Source: Bryobacterales bacterium (GTDB lineage: Bacteria > Acidobacteriota > Terriglobia > Bryobacterales > UBA6623). From it: a DNA stretch of 64,000 bases. The translations under genes were made by a program, and so were the position numbers. Shown piece after piece: positions 1 to 64,000 of this stretch (its first letter is position 1; the number at the start of each line of letters is the position of its first letter). The DNA lies in contig OZ241376.1 in NCBI GenBank assembly GCA_965200705.1, positions 2,210,813 through 2,274,812 of the forward strand, in the 5' to 3' direction. Under the pieces are notes generated by a model. It was not told where the DNA came from. It saw only the letters and a program-made list of their open reading frames with translations, and searched no databases.

Positions 1-2765
1 GCCTCGTCCTGCAGCGATCCACACTGCGCGATGACGCACTGCCCGCGTCGGAAGTCCAAGGCGTGCAGCATCTCGGCGTCGCCGTTGACGACGATGTTGG
101 GGTTGTGCGTCACGACGATGATCTGCCGCTGCACCTTGTTCTTGCGGATCAGCCGCACGATCAGGTCGTAGATCAGATGGTTGTCCAGATCGTCTTCGGG
201 CTGGTCCAGCACCAGCGCTTCCGTACCGTGCGCGAGCAGGAAGGCCAGCATCGCGGCCGAGCGCTGGCCGGCCGACGCCTGGGCGATGGGACGGAAGTCG
301 GTCCCGTCCCCCGCACGGTTGTAGTCGATACGCAACGCGTCCTCGGGGAACCACGTCAGCAGGTGGTCGAGGAGGGCGGGCCGGCGTTGCGACTCGCGCG
401 CCAGAAGGTTGTTGAAGTGGCCACCGAAGTCACCGTTTCCGGTGCAAGCACGTTCCAGGCGCGCCTTGAGACCGGCGATGCGCGCTTCGAGGGCCGCCGA
501 GCGCTTCGCGGGGTCCTCCGGCAGTTCGTCGAGCAGATCCGCTACGACGCCCTTCCTAGGCTGATCGTCTTCCAAGACGAGGATGTCCGCGCTGAACCGG
601 TCGTCGAGAACGTCCAGTGCCTCGCGCAGCGATCGTTCAATGACGCGCGGGTCGTCCCCGTAGGCGCGGCTCCGGATGCGCACGAAGGGGTTCTGCGACA
701 GCGTCTGCTCTAGGAAGGCGTTCCGGGCGCCGCTCACCCCGCGGCGGGCTTCCTGCATCGCCGCGAGCTGCTCCCGCGCTTCGCGCACCAGTCGGTCACG
801 TTCCTCCTGCACCGAGTCCAAGCGCGCCCTCTCGCCGTCGAGAAGCTGTCGGACCTGGGTCAGGTGGCCGTACTCGCTCGGGTCGCTCACGCCCTCCGCG
901 CACAGCGTCTCGATCAGATTCCTGTAGTTGGCGGCGGCCCCGTCCACGGCCGACTGCCAGGCGCTCGCTCGCAGTCCGGCGCCCTGGGACTCCGCGGCCT
1001 CGCGCAGGCGTCGCGCGCTGTCCTGAAGGCTCGATGCGGCGGTGCGCACATCGGCGGCGAGGGCGGCGATGACCGCGGTGGCCTGCCGGTCCGTCTCTTC
1101 GTCGGCATCGAACAGACCGTCGGGCGGATCCGCCGGCTCGAGTTCCGCCGCCACCCGTTCGATGTGATCGGCCATCGCCGCGGCCTCCTCGATCTGGCGA
1201 TCCGCTTCCACGCGCTGACGGTTGCGACGCCGGTAGCTCGTCAGGATCTCAGCATGACCGGCCTCCTCGAAGCGTTTCAACTTGCGCTCCACGTCCTGCT
1301 GCTGGACGACCACCTCGTCCCGGCGGCGCAACCGGCCGTCCAGCTCGCGAATCCGCGCCCGCAGGGCGAGAAAGGCGTCCCGTGCCTCTTGCAGGCGTTC
1401 CCGTGGTGCCGTTGCCCCCGCCGCCTCGTCGATCACCTGCATCAGCGCCTGCTGGTTCTCGCCCGCCAAGGCCGCAATCTGTCCCTGGCTGAACAGGCGG
1501 ATCGGGAATCGATCGCCTGTGACACTCTGCACTGGCGACGCGGACCAGGTGCCGTCGGGCGTCTCTTCCTCGACCGTGCATCGGTCGGCATCCTGTCCCC
1601 AGCGCACCCGATACCGCACGCCGTCGCGCATCACCGTCCAGCGGATCTTCGTCTCCCGGGTCAGTCCGCCGCGGTCGGACCGGTTCGTGGGCACCCGGGC
1701 GAACGCCTGGAAGACGACGCGGGGCTGACTGCGCTCGTCGAGACGCTTCAATTCGTGTTCACGTCGGGCGGCGAGCCTCAGGGCGTGGACGACGGTGGAC
1801 TTGCCGGTGCCGCGCCCTCCCACCAAGGCGTTGAGCCACGGGCTGAACGTGAACCGTGCCGGGACGCCGCGGCCCATGTATTGGGCGCAGTCAATCTCCA
1901 CCTCTTCCACGAAGTGTTCGGGAAGTGCGCACGGATCGAAGGGCTCCGGCTCGTCACTCCGGCGGACCGAGAAGCCCTTGCCGTCCAGCAGCGCGAGGCG
2001 CAGTCCGGGCAGCGACGGCGCGGCCATCTTGATCCACGTGTAGTGGGACCCGGGAAAGCGAGTGCCTGTGTCTTGGCTCGGGTGATGCGAGTCCGATCCG
2101 AGCACTTCGGCCCAGTCGAGCCGCCGCTGGCGATAGGATTCAGGTTTGACGGACCGCGGATCGACGACCTCCATCGCGAATAGGCCGACTGCGTCTAGCA
2201 GCGGCGCCAGCGTGCTTCCGGCCAGTCCCCAAGCTCCGCTCGGTCCATCGACATGAGCGAGAATCGGGATGCCGCCAGCGTTGCCGATTGCTTCGACCAC
2301 GCCGGTGGGTGCGCTGTTCGCGGCCACGTCGCTCGCACCCCACTGGCCGCGGTAGCCGACGGTCCCGAGCAGAGCCGCAATATCAGCGGACGACTTGTCG
2401 GCATCGAGTATTGCTAGGATGTGCACGCCGCCGCCGGCGCTGATCTCCACGCCGGGGAACAGATGCAAAGGGAGGAAGTCGGGGTGCGCATCGCGCTCCA
2501 ACTCGCCTAGTGCCTCCCGCAGCCGGTCAAACCACTCTCCCGAGTTGTGATCCGTGACCGCCACGCAGTCCACGCCGGCCCTCATGAAGTTGAGCAGCCA
2601 GTCCCGCGGGGCGATCTGGCGCAGGGACGCCTGATCCGTCCCTTTGCCGTAGTCCCGGGACGCCGGCGTGTGGGCATGCAGGTCGCATTTCCACCACCGT
2701 GCCCCCGGGTAGCGCCAGCGACCGCCGTCGCCACCGGCGCCGCTCGCGCCCCAGCTCGTCGTCAT
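1..2765 (-). CDS. PHP-domain / SMC-ABC-type ATPase fusion protein (resembles what I recall as 'TrlF family AAA-like ATPase'); C-terminus lies beyond the window
   Basis: The minus frame is open from the ATG at 2765-2763 to the window edge. It is absent from the track only because there is no stop inside the window. N-terminus MTTSWGASGAGGDGGRWRYPGARWWKCDLHAHTPASRDYGKG..AVTDHNSGEW..LGSDSHHP has PHP-type metal ligands. Walker A LVGGRGTGKST lies near 1795-1825 and is followed by a long coiled coil. ASAGQRSAAMLAFLLA..LVLDQPEDDLD..VVTHNPN (ABC signature, Walker B, D-loop) lies near 100-285. Confidence 0.8.
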   Translation of the reverse strand, partial: MTTSWGASGAGGDGGRWRYPGARWWKCDLHAHTPASRDYGKGTDQASLRQIAPRDWLLNFMRAGVDCVAVTDHNSGEWFDRLREALGELERDAHPDFLPLHLFPGVEISAGGGVHILAILDADKSSADIAALLGTVGYRGQWGASDVAANSAPTGVVEAIGNAGGIPILAHVDGPSGAWGLAGSTLAPLLDAVGLFAMEVVDPRSVKPESYRQRRLDWAEVLGSDSHHPSQDTGTRFPGSHYTWIKMAAPSLPGLRLALLDGKGFSVRRSDEPEPFDPCALPEHFVEEVEIDCAQYMGRGVPARFTFSPWLNALVGGRGTGKSTVVHALRLAARREHELKRLDERSQPRVVFQAFARVPTNRSDRGGLTRETKIRWTVMRDGVRYRVRWGQDADRCTVEEETPDGTWSASPVQSVTGDRFPIRLFSQGQIAALAGENQQALMQVIDEAAGATAPRERLQEARDAFLALRARIRELDGRLRRRDEVVVQQQDVERKLKRFEEAGHAEILTSYRRRNRQRVEADRQIEEAAAMADHIERVAAELEPADPPDGLFDADEETDRQATAVIAALAADVRTAASSLQDSARRLREAAESQGAGLRASAWQSAVDGAAANYRNLIETLCAEGVSDPSEYGHLTQVRQLLDGERARLDSVQEERDRLVREAREQLAAMQEARRGVSGARNAFLEQTLSQNPFVRIRSRAYGDDPRVIERSLREALDVLDDRFSADILVLEDDQPRKGVVADLLDELPEDPAKRSAALEARIAGLKARLERACTGNGDFGGHFNNLLARESQRRPALLDHLLTWFPEDALRIDYNRAGDGTDFRPIAQASAGQRSAAMLAFLLAHGTEALVLDQPEDDLDNHLIYDLIVRLIRKNKVQRQIIVVTHNPNIVVNGDAEMLHALDFRRGQCVIAQCGSLQDE

Positions 2766-3024
2766 CGCGCTCCCTCCATGTGCGCCGGCCCGTCCAGCGT
2801 CCCGGCGACGAGCTCGTCGCCGGCTGTGAACCATCGGGTCTCGGCATCGAACGCACGGGTAGCCGCCTGGATAGCCTGAACCTCTCGCTCCCCGAAATAC
2901 GGTTCGCCGCACTGCCGGCAGAGCTGTGCCGGTACGGCGACGAGCACCAGTGATAACCCCGTCGGTCGACGTGGAGCGGCTCCGTCGAGCGTTGCATCTC
3001 CCCTCGCCGGTGCATGCAGGTCAT
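2762..3024 (-). pseudogene. YgiT/MqsA-type zinc-ribbon antitoxin-like gene, frameshifted
   Basis: It starts MTCMHRRGEMQRSTEPLHVDRRG in one frame and continues LSLVLVAVPAQLCRQCGEPYFGEREVQAIQ in another. The span is 263 nt, not a multiple of 3. The second half carries the VPAxxCxxCGExYF motif, while the first CxxC reads C-M-H-R. The stop overlaps the PHP-ATPase start as ATGA (2762-2765). Confidence 0.5.
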
Positions 3025-3236
3025 CGAGTTCTCCCCGTGCGGAATTTCGGTTCCCAGGCGTCCACCGAGAGAGGATACGCTGTGATGACCGCAAGATGGC
3101 CAGCATTCGGTAAGAAAACGTGGATGACCCGTTGTCCGCATCCGCAGCCACGGACCAGACAACTCCGGCCATACGTACTCTTCACGCGATGAGCACGGCC
3201 CTGCGAGTAGGGTGGGACTAGTTCTCGGCGGCCGGA
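3021..3236 (-). pseudogene. DUF4258-like toxin remnant
   Basis: A stop-free 50-codon stretch (3173-3024) reads YGRSCLVRGCGCGQRVIHVFLPNAGHLAVITAYPLSVDAWEPKFRTGRTR*. This matches the remembered DUF4258 C-terminal pattern (yGpSCLvlG..GRplHvV....vITvY.Pd..W). The upstream part (..REEY) is in a different frame. The stop overlaps the YgiT-like ATG as ATGA (3021-3024). Confidence 0.45.
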
Positions 3237-3237
3237 T

Positions 3238-3345
3238 CTCGAAGAACAGAACGAGGGCCTCCCTCAGGCTGTCGTGCGCGTCGTCCACCGTCGCCCCCTC
3301 GCCGGCGATGTCCAGTTCGGGGCAGTGAACCACGTAGCCGTCGCC
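3238..3345 (-). pseudogene. HicB/UPF0150-like antitoxin fragment
   Basis: GDGYVVHCPELDIAGEGATVDDAHDSLREALVLFFE fits the HicB N-domain pattern (gY.a.vPeLpGc..qGeT.eEA..n..EAi.l.le). There is no in-frame start at a plausible distance, since the MQFAP start is one frame off, and no credible C-terminus. Confidence 0.35.
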
Positions 3346-3419
3346 GGTGCGAACTGCATCGCCTCGCGCAGATCGCCGGTGTGCCTCGCCGCACGTTGTA
3401 CTCCGTCATGCCGGCTCAT

Positions 3420-3899
3420 GTTGATCACCGTAGCGAAAAAAGAGTAGATCACGACGACGAGGAACAGCAAGAAGAAGATACCCGGCAGACAGGTCTCGAC
3501 GACACTGAGCTTCCAGTAGCGGCTCGTGTCCCGACCCTCTTCCCAGCATTTCCCACTCTCGGGTGAAGAACTGATAGGCCAGCCCCTTCTCCATCTCCTT
3601 TAGGACGCGAAACTTCCCCGTGCTGGGCTGGCGATAGGAGCGGATGATGATATACCAAGAGGCGGACAGCAGCAGGCTGACGCGGACAGCAGCAGGCTGA
3701 CGCCGACAGCGATCAGCACGCACCTCAGCGCGGCATCGCCGACGCCGAATCGGATCAGCGCCGCTAGGAACACCATCAGGCCCACGAGCAGACTGACGTA
3801 CAGCCGATTCGCACCCTCGCGTCGATGGCTCACGCGGTCGGCGAGCTCGGCATGGAGCTTGTACATCTCCAAGTGTTCGTTCTCTGTCGAATCGGTCAT
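3420..3899 (-). pseudogene. Small two-TM membrane protein of the kind that partners TIR-like proteins (I recall the label 'RipA family octameric membrane protein'), with at least two frameshifts
   Basis: GGAG lies 8 nt before the ATG at 3899. It reads MTDSTENEHLEMYKLHAELADRVSHRREGANRLYVSLLVGLMVFLAAL..IAVGVSLLLSA and is then broken by a 20-bp tandem duplication. It continues in another frame as SWYIIIRSYRQPSTGKFRVLKEMEKGLAYQFFTREWEMLG. After a second shift near 3531-3546 it reads EEGRDTSRYWKLSVVETCLPGIFFLLFLVVVIYSFFATVIN. Confidence 0.55.
3662..3701. repeat. Perfect 20-bp tandem duplication (gcggacagcagcaggctgac x2) inside the membrane-protein gene
   Basis: Read directly: 3662-3681 equals 3682-3701. 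The next bases, gccgacagc, form a near-repeat of the unit start (slippage microhomology). A 20-bp unit is not a multiple of 3, so it shifts the frame. Confidence 0.95.
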
Positions 3900-4211
3900 C
3901 GCGAAAGCTCCCTGATAGCGCCGACGATGCTCTAGGTGTTCCACCCGTCGATCCTATCGGCTGCCTGTTTGACGGGCAACGATGTCTTCTGACTACCCCG
4001 CGGTGCGATCGCAATGATCCGCTTCGGGCGCTTGAAGCCGTGTTGCGCCAGATTGAGTTCTTCTTCTATCCACTTGCTGCCCGTGGAGTGGGCGCCGGCC
4101 AAGATGAGAACGACGCCACACGGATTCATCTGGTTGCGAATGGCGTCGCGCAGTTGGGCGACCATTTTGGCGCCGTGAATCGGATCATCACGAGGAACCG
4201 AGTAGATCCGA

Positions 4212-4219
4212 AAACGGAA
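4212..4219. repeat. 8-bp target-site duplication AAACGGAA (left copy)
   Basis: It abuts the left IS end and is identical to 5140-5147. Confidence 0.9.
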
Positions 4220-5139
4220 GGCTCAATTCGCAAAACGTGTGTGTTTTTATCGAAATATTCTATAATTTTTTCGAATAAGGGACTTGGAGCCCATGACCAA
4301 CGAGGAGTTCCAGCGCTGGATGGCCGGGGTGGAGCAGCTGACGACGGCCCAGCGGGAGCGGCTGCAGCAGGTCGCTCAGGAGCAGGGGGACGAAGCGGCC
4401 GCCCTGGCCGCGATCGAGCTGCGCATCGACGAGAGACGGCGCTGCCGGGCCAGCGGCGCGGTCCGGCGCGGCTACGCAAACGGGCTGCGCCGCTACGCCG
4501 CAAGGCCTGCCGGCGGACGGTCAACGCGCTGACCGGGACGCCGCTGGCGGGCCTGCGGGCGCGCGTGGGTGGCCCGCGAGGCGGGAGAGCCGGACGTGCC
4601 GCTGGCCGGGCTGGTGGAGGCCGACGAGACGTGCTTCCGGCACAGCCGCAAGGGGGAGCGGGGCCTGGACCGCACGCCGCGCCGGCGCGGGGGGCCGGCC
4701 AGGCGGCGCGGCCTGTCGCGGGAGCCGGCGCCGATGCGGGGGGCCACGGCCCGCGGGCGAAAAACGGCGGGCGCGGTGCTGGAGACGGCCAGCCAGGCGA
4801 ACCTGCAGGAGGCGCGGAAGCCGCTGCGGGCTCCCGACGCCGTGCTGGTGACGGACGGCGGGACAGGCTGCCCGGGCTGCGCGCGCAGCCTGGGGGTCCA
4901 GCACGAGGCCGTCAACCGGGCAGCGCCTGCCCGGCAGCCACCCCATCCAGACGATCAACCAGCGCCACCGGCAGCTGCAGCAGTTCCTGCTGCCGTTCCA
5001 CGGCGTGGCGACCAAGTGCCTGGGCAACCATCTGCGCTGGCATCAGGAGATCGGTCTGGCCAGCCAGCCCTCTACGCGGGCTTGCCTGCTCGCCTCCTCC
5101 CTGGCACCCCAATGCACAACACGTTTCGCGAATTGAGCC
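4220..5139 (+). mobile_element. IS1595-family insertion sequence, copy 1; transposase gene defective (at least 3 frameshifts)
   Basis: Terminal inverted repeats are GGCTCAATTCGCAAAACGTGTG (4220-) and the reverse complement of cacaacacgtttcgcgaattgagcc (-5139). Transposase pieces lie in three frames: MTNEEFQRW..; ..KACRRTVNALTGTPLAGLRAR; LVEADETCFRHSRKGERG..RRRGLS..VLVTDGG..GVQHEAVN; ..HPIQTINQRHRQLQQFLLPFHGVATKCLGNHLRW. Confidence 0.85.
4261..4266 (+). promoter_or_regulatory. TATAAT box in the AT-rich leader of the IS1595-like transposase
   Basis: A perfect TATAAT sits in a local AT-rich patch about 27 nt before the AAGGGA..ATG (4293) of the transposase N-terminus. No convincing -35 was seen. 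Confidence 0.3.
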
Positions 5140-5147
5140 AAACGGAA
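5140..5147. repeat. 8-bp target-site duplication AAACGGAA (right copy)
   Basis: It abuts the right IS end. To my knowledge 8 bp is the usual IS1595-family duplication length. Confidence 0.9.
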
Positions 5148-5258
5148 ACGGTGTCTCGCCCGCGACAGACGTTTGAGTCGGTCGTAATGATCCGAGCATC
5201 TCCACGAGTGGCTGATGAAAAGGTGATGCGTCCTCATGGCTACTCTCTCGACCCAAAC

Positions 5259-5441
5259 CTACCGGACGTGGCTGGCATCGAACTCCCGCAAGGCTCCTCG
5301 AACCGTCTCGACGAAGTTCATCGCATGGCGGTACGGCGCGTGAATTTCTTCCACTGTCTTCTCCAGCGCGAAATCACCGTAAACCTGATGCACGAGACAG
5401 TCGCGTTCTCTCCCCAGTTCGAGGAACGCCTGTCGATCGCG
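5259..5441 (-). pseudogene. HEPN (DUF86/HepT-like) toxin C-terminal remnant
   Basis: A stop-to-stop open stretch reads RDRQAFLELGRERDCLVHQVYGDFALEKTVEEIHAPYRHAMNFVETVRGALREFDASHVR*. It contains an Rx4H motif (RDCLVH) in the HEPN position. There is no N-terminal half and no suitable start, so it is absent from the ORF track. Confidence 0.35.
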
Positions 5442-5608
5442 TCATTCGGGGTCGCGTTCGGTACGAGCGGGCAGGGTCGCCGTGCGGCTAGACGCCGGGC
5501 CTGGACGTGACGGTCGACGCCGATCGTGTCGACGGCCTGACGGTGCGGCAGCGGACACCCAGCCGGACAGCTGCGGACCACGGCGGCAGGTGCCAGCGTG
5601 CCGCGCCT

Positions 5609-6040
5609 TCATGATTGCAGCGGGTGGCGCCACCTCAAACCTGGAAAGCGGGCAAAGTCGCGGTCGGTCGTGATCCATTCACATCCGTGCTCGATGGCCA
5701 TGGCGGCTAGGTAGGCATCCGGTATCAGGTTGCCCTTTGCGCCCGCCTCGCCGCACAGACGACGAAAGATCCGCCAGTGATCGCGTCCCGGCGTGACAGC
5801 AACGCGATTGGGGCACTGGCGAAGGTCTTCGGCGAACTGTATGGCGTCCATCAACGCGCTCGGAGGCGCAAAGATTCTCGGGTGAGTGACGATACGCAGG
5901 AATCCACTGATGACGAGATCGCTCAGCCCGAACGCGGAGTCGGCATTGACAACCGATTCCAGCCAGTCTCGGTAGGACCGATGGTCAGGCGCGTCCTCGC
6001 GGTGCGCATAGACGAGCACGTTGACGTCGGGCAGGATCAA
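5609..6040 (-). CDS. vapC: VapC PIN-domain toxin
   Basis: MILPDVNVLVYAH..LIPDAYLAAMAIEHGCEWITTDRDFARF shows the typical PIN acidic residues and TTDxDF. A 4-bp overlap joins it to the upstream antitoxin. Confidence 0.9.
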   Translation of the reverse strand: MILPDVNVLVYAHREDAPDHRSYRDWLESVVNADSAFGLSDLVISGFLRIVTHPRIFAPPSALMDAIQFAEDLRQCPNRVAVTPGRDHWRIFRRLCGEAGAKGNLIPDAYLAAMAIEHGCEWITTDRDFARFPGLRWRHPLQS

Positions 6041-6282
6041 TCTGTCCCGTCCATTACGTCCAGCATCGCAGCGGAATCGTCCAAGTCGATACCTGGGCGC
6101 AACCCCCTACCCCCGCTTGTCGTGAGCCGCACTCGCGCACGCGGTTCGGCACGGGTCGCGCTCCGCGCCAGTCGTTCGCGCAGAGACTCCTCGATGATGG
6201 CCGTAAGAGTCATGCCGGATCGGGCGGCCTCTCGCTTGGTCTCCCGAAGGAGCGCATCGCCAAGTCGAATCGTTGTCCTCAT
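6037..6282 (-). CDS. vapB: VapB-type ribbon-helix-helix antitoxin
   Basis: MRTTIRLGDALLRETKREAARSGMTLTAIIEESLRERL is an RHH N-terminus. The likely start is the MRTTIRL Met rather than the track's 6306. Confidence 0.8.
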   Translation of the reverse strand: MRTTIRLGDALLRETKREAARSGMTLTAIIEESLRERLARSATRAEPRARVRLTTSGGRGLRPGIDLDDSAAMLDVMDGTD

Positions 6283-6801
6283 GACGCACATTAGCATACA
6301 ACGCAAGGCATCAATATGTCACAGACCCGAGCACGCCCCATCCCTCGTCTCCCTGTCACGGCGCAAACCGTATCCACGGGTCGGCGCAGGCGCTCCGGGA
6401 CCGCGACCACGAGCCGCACGTGGTGTCGGGCCCTCGCTCGGTTCGCGAAGCCCGACCGCCAGCCCCGGGACCATGCGACCAGTCCGTGCCGCCTTCGATG
6501 CCGTCCTGCATGCCTGGCGACACGCTGTGTCCTGCCCCATTTCATTGCGGTCGAACGTCGTACGGGCCCGAGAGCGAAGCAACGGACCGATGCAGGGAGC
6601 CTTCATGACGACTCGCGGGGTGAGGCCCGGGCAGCTGGAGAGCCAGGCACTCCACGCCCCCGCGACGAGCCACGCGGGAACGCCGTTTCGAGCACCCCCC
6701 GACGGTCCCGGAAGGCCCGGCCCGGGACGGCGGGCGGTGACTATACTGCGGGAATGCCGGACCGGAGGGAAGGGAACGGTCGCTTGACCCTTGCTGCGGG
6801 G

Positions 6802-6850
6802 GCGGGTGCTACCTTTGGTGGCCATCCACCAAGAGCAGGGCAGCGTGGCG
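6802..6850. repeat. Arm 1 of a perfect 49-bp inverted repeat
   Basis: GCGGGTGCTACCTTTGGTGGCCATCCACCAAGAGCAGGGCAGCGTGGCG is the exact reverse complement of 8615-8663. Confidence 0.95.
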
Positions 6851-7487
6851 GGAGGACGTTCACGTGGGCGGCGGCCTGCTGTGGTACTACCGCGAAGGGG
6901 ACAACACGGCGAGGGTGGCGCCGGACGTGTTCGTGGCGCTGGGGGTGCCGCGGGATCCGCCGCGGGACTCCTACAAGGTGTGGGAGGAGGGCAAGACGCC
7001 GGACTTCGTGCTGGAGGTGGCGGCGCCGTTGAAGGCGAGGCTGGACCGCGAGGGGAAGCGCGAGCTGTACCAGCGGCTGGGAGTGCGGGAGTACTGGATG
7101 CACGACCCGGACGGTGGGCTGCACAGGACGCGGCTGCAGGCGCTGCGGCTGGTGGGCGGAACCTACCGCGCCGTGAAGGTGGAGCGGGATGCCAGCGGTC
7201 ATATCCGGGCTCGGAGCAAGGTGCTGGGCCTGGACCTGCTGTTCGACGGGGACCGGCTTCGGATTTGGGATCCGGTGGCCGGCCGGTTCCTGCCTACGGT
7301 TGAGGAGTTGGAGGCGTGGGCAGAGGCCGAGCGGCGGCGACACGAGATCGAAGCGCGAGCCGAAGACGAGAAGAGGCGGCGACGCGAGGACGAGGCAAGG
7401 GCGGAAAGAGAACAGCTAGCGAGGGAAGAGTCCGAAGCCAAACACCGAGCGGAGATTGCAGCACTCAGGAAGCGGCTCGGCAACTAG
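6851..7487 (+). pseudogene. Uma2-family (DUF820) endonuclease, 5'-truncated, with a C-terminal charged coiled coil
   Basis: ..EDVHVGGGLLWYYREGDNTARVAPDVFVALGVPRD..YKVWEEGKTPDFVLEVAAP..REYWMHDP matches the middle and C-terminal part of Uma2 proteins. About 60-80 N-terminal residues are missing. Family similarity starts exactly at the repeat boundary, and the first in-frame start is the GTG at 6864. Confidence 0.75.
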
Positions 7488-7986
7488 GCTCGTGTGGTTG
7501 GCAGTGCCCCGTCACGTCTCGACGGGGGAGGCTGTAGGACTGAGCGTGAGAGCGGCGGAAATGCCATCCGGCGTGGCTCTGTCCTCGTGGGCTTGTCAGC
7601 GGTCCCAGACTAGGATGCCGACTGATTGAGCGCTGACACCTTGGTGTAATCTGGCCCACCCAAGGGTCGGGGAAGAGCCTTACGTTGGCGCCCTAGACCG
7701 GAAACTCTGTCTAGGAGCCGCCGATGGTGAGTCCCGCTGCCGTGCCGACCAACCGCAAAGCATTGAGAAGCTGGCCGACGAGGAATGCCCCCGATTACTG
7801 TCCCGGCGCAAGTCACTGGATTCCGCAGTGCGGTGCGCGGACATCGGTGCCACGGTATGCGCACGACGATTATCGGAAAACCATGGCGAAACCCTCGGAG
7901 TTCACCCCTCCGTGCGATCGAAGCGAACCGGACCTAAGCGCGAAGGATTCCTTCCCAAGGCGCGTAGCAGACCCGTCCCGCGGCCG

Positions 7987-9192
7987 CTAGCCCCGTCTCA
8001 GAGGACCAAAGAACCGACGCCAGCACATCGCCAGACCGGTCCAGACCATGACTGCGACGCCAAGCGAGACGACACCGGCGATCGACTGTCCGATCACTCC
8101 ATACACCTCTCCGGTGTGCGCAAACCGCAGCCAGCGGCGCACCTTTAGGCCGGGACTGTAGGTCGGGTAGCCCGACCGTTCGACCAAGTCGCCGGTTGAC
8201 CGGTCGAACAGAAGCTGTTCCGTTTTCGAAGGCTGACGGCCCGTACCGCGGTCCACCATTATCGAGACGGGCTCACGCACGGACTGGGGCAAGCTCAGCC
8301 GGATCGTCCGCCATTCGGGTGTCTCCGCAACTGCCTTCGCGGCCAGGGTCTCAAGATCGACCAACGGGGCTGCCGGATCCGACCGAGCGGACTCAGGTTC
8401 CGACGCGGCAGACTGCGACGGTGCGCTCGAAGCCTGAGAAGGCGGAGTGTCGCTGGCAAGCCAGTAGACAAAGTCTCCCGCCCACTGATAGGAGATCGAG
8501 GCGCCGCTGGCGATGATGATGGCGAGCGGAACAGCCGACCAGAAGCCGATCACGCTGTGCCAATTGAAGTTGCGGGCACGGCCGGTAAGTCCGCGCCTGA
8601 ACCACAGGACCTGTCGCCACGCTGCCCTGCTCTTGGTGGATGGCCACCAAAGGTAGCACCCGCTCACAAGCAGGAACAGGAAGCCGAGGTTGGCAGTGGC
8701 CGTGAACGTGCGGCCGATGATCCGGTAGTCCCCTTCGAGAGCGAACCACCTGTGCCAGTACATGACGCTACGCAGGAAGCGTCGCGTCTGTGTGTTCCCG
8801 TCGCCCACCTTCTCGCCCGTGAAACGGCTGACGTATTCGTTGGCCCTGTCGATCCGGACGACCGCCGGCTCCAGCGGATCCTTCGTCACTGCTATCGAAC
8901 TGACACGAACGCCCGGCGACCTAGCGCTGACCTGCGCGACAAGATCGTCGAGCGCAAGCGGCGCAACGCCCACGGGTGACGGTTCGGCAAGATAGCCGCG
9001 AAGGGCCCAGCGATTGAATTGCGCCTCGTAGGTGAGGATCACGCCGGTCGCAGCCATCATGAACACCACGATGGCTGCGGCAACGCCGACCGCAAGATGT
9101 ATCCAGAAGATCGCCCTGCGCAGGGCCATTACTTGCAAAGTATGCCGAACCGCTCGGCCAGCCCGCCGGAGAGTGCCGTCGAACCGCACCAC
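7987..9192 (-). CDS. PepSY-associated TM-helix domain protein (PiuB-like)
   Basis: RRAIFWIHLAVGVAAAIVVFMMAATGVILTYE..RSVMYWHRWFAL..GCYLWWP..NFNWHSVIGFW..RWLRFAHTGEVYG. The start may instead be the MALRRAIFW Met at 9129. Confidence 0.85.
   Translation of the reverse strand: MVRFDGTLRRAGRAVRHTLQVMALRRAIFWIHLAVGVAAAIVVFMMAATGVILTYEAQFNRWALRGYLAEPSPVGVAPLALDDLVAQVSARSPGVRVSSIAVTKDPLEPAVVRIDRANEYVSRFTGEKVGDGNTQTRRFLRSVMYWHRWFALEGDYRIIGRTFTATANLGFLFLLVSGCYLWWPSTKSRAAWRQVLWFRRGLTGRARNFNWHSVIGFWSAVPLAIIIASGASISYQWAGDFVYWLASDTPPSQASSAPSQSAASEPESARSDPAAPLVDLETLAAKAVAETPEWRTIRLSLPQSVREPVSIMVDRGTGRQPSKTEQLLFDRSTGDLVERSGYPTYSPGLKVRRWLRFAHTGEVYGVIGQSIAGVVSLGVAVMVWTGLAMCWRRFFGPLRRG
8615..8663. repeat. Arm 2 of the 49-bp inverted repeat, inside the PepSY coding sequence
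   Basis: It encodes GCYLWWPSTKSRAAW of the PepSY protein on the minus strand. Confidence 0.95.
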
Positions 9193-9270
9193 GTGGGGTG
9201 CCTATGCGGCTCCCGCAACCGCGCACGCCAAGGTCAAGACCGAGAGCGCAGGCGGTTTCTCAATCGCCCC

Positions 9271-9438
9271 TTACTCGGTGGAGTCGCTATCCGAGGGGCT
9301 TTCCGGTTCGCTCTCGGACCCACCGTCGGAGTCGGTCCCACCGGGGCAGGCGGTGGCTAGAGCGACACCCGCCGCGATTGATCCAATCGCCACCGCGCGT
9401 GACACGAACGAACGACGGTCAACCCGAGTTGAGGTCAT
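9271..9438 (-). CDS. 55-aa Tat-signal/lipobox peptide with a very acidic Ser/Asp/Glu tail
   Basis: GAGGA precedes the ATG. It reads MTSTRVDRRSFVSRAVAIGSIAAGVALATAC|PGGTDSDGGSESEPESPSDSDSTE*, with a twin-arginine motif and an LATAC lipobox. It lies just upstream of, and co-oriented with, the PepSY gene. Confidence 0.5.
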   Translation of the reverse strand: MTSTRVDRRSFVSRAVAIGSIAAGVALATACPGGTDSDGGSESEPESPSDSDSTE

Positions 9439-9640
9439 TTCCTCGTCCCTCAGCGATGCCTGACGACCAGTGGTGGGCCTAGAGTCTTCCTGTCTGCGCA
9501 TGATGCTTCTCCTGTCCATCGAGCGTGGAAAAGACGCAACATAGTAGCATATAGGCGCCCAACAAGGGGTGCCAATCAGCGAGGGCCCGTGCCGGTGCGG
9601 CACGACGGCTCACTGTCACGATCGTCCAGAGAACGCGTGC

Positions 9641-10849
9641 ATGATGGCGGATCACGGCACTGGGCCAGCGGGCGGCCGCGACTGGTTCGACTGGCTCATC
9701 GATCCGCTGCCAACCGACCAGTTTGAACGCGACTACTACGAGCGGCGACCGATTCACATTCGTCGCGACGCATCTCGGTACTACGCCGAGCTGCTCTCGG
9801 TCAACGACCTAGACACCGTGCTTGGCACACATGCGGCCAGCTATCCCGACATCAGCCTAGTTCGGGAAGGCGGCGATGTCGATCCAAGCGAGTACACGAG
9901 CGGCGGAACCAAGATCCAACCGCTCGAGGTCGCGCGGTGCTTCGATGACGGAGCGACCGTGATCTTTCGGCAGCTACACAGACGTGTACCGTCCCTAGCG
10001 CAGATCTGCGTGGCTCTGGGGCGCCACTTCTCTTCGCGTGTCCAGACGAACGTGTACCTGACTCCGCCCGGCGAGCAGGGATTCGCCCCTCATTGGGACA
10101 CGCACGATGTCTTCGTGTTGCAACTGAGTGGCATGAAGCGCTGGTCGCTCTACGACACCAAGGTGAGGCTGCCCCTGAAGGGCCAGCGCTTCGAGCGGGG
10201 CATGCCGCCTGGCGACCTTCAAGACGAATTCGATCTTGGACCGGGCAGCGCCGTATACCTTCCACGTGGCCTGATGCACTCCGCCCGTTCGACGGGCGAG
10301 GCGTCGCTGCACATCACGCTGGGGCTCACGGCCTTCACGTGGGCGGAGTTCCTAGCCGAGAGCGTCGCTGCAGCAGCGCTCGGGGAGGACTCGCTGCGCG
10401 AGAACCTTCCCCGGCGATTCGCCCTCGATAGCTTCCCCACGGCCGAGCGCACGCGTCTGTTCGCGGAGAAGCTGCAGGTGGTGCAGTCCCGGTTCGACCC
10501 CGGGGTGGTCTGGCGGCGATTCACGGACGAGGTGCTGGCCACCGACGTACCGCTGTTCACCGACCTTCTCAGCCAGCGACTCAGCCATGAACAGCTGTCG
10601 CACACCTCGCGCGTGAGGCCTCGAGCTGGCCTGCTCAAGGAAGCCCTGACGGACGGTGACATGTGCCTTCTCAGGTTTGGCGGCCGCGAACTCAGGTTGC
10701 CCGGCCGGGTGTGGCCTGCGCTCCACTTCGCTACAACCACCGACGAGTACACAGCAACGGATCTGCCCGACTGCCTGGATGCGCAGGGGAAACTGACCTT
10801 GGTGGCGCGACTGGTCAGGGAGGGCGTCCTTCAGCGGATCTCTTCCTGA
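9641..10849 (+). CDS. JmjC/cupin-4 family oxygenase (RoxA/YcfD-like)
   Basis: ..NVYLTPPGEQGFAPHWDTHDVFVLQLSGMKRWSLY..GSAVYLPRGLMHSARS shows the HxD...H facial triad in a cupin fold. The ATG at 9641 is preferred over the track start. Confidence 0.85.
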   Translation: MMADHGTGPAGGRDWFDWLIDPLPTDQFERDYYERRPIHIRRDASRYYAELLSVNDLDTVLGTHAASYPDISLVREGGDVDPSEYTSGGTKIQPLEVARCFDDGATVIFRQLHRRVPSLAQICVALGRHFSSRVQTNVYLTPPGEQGFAPHWDTHDVFVLQLSGMKRWSLYDTKVRLPLKGQRFERGMPPGDLQDEFDLGPGSAVYLPRGLMHSARSTGEASLHITLGLTAFTWAEFLAESVAAAALGEDSLRENLPRRFALDSFPTAERTRLFAEKLQVVQSRFDPGVVWRRFTDEVLATDVPLFTDLLSQRLSHEQLSHTSRVRPRAGLLKEALTDGDMCLLRFGGRELRLPGRVWPALHFATTTDEYTATDLPDCLDAQGKLTLVARLVREGVLQRISS

Positions 10850-11008
10850 CTTCGGACAAGTCGGCCGATTCAGAAGCGCATAAAATCACTGGGGTCTCTT
10901 CGGACGGGGCACTGCTCGCTAACGAGCGAAGTGGGCGACTGGCTGACCCCTAATCAGTCTCGATGAGTTGGCTGCGACCATAGGGGTGATGCCGAAGAAG
11001 GAGAATCC

Positions 11009-11830
11009 ATGAAGCGGTCCGTTGCCATCCTCTTGGCTGCGCTGCCCCTGTATGCGGCACCTACCATCGACCTGTCCTTGGAAGAGCTGATCAGCGAGGG
11101 CTCCGCGCAGTTTGCAAAGAGCTGCGCCGTCGGCTACTGCCATGGATCCGAGGGACGGTCGGCGCGTGGTCCTGCGCTACGCGACCGGGTCTGGGACCCT
11201 CACGACCTCTACCGCATCACCGCCGAGGGGCTTCCCGGGACCAGCATGCCTGGCTGGCACGCCATTCTGGGCACTGAAGGGATTTGGGCCGTTACCGCGT
11301 ATGTGCTTAGCCTTTCGAGCGAACCGCCGACCGGTGCTGCGGCGCTAGTGGAGGCGACGGCCGAACCCGGCGGCCAAGAGCCTTCCGAACTGTCCGACAG
11401 AGCTGCCCGCGGCAAGTTCCTGTTCTTCGACCTGACGCGTATGCAACGCTGCGCCGTCTGCCACGAGATGGATGGGCTGGGAACCGCCGTGGGTCCCAAC
11501 CTTGCGATCGCAGCGCAGTCCAAGACCAGCGAAGAGCTGACGCGGGACATCCTCGAGCCGCACGCGACCATCGCATATGGGTTCGAGCAGTTGCAGCTGA
11601 CGCTGAATTCCGGGGAACGCATCGAAGGAGTGTTGGCAGACGAATCCGAAGGCGTCGTGCAGGTCTTCGACGCCGCCTCCGTGCCGCCACCACTGCGGTC
11701 GGTACGGAAGACGGATCTGCGAAGCCAGCGGACCGTCAGCCGGTCTTCGATGCCCGAGGACCTCGCCACCGTCTACACGGGGGACGAGCTCGCAGCAATC
11801 GTCGCCTATCTCGACGAGAGCGCAGAGTAG
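11009..11830 (+). CDS. Secreted di-haem c-type cytochrome with a Pirellula/Verrucomicrobium-type haem-binding domain
   Basis: A signal peptide is followed by CAVGYCH (CX4CH) and CAVCH (CXXCH). The second domain reads ..GPNL..ILEPHATIAYGFEQ..SMPEDLA..LAAIVAYL. Confidence 0.85.
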   Translation: MKRSVAILLAALPLYAAPTIDLSLEELISEGSAQFAKSCAVGYCHGSEGRSARGPALRDRVWDPHDLYRITAEGLPGTSMPGWHAILGTEGIWAVTAYVLSLSSEPPTGAAALVEATAEPGGQEPSELSDRAARGKFLFFDLTRMQRCAVCHEMDGLGTAVGPNLAIAAQSKTSEELTRDILEPHATIAYGFEQLQLTLNSGERIEGVLADESEGVVQVFDAASVPPPLRSVRKTDLRSQRTVSRSSMPEDLATVYTGDELAAIVAYLDESAE

Positions 11831-11878
11831 TTGCGCACGTAGCGCGGGGCAATGCCCAGACGGGATATGGCCCTTCGC

Positions 11879-13231
11879 CTACGCCCGGCTGAAGACCGAG
11901 TCGTTCAGCGAGCCGGTGCTGTCCGCAAACGACTCCAGTCCGATGCCCATGGAGCGCAGGATGCTGACGTACATGTTGGCCATGTGCGAGTCGCCGTTGC
12001 GCCAGTATTGCCCATGCTTCAGTCCCATGCCCGCGCCGCCAGCCACCAAGGTGGGCAGGTTGGTCGGATTATGCGTCGTGCTGGCACCGCTGCCGTACAG
12101 GACGATCGTGTTGTCGAGCACGGTGCCCTCACGGTCGCGGTAGCTGTTCATACGCTCGAAGAAGTGCGCGAGCTGCTCGCTTAGGAACAAGTCGTACTTG
12201 GCGAACTGGTGCTGCCCTTCCTTGTCGGTCGCGTGCGAGAGCTTGTGGTGGGTATGGGTAAGGCCGAGCTTCAGGGGGAACGTGTCGCTGATGCCCATGC
12301 CATCCTCGCGATTGAGCATGAACGCGATGGAGCGCGTGATGTCCGCGTCGAAGGCCAGCGAGATCAGGTCGAACATCGTGCGGTAGTAGTCGGCCGGCTC
12401 CCCCTCCGGCGTCGCGTCGAGGTCCAGGTGCGAGTAGTCCTGCTCCTTGATGGGAATGTCGATCCAGCGCTCGGAGGCGATCAGACGAGACTCGACCTCG
12501 TTCAGCGAGGTCAGGTACTGGTCCATGCGCTCGCGGTCCGAACTGCCGAGCTGGCGGTCAAGGGAACGTGCACTGTCGGCAACCGCGTCCACGAGCTTGA
12601 TGCGCTTCTGCAGCTGGGTGCGCTGCGTCTCGAGCGATGCGCGGTCTCCCCGGAACAGGCGGTCGAACACGCGGCGAGGGTTGTTCTCGGCCGGAATCGG
12701 ACGCCCTTCGAGGCTGTAGGAGATCGTGCCCGTACGGGACAGGAACCCAGTGCCGGCATCGATCGAAAGCACCAGCGAGGGCTGGCGGCAGAACTGCTTC
12801 GTGTGCTGGGCAACGATCTGGTCAAGGCTGACGGTGTTATACGTGCTCGAAGTCGGGTTGTGCAGCGGCGCGCCGGTGAGCCACATGTCCGAGCAGGTGT
12901 GCGGGTCGGCCTTCGGTCCGCTTGGGTGGTGCAACCCACCCATGAAGCTCAGCTGGCCGCGGAATGGACGCAGTGGCTCGGTGGACTTGCCGAAGACGAA
13001 CTCGCCACCTTCGTCCGAGGCGGTCGGGAACCAGCTCCACTCGTCGATCGCGTTCTCGGCCCGTGGCAGGGACATGCCGTTGGCCGTGTACAGGGCACAG
13101 AAGCGACGTGGAACGTCCTCCGCCACCGAGGCGCCCATGGCGTCCAGCACAGGCAGCGCCAGCGAGATCCCCCCGATGCCACGAAGAAATGCGCGGCGGT
13201 CGATGGTCTGTTTCGTGCCTACGAGTCTCAT
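11879..13231 (-). CDS. DUF1552 domain protein (Tat signal)
   Basis: [32 protein letters not shown].. is the typical DUF1552 N-terminus, and the gene is paired with a DUF1592-type gene upstream. Confidence 0.9.
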
Positions 13232-13237
13232 GATCGG

Positions 13238-16200
13238 TCAGTTCTCCAGAAACAAATCGCTTGCGACGACATGGTGCACCATGTCCCGCATCCGGTACCC
13301 ACCAGGGGCCAACGCAAGCGCGTCTCGCTTCAGCTGCCGGAGTTCATTGTACTTCAGGGTGCGGCCATTGGCGTACGTCAAAAGGTGCTTCAGAACGCTG
13401 AAGGCCACCTGGTCGATGCGGTCGTCCGCCAGATAACGCTTCAGTTCGCGAACTCCCGCGATCTCGGTGCCGTCCGGCAGAGCGGAAGCTGCGTCCACCT
13501 GCTCCGCCTTGAATCGGCCGGCTGCGTCGATCTCCTCGAACGGCACACCCCACGGATCGATCTTCTTGTGGCATTCAGCGCATCCGGGCTGGTTCCGGTG
13601 CATCTCGAGACGCTTGCGCAACGACAACCCCTCGGTCTCGAGCGACAGGTCCGGCACGTTCGGCGGCGGCGGATCGGGCGGCTCGGCTACGATCTTGCGG
13701 GCGACCCACGCACCGCGCTTGACAGGGTTCGACTCCCGCCCGTCGGACAGTCCGGCCATGACTGCGGCCTGCGAGAGCAGTCCACCGAGCTCCGGACGGC
13801 CGTGTGGCACGGCCACGAACTCGAGTCCAGACTCGACCATTTCACCCAGTCCGTAGTAACTGGCCACCACCTCGTTGGCCATCAGGAAGTCGGACTCGAC
13901 GAAGTTGCTGGCGGGAAGGTTGTGGCGGATCAAATACTGGAGCAGCTCGACCGGCTCCTGCCGCAAGTTCACGCGGGCTTCGCGGGTCAGGAGCGGGAAG
14001 CGCTCGCGATCAGGCTCCAGGACATCGAATTTGTCTAGGGCGAGCCACTGCGACGTGAACTGCTGCGCAAACTCCGAGAAGCGGGGATCCGCGATCATGC
14101 GGTCCACTTCCTCGGTCAGCTGGCCGCGGAGGGCTCCCTGCTCGGCAAGATTCCTGGTGCGCTGGTCGGGAGGACCATTCCAAAGGAAGTACGACAGCTT
14201 CGATGCAAGCTCGGTCTCTTCGATTGGCTCTGCCTCGGGAGTCTCGCTGCTCTCCACGAGGAGCAGGAACTGCGGTGATGTCAGGGCGACGCGCAACGCG
14301 TCGGCGATGCTCTCGCGGAAGCCGGCTCTCCCGTCGAAGGCCTGCCGGTACGCTCCCAGCAGGGCGGTCTCCTCCTGCGGCCTGGCGGGCCGCCGAAACG
14401 CCCTGGCGGCGAAACTGCGGATGATCTCCCGCGCGTAGGCTTCGCCATCGGACCTACGGCCGGACTCCACGAAGATGCTCTGGTGCGAGCGCGGAGGCCA
14501 GCTCTCGTAGAACGGGCCCTCGAACTCCACCGAGCGCACCAAGAGCCGCGGCATGTCGCGTCCGTCCGTGTGCTCGCTCCGAACGGCGATCTCGCGGATC
14601 CCCGCCAGATAGTTGACGTTGTCTTCCTCGACATCGGGACTCGGATAGTCGCGGATCGCGCCCTCGAACACGAACTTCGAGATCTCGTCACTGTGAACGG
14701 GCTGGGCCTTGCCAACCGGAGCGAACGTGCTCCCGCAGTCGCGCCGGAGTCCGAGATGCACGCCGAGCCGCGGTACGCGCGCCTCGAATGCCTCGAAGCG
14801 ATCCCGGATTTCGTGGTCCTCAGGCAGCGGAGTCAGGACCACCTGCTCGATTGGCCTGGGGCCGTTCCGCACCACGCCCACCTCGAGCGGTCCCGCCGGG
14901 AGCCGCAATGCGACGAAGGCGGGCCGGTCGAGTGTGCGAGCGAATTCCCGCTTGCCCAGCGACAGGCTCACTTCCTGCGGCTTGTCGGGAGGTGGCTCCA
15001 CGAACCGGCGACCGGGCTCCACCAGCGTCTGCAACTCGGCCGGCTCCAAGGCGCGACGGTAGAGGCGCGCATCGGCGATTTCACCGACGAAGTTCGGCGT
15101 GTCCCCAACGCGACCGATCTGGAGATCGAGGTCTAGGTTGCCCAGGTTCTCCGCATCAAGAGATCCCGTCGCCATCGGGTATCCGTTGACGTATAGTTGC
15201 GTGCCCCCTTTGCCTCTCCGCACCACAGCGGCCACGTGCTGCCACTTCTTCGCCTTGATCATTCGCAACGGGGAGACGACACTGCCGGCCGAGGTCAGGT
15301 CAGGTCCCAAGGCACCTATGCCAAGCGCACCCCGCTGGTCGGCCAGTTCGAAGTACCATCCACGCGCCCACTCGTGCGAACCGAGAGCCACAATGCCCGA
15401 CCTCTGCAACTTCTCCGGACGGATCCATGCCGCCACCGTGAAGTCCCCCTCGCCCACGTCCATCGAGGGCCGGGCCTCGAGACTGACCCAGTCACCGGTT
15501 CCCTGCAGCGACACCGCCTCGCCCAAGGGCGAGTCCACGACGCTGGCGCCTCCGTGACGGCGGATCGCCTCGCTTTCGTCTCGGGGCCAGGTGCCTGACA
15601 GATCCCGCATCAGATCGGTGGCGGGCGAGGGTGGCGGAGGCACGGGTCGCGAACCTTCGTGCACATCCACCTGGTACACGCCGCCACGCTCGATCGTGAC
15701 GGGACGGGCTTCACCGGGTTCGGCAAGGACGATCGCCTTCGGGCCGGCGGGATCCTGCGGGCCGTCGCCCTTGTCCAGCAGCAGACCGTCGTCATACCTT
15801 GCGGCATGAACCGTCACGCGGAAGCGCCCGTAGTCCGGCAGTTCGCGCACCGAGATCTTGAAGTTGGCCTTCGGGCCATAGGTGCCCTCGCTTCGGAAGA
15901 TCTCGTCCGTCGGGATTGCGGGCCGAAGCAGCAGACCCTCCGGCACGGTTGTGTAGGGCGTGCCCTTGGGGTAGCCCTTGCTGCCCCGCATCCCGGCGAA
16001 CACAGCGTGGTAGAGACTGTCGTAGTCGCGCCACCCGCGCACCGTGGCATTGCCCTTGTAGCCCTCGTGGAAACGGTACTTGGTCCGCATTCTGCGGTGC
16101 TCGAACGGAAATTCTTTCTCCGGCACCGGCTCCTCGATGACGTAGTCGGCGTCGTCCAGAAGCTGGCTGTTGGCGCCGAGGATGAGCTTCACAGGCAGCG

Positions 16201-16888
16201 GCGTCGGGTTGAGCGCCCGTCCCAGATCCACGCGGAACCTCTGGATGTCGGGCTTGGTGTCCGGATCGACGATCGCGTGCCCCAGGGCCTCCGAAGCGAT
16301 GTCGAAGTAGGCCTCCATCAGCAGCGGTGAGAACTCCAGCGTTTCGGCATTGTTCACGAAGCCGTCCTCAGACACGGCGTCGGGCGGCAGGATGTCCGTC
16401 AGGTCGTCCTCCAGATGCAGGAGGTCCCTAATCGTGTTGCGGTACTGGGCAACCGTAAGGCGCCGCACGCTGCCGTTCTTCGGTGTGGGACGGGATCGGG
16501 CAAAGTCCAAGGCGCGCTCGATCCACGCAACCGCAGCGCTGCGGTCGGACTTCGTGGGCTGCGGAGCACCCTCCGGCGGCATCGATCCGTCGCGAAGGTG
16601 GCGGTGAATGGCCTCCCAGAGCCGCATGCGCCGATCCGGAAGCGAGCCGTCCAGCACGTCGAGGCGGATGCCCGACAGCGCCACGGTCTCGTTGTGGCAC
16701 GGAAGGCAGGTGCTGGCAATGAACGGCTGCAGCCCGTCCTCGAAGGACGGCCCAACGGGCGTCGAAACCGCCTCGGCGGCGCGGGCGGAGACCGCATGGC
16801 CGATCCATGCCGCGAGTGCGGCCACCACTAGCGCAACGACACTTGACGTGCGCGCACCACGGAGCCCAGCGTGATCAATCATTGGCAA
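13238..16888 (-). CDS. DUF1587/DUF1592/DUF1595/DUF1588/DUF1585-type giant protein with an N-terminal CxxCH and an inserted LamG-like domain
   Basis: 1216 aa. It carries [12 protein letters not shown].., a LamG-like block [40 protein letters not shown], and C-terminal ..[12 protein letters not shown]. Confidence 0.9.
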
Positions 16889-16995
16889 CCGGGGACCTTG
16901 GGGCGTGGCGTGGCGCGGTGGCCCTAGCCCAAGCGTCCAAGATCATGGTAAACGGTCGGCTTGCTGGACGGCTGAGCGGATACCATCGAGTGGCC

Positions 16996-18159
16996 ATGAT
17001 CGACACCGCGGCTAGAACACTGACGCGACGTAGGTTCCTGCTAGCCGCTGCCACGGCTGCGACGGGGCTTCGCGGGACAACGGCGGCCGCAACCACGCAG
17101 AAGGACGCCGAGGGGTTCTTCACAATCGGGCAGAAGGGGGGCCAGTGGTGGTTCCTTACACCTGATGACCGCCAGCCGTTCTTCTCTCTGGGTCTGAACC
17201 ACATGGACCCCGCCAGCCTGCGGTATCCCGAGAACACGCACATCTGGCGTGAGCAGTACGGCGGCAGTGCCCTGCGCTGGATCCGGGAGTCGGTCGCCCC
17301 GAACCTCGATAGCTGGGGATTCAACACCGTCGGCTGGGTGCAGGAGGTCACTGTTCGCCAGTGGCGTCACTCGCGGCCGTTCACGGTCGACGAATACCGC
17401 GCCTTGGAGATGCCGTTCTGCCACCTGATCCCGTTCACGGAGTCACACCAGTGGGAGAAGCACACGATTCACTTCGACTTCCGCAGCGCCGAATGGGCCG
17501 AATGGGCCGACTACGTCGCGCGGTCGCACTGCGGGGCGCTGCGGAAGGAACGCAACCTTATCGGCTATTTCTACAGCGACTGCCCGACATGGACGCACGA
17601 CCGTCCCCAGAACGAATGGCGCGGACCGATCTTCGATCCGGACCTCCTCGAGACGGCGGCGGGACGTCGCGAACTCACCGAACTGGCCCGCACCTACTAT
17701 CAGACGACGCACGATGCCATCCGGCGCTACGACCCGCACCACCTGCTCCTTGGCGACCGGTACGAGGCGAACGCCCCAATCGCCGAACAAGTCGTCCAGA
17801 CTGCTGTCCCGTTAGTCGACGTCCTGTCGTTCCAGGACTTCCGGGATCCAATCCGGCACCTTGAGCACTGGCACCAGTCCACAGACAAGCCAGTGCTGCT
17901 GGCTGACAGCGCGCGGGTTCGGAGAACGCCCTCGGAAAGCGGATTCGTGCCCAACGACGGCGAGTGGTACCAGGAGATCGTGGACGCCCTGTTCACGCAG
18001 CCGGGCTGCATGGGCGTGCACCTCTGCGGTGCGTACCAGCGCAACAAGGCCCGCCGCAGGGGACTGTTGGACGAGATGGAGAACCCGGACAGCGAGCATG
18101 TCGATCGGATACGCGCGACGAACCAGCGAGTCGCCCAGCAACTCGCTGCCCAGTTCTAA
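16996..18159 (+). CDS. Tat-signal TIM-barrel glycoside-hydrolase-like protein (family not assigned)
   Basis: MIDTAARTLTRRRFLLAAATAA..WGFNTVGW..LIGYFYSDCPTW..LLGDRYE. The in-frame ATG at 16996 gives a proper Tat leader. Confidence 0.7.
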   Translation: MIDTAARTLTRRRFLLAAATAATGLRGTTAAATTQKDAEGFFTIGQKGGQWWFLTPDDRQPFFSLGLNHMDPASLRYPENTHIWREQYGGSALRWIRESVAPNLDSWGFNTVGWVQEVTVRQWRHSRPFTVDEYRALEMPFCHLIPFTESHQWEKHTIHFDFRSAEWAEWADYVARSHCGALRKERNLIGYFYSDCPTWTHDRPQNEWRGPIFDPDLLETAAGRRELTELARTYYQTTHDAIRRYDPHHLLLGDRYEANAPIAEQVVQTAVPLVDVLSFQDFRDPIRHLEHWHQSTDKPVLLADSARVRRTPSESGFVPNDGEWYQEIVDALFTQPGCMGVHLCGAYQRNKARRRGLLDEMENPDSEHVDRIRATNQRVAQQLAAQF

Positions 18160-18203
18160 GCCGTGACCAGCACCCGCGAACGGAACAATCCACGACAGTC
18201 AAG

Positions 18204-19997
18204 CTAGCCCAAGTTCGCCAAGCGAGGAGCGATTTTGGCCGAATTCGGCGTGTTTTGCGCTGCAAGTCGTTGGTTTTCCATGGCCAGCCTCCGGAAACCC
18301 CAAATGCAGTGCCACAACAACTTGCAATTCCCTGACTCCCGTCCCAGGGCCTGCTCCCATCGGAGCCTGTTCGTCCGCCGGACCCCCCACTCGCCCCCGC
18401 GCCAGGGGCCAGGAGCCCCAGTTCACCCACCGCCTCGTCCGCTCCGTCCGTTGCGGCTCCAGGGTGCGCCAGCGCACCCTGCGCAACCTCGGCCGCCACG
18501 TCGCCCTGCCGCGCGGGGACGGGCCGGCGCTGTGAGCCCGCATCGAGCGCATCCTCGCCCCCCAGCGGTCCCTCGAGTTCGGGGACTGCTCCCCCGCGGT
18601 CGAGGACGAGGCCCAGCGCAGCGCCGCCCAGCTGGTGCAGGCCGGCGTCTCCCCCGTGGGCCGGGCGGCCGATCTGCCGCAAGTCGACGTCGACTCCCTG
18701 GAGCTGGTCCGCCCGCGCTCGATCGGCGTCTAGCGCGTCGCCCTGTGGGCCATGCGGCAGCTCCGTCCGCCGCCCCTGCTCGAGGAGCTGGGCCTGTCCG
18801 GTGCGCAGCGCGCCGCCGTCCTTGGCAGCCTCGTCAGCCGCATGGCCGCGCCGGCCTCCGAGCGCGCCGCGTGGCACTGGCTGCGACTGCGAGACCATGG
18901 GCCGGAACGCCCTGCAGCGCGCCAGCGACCGCCTGCTGCGCCACCGCGACACGATCGAGACGCGCCGCCGACCTGTTCGACCTGCAGCCCACCGTCACCC
19001 TGCACGACCTGACCAGCACGTGCTTCGAGGGCGCGGCGGACCGGCGGCCGCTGGCCCGCCGCGGCCATTCCAGGGAGAAGCGCCACGACTGTCCGCTGCT
19101 CACGCTGGGCCTGGTGCTGGACGCCAGCGGCTTCGTGCGCCGCTCCAGGGTCCTGGCCGGCAACGTCGCCGAGGGCGGCACGCTGCAGGCCATGCCGACG
19201 GCCCTGGACGCGCCGCCCGAGGCGGTCGTCGTGCTCGACAGGGGTCTCGCCACGGAGGGGAACGGCGAGACGCGCCTGCGCTGCGCGTCCGCGCAGCGGG
19301 CGGCGCAGGAGCGGGCGATGGCGGGGCAGGCCGGCGTGCGCCTCGAGACGGCTCTGCGGACGCTGCACGCGGGCCTGTCGCGCCAGGGCACGACCAGGCG
19401 CGTGGAGAAGGTCCGGCAGCGCATCGGACGGCTGCAGGCCCGCCATCCGTCCGCCGCCCCGCACGACGCGATCGACGTGCAGGCCGACGCCAGGGGCCGC
19501 AACGCGACGGCGGTGGCCTGGAAGTGGCAGCCGCTGGAGGGCAGCGGGGCGACCCATCCCGGGGTCCACGGCCTGCGCACCAGCAGCGTCGGCTGGGACG
19601 CCGAGCGGCTGTGGCGCACCTGCGTGACGCGGACCGACCTGGAGGATGTCTTCCGCTCCCTCGGGAGCGCACTGGGACCGCGCCCGATCCACCACCGCAG
19701 GCCCGCGCGCAGCGCGGGCCACCTGTGCCTGTCGGTGCTCGCCTGCCAGCTGGTCCCGGTGGTCCAGCAGCGCCTGCGGGCGGGCGGGGCGACGGCCAGC
19801 TGGACGACGCTGCGCCGTCGCCTGGCTGGCCAGCGGCGGGTGACCGCGGTCTTCCGCCGGGCGGGGTCCGCAAGCTGGTCGTCCAGCCCAGAAGACGAAA
19901 GGAAAATGCACGGAATTTAGTGCCACACGCCTGATTCCACGACCGCAATGTGCTCATTGCAAACGACTTATGAAATTGGGTGGCAAACTTGGGCTAG
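18204..19997 (+). mobile_element. IS1634-family (IS4 superfamily) element, copy A; both ends present, transposase gene defective
   Basis: The ends are CTAGCCCAAGTTCGCCA (18204-) and TGGCAAACTTGGGCTAG (-19997). Transposase pieces read ..HDLTSTCFEG..GHSREKRHDCPLLTLGLVLDASGF..VLAGNVAEG..VVLDRGLATEGN..GVHGLRTSS..ERLWRTCVTRTDLEDVFRSLGSALGPRPIHHRR..GHLCLSVLACQLV. They lie in several frames and show internal deletions relative to copy B. Confidence 0.8.
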
Positions 19998-20006
19998 ACT
20001 GGTGCC

Positions 20007-21026
20007 GTGCCACAGGCACTCTCCATGGCGGCTTCAAGGCCTTCCCCGCTGGAAAAGGCGAAGCTGTTCGGCTTGGTGGGCGGGGACCTTCGGCGGGTTG
20101 AGGACTTCATCGAGCTGGAGTCGATCTCGTGCGCCGAAGTCGTCACCGAGATCAGCGCGCACCTGATGGCCAGCGGCGGCAAGCGTCTCCGGCCAGCGCT
20201 CGTACTCTTGTCCGCCCGTGCCTGTGGAGCCGAAGGCAATGCACCCATCCGCATGGCGGCGGTCATGGAGCTGATCCACGTGGCCACGCTTGTCCACGAC
20301 GACGTCATTGACGTCGCCGAGACCCGTCGTGGTCGGCCCTCCGTCAACGTCACCTGGGGCAACCAGGTCAGCGTGCTGGCTGGTGACTGGCTGTACATGC
20401 AGGCGTTCCGCCTAGCGGTGGAGCAACGCAACTTCGCGATCCTCGACATGCTGATCTCCCTGACCCAGCGGATGGTCGAGGGTGAGCTGATGCAGGCCGA
20501 CATGCTGGGTCGGCTGGACGTTACGGAGCAACAGAACGAGGACCTGATCGAGCGCAAGACCGCTTCCCTGCTCGCCGCCTGCAGCCGGCTCGGCGCGATG
20601 CTCGCGGAAAGTGATGCCCGCATCGAAGCGGGCTTGGAGACGTTCGGCTGGAACCTGGGCCTAGCGTTCCAGCTTGTGGACGACGTTCTGGACTTCGAAG
20701 GAACCGAGAGCGTGCTCGGGAAGCCGGTCGGCAACGACCTGCGCGAGGGTAAGGTGACCCTGCCCGTCATCCTCGCCCTGCAGTCCTGCACGCGTACGGA
20801 GCGGATCGCGGTGGAGACAGTGATGCGGGAGGGTGGCTACGAGAGCGTCTCGCTGCGGCAGGTGCAGGAGATCCTGGACCGCTACGGCACTCTCGCGGCT
20901 GTGCGGCAGCGTGCGCTGCTCTACTGCGAGAGGGCGCTGGAGGGCCTCGAGCCGCTGCCCGAGACGCGCTTCAAGCGTGCGCTGGTCACCGCCGCGGAGC
21001 AGTGGGGCGCACAGCGCGCCAACTAG
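20007..21026 (+). CDS. Long-chain polyprenyl diphosphate synthase (IspB/HepT-like)
   Basis: ..GGKRLRPALVLL..ELIHVATLVHDDVIDVAETRRGRPS..AFQLVDDVLDFEG shows both DDxxD motifs. The start is the GTG at 20007 or the ATG at 20025. Confidence 0.9.
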   Translation: MPQALSMAASRPSPLEKAKLFGLVGGDLRRVEDFIELESISCAEVVTEISAHLMASGGKRLRPALVLLSARACGAEGNAPIRMAAVMELIHVATLVHDDVIDVAETRRGRPSVNVTWGNQVSVLAGDWLYMQAFRLAVEQRNFAILDMLISLTQRMVEGELMQADMLGRLDVTEQQNEDLIERKTASLLAACSRLGAMLAESDARIEAGLETFGWNLGLAFQLVDDVLDFEGTESVLGKPVGNDLREGKVTLPVILALQSCTRTERIAVETVMREGGYESVSLRQVQEILDRYGTLAAVRQRALLYCERALEGLEPLPETRFKRALVTAAEQWGAQRAN

Positions 21027-21051
21027 GCCGGCACCAAGGGCCGGCCGTTGC

Positions 21052-22473
21052 CTAGGCCCAGAGCTCGTTGACCGGCGCGTACGCGTCGTCGTCGGCGACC
21101 GGTACGTAGTAGAATCCGCGGTCCAGCGGATCGTCGTACCGAACCGTCGTCCAGTCGATGCCCAGCGCGGAGTAGATCGTGGCCTCGATGTCCTCGGGGC
21201 GGATGTCGCGGTCGCGAGACCAGCCGGGCTCTGTCGTGAACGCTCCAGGGCCCCTGCCTCCCGCGTCATTCGTTGCCCCGATGATGGTTCCGCCCTTTAT
21301 GCCGCCGCCGGCGAGCACATAGAACATCTGGAGGTAGTGGTCCCGCCCCTGGCGGCCCGAGGACAGTCCGCCCGGCGTGCGGCCGAACTCGCCGCAGGCG
21401 ACCACGAGCGTCTCGTCGAGCTTGCCCGACGCGTCCAGATCCTCGATGAGGGCGGCGAAGGCTGGGTCGAATTCCCGAGTCTTGCGGTAGATGCCGTTGC
21501 CAGCCCCGGCCGGCTGGTAGATCGACTGGTGGTGGTCCCACCCGTTTAGGTCGACCTGTATGAAGCGCGTGCCCTGGTCGTGCTCGATGATCTTTCTGGC
21601 GACGAGGACGGAGTTGCCGAAGTTGGTGTTCCCATAGCGCTGGCGCTCCTCTTCCGTGAACTTGAACGCCGTCTCGACGGCGGGGCTGGCCATGAGGCGC
21701 CTCGCCTCGTGGTAGAGCAGAGCCATACCCCGTGGCTCCGCGCCCAGCGGTGACCCGTCCCCGCGGTGGGCGCCGTCCAGCTGCTGCAGGAGATTCCAGC
21801 GCCGCTCGAATGGACCCGAGCCGCTGGGGTGGGTGGCCGCCGCCAGTCCATCCGCATTGGCGACGGTCCGGAACGGCCCGTACTCGACCGGGAAGTAGCC
21901 CCCTCCCGGGATCCTGCCCCCGAACGCGATGAAGGTCGGGAAGCTCTGGCCCTCGATGCGCTCCGGCTCCTTCTCGATCGCCACCACGCTCCCGATGTGG
22001 GGCGCGATGCGGCCAGTGACGGATGTCGGATTGCGGCCGATCTGCATCCACGACTGTGCTAGCGGATGCGCCCGGGCCCACGAAAGACCCGAGCGGACGA
22101 TGGCGATCTTGTCCGTCACACCGGCCGTGTTGGGAAGCAGGCCCGTGGGCAGGGTCAGGTCCCCGAACTTCTCCGGCTTGAAGGCCGCGGGGGTCACGCC
22201 TTGCTGGTCCTTGAAGTCGAAGGTGTCGACGTGGCTCGGCGCGCCACGCAGGAACAGGAAGATAACGTTCTTGGCGGTGCCCTTGGGAGTGACGCTGCCG
22301 AGCGTCTCTGTGGCCCCGCTGACCGCCTTCGGCGCTGCAAGCGCGAAGCCGCCCAGCCCGGTCGCCATGTGCTGGAAGAACAAGCGCCTGGTGTGGTGCG
22401 GCCGCTCGAAGAAGGCCGTGTGATCCGGATTGCGCCGAGCAATCAATCGGTCGAAGCGTTCCCTTTCGGTCAT
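21052..22473 (-). CDS. DUF1501 domain (sulfatase-like) protein
   Basis: ..HHTRRLFFQHMATGLGGFAL..FLRGAPSHVDTFD..GWDHH..GEFGRTP. Confidence 0.9.
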   Translation of the reverse strand: MTERERFDRLIARRNPDHTAFFERPHHTRRLFFQHMATGLGGFALAAPKAVSGATETLGSVTPKGTAKNVIFLFLRGAPSHVDTFDFKDQQGVTPAAFKPEKFGDLTLPTGLLPNTAGVTDKIAIVRSGLSWARAHPLAQSWMQIGRNPTSVTGRIAPHIGSVVAIEKEPERIEGQSFPTFIAFGGRIPGGGYFPVEYGPFRTVANADGLAAATHPSGSGPFERRWNLLQQLDGAHRGDGSPLGAEPRGMALLYHEARRLMASPAVETAFKFTEEERQRYGNTNFGNSVLVARKIIEHDQGTRFIQVDLNGWDHHQSIYQPAGAGNGIYRKTREFDPAFAALIEDLDASGKLDETLVVACGEFGRTPGGLSSGRQGRDHYLQMFYVLAGGGIKGGTIIGATNDAGGRGPGAFTTEPGWSRDRDIRPEDIEATIYSALGIDWTTVRYDDPLDRGFYYVPVADDDAYAPVNELWA

Positions 22474-22492
22474 CTGTGCCTCCAGCCTGTGC

Positions 22493-24574
22493 CTAGTAGT
22501 TGTACATGAAGTCGATCTTGTTCAGGATCGCCCAGAAGAGGTCCCTGGACCGCGCATTGCGGTCGCCCGAGGACAGGTGCTCGACCCCAATCGAGAGCTC
22601 GTCCGCGGACGGCCGCCGCCCCAGGGCGCTCAGGAAGAGGTACGTGACAAGACCCTGGTCGTTCTCGCTCCGTGCCTCGGCCAGCGTCCCGGTGTCCGAC
22701 TCATTGGGATAGGAGCTGAGCAGGTACCGGTTGTTCATCAGGGCCAGCGCCTGAAGCTGGCCGGGAGCTGCACTGCGGGGGGTTCCCTCTCGATCGCCAG
22801 GCGTGAACGCCTGCAGCAGCGTACGAATGACCGCCCCTCCCCTGCCCCCGGGCATGTCGCGCACGTCGGGAAACTGCATGGCGAAGCCCAGTTGGCGTAT
22901 CGTCGGCGAGACGTAGTAGCGCGGGCCCCTCCCCGTGGCCAGCATCACAGCGTCGAGCATCTGCTCGGCGGAGAGCCGCTTGACCTGATGTCGCACGAAG
23001 TATCGGTCGTAGAGCGGGTTGAAGGCGCCGTCGTAGCGCGACGACAGCTGATAGGTCCGCGATGTCGTGATCTCGCGCATCAACCACTTGAGGTCGAAGC
23101 CGCTGTCGCGGAACCCTTCGGCAAGCCAATTGAGGAGGTAGGGGTGGGAGGGCTGGATCTCCCAACCAGTCGGCGGCGGTGACGCAGGATCAATCAGCGA
23201 AAGGTCGAACTGGTCGGCCGGTTCAACGATGCCGCGCGAGAAGAAGGCCTTCCAGATGTAGTTCACGGCGGCGCGGGCAAACTGCGGATCGGCCGTCAGG
23301 TGCATTCCGACCTGCTGCCGCAGCCGCAGCCCCGCTGGCACGATGGCGTTTTGCGCGAAGGGATAGTTCGCCCCTGCGGTCTCCTGGGAGTGCAGCCGGT
23401 CAGGACGGTTCCCGCCTTTCGTCTGTGCGAGGTACACGCCCGCCGTGTCGCCGTTGCCAGCACGCTGCGTCCGGTCTTGCGCGAGATCCCGGAGGATGTA
23501 GTACTGGGGATTGACTCTGTTACCGTTCTTGGGATTCACGGGCCGCTGGCGACCGGGCACCCGCCAGGTCTGGTAGCGCGGTACGGAGGCGAAGAACGCC
23601 GCCAGCCCCCAAGCTTCCTGACGCTTCGCCGCGGCTCCCCAAACGCTGAGGTCGTCCAGATGGCCGGCACCGTCGTGGCAAAGGATGCAGTCCAGCGACG
23701 AGATGCCCAGAAAGTCGCGCGCCGTGATGAACGCAAGCGTGTCGTAGGTGTCCTGGATCGGCCCGCCAGTGGTCCGGCCGCCCACCACGTACGCAGCCGC
23801 CGACGGCTTGACCGGGTTCGTCTGGTAGTTCCTGACGACGCTCAGGTACTGCTCGTAGCTTGTGTAGCCACTCGGATAGGTGCGGCCGTCGCTCACCCCC
23901 TGCGCGGTGAGCATCTCGACCGCCATTTGGTCGTAAGGCTTGTTGGACCGCATCGACTCCAGCAAAAACAGGTGGAAGGAGTCGCGCGTGTCGCGATAGC
24001 GGTTGACCTGGGCCGTGACGCGCGTGTTGCGGAACAGGTCGCCGAAGAACATCGCCCACCGATCCGCCCACTCGTCACTGGCGAGAAGCCTGTCGACTAG
24101 CACCTCGCGCTTGTTCGCGGAATCGTCGGCCAGAAACGCGAGGACCTCGTCCCGGGTCGGTATGCGTCCAGTGAGGTCCAGCCGGACGCGGCGCAGGAAC
24201 TCCTGGTCGGTCGTCGGGAAGGTCAGGGGCACGCCGGCGGCACCAGCGACGGCCTCGATGCACCCGTCAATGCCTTGGCACGGGGAGAACGTCGCATTGC
24301 GTGGAACCGGTCCCGTGGACGCCGACACCTGCGCCTGCACAATGGACCGCGGCCGCGGCAGCAGACCCATGACCTTCTGGGTCTCGCGCGCCCGGCTCTG
24401 CATGACCGAGTACTCCTCCGCACTGGTGCGGTACGAAACCAAGCCAGTGTCGGAACCGACGTACGTGCAGCCCCCGTGGCTGGGGAACGCCCCACCATCA
24501 GCGAAAGCCACACCTGACAGGCTCAGTGCAAGTAGAACGCCGAATAGCAAGCGAGCAGTCTTCACAATTTGCAC
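22493..24574 (-). CDS. DUF1549/DUF1553 domain protein
   Basis: A signal peptide is followed by ..RRVRLDLTGRIPTRDEVLAFL..DRLLASDEWADRWAMFFGDLF.. and CILCHDG... It sits directly upstream of the DUF1501 gene, the usual pairing. Confidence 0.9.
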   Translation of the reverse strand: MQIVKTARLLFGVLLALSLSGVAFADGGAFPSHGGCTYVGSDTGLVSYRTSAEEYSVMQSRARETQKVMGLLPRPRSIVQAQVSASTGPVPRNATFSPCQGIDGCIEAVAGAAGVPLTFPTTDQEFLRRVRLDLTGRIPTRDEVLAFLADDSANKREVLVDRLLASDEWADRWAMFFGDLFRNTRVTAQVNRYRDTRDSFHLFLLESMRSNKPYDQMAVEMLTAQGVSDGRTYPSGYTSYEQYLSVVRNYQTNPVKPSAAAYVVGGRTTGGPIQDTYDTLAFITARDFLGISSLDCILCHDGAGHLDDLSVWGAAAKRQEAWGLAAFFASVPRYQTWRVPGRQRPVNPKNGNRVNPQYYILRDLAQDRTQRAGNGDTAGVYLAQTKGGNRPDRLHSQETAGANYPFAQNAIVPAGLRLRQQVGMHLTADPQFARAAVNYIWKAFFSRGIVEPADQFDLSLIDPASPPPTGWEIQPSHPYLLNWLAEGFRDSGFDLKWLMREITTSRTYQLSSRYDGAFNPLYDRYFVRHQVKRLSAEQMLDAVMLATGRGPRYYVSPTIRQLGFAMQFPDVRDMPGGRGGAVIRTLLQAFTPGDREGTPRSAAPGQLQALALMNNRYLLSSYPNESDTGTLAEARSENDQGLVTYLFLSALGRRPSADELSIGVEHLSSGDRNARSRDLFWAILNKIDFMYNY

Positions 24575-24726
24575 CTTTTCCCTAGCTCAGTCCTCAGGAC
24601 CCTGTGCAGCATCCTCAGGATCCCATCCACCCGATCCTGATCCTAGCATCCACGACAGGATTCCACAGGGGATGGACCGTCCGTTGAGTCCCGGCCACCG
24701 CATTTTTTGACGGCTATTTTTCATTT

Positions 24727-25568
24727 GGATCAATTTGTTGAATATATGTATTTTGATCGTTACATAATTTAATTGATTTACAATGAGGGACTTGGAGTCC
24801 ATGACCAACGAGGAGTTCCAGCGCTGGCCGGCCGGGGTAGAGCAGCTGACGACGGCCCAGCAGGAGCGGCTGCAGCAGGTCGCCCAGGAGCAGGGGGACG
24901 AAGCGGCCGCCCTGGCCGCGATCGAGCTGGGCATCGACGAGAGACGGCGCTGCCCGCGCTGGCGGGCCTACGGGCGGGCGCGGGTGGCCCGCGAGTCGGT
25001 CCGCGAGGCGGCCGGCCGCTGCGGGGTGGCGCTGGCGGCACCGCTGCGGGGCGCAGGCGGGAGAGCCGGGCGGGCCGCTGGCCGGGCTGGTGGAGGCCGA
25101 CGAGACGTGTTGCCGGCACAGCCGCAAGAGGGAGCGGTGCCTGTCGCGGGAGCCGGTGCCGGCGCGGGGGGCCACGGCCCGCGGGGGCGGGACGGCGGGC
25201 GCGGTGCTGGAGACGGCCAGCCAGGCGAACCTGCAGGCGGCGCGGAAGCCGCTGCGGGCGCCCGACGCCGTGCTGGTGACGGACGCCGGGACAGGCTGCC
25301 CGGGCTGCGCGCGCAGCCTGGGGGTCCAGCACGAGGCCGTCCACCGGGCGGCCGGACAGCGCCTGCGCGGCAGCCACCCCATCCAGACGGTCAACCAGCG
25401 CCACCGCCAGCTGCAGCAGTTCCTGCTGCCCTTCCACGGCGTGGCGACCAAGTGCCTCGGCGACCATCTGCGCTGGCATCAGGAGATCGTCTGGCCAGCC
25501 AGCCCTCCCCGCGGGCCTGCCTGCCCGCCTCCCTGGCACCCCAATGCACACGTTTCGCGAATTGAGCC
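24727..25568 (+). mobile_element. IS1595-family element, copy 2; diverged left end, transposase gene defective
   Basis: The right end cacacgtttcgcgaattgagcc (-25568) matches copy 1. The left 64 bp are colinear with copy 1 but much more AT-rich (ggatcaatttgttgaatat..). The body reads MTNEEFQRW..CPR..SVREAAGRCGVAL..LVEADETCCRHSRKRER..VLVTDAG..HPIQTVNQRHRQLQQFLLPFHGVATKCLGDHLRW, with deletions and frameshifts. The left boundary is approximate. Confidence 0.7.
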
Positions 25569-25668
25569 TTGCGTTCCGTGTCGGCTTCGGAACGTTTCCT
25601 TCGGTGCGCCGCCAACACCCTGACAGGCGCAGGCAGGGTACGAAGTTGGCAGTATAGTAACGGGCAGT

Positions 25669-26289
25669 ATGGGTTCCGTGTGGGCCCGACAGGACAGGCG
25701 CCTGAGGCTCGTTTCCGTGAAGGCAGGTCGAATCGCACCCGGGCTTGCCGTCGCGGGGATCCTAGTGGCGGTCGGGTCGACCACACTGGCGGGCCAGGCA
25801 CCCCAGATCGACCCGCGCAGCGTGGCCCCCTACGTGCCCACGCCGTGGGACGTGGTGGACCGGATGCTGCAGGTCGTGGAAGTCTCCTCCGAGGATGTCG
25901 TGTACGATCTCGGCTCCGGCGACGGACGCATACCGCTGCGGTCCGCCAAGCAGTTCGGCGCCAGGAGCGTGGGCTTCGAGATCAACGCCGACCTAGTCCA
26001 GGAAGCAAGGCTTGCGATCGCCGCAGCAGGGGTCCAGGACCGGGCCAAGATCGTCGAGCAGGACATCTACGAGGCCGACTTGTCGCCAGCGACAGTGGTG
26101 ACGATCTTCCTCACCACCTCCGCCCAGCGCCGGCTTCGTCCAAAGCTTGAGCGGGAGCTCCGGCCCGGATCGCGGATCGCGTGCTACAAGTGGGAGATCC
26201 CGGGATGGAACCCGGTGAACACGGTGACCGTCCAGGTCATGGGTGCAGGCCACCCGATCTACGTCTACCAGGTCGGGCAGCAGCGCTGA
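25669..26289 (+). CDS. Class I SAM-dependent methyltransferase with an N-terminal signal/TM segment
   Basis: ..VVYDLGSGDGRIPLRSAK..VGFEIN..EQDIYEADL.. shows SAM-binding motif I and post-I. Confidence 0.8.
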   Translation: MGSVWARQDRRLRLVSVKAGRIAPGLAVAGILVAVGSTTLAGQAPQIDPRSVAPYVPTPWDVVDRMLQVVEVSSEDVVYDLGSGDGRIPLRSAKQFGARSVGFEINADLVQEARLAIAAAGVQDRAKIVEQDIYEADLSPATVVTIFLTTSAQRRLRPKLERELRPGSRIACYKWEIPGWNPVNTVTVQVMGAGHPIYVYQVGQQR

Positions 26290-26360
26290 GCCCCGGCCCG
26301 GGCCGTGAGGTCCAATCCGGACGGACACTGCACTGAGTGTTATAGAGAGACTACGCAACC

Positions 26361-29051
26361 ATGGCGGATGCAAACAGAGCGGGCCCGCTTGTCATCGTGG
26401 AGTCCCCGACGAAGGCCCGGACGATCAAGAAGTTCCTGCCGGCCGATTTCCAGGTGAAGGCCTCCGTGGGACACGTTCGCGACCTGCCCTCGAGCGCGAA
26501 GGACCTGCCGGCCAAGGCGCGAAAGGCGCCGTGGGCGCGTCTCGGCGTGGAGATCGGCGAGGACTTCAAGGCGCACTACGTTGTCCCGAAGGAAAAGCAG
26601 CAGATCGTGCGGGAAATCAAGGCCGCCGTGAAGCAGGCGAGCCACATCTACTTCGCAACGGACGAGGACCGCGAGGGGGAGTCGATCAGCTGGCACCTGG
26701 CCGAACTCCTCAAGCCGAAGGTGCCCCACGAGAGGCTCGTCTTCCACGAGATCACGCGGGACGCGATCGGCAAGGCACTCGACAGCCCGCGCACCATCGA
26801 CCACCACCTCGTCGGGGCGCAGGAGACACGCCGCATAGTCGACCGCCTGTTCGGATTCGAGGTCAGCTTCGTGCTTTGGACCAAGATGGTCCAGGGCCTC
26901 AGCGCGGGTCGCGTGCAAAGTCCCGCAGTGAAGCTGCTGGTCGACCGCGAAAGGGCGCGGATCCGCTTCAAGGACGCGGCGTACTGGGGCCTCAAGGCCA
27001 AATTTCTCAAGAACGGAGAGCGATTCGAAGCGCCTCTCGTGCAGCTCGGCGGCAAGCGCATCGTGGTCGGCAAGGACTTCGATCCCGACACCGGACGCCT
27101 GCGGGAAACGCCGTCCGCACGTGGCGAGCGGCTGCTGATCCTCGATCAACGTGCTGCTGCGGAGTGCCAGGAGAGGCTCCGCACGACCTTAGTGAGCGTG
27201 GAGGCCGTGGAGGAGAAGCCGTTCAGCTCCGAGCCTCACGCGCCGTTCGTAACCAGCACGCTGCAGCAGCAGGCCAACGCCAGGCTGCGTCTGCGCGCCA
27301 GGGACACGATGCGCCTCGCCCAGCAGCTCTACGAGAACGGCTTCATCACCTACATGCGCACGGACTCGACGGTCCTGTCTGACGAGGCGAAGTCGGCTGC
27401 GCGGGACCTGATCGTGGAACGCTTCGGCGAGCGTTACCTGTCCGAGAAGGTGCGCTACTACCGCAACACTGTCAAGAACGCCCAAGAGGCACACGAGGCG
27501 ATCCGTCCAGCGGGCGGGAAGTTCCGGGCGGTCGAGGAGGTTCGACGGCTGCTGGGCGACGAGCACGCACGACTCTACGAAATGATCTGGCGACGGACCC
27601 TGGCGAGCCAGATGCGCAACGCCCGCGGCACCACCTCAACCGTCACGGTGCAGGCCGGCGATATGCGCTTCCAGGCCTCAGGGCGCCGTGTCGAATTCGC
27701 TGGCTACCTTATGGCCTACCGCAAGGATCTCGCCGTCGAGGACAAGGAAGCGGGCGGCGACGACAGGACTAGGCTGCTGCCAGGCAACGTACGGTCGCTG
27801 CCGAAGCTGCAGCCTGATGATGTCCTGGTCGTGGAGGACGCCGAGGCATCTGAGCGCCACACGCAGCCACCGCAGCGATACACCGAGGGCAGCCTGATCC
27901 GGGAGCTTGAGAAGCGCGGCATCGGAAGACCGAGCACTTGGGCTACGGTCGTCGACCTAGTGCAGTCGCGTGGCTACGCGTTCCGGCGCAGAGGCGCACT
28001 GGTGCCAAGCTTCACGGCGATTCTGGTGGTCCGACTCCTGGAGGACCACTTCCAGCAGCTTGTGGACTACCAGTTCACGGCTCAGCTCGAGGACCAGCTG
28101 GACGCCATCGCCCGCGGGGAGATGGCGCGTCAGGCATGTCTCAAGACCTTCTACTTCGGTTCCCGCACGAACGGGGACCCCGTCGGGGGGCAGCAGGGTC
28201 CCAGCGGTCTCGAGGGTCTCGTGAAGACCGCAAGGGAGAACATTGCGCCTCGAGCGGTTTGCAGCATGTCGATCGAGGATTCCGACAGGGACCGCACCAT
28301 CCAGGTGAGGATCGGCAAGTTCGGTCCGTTTCTCAGCGATCCGGAGGACGAGTCGCGCACCTGCAGCGTGCCCGACGACCTGCCGCCCGACGAGCTTACG
28401 GCCGCAAAGGCGCGGGAGATGCTGGATGACGCCAACCGGGCGCCGGTTCTCCTCGGCGAGTCGGAGTCCGAGGGGGCGGTCTACCTCATGCACGGTTCCT
28501 TCGGACCGTACGTGCAGTTCGGCAACGACAAGAGGAAGAAGGGCACGAAGCGCGCCTATCCTGCGGACGGGACGGCCGCCGACTCGATCGACCTCGCCAT
28601 GGCGCTCAAGCTGCTGTCGCTGCCGCGCACGCTGGGCACGCACCCCGAGAACAACGCGGACGTCGTCGTTGCCAAGGGCAGGTATGGCCCCTATGTGCGA
28701 TGCGGCAAGGAGACGCGGTCCGTGCCGGCGGACCAGAGTCCCTACGACCTGACCATGGACCAGGCGCTAGCTCTCCTGCGACAGGAAAAGAGACGCGGAG
28801 CCAGACGGTCGAGCGAGCCTCTCAGGGTGATCGGCAGCCATCCCGAAACCAAGGACGAGATCAAGGTCCTCGACGGCCGGTGGGGACCATACGTGACAGA
28901 CGGAACGATCAACGCCTCGCTGCCGCGGGGCAAGGATCCGAAGGCGATCGAAATGGACGAGGCGGTCGATCTGCTGCGCGCCCGGGCGGCAAGGATCGCC
29001 GAGGGTGGCGGACGAAAGCGAAGGACCCGCAGGACCGGACGGCGTTCGTGA
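26361..29051 (+). CDS. topA: DNA topoisomerase I (type IA)
   Basis: ..LVIVESPTKARTIKKFL..GHVRDLP..ATDEDREGE..YITYMRTDS.. A long C-terminal region follows. Confidence 0.95.
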   Translation: MADANRAGPLVIVESPTKARTIKKFLPADFQVKASVGHVRDLPSSAKDLPAKARKAPWARLGVEIGEDFKAHYVVPKEKQQIVREIKAAVKQASHIYFATDEDREGESISWHLAELLKPKVPHERLVFHEITRDAIGKALDSPRTIDHHLVGAQETRRIVDRLFGFEVSFVLWTKMVQGLSAGRVQSPAVKLLVDRERARIRFKDAAYWGLKAKFLKNGERFEAPLVQLGGKRIVVGKDFDPDTGRLRETPSARGERLLILDQRAAAECQERLRTTLVSVEAVEEKPFSSEPHAPFVTSTLQQQANARLRLRARDTMRLAQQLYENGFITYMRTDSTVLSDEAKSAARDLIVERFGERYLSEKVRYYRNTVKNAQEAHEAIRPAGGKFRAVEEVRRLLGDEHARLYEMIWRRTLASQMRNARGTTSTVTVQAGDMRFQASGRRVEFAGYLMAYRKDLAVEDKEAGGDDRTRLLPGNVRSLPKLQPDDVLVVEDAEASERHTQPPQRYTEGSLIRELEKRGIGRPSTWATVVDLVQSRGYAFRRRGALVPSFTAILVVRLLEDHFQQLVDYQFTAQLEDQLDAIARGEMARQACLKTFYFGSRTNGDPVGGQQGPSGLEGLVKTARENIAPRAVCSMSIEDSDRDRTIQVRIGKFGPFLSDPEDESRTCSVPDDLPPDELTAAKAREMLDDANRAPVLLGESESEGAVYLMHGSFGPYVQFGNDKRKKGTKRAYPADGTAADSIDLAMALKLLSLPRTLGTHPENNADVVVAKGRYGPYVRCGKETRSVPADQSPYDLTMDQALALLRQEKRRGARRSSEPLRVIGSHPETKDEIKVLDGRWGPYVTDGTINASLPRGKDPKAIEMDEAVDLLRARAARIAEGGGRKRRTRRTGRRS

Positions 29052-29761
29052 CGCAAAGCCGCAAGGCCCTCACCGTCCTCGCTATCGACACAGCGCGCAG
29101 CGAAGGCAGCGTCTGCATCGCGACGGGTGGCATCCCCGCAGGCGTCCTCTCCCTGGGCCATGCCCCAAGGTTTGACAGGGTCCTCTTTGGCGCCATACAG
29201 AAGCTGCTAGCCGACTGCGGCGTGGGTCTGGCCGACATGGACGGCTTCGGGGCCGCCACCGGGCCGGGTTCGTTCACGGGCATTCGGGTCGGACTCAGCG
29301 CCGCGAAGGCGCTGGCTGAGGCCCACCAGCGGCCCCTGGTGGGCGTCTCGAGCCTGCGGGCCGTGGCGGTCTCGGCCGGCAGCGGCGACGGCAAGGCTGT
29401 TCGCGTAGCCCTGCTAGACGCGCGTCGGGGCGAACTGTTCGCCGGGTTCTACGACTCCGAGGGACGCGCGTCGGAGCCAGAGCGATTCGGTTCCTGGGAG
29501 GATCTGGCCCCTTCGGTCGATGGACAGAACGTATTTCTGGTGACCAACGAGCCCAGCACCCGCGCACGGGTCGACGCAGTGGCTCCGACTGGCCTTTGGG
29601 CGCCCGAGGACGCCCCCGCCTGCCAGGCCCCCGCCGTCGCGCTGCTCGCAACGCGGGACATCAAGGCCGGACGGGGCTGCCTACCCGAGATGGTCGACGC
29701 CAACTACGTGCGACGGCCCAGCGTCACACTGCCCAGTCAGGCAGCGCACTCCAAGCCCTGA
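29048..29761 (+). CDS. tsaB: tRNA t6A biosynthesis protein TsaB
   Basis: ..LAIDTA..GPGSFTGIRVGLSAAKALA.. A GTG start overlaps the topA stop (GTGA). Confidence 0.8.
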   Translation: MTQSRKALTVLAIDTARSEGSVCIATGGIPAGVLSLGHAPRFDRVLFGAIQKLLADCGVGLADMDGFGAATGPGSFTGIRVGLSAAKALAEAHQRPLVGVSSLRAVAVSAGSGDGKAVRVALLDARRGELFAGFYDSEGRASEPERFGSWEDLAPSVDGQNVFLVTNEPSTRARVDAVAPTGLWAPEDAPACQAPAVALLATRDIKAGRGCLPEMVDANYVRRPSVTLPSQAAHSKP

Positions 29762-30840
29762 AGGGTTGACTGCAGGAAGCCCGCAATTGGCCCGGTCTGC
29801 TCCGCGGCCTCCAGCAGAAACGCATCGTGGCCGTAGCTGGACGGGATCTCCAGGTAGGCGACGTCGCGCGCCAGCCGGGTCAGGGCACGGACGATCTCCT
29901 GGGACTGGTAGCTGGGGTACAGCCAGTCCGACGTGAAGCTGAGGACGAGGAACCGTGTGTCGCCCGTCTGGAAGCAGTCCTCCAGGGCCGCGTGGCTCTG
30001 GACCAGGTCGAACGTGTCCATGGCCCGCGTGATGACGAGGTAGGAGTTGGCGTCGAAGCGGTTCACGAACTGCCCGCCGCGGTAGCGCAAGTACGACTCG
30101 ACCTCGAACATGTCGCTCTCCCCGGAGACCTTGCGGCGGCGACGACCGAACTTCTCCCGCATCGAGGCGTCGCTCATGTAGGTGATGTGACCAACCATCC
30201 GAGCCACTGCCAAGCCGCGCTCCGGAACCTTCCGGTCGTAGTAGTCGCCCAGATGGAAGTCTGGATCCGCCATGATGGCCTGCCGCCCGACCTCGTTGAA
30301 GGCGATCTGCTGGGCCGAGTGCCTGTGCGTCGTGGCGATGGGTATCGCCGAGGCAACGCAGTCCGGGCACGAGACGGCCCACTCCAGTGCCTGCATGCCG
30401 CCCATCGAGCCGCCAGCCACTGAGAGCAGACGATCGATCCCGAGAGACTCGACCAGCAGCCTTTGCAGCCGCACCATGTCGGCGATGGAAACTGGCGGGA
30501 AGCTGGAGCCGTATGGCCGACCCGTGGCCGGATCGATGGAACTGGGCCCCGTCGTGCCGCAGCAGCTGCCTAGTACATTGGACGCGATCACGAAGTAGCG
30601 GTCGGTGTCGAAGGCCTTGCCCGGGCCAATCATGTTCGACCACCAGCCGTCCTCGCCGGTAAGTTCGCTGACGCCCGCCGCATGGGCGTCCCCCGAGAAC
30701 GCGTGCAGGATCAGGATGGCATTGGAGCGGTCCCGGTTGAGCCTGCCGTACGTCTCATAGGCAACCTGAACCGGCGCCAGCACCTGGCTGCAGTCCAGTT
30801 CGAGCCGCTCGAAGTGCGCGACAGAGGGCGTGACGGTCAT
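29737..30840 (-). CDS. metX: Homoserine O-acetyltransferase
   Basis: ..VAYETYGRLN..NAILILHAFSGDAHAAG..GGSMGGMQALEW.. Confidence 0.9.
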   Translation of the reverse strand: MTVTPSVAHFERLELDCSQVLAPVQVAYETYGRLNRDRSNAILILHAFSGDAHAAGVSELTGEDGWWSNMIGPGKAFDTDRYFVIASNVLGSCCGTTGPSSIDPATGRPYGSSFPPVSIADMVRLQRLLVESLGIDRLLSVAGGSMGGMQALEWAVSCPDCVASAIPIATTHRHSAQQIAFNEVGRQAIMADPDFHLGDYYDRKVPERGLAVARMVGHITYMSDASMREKFGRRRRKVSGESDMFEVESYLRYRGGQFVNRFDANSYLVITRAMDTFDLVQSHAALEDCFQTGDTRFLVLSFTSDWLYPSYQSQEIVRALTRLARDVAYLEIPSSYGHDAFLLEAAEQTGPIAGFLQSTLQGLECAA

Positions 30841-30997
30841 TCGATATTCCTCACTATAGGCGGGCAGCCGCCCCTGGATTCGGCGGGTATGATGAGGTGT
30901 CGGCGCTACACGGCAGGCCTCCAGAAGGCGCTGTCGGCAGCCGACGGACCCCGACGCGTCGCCGTCGTCCCCTCAGACGCCACAGCAGGCACTCCAC

Positions 30998-32857
30998 ATG
31001 TCCACAGCCCTTGCAGACAGCAACCTCGCCGGCCTTCAAGACAAGGCCACCCGCATGCGAATCCACTCCGTCCGGTCCACCACGACGGCGGGCAGCGGGC
31101 ATCCAACCACGTGCACGTCGGCGGCCGAGATCATGGCTGCGCTGTTCTTCGACGCCATGCGGTACGACCCGCAGGATCCAGCGAGCGAGGCCAACGATGT
31201 CTTCATCCTCTCGAAGGGACACGCCGCGCCGATCCTCTACGCAGCCTGGTCGGAGGCCGGATACCTCCCCGAGAGCGAGCTGCTGAACCTTCGCAAGATC
31301 GATTCCGACCTCGAAGGGCATCCACCAACGACGCTCCCGTTCGTGGACGTCGCGACAGGTTCCCTGGGACAGGGCCTGAGCGTGGGCGTGGGCATGGCGC
31401 ACGCCTGCCGCCTCGACGGCACCGACCGGCGCATCTGGGTGCTCCTCGGTGACGGCGAGATCGCCGAGGGCTCGGTCTGGGAGGCCGCATCGATGGCGGC
31501 GAACGACAAGTTGGGCAACCTCATCGCCACCGTCGACGTGAACCGCTTCGGACAGAGCGCCCCCACCATGCTCGAGCACGACATGGACGCCTACCGAGTG
31601 CGCTGGGAGGCGTTCGGCTGGGAAGTCCTCGTGGTCGATGGCCACGACCTAGGCGCACTGATCGAGGCGTACGCGCAGGCACGGTCATCGAGCGGGACAC
31701 CCACGGTGATCCTCGCCAAGACCTTCAAGGGCCGCGGCATCCCCTGCGCCGAGGACCAGGACGGCTGGCACGGCAAGCCGATACCGGCTGGCGAGCTGGC
31801 GGACGAGACCCTAGCGTCGCTCGAGGCGGAGCTCACGGGCGCCGACTTCGAATGGACGCCCAACCTTCCCTCGGGCAACGGTGCCAAACTCGCCGCCGCT
31901 GGGACGCTGGCGGCGCCGCCGTACGAGATTGGCGGTCCGGTCGTTGCGACGCGTCAGGCCTACGGTGCTGCACTGAAGGCCATCGCCGAGGCGGATCAGC
32001 GCATCGTGGGCGTGGACGGGGACGTAGGCAACTCGACCTTCACGACCGACATCGCACAGACCGACGCGAGTCGCCTGATGCAGTGCTACATCGCCGAGCA
32101 GAACCTAGTGGGCGTGGCGATGGGCCTAGCCTGCCGGGGCAAGGTGCCGTTCGCGTCAAGCTTCGCCTGCTTCTTGGCGCGCGGCTACGACTTCATGCGA
32201 CTGGCTGCCATCAGTGAGACAAACATCAAGGTCGTCGGAACCCATGCGGGCATCTCGATTGGCGAGGACGGCGCCTCGCAGATGGGCCTGGAGGACCTAG
32301 CCATGACCTGCGCCGAGCCGAACTACACAGTCTTCTACCCCTCCGACGCCACAAGCGCGTGGAGGGCCATCGAACTGGCCGTTGGCATCGACGGGCCAGT
32401 GTACGTGCGCACCAGCCGACCGAAGACCTCCATCCTGTACGGCCCGGAGGAGCCGTTCCGGGTCGGCGGATCGAAGGTGCTGCGCAGCAGCGCCGACGAC
32501 CGCGTTGCCATCGTCGCAGCGGGCGTCACGCTCTACGAGGCGCTGGACGCGGCCGACCAGCTGGCTGAGGAGGGCATCAGCGCCCGCGTCATCGACCTGT
32601 TCTGCGTGCAGCCCGTGGACCGCGCAACGCTGGAGACGGCCGCAGCGGAGTGCGAGGGACGCGTCATCACGGTCGAAGACCACTACGTACATGGCGGGAT
32701 CGGCAGCGCCGTTCTGGGCGCCCTAGCCGAGACCGGAGCCCGTGTGCGGCAGCTCGCAGTGCGCGGCATCGCACGGAGCGGGAAGCCCGCCGAACTGCTC
32801 GACCGGTTCGGCATCTCGGCTCGTCACATCGTGGCGGCCGCCCGCGACATGACCTGA
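30998..32857 (+). CDS. tkt: Transketolase
   Basis: ..SGHPTTCTSAAEIMAALFF..LSKGHAAP..GDGEIAEGSVWEA.. Confidence 0.95.
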   Translation: MSTALADSNLAGLQDKATRMRIHSVRSTTTAGSGHPTTCTSAAEIMAALFFDAMRYDPQDPASEANDVFILSKGHAAPILYAAWSEAGYLPESELLNLRKIDSDLEGHPPTTLPFVDVATGSLGQGLSVGVGMAHACRLDGTDRRIWVLLGDGEIAEGSVWEAASMAANDKLGNLIATVDVNRFGQSAPTMLEHDMDAYRVRWEAFGWEVLVVDGHDLGALIEAYAQARSSSGTPTVILAKTFKGRGIPCAEDQDGWHGKPIPAGELADETLASLEAELTGADFEWTPNLPSGNGAKLAAAGTLAAPPYEIGGPVVATRQAYGAALKAIAEADQRIVGVDGDVGNSTFTTDIAQTDASRLMQCYIAEQNLVGVAMGLACRGKVPFASSFACFLARGYDFMRLAAISETNIKVVGTHAGISIGEDGASQMGLEDLAMTCAEPNYTVFYPSDATSAWRAIELAVGIDGPVYVRTSRPKTSILYGPEEPFRVGGSKVLRSSADDRVAIVAAGVTLYEALDAADQLAEEGISARVIDLFCVQPVDRATLETAAAECEGRVITVEDHYVHGGIGSAVLGALAETGARVRQLAVRGIARSGKPAELLDRFGISARHIVAAARDMT

Positions 32858-32876
32858 CGCCGGGCTATCCCGTGAG

Positions 32877-35800
32877 TTAAGCGGGGCTGGCCGGCTGGAC
32901 CTGCCGGCATTGCACGCAGTGGGGGCTGCGACAAGGAGGGTACTCTTGCCGCCACTGGGCTTCGAAGAAGCTGGTCACCATCCCCGCGGCGCGATCCAGA
33001 GCTGACTGACTGATGTCCACCTCCACGGGCATTCCGGTCCGCAGAAAGAACACCACCGCTGTGTCGGCCGGTCGGCCGGATCGGGCGAGGCCGGCGGCAT
33101 AGAGCTGCAGCTGCGGAGCATGCCGCGCCGCGGCCCGGCTTGCCGCACCGCGAGGGACCTGGTCGGTCTTGTAGTCCACAAGCACCGTCTGACCGCCCTC
33201 GTCAAAGAGAAGGTCGATCGTGCCGCGCAGCATGAACCGTTCGATGGCGAACACGAAGGCCATCTCACGGTCGACCCGGTGGGCCCTCTCGACACGCCTG
33301 CCCAGTTCGTGGCGCTCGAACCTCCGTGCGAGGCGCCGCACGTCCTCTCTGACAGGGCCCTTCAACTCCCCTGCAAGGTACCGGTGCACCTCGTCCCCAA
33401 AGGCAGCGCCGGCCTTGGGCGTCGGGCTCCGGCCCCTACTCGTCCCCTGCGCCTGTGCGTCTGCGCCGGCGTTCGACTCCGGAGCAATACCGAGATAGCG
33501 CTGTAGGAAGTACCGTCGCGGACAGTCGTGGAATTCTGTCACCGACGTGACCGCGGCAACGAAATCCTCCTGAGCCGACGGCGCCAGAGGCCGCAGCAGT
33601 TTGGGCGTCGGGAGAGTGACAACTCCCGGCTCCGGACCGGTCGGCCGCGGTCCGATGTTCGCATAGCGCTGCCATCGGCGCAGGTTGCCGACTCCTTGGA
33701 CTCCGGGTTCGCCGTCAGGCAGATCCTTAGGGTCGATGTCCAAGCGCTTGAAGACGGCACCCGAGTACCCGGACCTCGTCGGCTTGGCCCGGAACGTCTG
33801 GCTCAGCAGCAGATGTTCTTCAGCCCTGGTCATTGCCACGTAGAGCAGGCGGTCCCGCTCCTCCTTTGCGAGTGCCCGGATCTCCCTTTTCGCCGACCGA
33901 CAGGCGGCATCCTCCGTTGGAGCACCGAACGGCTCCTTCCAGCGGGCTCCGATGCCATGAGCCTCCGAGAAGATCACCCGGTTCGAGGAAACCTTTTGAG
34001 GGGTCTGGAGCGACGCCAGCACGACCACCGGGTATTCGAGACCCTTGGCGCCGTGCATCGTGAGCACGTCCACCCCGTGCCGCGACCCCGCGGGGCGGGA
34101 CGACTGACGCTCCGGGAGCGGCGCCTCAAGCTCTCTGTCTAGCGCCTCGCAGAGCGCATCCAGGCTTCTGGCCCCGCTCTCTGCACGTCTGCCGATCCAG
34201 TCCAGCAGTCGGTCGAGGTTGTGCATCGAGCGGGTCGCGTCCGGACGCTGGGCCAGCCAGCCTCTGTATCCGGAATCGCTAAGGGCGCGCGACAGCAGGT
34301 GGCGCACCGGCACCGTGGCCCTGTCGGCGCGACACTCGGAAAACACCCTGCTGAACCGTGCAATCCGCGCCTCCTCCCCGCCGACGCCAGCCAGCCCGCC
34401 GCGGCTGGACTCCTCGAGAATTGCCTTGAGGCTGCCGCCGTCGCGCTTGCTGCGCAGCAAAGTGGCGTCGCTCACGCCACAGAAGGCGGACTTCAGCACC
34501 GCGGCAAGGCTGATCTCGTCCCAGGGGTTGCGGAGCACACGGAGAAACGCCGCGACTTCCACAGTCTCGGGTGCGTCGAACAGCCCGCGGCCCCCCGACG
34601 TTCCACAGGGAATGGCCCAGCGTCGCAGCTCGGCGGCGATCTCTTCGCACTTGCGATGAGTCTGCACGAGGATCGCGATGTCCTCCCACTCCACTGCGCG
34701 AACTGCGCCAGGCGGACCCTTGCGGTCCGCCAACCGCAGTTCCTTCCGCAGCGTGTGCAGGCGCTCTGCAATCCAAGCGGCCTCGAGCTGTACGGCGAAA
34801 GCCCCGCCGTCAGCGGAGACATGCACCTCGCAACTGGGCTCGACCTTCTGCGGGAACGAATAGCCGCTTGTGAGTTCATGGGCCTCAATCCCACCGTCGG
34901 CATCGCCCGGGAGTACCACGCCGACCATGTCGAGGATCTCCGGACGGCTCCGAAAGTTCGATGTCAGGTGAATGACTTCGCCTCCGGCCTCCTCGACCCC
35001 TTCACGGTAATCGCGGAAGACCCCTTGGTCGGCGTGCCGGAAGGAGTAGATGGACTGGTTCTGGTCGCCGACCACGAATCGCACGGGCCGCTGATCCTCG
35101 TCGTGCGCCTCGACGAGATGCTCGAGGAGCCTAATCTGCAGGGGATTCGTGTCCTGGAACTCGTCGACCAGCACGTGCTCGTACCGGACTCGCGGCGCTC
35201 GACTCGTGGCGAGCAGCGTGGCCCCGTGCGCGAGCAGGTCCTGAAAGTCCATCCTCCCCGCTGTGAGCTTCGCCGCGGCGAACGAGCGCAGCGCCTGGCT
35301 CACGGTGCCAACGAGCCACTCGCGCGCTGGAAGGTTGTGTAGCGATACAGCGGCCGCCTCGCATTGCGGCAGCAAGTCATCCCGGATGCTCTTGATTAGG
35401 TCCTTGTGCCGGCCTCTCGCTTGGCGATGCTTCACTTCCTTGCGGACGGCCGCCAGTGTCTGGCCCAGACCCTCAGTGTCGTCCTCGTGCAGGCCACCCA
35501 TGCGACGGGCAAGGCCGCCGAGGGCATCGTCACCGAGGGCTGTTGCCAGCGAATCGAGTGCAGCTGTCAGATCCGCACTGGGGAGCCGCGGTTTCGACAG
35601 GGATGGCCGATGGTCGTAGCTCCGCAAAGACCGAACCAGATCGGCGATTGCCCCGTGGACCTCATGACCGCCGCCCGTGACATCCGCCTGAGGCGCGAAG
35701 GAGGAGAGGAATTGGTTCAGGGGCGCGCCGCCACGAGCGAAGCGACGCTCCAATACCCGGTCAATCGACTCGTGCAGCAGATTCGCCGCCTCACGCTCGT

Positions 35801-36143
35801 CGAGGATCTCGAAGCCCGGATCGACGCCCGCCTCGAGGGCGTTCTCCCGCAGCAGCCTGTGGCAGAAGCCGTCGATGGTGGAGACCTGTACGTCCTGCAG
35901 CCGAGCCCTGTCCTCGGCCGACGAGGTCTTGGGGCGCAGCAGCCTCGACTGCATCTCCTGGGCCGCCTTCTCCGTGAACGTGATGGCAAGGATGCGCTCA
36001 GGCGCCACATTCCTCTCGAGCACGAGCCAGCGCACCCGCTCGACCAGCACACGCGTCTTGCCGGAGCCCGGGCCGGCCACGACGCACACGTCGCCCTTCC
36101 CCCAGCTTCGGACCGCCCTCCTCTGCTCGTCGGTCAGCGTCAT
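32877..36143 (-). CDS. addA: UvrD/Rep-family helicase with a C-terminal PD-(D/E)xK nuclease (AddA-like)
   Basis: MTLTDEQRRAV..VVAGPGSGKTRVLVERV..ILAITFTEKAAQEM..VDEFQDTNP.., with C-terminal ..RGTIDLLF..VLVDYKTD. The ATG overlaps the upstream stop (ATGA at 36140-36143). Confidence 0.85.
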   Translation of the reverse strand: MTLTDEQRRAVRSWGKGDVCVVAGPGSGKTRVLVERVRWLVLERNVAPERILAITFTEKAAQEMQSRLLRPKTSSAEDRARLQDVQVSTIDGFCHRLLRENALEAGVDPGFEILDEREAANLLHESIDRVLERRFARGGAPLNQFLSSFAPQADVTGGGHEVHGAIADLVRSLRSYDHRPSLSKPRLPSADLTAALDSLATALGDDALGGLARRMGGLHEDDTEGLGQTLAAVRKEVKHRQARGRHKDLIKSIRDDLLPQCEAAAVSLHNLPAREWLVGTVSQALRSFAAAKLTAGRMDFQDLLAHGATLLATSRAPRVRYEHVLVDEFQDTNPLQIRLLEHLVEAHDEDQRPVRFVVGDQNQSIYSFRHADQGVFRDYREGVEEAGGEVIHLTSNFRSRPEILDMVGVVLPGDADGGIEAHELTSGYSFPQKVEPSCEVHVSADGGAFAVQLEAAWIAERLHTLRKELRLADRKGPPGAVRAVEWEDIAILVQTHRKCEEIAAELRRWAIPCGTSGGRGLFDAPETVEVAAFLRVLRNPWDEISLAAVLKSAFCGVSDATLLRSKRDGGSLKAILEESSRGGLAGVGGEEARIARFSRVFSECRADRATVPVRHLLSRALSDSGYRGWLAQRPDATRSMHNLDRLLDWIGRRAESGARSLDALCEALDRELEAPLPERQSSRPAGSRHGVDVLTMHGAKGLEYPVVVLASLQTPQKVSSNRVIFSEAHGIGARWKEPFGAPTEDAACRSAKREIRALAKEERDRLLYVAMTRAEEHLLLSQTFRAKPTRSGYSGAVFKRLDIDPKDLPDGEPGVQGVGNLRRWQRYANIGPRPTGPEPGVVTLPTPKLLRPLAPSAQEDFVAAVTSVTEFHDCPRRYFLQRYLGIAPESNAGADAQAQGTSRGRSPTPKAGAAFGDEVHRYLAGELKGPVREDVRRLARRFERHELGRRVERAHRVDREMAFVFAIERFMLRGTIDLLFDEGGQTVLVDYKTDQVPRGAASRAAARHAPQLQLYAAGLARSGRPADTAVVFFLRTGMPVEVDISQSALDRAAGMVTSFFEAQWRQEYPPCRSPHCVQCRQVQPASPA

Positions 36144-38860
36144 GCCGATGTGCCGCGCAGGCCGGCACCCCCATCCGCCAGCCACCGCACCCGGCAGACC
36201 GCGCGGAAGTCGCAGTACTTCTCACAGAGGCGGGTGTCGCGGGGCTCGACTCTGATGTTGCCGTCAAGCACTTCGGCGACGACCTTGGCCGCGGTGTCCC
36301 GCGCACGGTCGACATGCTCCCGCACCTCGTGGTCACCAACCGCCTTGACATCGCCCACGCCATCGGTCGAGAAGCCCGCCCTCGTCGTGGAATCGCGCAA
36401 CCCGCACAGCACAACGCCGCCCGGAGTGCTCTCGACCTGCTGCTCCAAGGCGGCGAGGTACAGCAGCAGCTGCAGGCGATGACCGTCTAGATGGTTCTTG
36501 AGAAGGGCCTTAACGCGCTGTTCCCCCGAGTACTTGTAGTCCGTCACGAAGCATCGTCCGCGATCGTCCAGATCGAATCGGTCGATCCGTCCTCTCACGG
36601 TCGCCCTACCGTCTTCGACCGGCAGGCTGTACGTGCATTTCTCCTCGAAGAAGGCTCTTTTCGGCGTGTCCTGGTCCGAGGCCTGCGCGGTCTCGGCGGC
36701 GAAGCGCTCCAAGTTGGACCGCAGCTCCAGCCGCAGGCGTTCCGTGCGCAGACCTTCCTGGAGTCCCGCCCGCCTGAGTCCGTGCCGGAAGACAGAGTCC
36801 AAGAGTTCGCCCATCGACGGGGCGCCCCTGTTCCATTGCGCAAGAACCTCGTGGACGACCTCGCCGATCAACCTAGCGTCCATGCGTCGCTCGGGTGGCA
36901 GCACCCGGTCCTTGAGCTTGAGCGTGTGGCGCCCAAAGAACAGGTGCGGACACTGCAGGTAGTCGTCAAGCCCAGACGTGCTGAAAGTCGCGTTGCTGGA
37001 GGCAAATCCCTTCAGCAGTGCCGAGGGGAGGGATGCCTCGGAGCGGGCGGCGACACCCGGCCTAGGATCGTCGATGCGCAGCCAGTCTGGCCGACTGACG
37101 GGAGAGTCGTCCTCCAGGCACGACGACGGCAACAGGGGCCTGCCCTGGCCGTCCGCGGCTGGATAGCTCCGCACCAGCCGCACCGTGGCCCGTGTCGTGG
37201 CCAGCCGATAGATGATGCGCTCGTCGCTTGCCTTCGCTGCCGATGTCCGCAGGTCAAACCCCCGCTCCACGATGAGCCGCCTGTCCTCGTCATCGAACAG
37301 CGCATCCTCCGAGTGCCGGCGCGGAAACCACCCTTCGGCCAAGCCACACACGAACGTCACGGGTACCGACCACTGACGGGACTCCTGCACCGGCAGCACG
37401 TGCACCACTCCGAAGCGGTCGTCCGGTGCCCGCTCGGCGACTGAGCCCAGCACATCCTCCAGTGCCTCGATGAACTCCGCCAGCGACAACCGTCGATCCG
37501 TCAGGTCGGGTAGTGCGGCGACTTCGGCGAGGGCGTTCCGCAGGCGCTTCAGGGACCACTGAGCGAGCCGAAAGTCGCGTAGTCGCCGGAATGAAGTGCC
37601 TTCGGCAGGCGGTTCAAGCGCCAGGATTCGGGGCAGAAGTGCCAGGCACTCCCGACGCCAGCGCGACGCCCCGAAGCGTTTGCCATGCCAGTCGCGCTGG
37701 GCGTTCAGGCCGTCCAGCAGGGTACGCGGACCCTCGATCTGCGTGGCGACTTCGCGGAGGAATTCGAGCCCAGCGCCGGGCAACCTCTCGCGGACCTTGA
37801 AGTCAAACGCATCACGCTCGTCGGAGGTCATCCCCGGCGTCAGCGGAGAGACGATCGCCTCGAGCACCTCTCCGGCGGAGAACTGTCCGTGTATGGCCCG
37901 CAGCCACAGCAGGAAATGTCGCACGACGCCATGCTCGGCGAGGCTTCCGCCGGCCCAAGCGCGGTACGGGATCTCCAGGGCGTCGAATGTCTCGCGAAGC
38001 AGCGGCAGGTAGACATCCTCGCTGCGCACGATGATGGCGTGCTCCTGGAACGGTCTTCCGCTCCCCAAGATGCGGCGCGCGATCTCGAGCACCTCGTTGC
38101 GCGGCGACGCGGCTTCGACGGTCTCGACGGCTGGACCGTCGCCCGGCCGTGGCGGCATGTCCTCGACCCGCGCTTCCGGCAACGGGTAGCGGTCCAGACC
38201 GTCCGGAAGGGTGACCACGATGTCTTCGCATTGCTCCTGGAGCGCCGCGAGGAGACCCTCCTGCGGACGGGTGAATCGATCGAATCCGTCCAAGTAGACA
38301 GTCCGCACATCCCCCAGTCCGTCTCTCCGGATCACCGTCGCGGCCGCTGCGATTCGCTGGTTGCTGTGCACCAGACCCATTTCGTCCAGTGCTTCCTCGA
38401 ACTCACGGAATAGTCTCAGGAACGTCCGCTGGCTGCGACTCCGCTCCGTTCCCTGGAGGTGCAGGCTGCTCGCCCCGGCAGCCCAGATTTCGTCCATCAA
38501 CCGTCCGAGACGCAGCGGCAGTCCGGGAGCGCGGGCAAGGGCGCCGAATCCGTCCTCGCCCTGGCGACGCACCGTGCGCCGCAGCAGTCTGTCACGGACG
38601 GCAGGCGAAACCTGCTTCAGCTCGGGCGTGAGGCCCTGGACAAACTCCGAGAGAGTGCTCACGAGCCGCGTCGGCACCATCAGGCCCTCGCGTGCCAGCG
38701 CGAACAGCACGTGGTTCCGCATGCTCGCGGTCGGCACGAGCAGCTGCACCTCGTCAGCGCGACCCGACCGGACCGCGCCTGCGAGCGCCGCGAGGACACG
38801 ACCAGTCTTGCCGCTACCAGGAGGACCGATCAGTAGCATGGGCGTCGCAAAGTCAGTCAC
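36140..38860 (-). CDS. addB: AddB-like helicase-nuclease subunit (PD-(D/E)xK nuclease with a Cys cluster)
   Basis: MTDFATPMLLIGPPGSGKTG.., with C-terminal ..RIDRFD..FVTDYKYS..RLCEKYCDFRAVCRV. It is translationally coupled to addA. Confidence 0.8.
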   Translation of the reverse strand: MTDFATPMLLIGPPGSGKTGRVLAALAGAVRSGRADEVQLLVPTASMRNHVLFALAREGLMVPTRLVSTLSEFVQGLTPELKQVSPAVRDRLLRRTVRRQGEDGFGALARAPGLPLRLGRLMDEIWAAGASSLHLQGTERSRSQRTFLRLFREFEEALDEMGLVHSNQRIAAAATVIRRDGLGDVRTVYLDGFDRFTRPQEGLLAALQEQCEDIVVTLPDGLDRYPLPEARVEDMPPRPGDGPAVETVEAASPRNEVLEIARRILGSGRPFQEHAIIVRSEDVYLPLLRETFDALEIPYRAWAGGSLAEHGVVRHFLLWLRAIHGQFSAGEVLEAIVSPLTPGMTSDERDAFDFKVRERLPGAGLEFLREVATQIEGPRTLLDGLNAQRDWHGKRFGASRWRRECLALLPRILALEPPAEGTSFRRLRDFRLAQWSLKRLRNALAEVAALPDLTDRRLSLAEFIEALEDVLGSVAERAPDDRFGVVHVLPVQESRQWSVPVTFVCGLAEGWFPRRHSEDALFDDEDRRLIVERGFDLRTSAAKASDERIIYRLATTRATVRLVRSYPAADGQGRPLLPSSCLEDDSPVSRPDWLRIDDPRPGVAARSEASLPSALLKGFASSNATFSTSGLDDYLQCPHLFFGRHTLKLKDRVLPPERRMDARLIGEVVHEVLAQWNRGAPSMGELLDSVFRHGLRRAGLQEGLRTERLRLELRSNLERFAAETAQASDQDTPKRAFFEEKCTYSLPVEDGRATVRGRIDRFDLDDRGRCFVTDYKYSGEQRVKALLKNHLDGHRLQLLLYLAALEQQVESTPGGVVLCGLRDSTTRAGFSTDGVGDVKAVGDHEVREHVDRARDTAAKVVAEVLDGNIRVEPRDTRLCEKYCDFRAVCRVRWLADGGAGLRGTSA

Positions 38861-38964
38861 CTGATCGTCAACATGGATGGCCTATGATCGCGCATGGAAT
38901 CCGCCCAACTGCGCATGAGACAATGGCGCGGGTCGCGGGAGAGAGCGAGGACGGTGCAGTAGCC

Positions 38965-39645
38965 ATGCCCGCCGACTTGGCCGTCCGGAATCTGCGCAAG
39001 GAGTACCCCCACGCCTCGGGTGCGCTGGTCGTCCTAGACGGCCTCTCGCTGGACCTAAACCGGGGCGAGGCGCTCGCGGTGATGGGGCCCTCCGGCTCCG
39101 GCAAGAGCACGCTGCTCTACATTCTAGGGTCCTTGGAGCGCCCGACCGCCGGGGAGGTCACCGTTTGCGGGGAGCGGCCCTTCTCGCTCGACACCAAGGC
39201 ACTGGCAAGATTCCGCAACCGCAGCGTTGGGTTCGTGTTCCAGGACCACCACCTGCTTCCCCAGTGCACGAGCCTGGAGAACGTGCTGGTGCCCACGCTG
39301 GCGAGCCGCGGCGAGGCCAAGGCGGCCGAAGCGCGCGCCCGCACCCTGCTCGAGCGTGTGGGCCTTGCCGACCGCATGGACCGCCTGCCGTCCGAGCTGT
39401 CGGGCGGAGAGCGCCAGCGCGTCGCTATCGCGCGGGCGCTGGTGAATGACCCGCCCGCGGTCCTGGCCGACGAGCCGACGGGCAACCTCGACCGGCGCAA
39501 CGCCGAGAAGGTCGGCAGCCTGCTGCTCGAGCTGCAGCGGGAACGCAATGTCGCCCTGATTGCCGTGACACACAGTGGCGACCTGGCCGCGCGCTTCCCC
39601 GCTCGGGCGGAGCTTCTCGACGGCCGTCTGCATCGGGAGACCTAG
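38965..39645 (+). CDS. ABC transporter ATP-binding protein (LolD/MacB-type), with no adjacent permease
   Basis: ..GPSGSGKSTLL..LSGGERQRVAIARAL..LADEPTGNLD.. The start was chosen at MPADLAVRNL. Confidence 0.85.
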   Translation: MPADLAVRNLRKEYPHASGALVVLDGLSLDLNRGEALAVMGPSGSGKSTLLYILGSLERPTAGEVTVCGERPFSLDTKALARFRNRSVGFVFQDHHLLPQCTSLENVLVPTLASRGEAKAAEARARTLLERVGLADRMDRLPSELSGGERQRVAIARALVNDPPAVLADEPTGNLDRRNAEKVGSLLLELQRERNVALIAVTHSGDLAARFPARAELLDGRLHRET

Positions 39646-39652
39646 GCGCAGC

Positions 39653-40906
39653 ATGGAACAAACGAAGGTGCTCGGACTGATCCTTGCTGGGGGCAAGGGG
39701 ACCCGGCTCTTCCCCCTGACGAAGGAGCGCAGCAAGCCCGCAGTGCCGTTCGGCGGCAAGTACCGCATCGTCGACTTCGTCCTCAGCAACTTCATCAATT
39801 CCGGCATTTACTCGATCTACGTCCTGACGCAGTTCAAGAGCCAGTCGCTGCTGCAGCACATGCGCAACGCGTGGCACTTCTCCGAGCTGCTGCAAAGCCA
39901 GTTCATCCTTCCCGTGCCAGCCCAGATGCGCAAGGGCCAGCACTGGTACAAGGGGACCTCCGACGCCATCCACCAGAACCTCCACCTAGTCGAGCTCTCG
40001 CAGCCCGAGATGGTGGCGGTCTTCGGTGCGGATCACATCTACTACATGGACATCCGGCAGATGATCGCCTACCACCGCGAGAAGGACGCGTGGGGCACGG
40101 TAGCTGCCCTGCCCATCCCGACCGAGCAGGCGGGGCGCTTCGGCACGATGGAGATCGACGATGGCTGGCGCATCCTTCGGTTTCTGGAGAAGGACCCCAA
40201 CCCGCCGGAGATACCGGGCCGTCCGGGCTGGTGCCTCGCGTCGATGGGCAACTACATCTTTCAGACCGACGTGCTGGTGAGCGAGCTGCGACGAGACGCG
40301 GTGCGGACCGACAGCGAGCACGACTTCGGCCGCAACATGCTGCCGGAGATGGTCAACGAGATGCCGATCTACGCCTACGACTACCTCTCAAACGAGGTCC
40401 CCGGCGAGATGCCCCGAGAACACGGGTACTGGCGGGACGTCGGCACAATCGAGGCGTACTACAACGCCAACATGGACCTGCGTTCGCACAGCCCCACGCT
40501 CAACCTCTACAACCCGCAGTGGCCGCTGCGGACCGCGGAGTACCCGGTCGCACCCTCGCGATACTGTCTGGACGAACAGGGCGGAGCAGGCGAGGCCATC
40601 GACTCGGTAGTGTCGGAGGGATGCGTGCTGAAGGGGTCGATGGTGCGTGGCTCCATCATCGGGCGCAGCGTGTACGTCGACTCCGGAGCGTCCATCGAGG
40701 ACTCGATCGTCATGGCGCGCTGCCACATCGGCGCGGGCGCAATGATCCGGCGGACGATCATCGACAAGAACGCCCGCATTCCCGCCCGAACGCGCATCGG
40801 CTTCGACGAGCAGCAGGATCGCGAGCGTCACCACATGTCGGACGCCGGCATCGTCGTCGTGGAGGGACCGCGGACGGCGATCCCAATCAATCCGGTTTCC
40901 TACTGA
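39653..40906 (+). CDS. glgC: Glucose-1-phosphate adenylyltransferase
   Basis: MEQTKVLGLILAGGKGTRLFPLTKERSKPAVPFGGKYRIVDFVLSN.. Confidence 0.9.
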   Translation: MEQTKVLGLILAGGKGTRLFPLTKERSKPAVPFGGKYRIVDFVLSNFINSGIYSIYVLTQFKSQSLLQHMRNAWHFSELLQSQFILPVPAQMRKGQHWYKGTSDAIHQNLHLVELSQPEMVAVFGADHIYYMDIRQMIAYHREKDAWGTVAALPIPTEQAGRFGTMEIDDGWRILRFLEKDPNPPEIPGRPGWCLASMGNYIFQTDVLVSELRRDAVRTDSEHDFGRNMLPEMVNEMPIYAYDYLSNEVPGEMPREHGYWRDVGTIEAYYNANMDLRSHSPTLNLYNPQWPLRTAEYPVAPSRYCLDEQGGAGEAIDSVVSEGCVLKGSMVRGSIIGRSVYVDSGASIEDSIVMARCHIGAGAMIRRTIIDKNARIPARTRIGFDEQQDRERHHMSDAGIVVVEGPRTAIPINPVSY

Positions 40907-40925
40907 GCGGTTCGCAGGGGTCCGG

Positions 40926-41303
40926 CTAGCCGTCCGCCAGCATGGAGGCGAGCGAGGCGGACAGGGCTCCGCGGCTGCACGACGCATCGCATCCGGCAGC
41001 GGTCGCGTCCTGCAGAAGGCTCTCGTGGGTGTGGTTGGCGAATCCGATCACGCGCGGTTGCGGATCGAGCGGCATGGCGCGGATCTCGCGGATCGTATCG
41101 ATCGGGTCGAGGGCGCCCGCGTCGAGGTCGATGACGACCATGTCCGCGCCATCCCCCAGTGCCTTCAGGAGTGCATGTCGCGTGCCGACAACCCGAGCAT
41201 CAATGCCCAGCCGCCGGGCCGTCCCCGTCACCTTGGCGCTGAAGAAGATGTCCGGAATGGCGGCGAGAACGCGCCTCTGGCGCTGGTTGTGGGACCCCTT
41301 CAC
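40926..41303 (-). CDS. Stand-alone receiver (CheY)-like domain protein
   Basis: ..VLAAIPDIFF..ADMVVIDLD..IREIR.. shows a receiver-like beta-alpha pattern. No output domain is present. Confidence 0.6.
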   Translation of the reverse strand: MKGSHNQRQRRVLAAIPDIFFSAKVTGTARRLGIDARVVGTRHALLKALGDGADMVVIDLDAGALDPIDTIREIRAMPLDPQPRVIGFANHTHESLLQDATAAGCDASCSRGALSASLASMLADG

Positions 41304-41340
41304 TCCGCTACCCTTCTGTTAGCCTGAGGTTAGCAGCGAC

Positions 41341-42174
41341 ATGCCTGCGAAGCGCGGATTCACGATCGCCCACAGCCCCGACGCGGACGACGCGTTCATG
41401 TTCTACGCGCTGGCGACCGGTCGCATCGAGTCGGAGACTCTCGAGTTCCACCACGTCCTCAAGGACATCCAGTCCCTGAACCAGGACGCACACGTGGGCC
41501 GATACGACATGACCGCGATCTCGTACCACGCCTACCCCTACGTGGCGGACAAGTACCTGCTCACCGCCGCGGGCTCCAGCGTCGGGGACGGCTACGGACC
41601 TATCGTCGTCGCGCGGGAACCGATGCCGGCAAGCCTAGCCGGCAAGCGCGTTGCGGTACCCGGCATGCTGACCACGGCGTACCTGGCCCTCAAGCTCTAC
41701 GAGCCCGACATCAGGCCCGTCGTGTGCGAGTTCGACAAGATCCTGGACGTCGTGGAGCGTGACGAAGTGGACGCCGGAGTCGTGATCCACGAGGGACAGC
41801 TCACGTTCGCAGGCACTGGTCTGCAGAGCGTCGTCGACTTGGGTGCTTGGTGGAAAGAGACGCAGGGCCTGCCACTGCCTCTGGGATGCAACTGCATCCT
41901 GCGCAGCCTCCCTCTCGAGGTGCAGCAGGAGGCCCGCAGCAAGCTGGCCGCGACGATCCAGTACTCGCTGGACCACCGCGAAGAGGCCCTGGAGTACGCC
42001 TTGCAGTTCTCGCGCGGCCTCAGCACGCACCTAGCCGACGAGTTCGTCGGCATGTACGTCAATCACCACACCACGAGCATGGCGCCGGAGGTGCTCGAGT
42101 CCGGCCAACGACTGCTGGACATGGGGCATTCGGCAGGCCTGATCCCGACCAGTGTCCAGCTGGAGTACGTCTAG
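41341..42174 (+). CDS. MqnA/MqnD-family protein (futalosine menaquinone pathway)
   Basis: ..IAHSPDADDAFMFYAL..DIQSLN..YDMTAISYHAY..VIHEGQLTF.. Confidence 0.75.
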   Translation: MPAKRGFTIAHSPDADDAFMFYALATGRIESETLEFHHVLKDIQSLNQDAHVGRYDMTAISYHAYPYVADKYLLTAAGSSVGDGYGPIVVAREPMPASLAGKRVAVPGMLTTAYLALKLYEPDIRPVVCEFDKILDVVERDEVDAGVVIHEGQLTFAGTGLQSVVDLGAWWKETQGLPLPLGCNCILRSLPLEVQQEARSKLAATIQYSLDHREEALEYALQFSRGLSTHLADEFVGMYVNHHTTSMAPEVLESGQRLLDMGHSAGLIPTSVQLEYV

Positions 42175-42194
42175 ACCGCCGCAGCGAGGGAACC

Positions 42195-43502
42195 ATGATC
42201 GCAGCCGGCCGCGTCGCATGTGCTCTCCTGCTCGCCGCAGGGGCCGCTTTGGCCCAAGACTCCGCGGAGCAGCGCCTTTCCGACCCCAGCCCGGGCCGCC
42301 GGATTAAGGCCGTGCGGTCCGTGGCGGACGGAACGGACATCGCTCGGACTGCTGCCCTGCTGGATCCCCTGCTCGCGGACGAGAGCGAGGAGGTGCGCCT
42401 TGAGGTCGTCAAGGCGTTCATCCGGATGCGAAGCATCGACGCCCAGCCGTACCTTGTCAAGGCAACGGTCGACCTGACTCCGCGCCTGCAGATTCTGGCG
42501 ACGGACGGCCTAGTCGACTTCTACGAGCCGGGTTACGCCAACATCGGCCGGCTCGGCACCCTGAAGGGGCTGACTTCGTCGGTCATCAGTCGGTTCCGGA
42601 ATCCGAACCCTGTCGTCGTGCCCCCCTACGTGAGGGTCGCTCCCACCGTCATCGACGCCCTGGGGGAGCAGGTCCGGAACGGCCGCAGCGAACCCGTGAG
42701 GGCAAACGCCGCCCGCGCGATCGGCGTTCTGCGCGGTGGTGCGGCACTGGACGCTCTGCTTGAGGGCGTGCGGTCGCGCGACCCGACGATCATGCGCGAG
42801 AGCGTGCTGGCCATCAAGAAGATCCGGGATCCGAGGGCAGGCCCCGGAATCGTGTTCCTGCTCCGAGATCCAGACTTCAAGCTGCAGATCGCAGCCATCG
42901 AGACGCTGGGCCAGCTCAGAACCGCCGAAGCCGCACCGGAGCTCGTGCGGGTCGTCGAGGAGAGCACAAGGAAAGAGGTCCGCATCGCGGCCATGATCGC
43001 CCTAGCGAAGATCCCCGACAGCGGGCAGCGCGTCTTCTTCCTCAACCGCGTCGCCGATCCCGAGGCCGGCATCCGCGCCGCGGCTGCGGAGGGGCTCGGC
43101 CGCAATGGCCAGCCCCTCGACTTGACGACGATCGGGGAACGCTATCGCGTCGAGAAGAACGCGTCGGCGAGGCTGTCCCTAGCGTTCGCGTACGTCAGCC
43201 TAGGCAACCTCGTGCCGCTCGAGTCGCTGGTCGACGCTCTGCAGTCGCGCGTGCACCGGGGCGAGGCGCGGCCGTTCCTCGTGGAGCTGGCGCGCAAGCC
43301 GAAAGTCCTCGAACGTCTCTACGTGCCGCTGGGCTCGGGATCGGTCGCCCAGCGCCGACAACTGGCCCAGGTCGTGGCCCAGAGCGGCGGCGAGGAGAGC
43401 GTCGCCCATCTGCAGAACCTCGTGGACGATCCCACGTCGGAGGTCTCCAACGCGGCGATCGATGCCCTGCGCGTGCTCCAGTACCGGCTCGCCGCCGACT
43501 AA
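42195..43502 (+). CDS. Secreted HEAT-repeat protein
   Basis: A signal peptide (MIAAGRVACALLLAAGAALA) is followed by repeated ..VRxxAxxALGxL.. units. Confidence 0.75.
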   Translation: MIAAGRVACALLLAAGAALAQDSAEQRLSDPSPGRRIKAVRSVADGTDIARTAALLDPLLADESEEVRLEVVKAFIRMRSIDAQPYLVKATVDLTPRLQILATDGLVDFYEPGYANIGRLGTLKGLTSSVISRFRNPNPVVVPPYVRVAPTVIDALGEQVRNGRSEPVRANAARAIGVLRGGAALDALLEGVRSRDPTIMRESVLAIKKIRDPRAGPGIVFLLRDPDFKLQIAAIETLGQLRTAEAAPELVRVVEESTRKEVRIAAMIALAKIPDSGQRVFFLNRVADPEAGIRAAAAEGLGRNGQPLDLTTIGERYRVEKNASARLSLAFAYVSLGNLVPLESLVDALQSRVHRGEARPFLVELARKPKVLERLYVPLGSGSVAQRRQLAQVVAQSGGEESVAHLQNLVDDPTSEVSNAAIDALRVLQYRLAAD

Positions 43503-43555
43503 CGCGGGCAACTACGGGCGCAAGGCGCTCGGTCGGCGGTGGCGCGCCGAATCGT

Positions 43556-43765
43556 TCAGCGCTTGCGCTGCTGCTTCTGCTGGCCGACCCGGACGCGCTT
43601 TAGAGACGCCTTCTGGTCGGCCCAGGCCTTCCAATCGAATCGCTTCGACGCGTCGGCCAGATAGGCCTCCACGTCCGCGCCCTTCGGCAGCACGGCGACG
43701 ATGGTCGCCCGCTCTCCGGTCTCGCTGCGATAGATCGAGAACTTCCGCACGTTCGGAATCGCCAT
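43556..43765 (-). CDS. Small basic-tailed hypothetical protein (69 aa)
   Basis: A strong AAGGAG lies 2 nt before the ATG. It reads MAIPNVRKFSIYRSETGERATIVAVLPKGADVEAYL..QQKQQRKR. Confidence 0.55.
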   Translation of the reverse strand: MAIPNVRKFSIYRSETGERATIVAVLPKGADVEAYLADASKRFDWKAWADQKASLKRVRVGQQKQQRKR

Positions 43766-43816
43766 GGCTCCTTGAAACTAGCACAGGCGCAGAATGCGCC
43801 ATAGAGACTTCGGCCC

Positions 43817-44989
43817 CTAGCGGGAAGCGTCGGAAGGCTCGGCCACCTCCGGCTCCACAGGTTCGCCGTCCGGTCTGGCGACCGGACCGTGGAAGTACCC
43901 AACGCGATGCCGCACCCGCAGCTTCTCGTAGGGCACCTCGACGCGGATGCGATGGTAGATGCCGCGCTCGTTGAGGTTGTTGGGCGAATAGCTGAGACGG
44001 TACCTGCTGCGGATGTCCTCGCCGATGCGGATGATCGACTCCTGGACGCCGCTGGAGGTGCGGGGACTGAAGTCACGTCCGCCAGTGCCGTCGGCAAGGA
44101 TCTCGAGGGGGTTGGTGAAGATCAGGTTCTTCACGCCCCGCACGAGGTCGATGATGATGGGGATCATGTTGGGCGTGACAGTGTAGGAGCTCTGCTGCTG
44201 GGCGGTCGGCGTAGCCGGCGTGCCGGGCATCGTAGGACGCACGACCACGCCGGCCGGGATGTTGGGGGGACGAACCTCGGCCTTGCGGCGCAGCCGCGCG
44301 GACAAAGTCGAGAGCCGCACGGCGTAGATCGAGATGTTGTAGAGCTGGGCGGTGCGCAGGCTCTCACCAAGGCCGATGCGGCTGCCGTTGTTCTGGGATT
44401 CCGAGATCAGCACGATCACCTTGCGGTGGTTCTCCGGTCGGCGGAGCAGCATCCGGATCGCGCTGTAGGTCGCGTCGGCCATGGCGACGGCCGAGGTGCC
44501 GATGCGCATGCTCTTGAGCGCCTTGTCGATCCTCCTGGTGTCGTTCGTGAAGTCCTCCAGCAGCTTAATCCGGCTGTCGAAGGTCAGCACGGCGGCCTCG
44601 CCATTGGCACCGAGCACGAGTTCGGTGAAGAGGTAGGCCGACTTGCGGATGTCGCCAAGTATGCCTTCGACGCGGTCGCTCGTCTGGACGCAGATCACCA
44701 TCGAGATCGGCAGGAAGCTCACGTCGAACCCCGTGATCCGCTGCTCCACGTCGTTGTCGAAGATCGTGAAGTCGGCCTGGAGCATGTCGTGGATGTACTC
44801 GCCCTTGGGGCTGCGGACCGTCAGCGGAACGGTGACCTCGTCAATGTCCTCCAGAAAGATCGCGGGCTGGTCGGACTCGAAGAGCGTCTCCGGGTCAAAC
44901 AGCTCCCCACCGTCCTGCGCGAGCGTGGCGCACACGCACGCGGCCGCGAGGGCAAGGACTCGGATGGTTCGCCGCGGGTGCCCCTTCAT
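43817..44989 (-). CDS. VWA domain protein of the acidobacterial VWFA-related type
   Basis: A signal peptide begins at MKGHPRRTIRVLALAAA. It continues ..FTIFDNDVEQRI..ISMVICVQTSDR..KVIVLISESQNNGS... Confidence 0.85.
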   Translation of the reverse strand: MKGHPRRTIRVLALAAACVCATLAQDGGELFDPETLFESDQPAIFLEDIDEVTVPLTVRSPKGEYIHDMLQADFTIFDNDVEQRITGFDVSFLPISMVICVQTSDRVEGILGDIRKSAYLFTELVLGANGEAAVLTFDSRIKLLEDFTNDTRRIDKALKSMRIGTSAVAMADATYSAIRMLLRRPENHRKVIVLISESQNNGSRIGLGESLRTAQLYNISIYAVRLSTLSARLRRKAEVRPPNIPAGVVVRPTMPGTPATPTAQQQSSYTVTPNMIPIIIDLVRGVKNLIFTNPLEILADGTGGRDFSPRTSSGVQESIIRIGEDIRSRYRLSYSPNNLNERGIYHRIRVEVPYEKLRVRHRVGYFHGPVARPDGEPVEPEVAEPSDASR

Positions 44990-45014
44990 GCCAGCCAGCA
45001 ATCCCAAGTGTCGA

Positions 45015-45494
45015 CTACGCGGGCGCCGCGGATGCACGTGCATAGCGCCCGCTCTTGCCGCCCGACTTCTCCAGCAGGACGAGGTCCGTGATCAGGATCC
45101 CCTTGTCGAGCGCCTTGCACATGTCGTAGACGGTCAAGGCCGCCACCGCTGCCGCCGTCATGGCCTCCATCTCAACCCCTGTGGGACCCGTCGTGGCGGC
45201 CGTGGCGTTGATCGCCACGCCACGGTCGATGGCACTCACGTTGACTTCGACGTGCGTCAGCTGCAGTGGGTGACACATCGGAATCAAGTCCGAGGTGCGC
45301 TTCGCCGCCTGGATCCCCGCGATCCTCGCGACCTCCAGCGGGTTGCCCTTTGGGTTGTCGGGCAGGGCAGCGATCACATCGGGCCCCATGCCGACGAAGA
45401 CCGAGGCTGTGGCCTCGCGCCGGGTCGCAGGCTTGGAGCCCACGTCGACCATCCTGGCGACCCCGTCGTCGTCAAAGTGGCTGAGACCACTCAC
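45015..45494 (-). CDS. moaC: Cyclic pyranopterin monophosphate synthase MoaC
   Basis: ..[42 protein letters not shown].. A GTG start overlaps the moeA stop. Confidence 0.9.
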
Positions 45495-46699
45495 AGCGGC
45501 ATGACCTCGATCAGGTCCCCCGCCTCCCACGACGCACGGTCCTGGGAGGCGACCATCAGGCAGTCCGCACGGGCGAAGGCCGTGACATCGCCAGAACCCT
45601 CCCCACGGTCCGGCCGCACCCGCACGTCTCCGTAGTCGCCCTCCATGCGGGCGCCGATGAAGCGCGTGAGCACCGGCTTGTGCCGGAACGCCTGCGCGAG
45701 CGGCAGCCTGGCGAACCGGAGGTGCGTCGCACGCGCACCGCCGAGCAGGTCGACGAGAAGCGCGCCGAACAGCTCGAACGTGACCATCGTGGACAGGGGA
45801 TTACCCGGCAGTCCCAGCACCGGAGTGCTCCCCACCATCGCGAACACCATCGGCTTGCCAGGCTGAATGCGCACTGACGTAATCAGGATTCTCGCACCGA
45901 GATCCGCCAGCACGTCCTCCACGAGGTCGTGCTTCCCCATCGAGACGCCACCCGAGAGCAGCAGCATATCGCTGCGCAGGCCGTCCTCGATGAGCGCGCG
46001 AGTCTCGGCCATGCGATCTGGGGCGATCGGCAGCATCCGCGGTCGTCCGCCGCGCCGCCGGATCTGGGCAGCGAGTGCGTGCGCGTTGGAGTTGCGGATC
46101 TGGAAGGACTCGGGCTGGGCCTCGACAGGCAGCACTTCGTCCCCGGTGGAGAGGATTGCGACTTCGGGCTGCCGAAACACGGGTACCTCCGCATAGCCCA
46201 CCGTGCCCAGCTGTGCGATTTGCGGGTGGCCGATCCGCGTGCCCCTGCACAGTACCGCGACCTCCGCCTGGACCTCAGACCCCGCCGGGATCAGGTTGCG
46301 GCCCGATTCGATCGTTCGGTGCAGCGTGACGCGGGAGCCGTTGCGCGTGGAGTACTCCACCATGACTACGGCGTCCGCGTTGGCGGGCCCGGGGGCTCCG
46401 GTCATGATCTCCACGGTCTGTCCGCGGGACAGCGCGAACCGGGAGGGCTCACCAGCCTGCGTCTCCCCCAGCAGGTCGAGCGTGGCAGGCACCTCGGCCA
46501 CGTCCGCCGCGATGACCGCGAAGCCGTCTCTGGCCGACCGGTTGAACGGCGGGTAGTCGCGATCCGCCTCCACGTCCATGGCCAGGATCCGACCGGCCGA
46601 CGAGTCCAGCCCAACGCGCTCCACCTGCGGCGGACCGAATGACTCGGCAACCGTCTCGCGGATCAGCTTGCGCGCCGCATCGAAGCGCATCGGGGACAT
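45491..46699 (-). CDS. moeA: Molybdopterin molybdotransferase MoeA
   Basis: ..[35 protein letters not shown].. Confidence 0.9.
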
Positions 46700-46786
46700 G
46701 GGGAGGATCGGCTTCCGGGACAGGAACTCGACGCTGTGAGTTTCGCACAGGCCGCCGAACCGGTTTCACCGGTCCGGGCGGGTGCG

Positions 46787-47950
46787 TCAGTCCGCCAGCT
46801 CAGGATCCACCGCGTGACCAGCCCCGCGGAAGTGGGCGGCCAGCACGTCCATCCCGAAGTCCCCGTCGAAGTCGCGCCACACCGCATGGCTGTGGTTGCT
46901 CTGATTCTGGGTGTTGGCGAACTCGATCAGGAACGTCGGCGACTGGATCCGGTAGTAGTTGCCGGCGAGATGCCGGTTCTCAGTGGTCTTGGAGCCGATC
47001 TCGATGGGCTGGGCCTCGGGCCGGTCGATGTCGCCCGCCCAGCCAAAGAACAGCTCATCGCGCGGTGTCTGTTTGGCCGTCTTCATGCGCGCCGCAGCGA
47101 TGCGGGGAGGCATGACGGTCGCGTACTCAGCAATCACCCCGAGAAGGGCATCGTACTGCGCATCCGAAAGCGCCGACGCCGGGATCCCCTGCGGCGAGCC
47201 CTCGAGCTTGGCGCGCTTGTCCGCCAGCGTCAGGATGTCGTACGGCGCCTGCTTGTCGAAGATCGCCTTGGCCTGTCCGTCGGAGCCGAGCGAGACCAGC
47301 AGCGCCCGGGCAAGGTCCTCCTCGCGCTCCAGTGCGCGCATGCCCTTGTGCGGTCCCTGCGGCACGTCATGGGGGTTCGCGCCGAGAAACGTCGGACTTG
47401 CCGCCACCAGCTCGCCCTCGCGGATGAGGTAGTGCAGGGACACGTGGTGCCCCTCCACGCGCCAGCCCCAGTCCCCAGTCATCCCGGGCTTGCCGAAGAC
47501 GGTGAAGTGGAACCGCTCCGCGTCACGGTATCCAGTGTGGTCGTCCTCGATCACGCGCACGATCTCCTCGAGCGCCATGACGTTCATCGTCTTCAGGAAC
47601 CCAGCCCGGCCGAGACCCGTGCTCAGCAGACCGTACGCAAGGTGCCTCTGCTTCGGATCCATGTCCTTGAAGGTCACGCCGTTCCGCACATAGCCGTACT
47701 CGTCCGCGAAGCCAGTCTCCGGAAAGTAGTGCCAGTTCGTGCGCTCAGGGGCATCCACTGGGAACACAGTGCCCATGGCCTGCATCCGGTCCAGGGACTC
47801 CAGCAGCCGGCCTGCGGCGTTCGCCATCATCTCTTCGGTCTTCAGCGCCTCGTAGGCCGTCGCGACGGACAGCGCAAAGAGCACCAGCAGGATGGCTCGG
47901 GTCGAACGGACACGCATCGAATGACACCTCCAAAGGACGCTAAGTCCCAA
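46787..47950 (-). CDS. DUF3500 domain protein (secreted)
   Basis: ..WHYFPE..FHFTVFGKPG..WGWRVEGHHVSLHY.. The true start may be the MRVRSTRAILL Met at 47917. Confidence 0.85.
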   Translation of the reverse strand: MGLSVLWRCHSMRVRSTRAILLVLFALSVATAYEALKTEEMMANAAGRLLESLDRMQAMGTVFPVDAPERTNWHYFPETGFADEYGYVRNGVTFKDMDPKQRHLAYGLLSTGLGRAGFLKTMNVMALEEIVRVIEDDHTGYRDAERFHFTVFGKPGMTGDWGWRVEGHHVSLHYLIREGELVAASPTFLGANPHDVPQGPHKGMRALEREEDLARALLVSLGSDGQAKAIFDKQAPYDILTLADKRAKLEGSPQGIPASALSDAQYDALLGVIAEYATVMPPRIAAARMKTAKQTPRDELFFGWAGDIDRPEAQPIEIGSKTTENRHLAGNYYRIQSPTFLIEFANTQNQSNHSHAVWRDFDGDFGMDVLAAHFRGAGHAVDPELAD

Positions 47951-48167
47951 CGGATCTTACCGTGAATCGACAGCAGCGAGGGCCCTGCCCCGGGCCTCGA
48001 CGCATCCATCGGCGGCCGTGGAAGGAGTCGGACCCGGCCGTGGCGCCATGCTGACCGACTGGCGGCCACGGCGAGTGAGTGGCTCGGCACGCCCAGTCCC
48101 AGGGCAGGGAGAAACAGGGGTTTTGTTATTCTGGCTTCGCGAGCGCTGAGGCGCCGCCGAGCTGGGG

Positions 48168-49493
48168 ATGGCAATAGACGAGGGCACACTGACGGTTACG
48201 GATTCCCGCACCCAACGAGCCTACGATCTACCCATCCAGAACGCCTCTGTGCAGGCCAAGGACCTGCGACAAGTGCGGGTCGAGCCGACCGAGTTCGGCA
48301 TGCTGAGCTACGACCCCGGGTTCCTGAACACGGCTGCGTGCACAAGCAGGGTCTGCTACATCGACGGGGCGCGCGGCATCCTGCGGTATCGGGGATACCC
48401 CATCGAGCAGCTTGCAGAACGCTGCACGTACACGGAGGTCGCACACCTTCTGCTGCGGAACGACCTGCCGACCCAGCGCGAGCTGGAAGCCTGGGACCAG
48501 CAGATCATCGAGCACTCCCGGGTCCACGAGAACGTTAAGAAGTTCGTCGACGGGTTCCTGTACGACGCCCATCCGATGGGCGTGCTGGTCAGCACAATCG
48601 CTGCCCTCTCAACGTTCTATCCCGACGCGAAGGACATCGGGAGCGGCAGTAATCGCGCCCGCCAGCAGGTTCGGATTCTCAGCAAGGTGCCCACCATCGC
48701 AGCGTACGCCTATCGCAAGAGCCGAGGCTATTCCTACGCGGAGCCCGACTGGAGCCTGTCCTACAGCGAGAACTTCATCCACATGCTCTGGAGCGGCACC
48801 AGACGCGAGCCTAAGGCGGGAGCCGCAGAGGTGCTCGCGGGAGCCTTGGACACGCTGTTCATCCTGCATGCGGAGCACGAGCAGAACTGCTCGACATCAA
48901 CGATGCGGCAGGTCGCAAGCGCAGACTCGGATCCCTACGTCAGCTTGGCGGCTGCAGCAGCTGCGCTCTACGGACCGCTGCACGGCGGTGCGAACGAGGC
49001 AGTGCTGAGGATGCTTGACGAGATCGGGTCGCGAAGAAACATTCCGCTGTTCATGGAGCAGGTCAAGGCGGGCGAGCGGCGCCTGATGGGGTTCGGGCAC
49101 CGGGTCTACAAGAACTACGACCCCAGAGCGCGCATCGTACGCCGGGCGGCCGAGGAAGTCTTCGAAGTCACGGGCCGGAACTCGAAGATCGACTTGGCAA
49201 TGGAGCTGGAGCGAATCGCGCTCGAGGACGACTATTTCGTCAAGCGGCGCCTGTATCCAAACGTCGACTTCTACTCGGGCATCATCTACGAGGCGATGGG
49301 CTTTCGGCCGGAGATGTTCACCGTCCTGTTCGCGATCGGACGCGTTGCGGGATGGCTGGCCCACTGGGAGGAGCTGATGTGCGATTCCGAGAAGCGGATC
49401 GCGAGGCCGCGCCAGATCTACGCTGGGCAGGACAAGCGAAACTTCATCCCGATGGAAGAGCGCCTGGAGCGCGCCCAGAGCGAACTGCTCTAG
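48168..49493 (+). CDS. gltA: Citrate synthase
   Basis: ..YRGYPIEQLA..LHAEHEQNCSTST..GPLHGGANE..GFGHRVYKNYDPRA.. Confidence 0.95.
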   Translation: MAIDEGTLTVTDSRTQRAYDLPIQNASVQAKDLRQVRVEPTEFGMLSYDPGFLNTAACTSRVCYIDGARGILRYRGYPIEQLAERCTYTEVAHLLLRNDLPTQRELEAWDQQIIEHSRVHENVKKFVDGFLYDAHPMGVLVSTIAALSTFYPDAKDIGSGSNRARQQVRILSKVPTIAAYAYRKSRGYSYAEPDWSLSYSENFIHMLWSGTRREPKAGAAEVLAGALDTLFILHAEHEQNCSTSTMRQVASADSDPYVSLAAAAAALYGPLHGGANEAVLRMLDEIGSRRNIPLFMEQVKAGERRLMGFGHRVYKNYDPRARIVRRAAEEVFEVTGRNSKIDLAMELERIALEDDYFVKRRLYPNVDFYSGIIYEAMGFRPEMFTVLFAIGRVAGWLAHWEELMCDSEKRIARPRQIYAGQDKRNFIPMEERLERAQSELL

Positions 49494-51046
49494 TCAGAGC
49501 GTCCGCCGGCACCAGACGGCTGGAGGGCCTCCCAAGGCAGTCGTCCGCCGCATCGATCCGCGTAGAACGGTCCGGGATCGGGAACGGAGGCCACGACTGT
49601 GGCAGGCCTCCTCTGCATCGCTGCCCCATCGACCACGATCGCGGAGTGCGCGGCGGAACGGCCGGCCATGCTCTCGGCAACGGTGTTCCACGGCCCGACC
49701 TGGTGATCATCCGCGAACGACGCGGCCAAGGTGGGACGCTGGACGGGTCTGCGCAGGCCCTGGTAGTACCACCGATGAAGCAGCAGCTCTCCATGGGGCG
49801 CACCATTCGAGTCCGGCACCTTGAGCCTCAGGGTCGCCACGTCCATGCCAAGGATGGATGTACCCGTCGAGAATCCGCCGTAAATCCCCTCGCCTCCAAA
49901 CAGGCGGCGCCCATTCCGCGAGACCGATGCCGCGAAGCGGTTTCCACCCGCAAACGCACTCATCGAACCGAGGCGCGTTGGGTAGCCGAAGACCTCGCGG
50001 CCGAGTGTGGATCCCTCGAGCGCCGGCCGCACATGGGCCGCGGCGTACCATGCGCGCCGACCCTGTACCACGCAGTCGACGAATAGCCAGGCCTCGTCGA
50101 CCGAGGGATCCTCGAGGCCGCGAACGGCCATGACCCTCGCGGACGCACCCGGGATCGATGCGCACGGCGGAGGCAGCAGGGCCTGGGCTGCTTCCTCCGG
50201 CAGCACGGAGTCGATCGCGACGATCAGCAGGTCGGTGCTGAAGGTCTGGCGACGCCCGCGGTAGGCAGCCAAGTCTTCGGGCGTGGCGAAGTGGGGATTC
50301 GGCGGCACGATGCCCATCTCGCCGCCTCGGAAGCGCCGGAAAGCGAACGGCGCCATTGCGCTGGGGCTCAGGTTCTGAACGTGCTCGAACTCATGCCCCA
50401 CCGACCCTCCGCCGACGGCTGCCTGGACAGGACCTCCCGCAGCGAGCCGCGACAGCCAACCGTCAAGATGGCCCTGCGCACGGACCCGTGACGGTTCGAG
50501 CAGGCGGCCGCTAGAGGACTCGCCACCGCGGAAGCACACAAGAGAGGCTCCACGACCATCGAGCGGTCCCTGCGTCCAGTCCGACGCGAGAATGTAGCGC
50601 AGCGCCAGCAGCCGCGGCGGAGGCCCAGTCAATTCGCCGAGGGCGGCGCGGTCCGCGTGCGCAGCGAATGACGACTTGCCATCGACGAGCAGCCGACAAA
50701 TGTCTCTACTGATCTGAACCTCGCCTCGGAACGCAGGCAGGTGCATCCCCTCTCGCAGGCGCAGGTAGAAGGCTTCGTCGGCGGTCCAGATCGCCAGCAG
50801 CAGTTCGCCGAGCTTCCCGCCCAGCAAGACTGGCAGGCGCAAGCTGCACTGCGCCGGACCATCTCCCCCCTCGAAGACCACAACGGCTCGCGGTGGTTCC
50901 GGGAGTTCGAACGGCGGCGGCAGGTCGGGCGGGCGCTTCAGCGCAAGCTCCACACGCAGCCCCTCGGACGACGCTTCCTGGGGCCGACCACTGAGAGCAT
51001 GGGGCAGCGTGCCGCACGCCGCCAGGAAGCTGCGCCTGTCAAGCAT
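49490..51046 (-). CDS. Tat-signal protein with a C-terminal acetoacetate-decarboxylase (ADC)-family-like domain
   Basis: MLDRRSFLAACGTL..; the C-terminal half reads ..EAWLFVDCVVQGRRAWYAA..GREVFGYPTRLG... The N-terminal ~250 aa are unassigned. The stop overlaps the gltA stop by 4 bp (convergent). Confidence 0.7.
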   Translation of the reverse strand: MLDRRSFLAACGTLPHALSGRPQEASSEGLRVELALKRPPDLPPPFELPEPPRAVVVFEGGDGPAQCSLRLPVLLGGKLGELLLAIWTADEAFYLRLREGMHLPAFRGEVQISRDICRLLVDGKSSFAAHADRAALGELTGPPPRLLALRYILASDWTQGPLDGRGASLVCFRGGESSSGRLLEPSRVRAQGHLDGWLSRLAAGGPVQAAVGGGSVGHEFEHVQNLSPSAMAPFAFRRFRGGEMGIVPPNPHFATPEDLAAYRGRRQTFSTDLLIVAIDSVLPEEAAQALLPPPCASIPGASARVMAVRGLEDPSVDEAWLFVDCVVQGRRAWYAAAHVRPALEGSTLGREVFGYPTRLGSMSAFAGGNRFAASVSRNGRRLFGGEGIYGGFSTGTSILGMDVATLRLKVPDSNGAPHGELLLHRWYYQGLRRPVQRPTLAASFADDHQVGPWNTVAESMAGRSAAHSAIVVDGAAMQRRPATVVASVPDPGPFYADRCGGRLPWEALQPSGAGGRSD

Positions 51047-51564
51047 GGTCCATTCTGGCCCGAACACGGTCTGGGAACCGTGGAGGAATCGTGCATTCCG
51101 GCCATATAGACATCGAAGCGGTGGGACGGAACCGGCCAAACCACGCTGCGTCTTGCCGACCATGAGGGCCATCCGGGGCGAACCAAGCCCCACTTGAGGC
51201 CGATGCACGTGTACGGGATCCGGTGCGAAAGCCCCTGGTGGACCGAACTGATCCAGATCTTCCCGCTCTTCCGATCCAATGTCTCCGAACGACTCTCGAT
51301 CGATGCGATTTCGCGAAGACGAGTTGCCCGATCAGCGGTCAAGTGTCAGCCGAAGTGACGGCTCGACTGTTCCGATGACTGCGGCCTCGTCACTAGAGAC
51401 GCGGACAGGGAAGCAGCACCTCTCAAACCGGCATATAGCCAGGGATCTGGATTCCGGCCTCTCGCCCTGGCCAGGCGGCCTGGTCGGTCGTGTATTCTGT
51501 ATGCAAGGGCGCAGCCTGCGGCGTTTGGGCGTGCACGGCCAGGCTTCGACCCGTCGGACCCTTG

Positions 51565-51641
51565 GCCGACGTAGCTCAGTTGGTTAGAGCGCCTGATTGT
51601 GGATCAGGAGGTCGATGGTTCGAATCCATCCGTCGGTACCA
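51565..51641 (+). tRNA. tRNA-His (anticodon GTG), CCA encoded
   Basis: Folded by hand. Acceptor GCCGACG/CGTCGGT (G1-U72). D arm GCTC-AGTTGGTTA-GAGC. Anticodon arm CCTGA-TTGTGGA-TCAGG. Variable loop AGGTC. T arm GATGG-TTCGAAT-CCATC. Discriminator A, then CCA. Confidence 0.9.
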
Positions 51642-51670
51642 TCCGCATGCCCACAGCGAGCGTGGAGCGG

Positions 51671-53422
51671 CTATAGCGTTGGAACGCCCAGCAGCGTCAT
51701 TGCGGCCTTGAATATCCCGAACAGGCCCTCGCCCGCGACGAGGCCTGATGCCACGGCGAAGGAGTACCTCTCGGCTCCCTGGGGTGACCGTCGCTGCCAC
51801 ACCACCAGCACCAGCGAACCGAAGAAGATCACCAGCGAATAGAACGCCTGCACGATGAACGCGATGCCCACGGCGAGTCCGCTGGGCAGAAATGGCGCAA
51901 TCGCCGGTATACGGCGCAGGATCGGCAGCAGCGCCCCGAAGGCGGCCCCCGCCGCCACAGCCGCCCCCGCATGCGGAGGCAGGGCATCCAGTCCCTGCGT
52001 GAGCAGCTCCGCCATCGCCTTCCAAGAGAAAGCCGCGGGCGCCGGAAGCTGGTCACCGCCGAGAGGGTAGGCCCCGGTCACGAGCAGGTAGGCCGGGATG
52101 CAGAAGAACACTCCAGCGCCAATGCCCCAGAGCTGCGCGACAAACTGTCGGCGCGGTGAAGCCCCGAGCAGCTTGCCCGTCTTGAGATCCTGCATCATGT
52201 CCGCCGCCTGCGACGCTCCTGCACCTGTGATCGCGGCGGCCATCAGGTTGGTGCTCAGGCTACCGGGCGAAAGGCCCCCGTAGACCAGCTGCGTCACCTT
52301 GCCCATGCCGCCGACTGGATTGATGTCGGTCTCCCCCGTCGACCGGACGGCGACCGCGGCCAGTGTGAAGGACAGCACCAAGGCCAGAACGGTGAGCGCG
52401 GGCGGAATTTCGAACAGGAAGTACGCGGCGATGGTCGTGCCGACAGCCGCGATGGCCAAGCCGTTCCGCCACCATTTCGTCGGGATGTCCTGCACGTCCG
52501 GCCCACCACGGAGCCGGCCGGCTCCGCGAAACGCTCGCAGAAACGTCCGCCACTGCAGCGCCAGCGACGTAAGCGCCTCGGAGACCATGATCGCGACGCC
52601 GGGCCAGAGCAACCAGCCACGCGGTCCGTCGGTGTAGGACATGATGTCGCCCGGCGCCCATCCCTGGGCCTGCACCCGGGGGCCGAGCAGGCCCCACGCC
52701 ACGACCGCCCCGAGGGCGAGGCTGGCGCTCACCCGAGGTCCGATCAGGATGCCTGCACCGAAGAGCATGGGTCCGAAGTACAGGCGGAATCCCCACGCGG
52801 CCGCAGTGCTCAGAGCCGCGATCCCGAACAGGTCCGCCGGCGGCATCTCAAGCGCCGGCAAGAAGTAGGTCAGGAGGGTGAACGCGCCGGCCAAGCCGCC
52901 GGCAATGAGCAGGGCACGCGCCTTGGCCACCGCCTCGCGAGCCTTGGCAAACATCGCCAGGATCGTCTGCGCCGTCGCCGTGCCAGTGGGAAACCGCAGC
53001 TTGTCGACATCGATCATCTGCCGGCGCAGCGGCACTGCGAAGAACACCCCGAGATAGGCGATCGAGAGCGCCCAGAGCCCGAGGCCGGCCAGCGGGATTT
53101 TGAAGCCGAGCAACTGCATCGCCGGTATCGCGGCGAGCAGGCCGGCCGCCGAGGCCATCGTGCCAGCGGCCGATCCGGTGGTCTGGGTGATGTTGCACTC
53201 GAGCACGGACAGCGAACGCCCGAGGACGAGGAACAGGGCGAACCCGAGGATCGCGGCGATCAGCGAGCCTCCGAAGGACCAACCGATCTTCAGGCCCATG
53301 TAGATGTTCATGCAGGAGACGAGACCACCGAGGAGACAGCCCGCGACTACGGAACGGGCGGTGAGCTGGTGCTCGCCCGTGCTCGGCCGGTAGATCTGCT
53401 CACTCGAGGACTCGGGATGCAT
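51671..53422 (-). CDS. OPT-family oligopeptide transporter
   Basis: ..LTARSVVAGCLLGGLVSCMNIYMGLKIGWSFGGSLIAAILGF.., with many TM segments. The start was chosen at MHPESS. Confidence 0.9.
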   Translation of the reverse strand: MHPESSSEQIYRPSTGEHQLTARSVVAGCLLGGLVSCMNIYMGLKIGWSFGGSLIAAILGFALFLVLGRSLSVLECNITQTTGSAAGTMASAAGLLAAIPAMQLLGFKIPLAGLGLWALSIAYLGVFFAVPLRRQMIDVDKLRFPTGTATAQTILAMFAKAREAVAKARALLIAGGLAGAFTLLTYFLPALEMPPADLFGIAALSTAAAWGFRLYFGPMLFGAGILIGPRVSASLALGAVVAWGLLGPRVQAQGWAPGDIMSYTDGPRGWLLWPGVAIMVSEALTSLALQWRTFLRAFRGAGRLRGGPDVQDIPTKWWRNGLAIAAVGTTIAAYFLFEIPPALTVLALVLSFTLAAVAVRSTGETDINPVGGMGKVTQLVYGGLSPGSLSTNLMAAAITGAGASQAADMMQDLKTGKLLGASPRRQFVAQLWGIGAGVFFCIPAYLLVTGAYPLGGDQLPAPAAFSWKAMAELLTQGLDALPPHAGAAVAAGAAFGALLPILRRIPAIAPFLPSGLAVGIAFIVQAFYSLVIFFGSLVLVVWQRRSPQGAERYSFAVASGLVAGEGLFGIFKAAMTLLGVPTL

Positions 53423-53532
53423 CTTGGTCTCGCGGCCGTGACACAGACTACCAAAGGGGTCACGAAGGCCCCGCACGCGGGGCCCTTCGCCTGCGCTCGG
53501 AGCGGCATCACCATCCGAGATCGAAAACCGAC

Positions 53533-54937
53533 CTAGCCCAAGTTTGCCAAGCGAGGAGCGATTTTGGCCGAATTCGGCGTGTTTTGCGCTGCAAGTCGTT
53601 GGTTTTCAATGGCCAGCCTCCTGAAACCCCCAATGCAGTGCCCTAATAACTTACAGTTCCCTGACTCCCCTCCCAGGGCCTGCTCCCATCGGAGCCTGTT
53701 CGTCCGCCGGACCCCCACTCGCCCCCGCGCCAAGGGCCAGGAGTCCCACTTCACCCACCGCCTCGTCCGCTCCGTCCGCTGCGGCTCCAAGGTGCGCCAG
53801 CGCACTTTGCTCAACCTCGGCCGCCACTTCGCCCTGCCGTGCGGGGACTGGCCGGCGCTGTGCGCCCGCGTCGAGCGCATCCTCGCCCCCCAGCGGTCCC
53901 TCGAGTTCGGGGCCTGCTCCCCCGCGGTCGAGGACGAGGCCCAGCGCAGCGCCGCCCTGCAGCGCGCCAGCGACCGCCTGCTGCGCCAGCGCGACACGAT
54001 CGAGACGCGTCTCCTCCAGCGCGCCGCTCCAGGGTCCTGGCCGGCAACGTCGCCGAGGGCGGCGCGCTGCAGGCCATGCCGACGGCCCTGGACGCGCCGC
54101 CCGAGGCGGCCGTCGTGCTCGACAGGGGTCTCGCCACGGAGGGGAACGTCGCCTGGCTGCGCGAGCGGGGCCACCGGTGCCTGGTGGCCAGCCGCGAGCG
54201 GCGGCGCGTCTTCGACGCGAGCCGGGCGGTGGCCATCGGCACCGCCGGGGGGCAGCGTGTGCTGGCCTACGCCGCGACGGACGGGAACGGCGAGACGCGC
54301 CTGCGCTGCGCATCCGCGCAGCGGGCGGAGCAGGAGCGGGCGATGGCGGGGCAGGCCGGCGCGCGCCTCGAGACGGCTCTGCAGACGCTGCACGAGGGCC
54401 TGTCGCGCCAGGGCACGACCAGGCGCGTGGAGAAGGTCTGGCAGCGCATCTCACGGCTGCAGGCCCGCCATCCGTCCGCCGCCCCGCACGACGCGATCGA
54501 CGTGCAGGCGGACGACAGGGGCCGCAACGCGACGGCAGTGGCCTGGAAGCGGCAGCCGCTGGAGGGCAGCGGGGCGACCCATCCCGGGGTCCACGGCCTG
54601 CGCACCAGCAGCGTCGGCTGGGCCGCCGAGCGGCTGTGGCGCACCTGCGTGACGCGGACCGACCTGGAGGCCGTCCTCCGCTCCCTCGGGAGCGCACTGG
54701 GACCGCGCCCGATCCACCACCGCAGGCCCGCGCGCAGCGCGGGCCGCCTGTGCCTGTCGGTGCTCGCCTGCCAGCTGGTCCCGGTGGTCCGGCAGCGCCT
54801 GCGGGCGGGCGGGGAGACGGCCCGCCAGGCGGACGGACGCATGCTGCACGTGCGCAAGGCGGCGCGGGCCGAGTCCTGGCGGCGGGAGATCCACGAGCGG
54901 CTGGGCGTGGAAGCCTCGCCGGGCGGGGTCCGCAAGC
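53533..54937 (+). mobile_element. IS1634-family element, copy B; left end present, 3' end (about 120 bp plus the right inverted repeat) missing, internally deleted
   Basis: The left end CTAGCCCAAGTTTGCCA and the first ~400 bp are near-identical to copy A. It retains VAWLRERGHRCLVASRERRRVF.. and ..DGRMLHVRKAARAESWRREIHERLGVEASPGGVRK, which copy A lacks, and it lacks segments that A retains. It ends at a ccgcaagc microhomology junction. Confidence 0.8.
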
Positions 54938-55390
54938 GTGTCAAGCTTGGCCTCGAAGCGGGCGATGAGGTTAGCTGAGGCCATGTCGCGTATCCCCGTG
55001 AACGGTATGAACGCCTCGTCGGGATCCAGGCCCGTCCTGCGCAGCAGCGCGAAGATGCGCTCGTCCTCCGGCGCTGGGGGTCAGACACTGGCATCGCGGT
55101 CGTCCTCGAGCCGCAGGTCGAAGCACTGGCGGGCGCTCGCGACCAACAGCCACAAGATACAGAATCTAACTGGGCGCAGCCGTGTCGTGCAGCAGGGCCG
55201 GCGTCCAAGAGGCGCGCCCAAGGAAAGCGCCGGGAATGGGGTGCAAACGGTAGCCGGGCGAGTTCAGTGTCTCGGAACAAGCGGACTAGGCTGGGGACGA
55301 TGCTGGACATGCAGTAGGATGCCGCGGGTGCTCTGCTCGACGCCCGCGACAGAGTTCGGCTCGACCGGGGCAGCGAAAGTGCGGAAAACT
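54930..55390. repeat. Segmental duplication, unit A (diverged copy of 55669-56129)
   Basis: A hand alignment is colinear over about 460 bp, with many substitutions and a few indels. Confidence 0.85.
54938..55094 (-). pseudogene. Truncated, frameshifted copy of the small coiled-coil membrane-protein gene
   Basis: MPVSD.. is followed by a 1-nt deletion relative to the intact copy. It continues ..PEDERIFALLRRTGLDPDEAFIPFTGIRDMASANLIARFEAKLD and then runs into antisense IS sequence. Confidence 0.6.
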
Positions 55391-55483
55391 GCTCGTGGAA
55401 GCCCGCCACGGGCCTCATCCCGATTCTGGCGACCTAAGGTGCCCCAAGAACGAACGGGCGTCCGCGCCGAAGGACCACGACCG

Positions 55484-55834
55484 TCAGGAGCCGAACAGCT
55501 GGCCGCCTGCAATCAGGACGAGCAAGGCGACGACGAGCCCCAGGCCCCAGCGCAGCGCGGAGATCGAGGCCTTGAGCGCCTCGGCGCTGGCCTGCTGGGA
55601 TGCGGCGAGCGCCTCGGCGCTGGCCTGCTGGGATGCGGCGAGTGCCTCGGCGCTGGCCTGCTGGGATGCCGCAAGCGCGTCAAGCTTGGACTCGAAGCGG
55701 GCGATGAGGTTAGCTGAGGCCATGTCGCGTATCCCAGTGAACAGTATAAACGCCTCGTCGGGATCCAAGCCCGTCCTGCGCAGCAGCGCGAAGATGCGCT
55801 CGTCCTCCGGCGCTGGAGGATCAGGTACGGGCAT
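55484..55834 (-). CDS. Small coiled-coil protein with a C-terminal TM anchor (DUF1640-like architecture)
   Basis: MPVPDPPAPEDERIFALLRRTGLDPDEAFILFTGIRDMASANLIARFESKLD(ALAASQQASAE)x3ALKASISALRWGLGLVVALLVLIAGGQLFGS*. Confidence 0.65.
   Translation of the reverse strand: MPVPDPPAPEDERIFALLRRTGLDPDEAFILFTGIRDMASANLIARFESKLDALAASQQASAEALAASQQASAEALAASQQASAEALKASISALRWGLGLVVALLVLIAGGQLFGS
55578..55676. repeat. 33-bp tandem repeat x3, in frame (encodes ALAASQQASAE x3)
   Basis: gcctcggcgctggcctgctgggatgcggcgagc is repeated at 55578, 55611 and 55644 with 1-3 substitutions. Confidence 0.95.
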
Positions 55835-56129
55835 CGGAGTCGTCCTCAAGCGGCAGGTCGAAGCGCTGGCGGGCACTCGCAGCCAACAGCCACAAGATTA
55901 CTGCATTGAATTGGACGCAGCCGTGTAATACAGCAGGGTCGGCGTCCAAGAGGCACGCCCAGGGAGAGTGCCGGAAATGGGTGCAAACGGTAGCCAGACA
56001 AGTTCAAGGTCGCGGAGCAAGCGGACTGGGCCGATGACGGTGCCGGACATGCAGTAGGATGCCGCGGGTGCTCTGCTCGACGCCCGCGACAGTGTTCGGC
56101 TCGGTCAGGGTAGCGAGAGTGCAGAAAGC
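55669..56129. repeat. Segmental duplication, unit B (contains the 5' half and upstream region of the intact small gene)
   Basis: See unit A. The offset between the units is 739 bp. Confidence 0.85.
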
Positions 56130-56154
56130 CCCCAGCGCCGCCGCCACGCACCAC

Positions 56155-56167
56155 TCCCCCCCCCCCC
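56155..56167. repeat. C13 homopolymer tract (G13 on the minus strand)
   Basis: Read directly from cactccccccccccccgcg. Confidence 0.95.
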
Positions 56168-56298
56168 CGCGCGTTGCGCCACCCCTCCCGCTCGCACACC
56201 CCCCGCGCCAGCTCCACCCGCGACAGCACCCCGCCGCGCAGCTCCTCCCCCAGCCACTCCACCGTCTCCCGCCGCAACATCCGCAGCCCGATCCGCAC
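56163..56298 (-). pseudogene. DUF4338 (DruA-type N-terminal region) fragment
   Basis: MRIGLRMLRRETVEWLGEELRGGVLSRVELARGVCEREGWRNARGGGG fits the remembered DUF4338 N-terminal pattern (..SRreLsr.vCe...WrnpnG..). Similarity ends at the G13 tract, and what follows is unrelated. Confidence 0.4.
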
Positions 56299-56406
56299 TC
56301 CTTCCCTTCCAACCCACCCTGCCCCTCTCTGTCAGGTGTGTCCCAGTGACAGCCTAGGCGGATTCGGTCGGCGAACGCTCTGATAAACTCAGAATTGTCG
56401 GGTCCG

Positions 56407-57192
56407 ATGCCGTCCGCACCTAACCCGAAGAAGCTCGGCCTCGCGGACTTCATCCTGAACTGCCGCGATGTCCTGGTGTCGGTGCCGAGTCCGGGAGGTT
56501 CGGTAGCGTTCTTCTCCTCGATTGCCGTTGACGAGAAGGAGCTCCAGTGGCTCGTCTTCTCACCGGCCAGCGTCCTGCCACCCCGTGTCGCGGACCTCAT
56601 CCCGAACCTCCGCATCGTCCTCGTCCCCTACTTGCAGCAGGAGGGCGCCGGCACGGTCGAGGGGCCAAGGGGGCCCTGCTACATCGCGTTCGAGACGCCC
56701 CCGGCCAGCAGCCGCTGCCTGGTGCGCTTCGAGGCCGGCGAAGACGAGCATTTCCTGTTCCTGGGCATCGAGGACGAGACCGCCTATGCGGACGCGCACG
56801 TGCTGCTGTACAGCTGCCTGGCGGAGCAGATCATCGAGCGGCTCGGCGACGAGCTGATGGTGCCCTTCGTGGCGCAGGTCCGATCCGAACTGCAACGCAG
56901 GGCAACGGGTGAGGTGAACGAGGAGGCCTGGGCGCTGAAGGACGCCCTAGTGGCCAAGGACGCCGACACGAGCGACGACTCGCAGCCCTTCCGTGACTAC
57001 GCAATGCGCGCGTTGCAGGACACCTTGGCGCTCTACATGCACGGGCTGTGCTGCGACATCGAGCTCGAGGGCGGTCCGAAGCGTCTGTCGAGCCAGCACC
57101 TGCGCACACGGCTCTCCTTGGTCCGCAAGGTCCTGCCCGGACCGCCGGACGTGGCGCTGTTCCCAGAGGAACTTCCGCTAGGTCGCCCTTAG
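56407..57192 (+). CDS. Hypothetical protein, no recognisable domain
   Basis: A 262-265 aa ORF with coding-like composition reads MPSAPNPKKLGLADFILNCRDVLVSVPSPGG..HFLFLGIEDETAYADAHVLLYSCLAEQIIERLG... The start is ambiguous (TTG 56395 or ATG 56407). Confidence 0.6.
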   Translation: MPSAPNPKKLGLADFILNCRDVLVSVPSPGGSVAFFSSIAVDEKELQWLVFSPASVLPPRVADLIPNLRIVLVPYLQQEGAGTVEGPRGPCYIAFETPPASSRCLVRFEAGEDEHFLFLGIEDETAYADAHVLLYSCLAEQIIERLGDELMVPFVAQVRSELQRRATGEVNEEAWALKDALVAKDADTSDDSQPFRDYAMRALQDTLALYMHGLCCDIELEGGPKRLSSQHLRTRLSLVRKVLPGPPDVALFPEELPLGRP

Positions 57193-57211
57193 GGCCGGTC
57201 TCTGGCTGACA

Positions 57212-57748
57212 TCACCGCAGCGGCTGGGTAGCAAGGCTCTCCCGGCAGCGCTGGGCTTCGGCGTGAGCGACCTCCATTGAGGACTCCACGTAGATCGCGA
57301 GCTGGCGAATGTACTCCTTGATCGTGGCGATGCCGTCCACGTTTCGGCTGCGCGCCGAATCGAGCAGGTCGGCCACCTTGCCGTTGTAGTAGCGCCGGGC
57401 ACCGGCGCTCACAGAGCCAAGCAGCATGTCCGTGCGGTCCAGCCACAGGAACGTGTCGACGGCGTAGCGCAGCCGTTCGGGTTCGCGTCCAAGGGCCTGC
57501 GCGGACAGGCTGAGCTGGTCGATTTCATCGAGCAGGATCTTGTGCTGGTCGACGTAGGCCGCCGGGGCCCCGTCCTGTATCCACTCGGCGGGACGCAGCG
57601 CCGAGACGACCTTCTTCGCAGTATCGACGTTCCTGACAACCCCCTCAGCAAGCTCCTCGACCTGCCAGCGTGGAATCATTCCCCCATCCTGCGCAACCGC
57701 CACAGCCGAGGCGGCAAGGAACAACGCTGTCAGTCGAAGCCTGAGCAT
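57212..57748 (-). CDS. Secreted hypothetical protein (178 aa)
   Basis: Only the 3' 537 nt of track ORF 57212..59188 look genuine. They start with the signal peptide MLRLRLTALFLAASAVAVAQ and continue as a helical protein (..YVDQHKILLDEIDQLSLSAQALG..). The rest of that ORF is antisense to the acyl-CoA synthetase gene. Confidence 0.65.
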   Translation of the reverse strand: MLRLRLTALFLAASAVAVAQDGGMIPRWQVEELAEGVVRNVDTAKKVVSALRPAEWIQDGAPAAYVDQHKILLDEIDQLSLSAQALGREPERLRYAVDTFLWLDRTDMLLGSVSAGARRYYNGKVADLLDSARSRNVDGIATIKEYIRQLAIYVESSMEVAHAEAQRCRESLATQPLR

Positions 57749-57832
57749 CGCCCAATGGTACTCAACGGCTGTCCAGATCCAGCCCCTTTGTGGCCGTCGA
57801 GGCAACGAGTGCGCCTGTCTTGTGTACCGTGA

Positions 57833-59449
57833 ATGGACGCCATGGAGACGACAGTCAACTACGCCCCGCTGTCCCCGCTTTCGTTCCTGGACCGGAGCCT
57901 GATGGTGTACCCGGACAGGCCTGCCGTCATTCACGGCGACACCGTCTACACCTACGCCGAGTTCGGTCGGCGCGTCGAGCAGCTCGCCTCCGCCCTGCGG
58001 TCTTGCGGAGTGGGTCGAGGAGACCGCGTGGCAATCCTGGCTCCGAACATTCCAGCGATGCTCGAGGCAAAGTTCGGGCCGATGCGCATCGGTGCGGTCG
58101 TCGTGGCGCTCAACATACGACTCTCTTCCCGCGAGATCGCCTACATCCTGCGGCATTCCGGTGCCAAGGTGCTGCTGTTCGACACCGAATTCGCCGACAC
58201 GGTGCGCGGACTCGGGGACAGGGTTCCGAACATCGAGACGTACATCCAGATCGCGGATGCCACTCCGCCCGTGCCGGACCTGCCCGGGCAGGAGTACGAG
58301 GAATTCCTCGCGGCCGCACCGCCGGACGAGGGCGTCGAACCAATTGACGACGGGGATCCGATCTGCATCAACTACACCTCCGGCACGACTGGCTTCCCGA
58401 AGGGCGTGGTCTTCCATGCTCGCGGTGCGTGGGTCAACGCCGTGGGCGAGGCACTGGAGACGGGGATGCGCTGGGACTCCGTCTACCTGTGGACGCTTCC
58501 GCTGTTCCATTGCAATGGCTGGTGCTTCCCCTGGGCGGTGGCGGCGGTTGGCGCCACGAACGTCTGCCTTCGCAAGATCGTGCCGGCAGACGTGTACGGG
58601 CTCATCGCCCGCTGGGGGGTCACCCACATGTGCTGCGCACCGACGGTGCTGACGGCGCTTTACTCGAGTCCAGACGCCGAGGGCCAGAACCTGAGCGGCG
58701 TCACGGTCGCGACGGCTGGCGCGCCTCCGGCTCCTCAGGTCATCCGCACGATGGAAGGGATGGGTGCAACGGTGCACCACGTATATGGCCTGACCGAAAC
58801 CTACGGTCCGTACACGATATGCGCCGAGCAACCGGGCTGGGACACGCTCGACAGCGGGCGCAGGGCACAGATCAAGGCCCGCCAAGGCGTCCCGTACGGT
58901 GTGGCCGGCGACGGACTGCGGGTGGTGGACGAGAACATGAAGGACGTGCCGCGCGACGGCACCGCCATGGGCGAGGTGGTGATGCGCGGCAACATGGTGA
59001 TGACGGACTACTACAACGATCCCGAGGCCACTGCCGAGGCCTTCCGCGGCGGGTGGTTCCACTCCGGCGACCTTGCTGTCTGGCATCCCGACGGCTACAT
59101 AGAGCTGAAGGACCGATCGAAGGACATCATCATCTCGGGCGGCGAGAACATTTCGAGCCAAGAGGTCGAAAAGGTCGTCATGGAGCACCCCGCGGTGCTC
59201 GAGGTCTCCGTCGTCGGTGTGCCGGACGAGAAATGGGGCGAGGTGCCGAAGGCCTTCATCACAACCCGTCCCGCCACCGAAGTGACGGGCGAGGAGATCA
59301 TTGCCTTCACGCGCGAACGGCTGTCACACTTCAAGTGCCCCAAGCGCATTGAGTTCGGCGATCTGCCCAAGACCGCCACCGGGAAGATCCAGAAGTTCGT
59401 TCTCCGCCAACGCGAGTGGCCGGCGAGCCAGGGGCGCGTCTGGAGGTGA
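57833..59449 (+). CDS. AMP-dependent acyl-CoA synthetase/ligase (medium-chain type)
   Basis: ..ICINYTSGTTGFPKGV..YGLTETYGP..WFHSGDLA..DRSKDIIISGGENIS..PKTATGKIQK.. Confidence 0.9.
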   Translation: MDAMETTVNYAPLSPLSFLDRSLMVYPDRPAVIHGDTVYTYAEFGRRVEQLASALRSCGVGRGDRVAILAPNIPAMLEAKFGPMRIGAVVVALNIRLSSREIAYILRHSGAKVLLFDTEFADTVRGLGDRVPNIETYIQIADATPPVPDLPGQEYEEFLAAAPPDEGVEPIDDGDPICINYTSGTTGFPKGVVFHARGAWVNAVGEALETGMRWDSVYLWTLPLFHCNGWCFPWAVAAVGATNVCLRKIVPADVYGLIARWGVTHMCCAPTVLTALYSSPDAEGQNLSGVTVATAGAPPAPQVIRTMEGMGATVHHVYGLTETYGPYTICAEQPGWDTLDSGRRAQIKARQGVPYGVAGDGLRVVDENMKDVPRDGTAMGEVVMRGNMVMTDYYNDPEATAEAFRGGWFHSGDLAVWHPDGYIELKDRSKDIIISGGENISSQEVEKVVMEHPAVLEVSVVGVPDEKWGEVPKAFITTRPATEVTGEEIIAFTRERLSHFKCPKRIEFGDLPKTATGKIQKFVLRQREWPASQGRVWR

Positions 59450-59683
59450 GGAGCCGCTGAAGCCTCTAAGCTAAGGTTGCAAATGGATGCCCTGACCTAG
59501 GTTGCCTTCGTTTTGGCGGCCGTGACGATTGACGAGGAGACCATCAATGGCTTGGACAAATCGGTCGTCTGGAGCACGAGGCGGAATATCACTGCAGCAA
59601 TCCCTTCCGGGGGCGTCTGTGCGCGTGACCAGCGTCGACAGGGTGGCCCTTTGCGCTGGACCAGACACCTTGGAGGCCGCATC

Positions 59684-62600
59684 GTGATCAACTTGTTCCG
59701 AGTTGGGTTGCCGTGCGCGGCCGCCCTGGCCCTTCCGACCCTCGCGGCCCAGGAGCGGGAGGCTCTCGAGCACTTCGAGAAGCACATCCGCCCCCTCCTG
59801 GTCGAACACTGCTATGCCTGCCACAGCGCCGACACCCAGGCCATGGGCGATCTGCTTCTGGACACCAGGGACGGATGGATGCGTGGTGGAAGCCGCGGTC
59901 CAGCCCTAGTTCCCGGAGATCCCTCGTCCAGCCTGCTATTGGAGGCGGTCTCCTATGGTTCGCTCGCGCTTCGGATGCCGCCGACTGGCCGCCTGCCAGA
60001 CGAGTCGATCGCGCATCTGGAGACTTGGATTCGTCTCGGCGCGCACGATCCCCGCGACGCCTCCGTCTCGATGCCCGACCAGGAGGAGGGGATTGACCTT
60101 GAAGCTGGACGACAGTTCTGGAGCTTCCTGCCCGTGCTCGACCCTGCCCCACCGGCGGTTGAAGACGACGCTTGGGCACGGACGATCATCGACCGGTTCG
60201 TCCTAGCCCACATGGCGGCGGAGAACCTGAAGCCTGCGCCCCAGACGGACCGCATGACCCTGTTGCGGCGAGTCGCATTCGATCTAACTGGCCTCCCGCC
60301 CACACGCGACGATGTCGAGCGCTTCCTGCGAGATCCATCGGAGGATGCATTCCCGAAGGCCGTGGACCGTCTTCTCGCGTCGCCGCACTACGGAGAGCGC
60401 TGGGCGCGGCACTGGCTGGACCTGGTTCGCTGGGCGGAGACCAACGGCCACGAGTTCGACAACAACAAGCTGGACGCGTGGCGCTATCGCGACTACGTTG
60501 TCGATGCCTTCAACGCCGACTTGCCATACAACGTGTTTCTGCGCGAGCAGATCGCGGGCGACCTCCTTCCTGCCCGGCTGTCGACCGACGGCACGCATCT
60601 GGCAAGTCCGATCGCCTCCGGCGTGCATTGGCTGTGGGAGGTTCTCAACTCGCCCACGGACTCGGTGAAGGCCCGCGCCGACCAGATCGACAACCAGATC
60701 GACGTGCTGACCAAGGCGACGCAGGGCTTGACCGTCGCCTGCGCGCGCTGCCACGACCACAAGTTCGACCCGATTCCGACGGCAGACTACTACTCGCTGT
60801 TCGGAATTCTGCAATCGACGCACATGAGCGAGATCTGCATCGACTCGCCCGAACGGGAGCGCGAAATCCATGCGGCAGCGGCAGCGATCGGATCTGTGAA
60901 CCAGGAGCTACGCTACGCGCTGAGGCCGGTGACGCAACGCCTGTCCTCGACCCTCGCGGAGAGGCTGCTCGCCGCATCTGCGGAGCTTCCTGACAACGCT
61001 GCGAGCCCTCTTGCCAAGGAACTCAAGATCGCGCGGTCTGAGCCAAGCCACCCCCTTCATCCGTTCGCCCTGGCTTTGGCGGCTGACGAGGCGAAACCCT
61101 TTGGCGAGACCATGCAGGGCATCCGCGGGGAGATGGAGGGGTGGAGCGCCAAGGCGGAGCCGACCCACCCCATCTGGGAGGAACGAGGAGACACGGTATA
61201 CGAGGACTTCGCAGACGGATTCGGCCTTTGGAACGCCACTGGGGCGGCGTTCGGGCAGGGGCCGGTCGCTGCGACACCCCCGGGCCTCCGATTCGCCGGC
61301 TATGCGGGCGAGACCGTCGCGGCGTCGCACGGCACCGGAGCGAAGACCTTCGTCGGCACGCTTACGACAGAGAAGTTCCGCATGCCGGCCCGCTTCGTGC
61401 ACGTGCGCATGGCTGGAGAGTCCTACTCAACACGCCAGCGCGAGAACGCTGCGCTGCGGTTCACCGTCATCGCCGACGAGCACAAGTCCGGCCATGCGAT
61501 GCCATCCGGGGAGGGCATGCGCTGGCACACCATCGCGATGACCAAGGAGCGCGGACGCATCTGCTCGATCGAGATCATCGACCGAGACCGCGCCGGCTCC
61601 ATCGCCGTGGACCGCGTGGTTTTCTCACGCAGCAAGGAGCCGCCACCGATCGCGGGGCCGATCGATCCACGGATCCTCGCGCTGGTCCGGGACCCGTCGA
61701 TCCAGTCGCTCGAGGATCTCGCAGGCTCCTATCAGGCGCTGGCGGACAGCCTCGCTGCGCAGCCCGATCCGTCGTTCCGTGACGTGGCCGTGCTTGCCGC
61801 CCTGACGGCAGGGCCCCGTCCGATCACTGAGGACTGGAGCGAGGACCAGCCATGGGAGCGCGACCTGCACGCGCTTGTAGAGCGACGCAACGCAGCGGCC
61901 GAAGCGCTGCCGACATCCTCCTTCGGGATGTCGAGCCGCGACTGGAAGGCGGCCGACTCCCCGATCCATTTGCGTGGCAACCACGAAAACCTCGGCGAGA
62001 ACGCGCCACGGCAGTTCCTCCAGGTCATCGCTGGCGTGGACCAGGAACCGTTCCGGGACGGGTCCGGGCGGGTAGCCCTGGCCGACTGGATCGCCAGCGA
62101 ACGCAATCCCCTCACGGCACGGGTGATGGTCAATCGGATCTGGCACCACCACTTCGGCCGCGGGATCGTGCCCTCGACGGACGACTTTGGCCGGATGGGC
62201 GAGATGCCGACCCATCCGGCGTTGCTGGACCACATGGCCTCGCGGTTTATGGCGTCGAACTGGTCAATCAAGGATCTGCAGCGCGACATCGTCCTCTCCA
62301 GCACCTACCGGATGAGCAGTGCGCGGTCCGAGATGGCGGCCGAACGGGACCCTGACAACCGCCTGCTGTCGCACTTCCCTGTGCGGCGACTGGAAGCGGA
62401 GGCGATTCGGGACGCCGTGCTCGCGGTCTCGGGGACGCTGGACACTGCCGTTGGCGGGCCTGGGGTGGTTCCGCACATCAGCGAGTTCCAGGACGGTCGG
62501 GGCAAGCCAACATCCGGCCCCCTCGACGGCCAGGGACGGCGCAGCATCTACACGCAGGTCCGGCGCAACTTCCTGCCGCCGATGTTCCTGGCGTTCGACT

Positions 62601-62920
62601 ACCCGCTGCCGATCTCCACCGCAGGCCGCCGGGGCGTGTCCACGGTCGCCTCGCAGGCACTGCTGATGCTGAACAACGAGCTTGTTCACAGCCAAGCCGT
62701 GCTCTGGGCGGACCGTGTGCGGAAATTGCACGGGACTTCGGCCGAGCGTATCCGCACGCTCTACATGGAGGCATTCGGGCGTCCGCCGCAGCCCGACGAG
62801 ATCCAGCAGATCGAGGCGTTCGTGGCGAGCCGCTCGAACACCGACGAGGGCGACCCAGCAGCCTGGGCCGACGCCGCCCACGCCCTCCTGAACACTTCCG
62901 AGTTCCTGTTCGTCCGCTGA
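59684..62920 (+). CDS. Planctomycete-type cytochrome c (PSCyt) / DUF1549 / DUF1553 protein
   Basis: A signal peptide starts at a GTG (VINLFRVGLPCAAALALPTLAAQ). It continues ..LLVEHCYACHSAD..; ..RRVAFDLTGLPPTRDDVERFL..LLASPHYGERWARHWLDLVRWAETNG..; ..CARCHDHKFDPI.. The track start 59513 is probably too far upstream. Confidence 0.9.
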   Translation: MINLFRVGLPCAAALALPTLAAQEREALEHFEKHIRPLLVEHCYACHSADTQAMGDLLLDTRDGWMRGGSRGPALVPGDPSSSLLLEAVSYGSLALRMPPTGRLPDESIAHLETWIRLGAHDPRDASVSMPDQEEGIDLEAGRQFWSFLPVLDPAPPAVEDDAWARTIIDRFVLAHMAAENLKPAPQTDRMTLLRRVAFDLTGLPPTRDDVERFLRDPSEDAFPKAVDRLLASPHYGERWARHWLDLVRWAETNGHEFDNNKLDAWRYRDYVVDAFNADLPYNVFLREQIAGDLLPARLSTDGTHLASPIASGVHWLWEVLNSPTDSVKARADQIDNQIDVLTKATQGLTVACARCHDHKFDPIPTADYYSLFGILQSTHMSEICIDSPEREREIHAAAAAIGSVNQELRYALRPVTQRLSSTLAERLLAASAELPDNAASPLAKELKIARSEPSHPLHPFALALAADEAKPFGETMQGIRGEMEGWSAKAEPTHPIWEERGDTVYEDFADGFGLWNATGAAFGQGPVAATPPGLRFAGYAGETVAASHGTGAKTFVGTLTTEKFRMPARFVHVRMAGESYSTRQRENAALRFTVIADEHKSGHAMPSGEGMRWHTIAMTKERGRICSIEIIDRDRAGSIAVDRVVFSRSKEPPPIAGPIDPRILALVRDPSIQSLEDLAGSYQALADSLAAQPDPSFRDVAVLAALTAGPRPITEDWSEDQPWERDLHALVERRNAAAEALPTSSFGMSSRDWKAADSPIHLRGNHENLGENAPRQFLQVIAGVDQEPFRDGSGRVALADWIASERNPLTARVMVNRIWHHHFGRGIVPSTDDFGRMGEMPTHPALLDHMASRFMASNWSIKDLQRDIVLSSTYRMSSARSEMAAERDPDNRLLSHFPVRRLEAEAIRDAVLAVSGTLDTAVGGPGVVPHISEFQDGRGKPTSGPLDGQGRRSIYTQVRRNFLPPMFLAFDYPLPISTAGRRGVSTVASQALLMLNNELVHSQAVLWADRVRKLHGTSAERIRTLYMEAFGRPPQPDEIQQIEAFVASRSNTDEGDPAAWADAAHALLNTSEFLFVR

Positions 62921-62986
62921 CGCCGGCGGCGGCGCCCGCAGCACCCCGAAGCGCCGGCTTCGGTATTCTTGGTGCGGGAAAGAATC

Positions 62987-63859
62987 ATGCTGCGCATAGT
63001 TTTGGCACTGCTGCTGGCCTCCGGAGGAGCGCTTGGTGGTGAACTGCAGAACCAACTCACCGAACAAGAGAAGCTGGACGGCTGGCAGCTGCTCTTCGAC
63101 GGGACCACGACCAACGGCTGGGAGGGGTTCCAGAACACCCCGTTCCCCAGCACGTCCTGGGCCATCGAGGACGGAACGATCCGCACACTGGCCGACAACA
63201 GTGGCGGTGACCTGGTGACGGTCAGCGAGTTCGAGAACTTCGAGCTGACCTTCGACTGGAAGCTGGTGCAGCACGGCAACAGCGGCGTCAAGTACCTCGT
63301 GCAGAAGGCCTGGGCCGGACCCGGGTACCGGCCCCACCTGAGTCCAGACGCCAAGCGCCGTTCGATGCTGCGCGCCACGGGACCGGAATACCAGCTGCTT
63401 GACGACGTCAACCTCAACCGTCGCAGGAGGGGGTGGGAGTACTCCGCCTGCGGCTCGCTCTACCTGCTGCACAAGCCGGCGGCGGACAAGCCGGAGTGCA
63501 CCCCGGGCGTCTGGCACACCTCGCGCATCCTTGTGCGGGGCACGCATGGCGAGCACTGGCTGGACGGCAAGAAGATCGTGGAGTTCGAATTCAACGACCC
63601 CGACCTCTTTGCCAGGGTGGAGCAGACCAAGTTCAAGCGCGTGCCCGGATTCGGGTTCAAGGGCCCAGGGCACATCGCCCTGACGCACCACAACCACCCT
63701 GTCTGGTACCGCAACATCAAGATCCGCGCCCTGCAGGGTCCGCGGGTGTCGCACTACCTGCCGGGCAGGCTGTTCGAGCCGGACGGTCTGATCCCCCCGC
63801 CACCGCGTCTGCCGCAGCCGGGCGACCCCACCACGCAGACTTCCAGCGCGGCACGCTAG
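62987..63859 (+). CDS. DUF1080 (3-keto-disaccharide hydrolase-like) domain protein, secreted
   Basis: MLRIVLALLLASGGALG..GWQLLFDGTTTNGWEGF..WAIEDGTI..SEFENFELTFDWKL..GNSGVKY..GHIALTHHNHPVWYRNIKI. Confidence 0.85.
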   Translation: MLRIVLALLLASGGALGGELQNQLTEQEKLDGWQLLFDGTTTNGWEGFQNTPFPSTSWAIEDGTIRTLADNSGGDLVTVSEFENFELTFDWKLVQHGNSGVKYLVQKAWAGPGYRPHLSPDAKRRSMLRATGPEYQLLDDVNLNRRRRGWEYSACGSLYLLHKPAADKPECTPGVWHTSRILVRGTHGEHWLDGKKIVEFEFNDPDLFARVEQTKFKRVPGFGFKGPGHIALTHHNHPVWYRNIKIRALQGPRVSHYLPGRLFEPDGLIPPPPRLPQPGDPTTQTSSAAR

Positions 63860-64000
63860 ATGACCCCCGACCGAGCCCTCTTGCGTGCGTAGCGCTGGAA
63901 TTCGCCGATCCTGGCTTACTCTGAAGCCAGTCGGCGATCCAAGCGTGGGATTGTATGCCGCCGGATCGTCGTCGAGGGCCTGGCCGGATCGCCACAGCCT

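Follow-up and report, generated by a model that had tools for sequence, protein, structure and literature searches.

An intact TrlF-family homologue of the anti-phage nuclease Ppl in a Bryobacterales bacterium

Ppl is an anti-phage gene of E. coli (Gao et al. 2020, Science 369:1077, as cited in PMC11482910). In summaries of its published mechanism, the protein is described as a 3′–5′ ssDNA exonuclease that is inhibited by NTPs and triggered by 3′-OH overhangs (Xu et al. 2026, Mol Cell 86:180; PMC12904381; PMC13434339). The name TrlF comes from Photorhabdus laumondii, in which the Temperature Restricting Locus is composed of trlR-trlF-trlG. In this organism, growth arrest is relieved when trlG loses its function by mutation, and no trlF mutation was ever obtained in the selection for growth at 36 °C, so the role of TrlF in the Photorhabdus locus is unproven (PMC7554251). 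In addition, the SLFN+GHKL module of SLFN-pAgo is known to cleave tRNA, aborting infection (bioRxiv 10.64898/2026.05.29.728809). Here, a gene related to these systems is described at the left edge of a 64,000-nucleotide stretch of DNA from a Bryobacterales bacterium (hereafter, the window).

The gene lies on the minus strand at 1..2765 and encodes residues 1–921 of a protein of 952 aa. The frame 2765..3 runs through 921 codons without a stop, and the chance that a random frame of the local base composition would remain open over this length is approximately 1.5e-9. An identical database protein (P0001, 100% identity) has 952 aa, so the gene is essentially complete, with 31 C-terminal residues off the window; the remaining 31 codons are located past the left edge, together with the stop, and the frame stays open there. 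A Shine-Dalgarno sequence, GGAGG, was read from the sequence at 2773..2777 on the minus strand, with a 7-nt spacer to the ATG. The GC3 value of 0.83 is the same as the host mean. The ratio dN/dS, calculated against five relatives, is 0.15–0.26, and since all motifs are also intact, the gene appears to be under continued purifying selection, as the original prediction had proposed.

The protein is a member of the TrlF family. The NCBIfam TrlF model (NF045780), whose cutoff is 350 bits, gave 509.6 bits (E 2.7e-152) with residues 21–920 aligned to model positions 2–918 of 944, a score that was reached with 31 residues missing. Besides this whole-protein score, the family features found here are the PHP motifs and the ABC/SMC head split by a helical insertion. 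The PADLOC profile for Ppl (PDLC02208) matched at 356.6 bits (E 7.3e-107) over profile positions 4–867 of 894. In BLASTP, the alignment with E. coli Ppl (WP_000233113.1) was collinear from end to end, with 29% identity over 953 columns (E 1e-106); the identity with the TrlF of an E. coli plasmid is approximately 50%. E. coli Ppl itself passes the TrlF model with 476.5 bits. On the narrower Ppl equivalog (NCBIfam NF042955), the window protein scored 446.6 bits against a cutoff of 1000 bits, while genuine E. coli Ppl scored 1330.5 bits. The window TrlF fails this narrow cutoff, so the Ppl mechanism is carried over approximately 30% identity. The original prediction had regarded the PHP-fused version as having no characterised function. 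This was wrong, since the protein belongs to the NCBIfam TrlF family, Ppl lies above the cutoff of the same model, and the mechanism of Ppl has been published. Because the gene falls in the TrlF family, and because anti-phage nuclease activity has been proven for the E. coli relative Ppl, it is best read as an intact member of a widespread family and a normal bacterial immunity gene, not as an uncharacterised new fusion.

The architecture consists of an N-terminal PHP domain followed by an SMC/Rad50-type ABC ATPase head, which is split by a coiled coil of approximately 240 residues. All of these parts are encoded on the minus strand. The PHP metal-dependent phosphoesterase/nuclease domain (residues 21–262; 1980..2705) is assigned from invariant motifs, the AF2 fold and a related NCBIfam match, and carries the metal-ligand motifs D28-x-H30-x-H32, D72-H73-N74, E107, H115, H171-x-D173 and D225-x-H227. 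The N-terminal half of the ATPase head (residues 285–450; 1416..1913), supported by motifs, a profile search and AF2/Foldseek, contains the Walker A motif GGRGTGKST (G316–T324; 1794–1820) and Q427 of the Q-loop. The helical insertion follows (residues 452–689; 699..1412) and is recognized from the AF2 helices and Foldseek; the modelled helices span residues 452–479, 482–501, 504–541, 557–599, 602–623 and 631–689, with pLDDT mostly 80–95. The C-terminal half of the head (residues 806–921; 3..350) is assigned from Pfam AAA_21 and invariant residues in the alignment, and has 89% identity to the closest relative. It includes the signature SAGQ (S831-G833-Q834; 264–275), the Walker B/D-loop LDQPEDDLD (L853–D861; 183–209) and the H-loop H887 (105–107). 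In an alignment that included E. coli Ppl (A1), the PHP and ABC motif residues are invariant among TrlF and Ppl relatives, and all of the approximately 30 catalytic and structural invariants are kept in the window protein.

The profile searches gave a mixed outcome. The TrlF model and Pfam AAA_21 (PF13304; 46.1 bits, above the gathering threshold of 27, residues 821–892) matched, while SMC_N (PF02463) reached only 35.4 bits against a gathering threshold of 40, and Pfam PHP (PF02811) had no match in the window protein at E ≤ 0.01. Weak matches were obtained with the related NCBIfam models for CehA/McbA metallohydrolase (28.3 bits) and RNase RNM (19.9 bits). Because the Pfam PHP profile gave no match, the fold was tested by structure prediction. 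For the AF2 model of residues 1–280, the best 20 PDB matches were all of the PHP family, with E-values down to 3.5e-8, and 2anu, 3o0f, 9etk, 7ug9 and 5zb8 were matched at a probability of 1.00. The predicted model therefore confirms an N-terminal PHP fold. Foldseek matches of the modelled ATPase part were the heads of JetC, Smc, MukB and Rad50 with their coiled coils, and E-values for SMC, Rad50 and JetC ranged from 1e-10 to 1e-4, so that an SMC/Rad50/JetC-like head is likewise confirmed at the level of the model. The claim of a single polypeptide of more than 921 aa, cut by the window edge and composed of a PHP domain, a coiled coil and an ABC head, thus stood.

Taken together, the gene is probably an intact TrlF-family homologue of Ppl, in which a PHP nuclease and an SMC/Rad50-like ABC head would form an NTP-restrained 3′–5′ exonuclease that halts phage replication. 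By analogy with E. coli Ppl, TrlF would most likely stay inactive as long as cellular NTPs occupy its nucleotide sites. Phage infection would deplete the NTPs and create 3′-OH ends, and TrlF would become active. The active protein would then degrade DNA from 3′-OH ends in the 3′–5′ direction, and phage replication would stop. The anti-phage activity, the substrate and the trigger of the window TrlF are those that we infer from Ppl.

The distribution of the relatives can be compared with this reading. Relatives at 55–72% identity were found in Acidobacteriota, Gammaproteobacteria, Latescibacterota, Gemmatimonadota, Chloroflexota, Bacteroidota, Binatia and Rokubacteria, and horizontal transfer has carried TrlF relatives into at least eight phyla. 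A number of them are located inside defence clusters, namely BREX-1 (loci L012 and L016), BREX-3 (L027), DISARM-like (L024, L010 and L009) and MADS8 (L019). The E. coli plasmid TrlF adjoins a type I-like restriction-modification pair, and Ppl adjoins pifA/pifC. The defence-type logic that had been proposed for the protein agrees with these clusters and with the PADLOC Ppl match.

In most relatives, the gene would be part of a two-gene operon with TrlG, the kind of protein that cleaves tRNA in other defence systems. By tblastn, trlG, which encodes a Schlafen-AlbA_2 domain and a GHKL ATPase, was found directly downstream of trlF in 22 of 25 related loci; in these 22, the trlF stop is directly adjoined or overlapped by TrlG-like sequence, which is full length in 17. 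The TrlG architecture in relatives is supported by Pfam matches of 57 and 61.5 bits (AlbA_2 and GHKL ATPase) and by a PADLOC match of 50.5 bits to the pAgo N-terminus; PADLOC v2 has no TrlG model. At least 19 contigs are putatively common to the TrlF and TrlG match lists. None of the best 120 TrlG matches came from the source contig. In the locus of the window, the position of TrlG is beyond window base 1.

This linkage allows for a different explanation, in which TrlF is the sensor or accessory half of a TrlF-TrlG (TRL) module, the effector TrlG lies just past the window, and TrlF alone gives little or no defence. We consider this to be a serious possibility, with a probability somewhat below even. 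Besides the downstream position of trlG and the shared contigs, it is favoured by a second, deeply diverged TrlF-like/TrlG-like pair that occurs in tandem in L007, by the relief of growth arrest upon trlG loss in Photorhabdus and by the tRNA cleavage of the SLFN+GHKL module, both mentioned above. Nevertheless, a single gene suffices for Ppl in E. coli, and the enterobacterial plasmid TrlF genes of L001 and L030 have no TrlG. Moreover, L004, the closest relative, and L012 have a truncated TrlG (approximately 70 homologous residues in L004), while trlF is intact in both. The full conservation of the PHP active site speaks for TrlF as an effector in its own right.

At the level of the family, TrlF and TrlG could tentatively be viewed as a distinct, unnamed two-component defence system, a proposal that we hold at somewhat less than even odds. 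It would combine a Ppl-like sensor-nuclease, responding to DNA ends and NTP levels, with a Schlafen-type tRNase carrying a GHKL ATPase, and the temperature restriction in Photorhabdus would be its autoimmunity. The pair would often be a cassette inside BREX/DISARM operons, and the window gene would represent a cassette of this type, whose partner, past the left edge, would be either intact or lost. Among the papers that could be searched, none linked TRL or TrlG to phage defence.

The genes next to trlF are partly decayed. Directly upstream, a YgiT/MqsA-like zinc-ribbon ORF (2762..3024 on the minus strand; tested as ORF 2762–3172) is a pseudogene remnant. Its frame shifts by 1 nt near 2950, and C-M-H-R stands in place of the first CxxC. 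The scores remain below the cutoffs (TIGR03831, 19.0 vs. 20.2 bits; TIGR03830, 19.2 vs. 61.8 bits), and the frame-repaired product reached 21.4 bits with MqsA_antitoxin, below the gathering threshold of 30. The ATGA overlap of the two genes is real, with the trlF ATG at 2765–2763 and the YgiT-like TGA at 2764–2762. The conclusion once drawn from it, that the genes had been translationally coupled, is weak, because trlF homologues also overlap unrelated upstream genes by 4–8 nt, such as AbiEii in L002 (source gene calls) and the upstream genes in L012, L024 and L027 (longest-ORF calls). Five elements of the island are broken, namely the YgiT-like gene, a ThsB-like TIR gene split by an IS-like element, the IS-like element itself, an 8xMP fragment and an N-terminally truncated Uma2. 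However, VapC (PIN, 63.7 bits), VapB (RHH) and a 401-aa PepSY_TM gene are intact, and the statement in the original prediction that nearly every other gene is broken was somewhat overstated. Two further candidates, a HicB-like fragment (about 3240–3350) and a DUF4258-like fragment (about 3021–3140), had no Pfam support even at E ≤ 1 and were rejected.

No sigma-70-like promoter was found in a scan upstream of trlF, a result that is uninformative for a non-model phylum. The missing promoter-like site and the pseudogenes upstream of trlF speak against an active Ppl homologue. Together with the dead upstream operon partner, they would suit an orphaned, non-functional remnant that has merely not yet acquired a stop codon. 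Such a remnant is nonetheless very unlikely, given that the approximately 30 invariants are kept, dN/dS is low, the Shine-Dalgarno sequence is intact, GC3 matches the host and the full 952-aa frame is open.

Another explanation regards TrlF as a physiological growth regulator that is unrelated to phage and restricts growth by temperature, a role that has been proposed for the TRL operon of Photorhabdus. The family name and the only genetic study, in which the growth arrest was temperature-dependent, are in its favour (PMC7554251). However, the Photorhabdus phenotype was mapped to trlG and not to trlF. The placement in BREX/DISARM clusters and the anti-phage activity of Ppl agree better with a role in immunity, in which toxicity at high temperature would be an autoimmune side effect, and a pure growth regulator is highly unlikely.

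Finally, a housekeeping DNA-repair enzyme in the form of a fused SbcCD/Mre11-Rad50-like nuclease-ATPase is extremely unlikely: the structural matches do include Rad50, SbcC and SMC heads, PHP domains have a proofreading role in Pol X and Pol III, and one relative (L013) adjoins AddAB-like genes, but no flanking gene is common to the window island and the 25 relative loci except for a short Uma2-region match to L005 (blastx), close relatives are dispersed among eight or more phyla, many of them lie in BREX/DISARM/MADS clusters or on conjugative plasmids, and the protein cluster of the window TrlF has one member.

A Ppl-like immunity gene thus remains the preferred reading. For the window itself, this carries little weight, as the gene would be a routine, nameable defence gene. 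The tight trlF-trlG linkage, including the diverged pair in L007, is the more useful result and concerns the whole family. It ties together the biochemically understood Ppl nuclease, the Schlafen + GHKL effector module, whose action has recently become clear, and the unexplained temperature restriction in Photorhabdus, and this connection between nuclease, effector and phenotype is directly testable with existing strains.

Among the known SMC-like defence ATPases, JetC (Wadjet), LmuB (Lamassu), AriA (PARIS), GajA (Gabija) and PtuA (Septu), as well as Rad50/SbcC, share with TrlF an ABC head into which a coiled coil is inserted, and likewise combine an ATPase sensor with a nuclease. In structural comparisons, JetC matched at E 4.7e-10, and LmuB and AriA at 1e-3. 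The sequence likeness of LmuB, AriA, GajA and PtuA to the window TrlF is, however, limited to ATPase motifs. Membership in Lamassu, Gabija, Septu or PARIS was rejected, with partial ATPase-motif matches only (LmuB 36.3, GajA 22.5, PtuA 18.1 and AriA 43.4 bits), and none of their cognate partner genes occur within the window. The nuclease of the window TrlF is a fused N-terminal PHP domain and not a Toprim, HNH, Cap4 or separate Mre11-type subunit. The Schlatpase proteins (SLFN_AlbA_2 + GHKL ATPase; SLFN-pAgo N-terminus) have the architecture of TrlG; this likeness concerns the partner of the relatives and not the window trlF, and no Schlatpase-type gene is visible within the window.

The closest systems are those with which this account began. 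With TrlF (NF045780), the window protein shares the whole-model score and the combination of PHP and AAA-like ATPase domains, and its close relatives share a downstream TrlG (AlbA_2 + HATPase_c_4). It differs from the Photorhabdus TRL operon in that its source is not gammaproteobacterial, the closest relative being a Vicinamibacterales MAG at 72% identity, and in that a dead YgiT/MqsA-like ORF, apparently not trlR, lies upstream; neither trlG nor trlR is visible within the window. Ppl differs by its low identity (29–31%), by the lack of a TrlG partner and by its location on IncF plasmids beside pifA/pifC. Nevertheless, the window protein and Ppl are collinear from end to end, and the PHP ligands, the Walker A and B motifs, the signature and the H-loop residues are identical in both.

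The trlF gene was read as a single open frame of 921 codons on the minus strand (2765..3), and the chance of a random open frame of this length is ~1.5e-9 at the local base composition. The frame runs stop-free to the window edge, as in the original prediction, and a protein 100% identical to it (P0001) is complete at 952 aa. The window lacks only 31 C-terminal residues of TrlF, and the gene is neither truncated nor damaged past the edge. A Shine–Dalgarno sequence (GGAGG, read from the sequence, minus strand) lies 7 nt upstream of the ATG (2765-2763), which shares bases with the TGA (2764-2762) of an upstream YgiT/MqsA-like ORF in the predicted ATGA overlap. For the former translational coupling deduced from it, this overlap is weak evidence. 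It is unspecific, and trlF homologues overlap unrelated upstream genes too, namely AbiEii at locus L002 (source gene calls) and others, by 4–8 nt, at L012, L024, and L027 (longest-ORF calls).

The encoded protein is a Ppl-type member of the TrlF family. It scored 509.6 bits on the NCBIfam TrlF model named in the original prediction (curated cutoff 350; model positions 2–918 of 944), and the runner-up was the anti-phage protein Ppl. The PADLOC Ppl model was matched over nearly its whole length (E 7.3e-107). In a calibration, genuine E. coli Ppl (WP_000233113.1) was scored on both models, with 1330.5 bits for Ppl and 476.5 for TrlF; since it lies above the cutoffs of both, Ppl is a narrow clade that the TrlF model also takes in.

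Pfam recognized only the ATPase parts of the window protein (AAA_21, 46 bits; SMC_N, 35 bits and just below threshold) and gave no PHP match at E <= 0.01, so the PHP assignment was tested by structure. In the AlphaFold2 model of residues 1–280 (pLDDT 75, pTM 0.79), the best 20 PDB matches were all of the PHP family (lowest E 3.5e-8; probability 1.00); they include TM0559, BAD_1165, RNase AM, endonuclease Q, and the Pol III alpha PHP domain. The predicted PHP domain was therefore found as a fold but not as a Pfam profile. In the full-length model (pLDDT 76, pTM 0.61), the nucleotide-binding head is predicted to be interrupted by ~240 residues of long helices, and its fold matches were the heads with coiled coils of JetC (Wadjet), Smc, MukB, and Rad50, with LmuB and AriA weaker. 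Neither sequence nor fold searches of the PDB found a Ppl or TrlF structure. When window TrlF was aligned with its close relatives, with two TrlF proteins from enterobacterial plasmids, and with E. coli Ppl itself, the PHP ligands (D28/H30/H32, D72-H73-N74, E107, H115, H171/D173, D225/H227) and the ATPase motifs (Walker A GGRGTGKST, Q427, signature S-x-G-Q, Walker B/D-loop LDQPEDDLD, H887) were all invariant. The layout of PHP domain, Walker-A/coiled-coil region, and ABC head was thus read correctly from the sequence.

Ongoing selection, also part of that reading, is borne out by dN/dS values of 0.15–0.26 against five relatives, at a partly saturated dS of 0.8–1.8. Identity to the closest relative is 89% in the ATPase C-lobe and 62% in the coiled coil. 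At 0.83, the GC3 of trlF is the same as the average over 23 large chromosomal genes of the window (0.833 +/- 0.038), and the neighbouring island genes range from 0.67 to 0.76. With its low dN/dS and host-like GC3, trlF looks maintained and compositionally at home, neither a recent arrival nor a decaying remnant.

The description of the surrounding island as decayed was largely right for the YgiT-like, TIR, IS-like, 8xMP, and Uma2 genes but overstated for VapC, VapB, and PepSY_TM, which are intact. The YgiT/MqsA-like ORF is a pseudogene with a frame change near 2950 and Arg in place of the second Cys of the first CxxC, and it scores just under family cutoffs, the frame-repaired version included. 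An IS-like element of ~930 bp (~4213-5146), bounded by inverted ends of 29 nt, cleanly interrupts a ThsB-like TIR gene (3932-5237, minus). Joining 5237-5147 to 4212-3932 restores a ThsB_TIR match over profile positions 1–99 of 100 (43.2 bits; 32.3 for the fragment). The element recurs 20 kb away (~24782-25575) as a second copy of 82–95% identity, with indels, and the transposase frame is disrupted in both copies. The ORF for an 8xMP membrane protein is only partial, and ~65 N-terminal profile positions are missing from Uma2. A VapBC pair (5609-6306, minus; PIN toxin VapC of 143 aa, 63.7 bits, and RHH antitoxin VapB, with a 4-nt overlap) is apparently intact in this otherwise decayed island, and the PepSY_TM gene encodes 401 aa. 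A 54-nt inverted repeat (6802-6855 and 8610-8663; 96% complementary, 1754 nt between arms) has one arm within PepSY_TM and the other immediately before the Uma2 ORF with its truncated N-terminus; an inversion or partial duplication may have left this repeat as a scar. From ~9.3 kb onward, the window has the appearance of ordinary chromosome, with topoisomerase I, two large UvrD/AddAB-like helicase-nuclease ORFs, and DUF1501/DUF1553-type genes (32877-38860, minus, and 26361-29051, plus, were noted), as well as one tRNA-His (51565-51641).

The TrlF family comprises 971 clusters at 50% identity (E <= 1e-30). Scanning one genome per species, in a set without the source genome, yielded 25 loci with relatives, the closest (72% identity) in a Vicinamibacterales MAG. 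Proteins 55–70% identical occur in Bryobacterales, Gammaproteobacteria, Latescibacterota, Longimicrobiales, Chloroflexota, Bacteroidota, Binatia, and Rokubacteria; such identity across scattered phyla points to horizontal transfer. Two relatives of ~1450 aa (P0077, P0085) carry an N-terminal ADP-ribosylglycohydrolase domain (PF03747) joined to the TrlF body, which could reflect a true fusion or an error in gene calling.

The defence-type interpretation is supported by the PADLOC result and by the neighbourhoods, as at least 10 of the 25 loci lie in defence contexts, a lower bound because annotation covered recurrent clusters and the largest neighbours only. In these relatives, trlF lies between PglX and PglZ/BrxL of BREX-1 (L012; L016, 10001-12820), beside an SNF2 helicase and the PglZ of BREX-3 (L027), beside a DUF1156 methyltransferase and a DrmD-like helicase of DISARM (L024, L010, L009), beside MAD8 (L019), or behind HicB-like and AbiEii genes (L002/L004). 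Elsewhere, the relatives are isolated insertions amid housekeeping genes. Apart from a short Uma2-region match to L005, no flanking genes are common to the island and the 25 loci. At L012, L016, and L027, a trlF(-trlG) cassette has inserted into the BREX operon.

Where conjugative plasmids of enterobacteria encode TrlF, its gene comes after either a type I-like helicase/methylase pair or a type II R-M pair; Ppl lies beside pifA/pifC. Many of these plasmids carry a DEAD helicase (type I-like), an N6 methyltransferase, and then TrlF between finO and repA, with no TrlG. One example is the E. coli IncF plasmid pL37-4 (L001, 3290-10838), whose TrlF is 49% identical to the window protein. A TrlF/Ppl-like match occurs in 1158 plasmid records, 840 of them conjugative.

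The partner TrlG was followed by tblastn of the ORF after trlF in L005 against the 25 loci. Homologous sequence abuts or overlaps the trlF stop in 22 of them (17 full length, two insertion-interrupted, one frameshifted, two truncated), and the partner's domains (SLFN_AlbA_2, 57 bits; HATPase_c_4, 61.5 bits) form the exact TrlG architecture. At least 19 contigs, matched by size, are common to the best-120 TrlF and best-120 TrlG matches. L007 holds tandem pairs, the first (5755-9679) deeply diverged (its TrlF-like protein scores 354 bits against the TrlF model, and its TrlG-like protein has 26% identity) and the second (9977-13925) with trlG broken by a ~2.4 kb insertion. L012 trlG is truncated to ~108 residues. 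The corresponding position at the window locus lies beyond base 1; since TrlG is cut down to ~70 homologous residues in the closest relative (L004), either an intact or a truncated state is plausible there. PADLOC v2 has no TrlG model, and in the literature searched, TrlG is mentioned by the Photorhabdus paper only.

TrlF owes its name to the trlR-trlF-trlG operon of Photorhabdus laumondii, the Temperature Restricting Locus described in that paper (PMC7554251; bioRxiv 10.1101/2020.06.02.129163). Growth at 36 °C becomes possible when trlG (AlbA_2 + HATPase_c_4) is mutated, and none of the mutations fell in trlF. Ppl was described as a single-gene anti-phage system in the screen of Gao et al. 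2020, as cited in PMC11482910, and phage Bas63 gp130 counters it. According to summaries (PMC12904381, PMC13434339) of Xu et al. 2026 (Mol Cell 86:180), Ppl degrades ssDNA as a 3'-5' exonuclease. NTPs bound to both its PHP and NTPase domains keep it inhibited, and it is activated when phage depletes nucleotides and phage homing endonucleases generate 3'-OH ends. The view that the PHP-fused version is uncharacterised can therefore be set aside. By analogy with Ppl, NTPs would keep TrlF off, phage-driven NTP depletion and exposed 3'-OH DNA ends would turn on the 3'-5' exonuclease of the PHP domain, and this activity would halt phage replication. Judging from SLFN-pAgo and Photorhabdus genetics, TrlG, where present, probably contributes or carries out a response that arrests growth and is directed at tRNA. 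Tentatively, and leaning somewhat towards doubt, TrlF-TrlG could be a distinct two-component defence cassette, with the Photorhabdus temperature restriction as its autoimmunity.

Compared with known systems, TrlG in TrlF relatives shares the architecture of the SLFN+GHKL "Schlatpase" module, the tRNA-cleaving effector of SLFN-pAgo, whose tetramerisation is driven by ATP binding (bioRxiv 10.64898/2026.05.29.728809). Window TrlF is ~50% identical to E. coli plasmid TrlF and 29% identical to Ppl over the entire length (E 1e-106), but differs from the latter in remaining below the Ppl model cutoff (446.6 vs 1000 bits).

Follow-up and report, generated by a model that had tools for sequence, protein, structure and literature searches.

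A perfect 49-bp inverted repeat in the window, i.e. the whole 64-kb stretch of DNA analysed here, joins a damaged gene of the Uma2 family to an intact PepSY_TM gene, and the first of its two arms is most probably a templated insertion: a microhomology-mediated template switch onto the opposite strand, at a distance of 1.8 kb, would have produced it. As mutational scars go, the lesion in Uma2 is clean but ordinary, and it is not a DNA switch. The features on which this reading is based are collected in Table 1.

Table 1. Coordinates of the features in and around the inverted repeat
Feature	Positions	Strand	Remarks
Uma2 native 5' end	6754..6807	+	ATG and first 18 codons (MPDRREGNGRLTLAAGAG); frame +1; matches P0002
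Arm 1	6802..6850	+	Inverted copy of PepSY CDS nt 467-515; replaces 57 missing Uma2 codons
Putative left junction microhomology	6802..6806	+	GCGGG; common to the PepSY copy and the Uma2 Ala17-Gly18 codons
Core traceable solely to PepSY	6807..6842	+	~36 nt, or 35 nt should 6807 be a native base
Putative right junction microhomology	6843..6850	+	GCGTGGCG; TGGCG certain, full 8 nt if native Ala76 is GCG
Uma2 3' body	6843..7487	+	Frame 0, which differs from the frame of the gene's start
Spacer between Uma2 and PepSY (convergent)	7488..7986	.	499 bp; no family match
PepSY_TM gene	7987..9129	-	380 aa; source of the arm 1 copy; Pfam 163 bits; collinear with orthologs
Arm 2	8615..8663	-	Native PepSY_TM donor sequence; encodes (S)GCYLWWPSTKSRAAW(R)

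The inverted repeat and the intact PepSY_TM gene

Sequence comparison showed that arm 2 is the exact reverse complement of arm 1 (49/49 nt). The 49-mer occurs in two copies only within the 64-kb window, which holds no other exact inverted repeat of at least 24 nt, and no match to it was found in 100 dinucleotide shuffles with up to 3 mismatches tolerated; a perfect inverted repeat of this length is far beyond chance. A repeat search stretches the arms to 54 nt at 96%, with 2 mismatches among the 5 added bases, and this extension past the exact match is a chance one. Similarity otherwise stops immediately outside the 49-nt arms on both flanks. An earlier note on this DNA had claimed a perfect 49-bp repeat with 1,764 bp between the arms, including a gene-free gap and 628 bp of the 3' part of the PepSY gene, and had read the residues GCYLWWPSTKSRAAW from arm 2 inside the intact PepSY_TM gene and the same residues from arm 1 in frame with the Uma2 ORF; our measurements agree with it on all these points. 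The same note took the lack of divergence between the arms to imply either a very recent event or ongoing conversion or inversion. We give this argument little weight, since a pair diverged by 1% would still be identical over 49 bp ~61% of the time (0.99^49), and zero divergence over 36-49 bp is therefore of little information.

The gene in which arm 2 lies is intact and uninterrupted, and was left untouched by the event. Its product, a membrane protein, is a 100% match to P0127 and aligns with the PepSY_TM family (PF03929) over the full Pfam profile (1-295 of 295), and its orthologs, which are 380-381 aa long and ~73% identical to it, are collinear with it over their full length. The mean column identity in an alignment of 12 sequences is 85%, and arm 2 sits in a block that is conserved among the 12 aligned orthologs, SGxYLWWPSTxSRAAWRQ. 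At the DNA level, one ortholog locus (L076) shows 76% nucleotide identity across the entire PepSY gene; the arm 2 segment in ortholog DNA is identical at 35 of its 49 positions, which matches the gene-wide level, and the ortholog that carries it is without a Uma2 neighbour. The donor belongs to a conserved block, and the gene around it is complete and collinear with its orthologs, which fixes the direction of copying as from PepSY to Uma2. Since that gene is intact and neither gene has changed its orientation, the segment was copied and not moved.

These observations also bear on the reading of 6802-8663 as a non-autonomous mobile element (MITE/IS-like) with the arms as its terminal inverted repeats. 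A 1.86-kb unit does lie between perfect inverted repeats, and IS-like remnants are present elsewhere in the window. However, we regard this origin as extremely improbable: the flanks (...TGCGGGG and TCACAAG...) contain no target-site duplication, there is no transposase inside the unit and no further copy of the 49-mer in the window, and one of the supposed termini would be conserved PepSY coding sequence common to the orthologs.

The Uma2 lesion and its junctions

Uma2 (PF05685), a family of putative endonucleases of the PD-(D/E)XK type, is represented in the window by a 3' body that scores 59.6 bits against the Pfam profile (cutoff 27) and covers only its positions 62-153 of 172, whereas intact paralogs match the profile from 10 or 11 to 152. 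The database ORF for this gene, P0001, is 207 aa long, 100% identical to the window sequence, and starts at a GTG at position 6864. The earlier note regarded the gene as truncated at its 5' end, and placed the beginning of family similarity exactly at the arm boundary. Both statements need correction. The gene retains its ATG (6754) and 18 native codons immediately ahead of the arm, and the lesion is an internal deletion of 171 nt; identity to the paralog begins within the final 8 nt of arm 1 (Ala-Trp-Arg), and also spans the first 5 nt of the arm.

The evidence for the native start comes from P0002, an intact Uma2 paralog in the same 4.44-Mb genome, with whose N-terminus (MPDRRDGNGRLPLAAGAG) the 18 residues share 16 identities; the N-terminus of P0004 likewise has TLAAGTG at the corresponding position. 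This 5' end adjoins and overlaps arm 1, and is in a different frame from the 3' body. When the core of the arm is left out, the window Uma2 is collinear with P0002 apart from a single clean gap of 57 residues, i.e. relative to this paralog it has lost 57 codons (171 nt), among them the conserved N-terminal motif VEYPSxDGxPxAENxRQ. The core that stands in their place encodes neither Uma2 frame and is identical to the PepSY minus strand. With 171 nt lost and ~35-36 nt of inverted PepSY sequence gained, the net change in Uma2 is -136 nt, which results in a frameshift. Judged by comparison with its family, the window Uma2 is thus a predicted frameshifted pseudogene.

At both ends of arm 1, over its first 5 nt and its last 5-8 nt, the sequence is equally compatible with native codons of Uma2, which suggests microhomology at both joins. 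At the left junction P0002 carries A17-G18, a comparison made at the protein level, with the wobble base of Ala17 beyond its reach. At the right junction, GCG TGG CGG (A W R) in the window corresponds to GCG TGG CGA in PepSY and to A76-W77-R78 in P0002. Where codon wobble positions are concerned, the exact lengths of the two microhomologies are therefore putative.

The genome, a single 4,444,042-bp contig, is probably a chromosome assembled from a metagenome, and the relatives retrieved are MAGs, which leaves some room for a spurious inverted patch introduced by an assembly or sequencing artefact. Such an artefact is nevertheless very unlikely. A chimera at a repeat in the assembly graph would bring along the flank of the other copy on one side of arm 1 or on both, but neither side resembles what flanks the PepSY copy, and a simple chimera of the assembly was rejected on this ground; moreover, a 36-nt patch with putative microhomology at its bounds and a matched 171-nt deletion inside a gene would seem to be a biological signature, corresponding to no known assembler error.

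Candidate origins of the copied segment

In the sequence of events that we favour, a growing strand would have been copying Uma2, in replication or in repair synthesis, when it came off its template past codon 18, its 3' end then reading ...GCGGG, and paired with the complementary CCCGC within PepSY, on the opposite strand ~1.8 kb off. Roughly 36-49 nt of PepSY would have been copied before the strand came off a second time, its 3' end now reading ...GCGTGGCG, and paired again with Uma2 at the Ala-Trp-Arg codons, 171 nt further downstream than the exit point. The outcome would be a complex deletion-insertion that turned Uma2 into a pseudogene, with the perfect inverted repeat as a by-product. 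The position of the donor is consistent with these steps: it is in cis and inverted, with 1,764 bp between it and the insertion, and we estimate that a random donor in a 4.44-Mb genome would fall within 2 kb only about 1 time in 1,000. The distance also counts against them, as quasipalindrome and short-range template switches of the classic kind typically span tens of bases. E. coli is known to undergo template switching during replication (PMC6357072), and a general model has been put forward in which the polymerase switches transiently to a nearby alternate template (PMC7954356). A switch at the fork and repair synthesis primed at a double-strand break leave the same footprint, and the GC skew, which is flat across the window, gives no replication direction.

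Alternatively, a break in Uma2 might have been resected by ~171 nt and then patched by NHEJ or alt-EJ, with the patch derived either from synthesis-dependent copying of the nearby PepSY gene or from a captured free fragment of PepSY-derived DNA or cDNA. End joining would leave the same footprint of a deletion, a short filler and short junction homologies, and microhomology-mediated end joining has been described in bacteria, e.g. for the G2L4 RT in Pseudomonas (bioRxiv 10.1101/2022.03.14.484287). The capture of a free fragment, however, leaves the 1.8-kb proximity of the donor in a 4.44-Mb genome unexplained, while the synthesis-dependent version is mechanistically near-identical to a template switch, and sequence alone cannot separate the two. 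On balance, we consider repair by end joining unlikely.

The earlier note had interpreted the repeat as a footprint left by an inversion. There is indeed a rearrangement scar, with PepSY sequence joined to a damaged Uma2 gene, but no inversion, for both genes are collinear. Inverted repeats are frequent at inversion breakpoints, and one gene is broken at an arm, as would be expected if a past conservative inversion with breakpoints in Uma2 and PepSY had left the scar. We nevertheless find such a past inversion highly improbable, since PepSY is uninterrupted and collinear with its orthologs, the 5' and 3' parts of Uma2 lie on the same strand and in their native order around arm 1, and a conservative inversion moves DNA and cannot make a second 49-mer. 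In addition, the flipped arrangement is implausible as the ancestral state, because un-flipping yields two chimeric genes.

The other reading raised in the earlier note was that of an active invertible segment; the arms would recombine through RecA or a site-specific recombinase and flip 6851-8614. The product that the note predicted, an in-frame fusion of the N-terminal half of PepSY to the C-terminal part of Uma2, is geometrically right: the flip would toggle the locus between two states, one with intact PepSY and dead Uma2, as at present, and one with an in-frame PepSY(1-171)-Uma2 fusion, in which PepSY is split and the N-terminal core of Uma2 still absent. The perfect 49-bp inverted arms and the frame of the fusion would be compatible with such a toggle, and 49 bp is probably above the minimal length for RecA-dependent recombination, so that rare flips are physically possible. 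On the other hand, a Pfam search found no recombinase or invertase domain in the ORFs scanned within ~6 kb, and arm 2 is ordinary conserved coding sequence that persists at 35/49 in an ortholog locus without Uma2. The flip would inactivate the conserved PepSY gene and provide an intact Uma2 in neither orientation, and the arms are fully accounted for as the donor and the copy of a single event. Invertibility thus has nothing in its favour, and an active invertible segment is very improbable. It is likewise very doubtful that occasional RecA-dependent flips of 6851-8614 give a subpopulation with the PepSY-Uma2 fusion and without intact PepSY; if they did, the locus would be an accidental newborn phase-variable locus, created by a template-switch mutation.

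Known systems, genomic context and Uma2 paralogs

The lesion resembles the quasipalindrome template switching of E. coli (PMC6357072, PMC7202029) and the short-range model (PMC7954356) in its presumed jump to the nearby opposite strand, short inverted copy and return, in the inverted repeat that is created or perfected, and in the clustered, complex nature of the mutation. Classic quasipalindrome cases, however, extend over tens of bases, involve an existing imperfect palindrome, and usually change few bases, whereas here the donor is ~1.8 kb off, the return point skips 171 nt, and there is no pre-existing palindrome beyond the 5-8 nt of putative microhomology. With FoSTeS/MMBIR, known chiefly from human genomic disorders (PMC11293582, PMC5120786), the lesion shares putative microhomology at both joins, a nearby inverted templated insertion, copying instead of moving, and an associated deletion. 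That class usually comprises kb-to-Mb copy-number changes in eukaryotes, whereas the Uma2 lesion, on a bacterial chromosome, is an indel of less than 200 bp, and the likeness is one of sequence footprint. Invertons of the Hin/Gin/Fim type also have two inverted repeats around 1-2 kb, and their flip alters a coding fusion; unlike in these systems, the arms in Uma2 and PepSY are plain coding sequence with no adjacent recombinase, and the segment between them has no functional alternative state.

If the template-switch reading is correct, the locus provides a clean natural example of a switch that kills a gene and at the same time leaves a bacterial chromosome with a perfect long-range inverted repeat; the distance bridged, 1.8 kb, exceeds that of the classic short-range cases. 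It also teaches that a perfect inverted repeat touching two genes need not represent an inversion or a DNA switch.

Among the ORFs from ~60 to 18,000, Pfam recognized only PIN, RHH, a TIR fragment, 8xMP, JmjC, cytochrome c, Uma2 and PepSY_TM. An 88-aa ORF in the spacer had no Pfam match, and the spacer shows no similarity to L076; an Rfam scan of 5000-10500 returned no match, and a promoter and terminator scan of 6200-9300 returned nothing informative. The earlier note had looked to synteny with relatives for the ancestral arrangement. L076 does share the JmjC gene, a small ORF and PepSY with the window, but it reveals no ancestral Uma2 arrangement and cannot supply one, because the region downstream of PepSY is lineage-specific.

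It was the comparison with paralogs from the same genome that resolved the nature of the repeat. The relatives of P0002 in genome contigs, which belong to MAGs labelled Bryobacterales, Poribacteria, Gammaproteobacteria and Spirochaetia, reach at most 56% identity, and those in metagenome contigs at most 51%. A composite multi-frame protein query of 6283-6863 had no match, either to a called gene or to a twin locus beside P0003. The latter is a further paralog, located at another place in the genome, and its ORF call begins at the same GTG as that of P0001, to which it is identical across the first 147 residues; the lesion may therefore predate a duplication, or may have been spread by gene conversion, and this identity does not contradict the template-switch mechanism. 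In terms of annotation, P0001 should carry a pseudogene-fragment flag in place of a plain Uma2 assignment, and the biological consequence of the event is small, as one member of a multi-copy family was lost.

The repeat and its PepSY donor

Arm 1, on the Uma2 side, and arm 2, inside the PepSY gene, are exact reverse complements (49/49 nt), and form the only exact inverted repeat of at least 24 nt in the 64-kb window, where the runner-up, palindromes left out, is 17 nt long. No match to the arm, with up to three mismatches permitted, arose in 100 dinucleotide-preserving shuffles; the perfect repeat described in the earlier note is thus borne out, and the geometry that it gave (the bracketed length, the gene-free gap of ~500 bp and the enclosed 3' part of PepSY) is correct. 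In a repeat search the two arms lengthen to 54 nt, with 96% identity; however, since two of the five added positions are mismatches and similarity ends immediately beyond the arms on both sides, the edges of the repeat are sharp. The accompanying argument from zero divergence is weak, because at 1% divergence a pair of 36-49 bp is calculated to stay identical about 61% of the time. The longest palindrome of the window is perfect and lies elsewhere.

Coordinates and lengths of the features discussed (window positions)
Feature	Position	Strand	Length
Arm 1	6802-6850		49 bp
PepSY-only core of arm 1	6807/6808-6842		about 35-36 nt
Arm 2	8615-8663		49 bp
Inter-arm distance			1,764 bp
Gap without genes	7488-7986		499 bp
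PepSY 3' portion enclosed by arms			628 bp
PepSY gene	7987-9129	-	
Uma2 native ATG	6754	+	
GTG of the called Uma2 ORF (P0001)	6864	+	207 aa
Uma2 codons Ala17-Gly18	6802-6806	+	
Uma2 codons Ala76-Trp77-Arg78	6843-6851	+	
Shine-Dalgarno-like site and GTG, within	6852-6864	+	
Q/R/E/A-rich repeat	7300-7487		
vapBC-type pair	5609-6282	-	
Sigma-70-like promoter match	6322-6293		
Truncated TIR gene and 8xMP-matching ORF, within	3406-4165	-	
Dispersed direct repeats, first family	4291-5050 vs 24799-25490		
Dispersed direct repeats, second family	18217-19750 vs 53546-54770		
High-GC stretch, within	4400-5000		
Local duplication	54952-56092 (54952-55352 vs 55691-56092)		period ~740 bp
Short tandem units	55574-55669		33-37 bp each
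Perfect palindrome	2802-2823		22 nt

The ORF that contains arm 2 (nucleotides 467-515 of the CDS) encodes a complete PepSY_TM protein (Pfam, 163 bits, profile positions 1-295 of 295), is a 100% match to the database protein P0127, which is encoded on a contig of 4,444,042 bp, and has many orthologs of 380-381 aa that are ~73% identical end to end in a homolog search. The residues encoded by the arm sit within a conserved block, SGxYLWWPSTxSRAAWRQ, in a 12-sequence alignment, and the DNA of the nearest ortholog, at locus L076, is identical at 35 of the 49 arm positions, consistent with 76% over the whole gene. The complete gene, the conserved block and the ortholog DNA together identify arm 2 as native PepSY sequence and arm 1 as the copy.

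The lesion in Uma2

Past arm 1, the plus strand carries an ORF that Pfam assigns to Uma2 (59.6 bits), with a match to only positions 62-153 of the 172-position profile. Four close paralogs are encoded on the same 4.44-Mb contig (P0002, 318 aa; P0003, 215 aa; P0004, 347 aa; P0005, 344 aa). In P0002, MPDRRDGNGRLPLAAGAG is followed by 57 residues (ESPS...RGHF) and then by AWREDVHVGGGLLWYYREG..., while in the window the native ATG opens MPDRREGNGRLTLAAGAG in frame +1, which runs on into the initial bases of arm 1, and AWREDVHVGGG... emerges from the final bases of the arm in frame 0. When the arm core is taken out, the window Uma2 is collinear with P0002 and P0004 but for one gap of 57 residues, which removes the VEYPSxDGxPxAENxRQ block conserved across all full-length relatives and agrees with the shorter Pfam coverage of the window copy (10/11-152 in intact paralogs). 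The upstream native start and the single-gap alignment show that the damage is an internal deletion-insertion, not a 5' truncation; the 5' end that the earlier note took to be missing stands directly before arm 1. The loss of 171 nt against a gain of 35 nt leaves a net change of -136 nt and a frameshift, the reading frame from the native ATG closing at 7032. The native codons CGG GAG GAC provide a GGAGG Shine-Dalgarno-like site 7 nt ahead of the GTG, which is probably why gene callers annotate the fragment P0001.

At the left junction the window reads GCT GCG GGG GCG GGT GCT ACC and PepSY reads GTG AGC GGG TGC TAC; the native Uma2 codons Ala17-Gly18 (GCG GG-) are the same five bases that open the PepSY copy. 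At the right junction the window reads GCA GCG TGG CGG GAG GAC and PepSY reads GCA GCG TGG CGA CAG, over the native Ala76-Trp77-Arg78. Here TGGCG is certainly common to both genes, and a GCG codon for the native Ala76 would extend this to the full GCGTGGCG; native codons were deduced from the paralog protein, with one wobble base per junction inferred, not read.

Origin of the copy

Any mechanism has to account for an intact donor, an inverted copy, and a distance of only 1.8 kb in a genome of 4.44 Mb. As the donor is intact, the sequence was copied, not moved; and an inverted nearby copy, joins that each lie in a few bases common to donor and acceptor (wobble bases inferred), and skipped acceptor sequence make up the signature of a template switch. 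Arm 1 is thus quite likely the product of a microhomology-mediated template switch. The nascent strand would have quit Uma2 after ...GCGGG, annealed to the opposite-strand CCCGC within PepSY, copied up to ...GCGTGGCG, and re-paired with the identical octamer in Uma2, 171 nt downstream of the exit point. Template switching is described in general terms as a transient shift of the polymerase onto a nearby alternate template (PMC7954356), and in E. coli its replicational form is established (PMC6357072, PMC7202029); FoSTeS/MMBIR events, in which templated insertions occur at microhomologous joins, are analogues on a larger scale (PMC11293582, PMC5120786). The main rival is synthesis primed at a repaired double-strand break instead of at a fork: the two leave no distinguishing sequence trace, and microhomology-mediated end joining exists in bacteria (bioRxiv 10.1101/2022.03.14.484287). 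The GC skew, flat over the window, gives no replication direction.

The segment had also been proposed as the footprint of an inversion or as still invertible. The footprint reading fails: 49 bp cannot become two copies through a conservative inversion, each gene, the indel aside, runs collinear with its relatives, and un-flipping would yield two chimeric genes. No sign of a programmed switch was seen: both arms consist of normal coding sequence, a working Uma2 would be absent in either orientation, and the flipped state would destroy the conserved PepSY gene; no recombinase was found among the Pfam-scanned ORFs on either side of the segment, which gave only vapB/vapC (RHH, PIN), a TIR fragment, an 8xMP-like ORF, JmjC and cytochrome c, and an Rfam scan around the locus gave no match. 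Rare flips through homologous recombination between the 49-bp arms, physically possible as they are, would be most improbable. The reading as a mobile element fails, since no target-site duplication, no transposase and, in the window, no further copies of the 49-mer were seen. So does that as a simple assembly chimera, in which one or both flanks of arm 1 would come from the partner, whereas neither flank matches. The repeat is therefore best described neither as an inversion footprint nor as a switch but as a mutational scar of a familiar type, a complex indel, probably from a template switch, that turned Uma2 into a pseudogene: a tidy example, of minor biological consequence.

Paralogs and genomic neighbourhood

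The genome probably belongs to an acidobacterium in which the Uma2 family has expanded. P0003, elsewhere in the genome, has its called start at the internal GTG also used for P0001 (MGGGLLWYY...) and is 100% identical to it over the first 147 residues, where P0002 differs at seven positions, while the C-terminal tails of P0003 and P0001 differ; P0003 may share the PepSY-derived lesion, through pseudogene duplication or gene conversion. The tail carries a Q/R/E/A-rich coiled-coil repeat (QRREAQAQAEVEKR-like), and P0002-P0004 vary mainly in its copy number, the tail acting like a variable-number repeat.

The closest retrievable Uma2 and PepSY relatives come from MAGs labelled Bryobacterales/Acidobacteria, Poribacteria, Gammaproteobacteria and Spirochaetia. 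Against L076, synteny is confined to JmjC, a small ORF and PepSY (8006-10836), and everything downstream of PepSY, i.e. the Uma2 pseudogene, vapBC and a truncated TIR gene, is on this comparison lineage-specific accessory DNA. A composite multi-frame protein query over 6283-6863 found no homolog. The vapBC-type toxin-antitoxin pair (PIN and ribbon-helix-helix), directly upstream of the pseudogene region, is apparently intact and has a sigma-70-like promoter match. The TIR gene is represented by a 77-aa ORF that matches only positions 47-99 of the 100-position ThsB_TIR profile; a second ORF, which has an 8xMP membrane-protein match, overlaps the first, and the two look like decaying defence genes within this accessory region. 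The window also holds two imperfect dispersed direct-repeat families; ORFs spanning both gave no Pfam match, and parts of them look like frameshifted transposase remnants. GC content peaks at 0.78-0.80 near the first family, and a local duplication accompanied by short tandem units lies towards the far end of the window.
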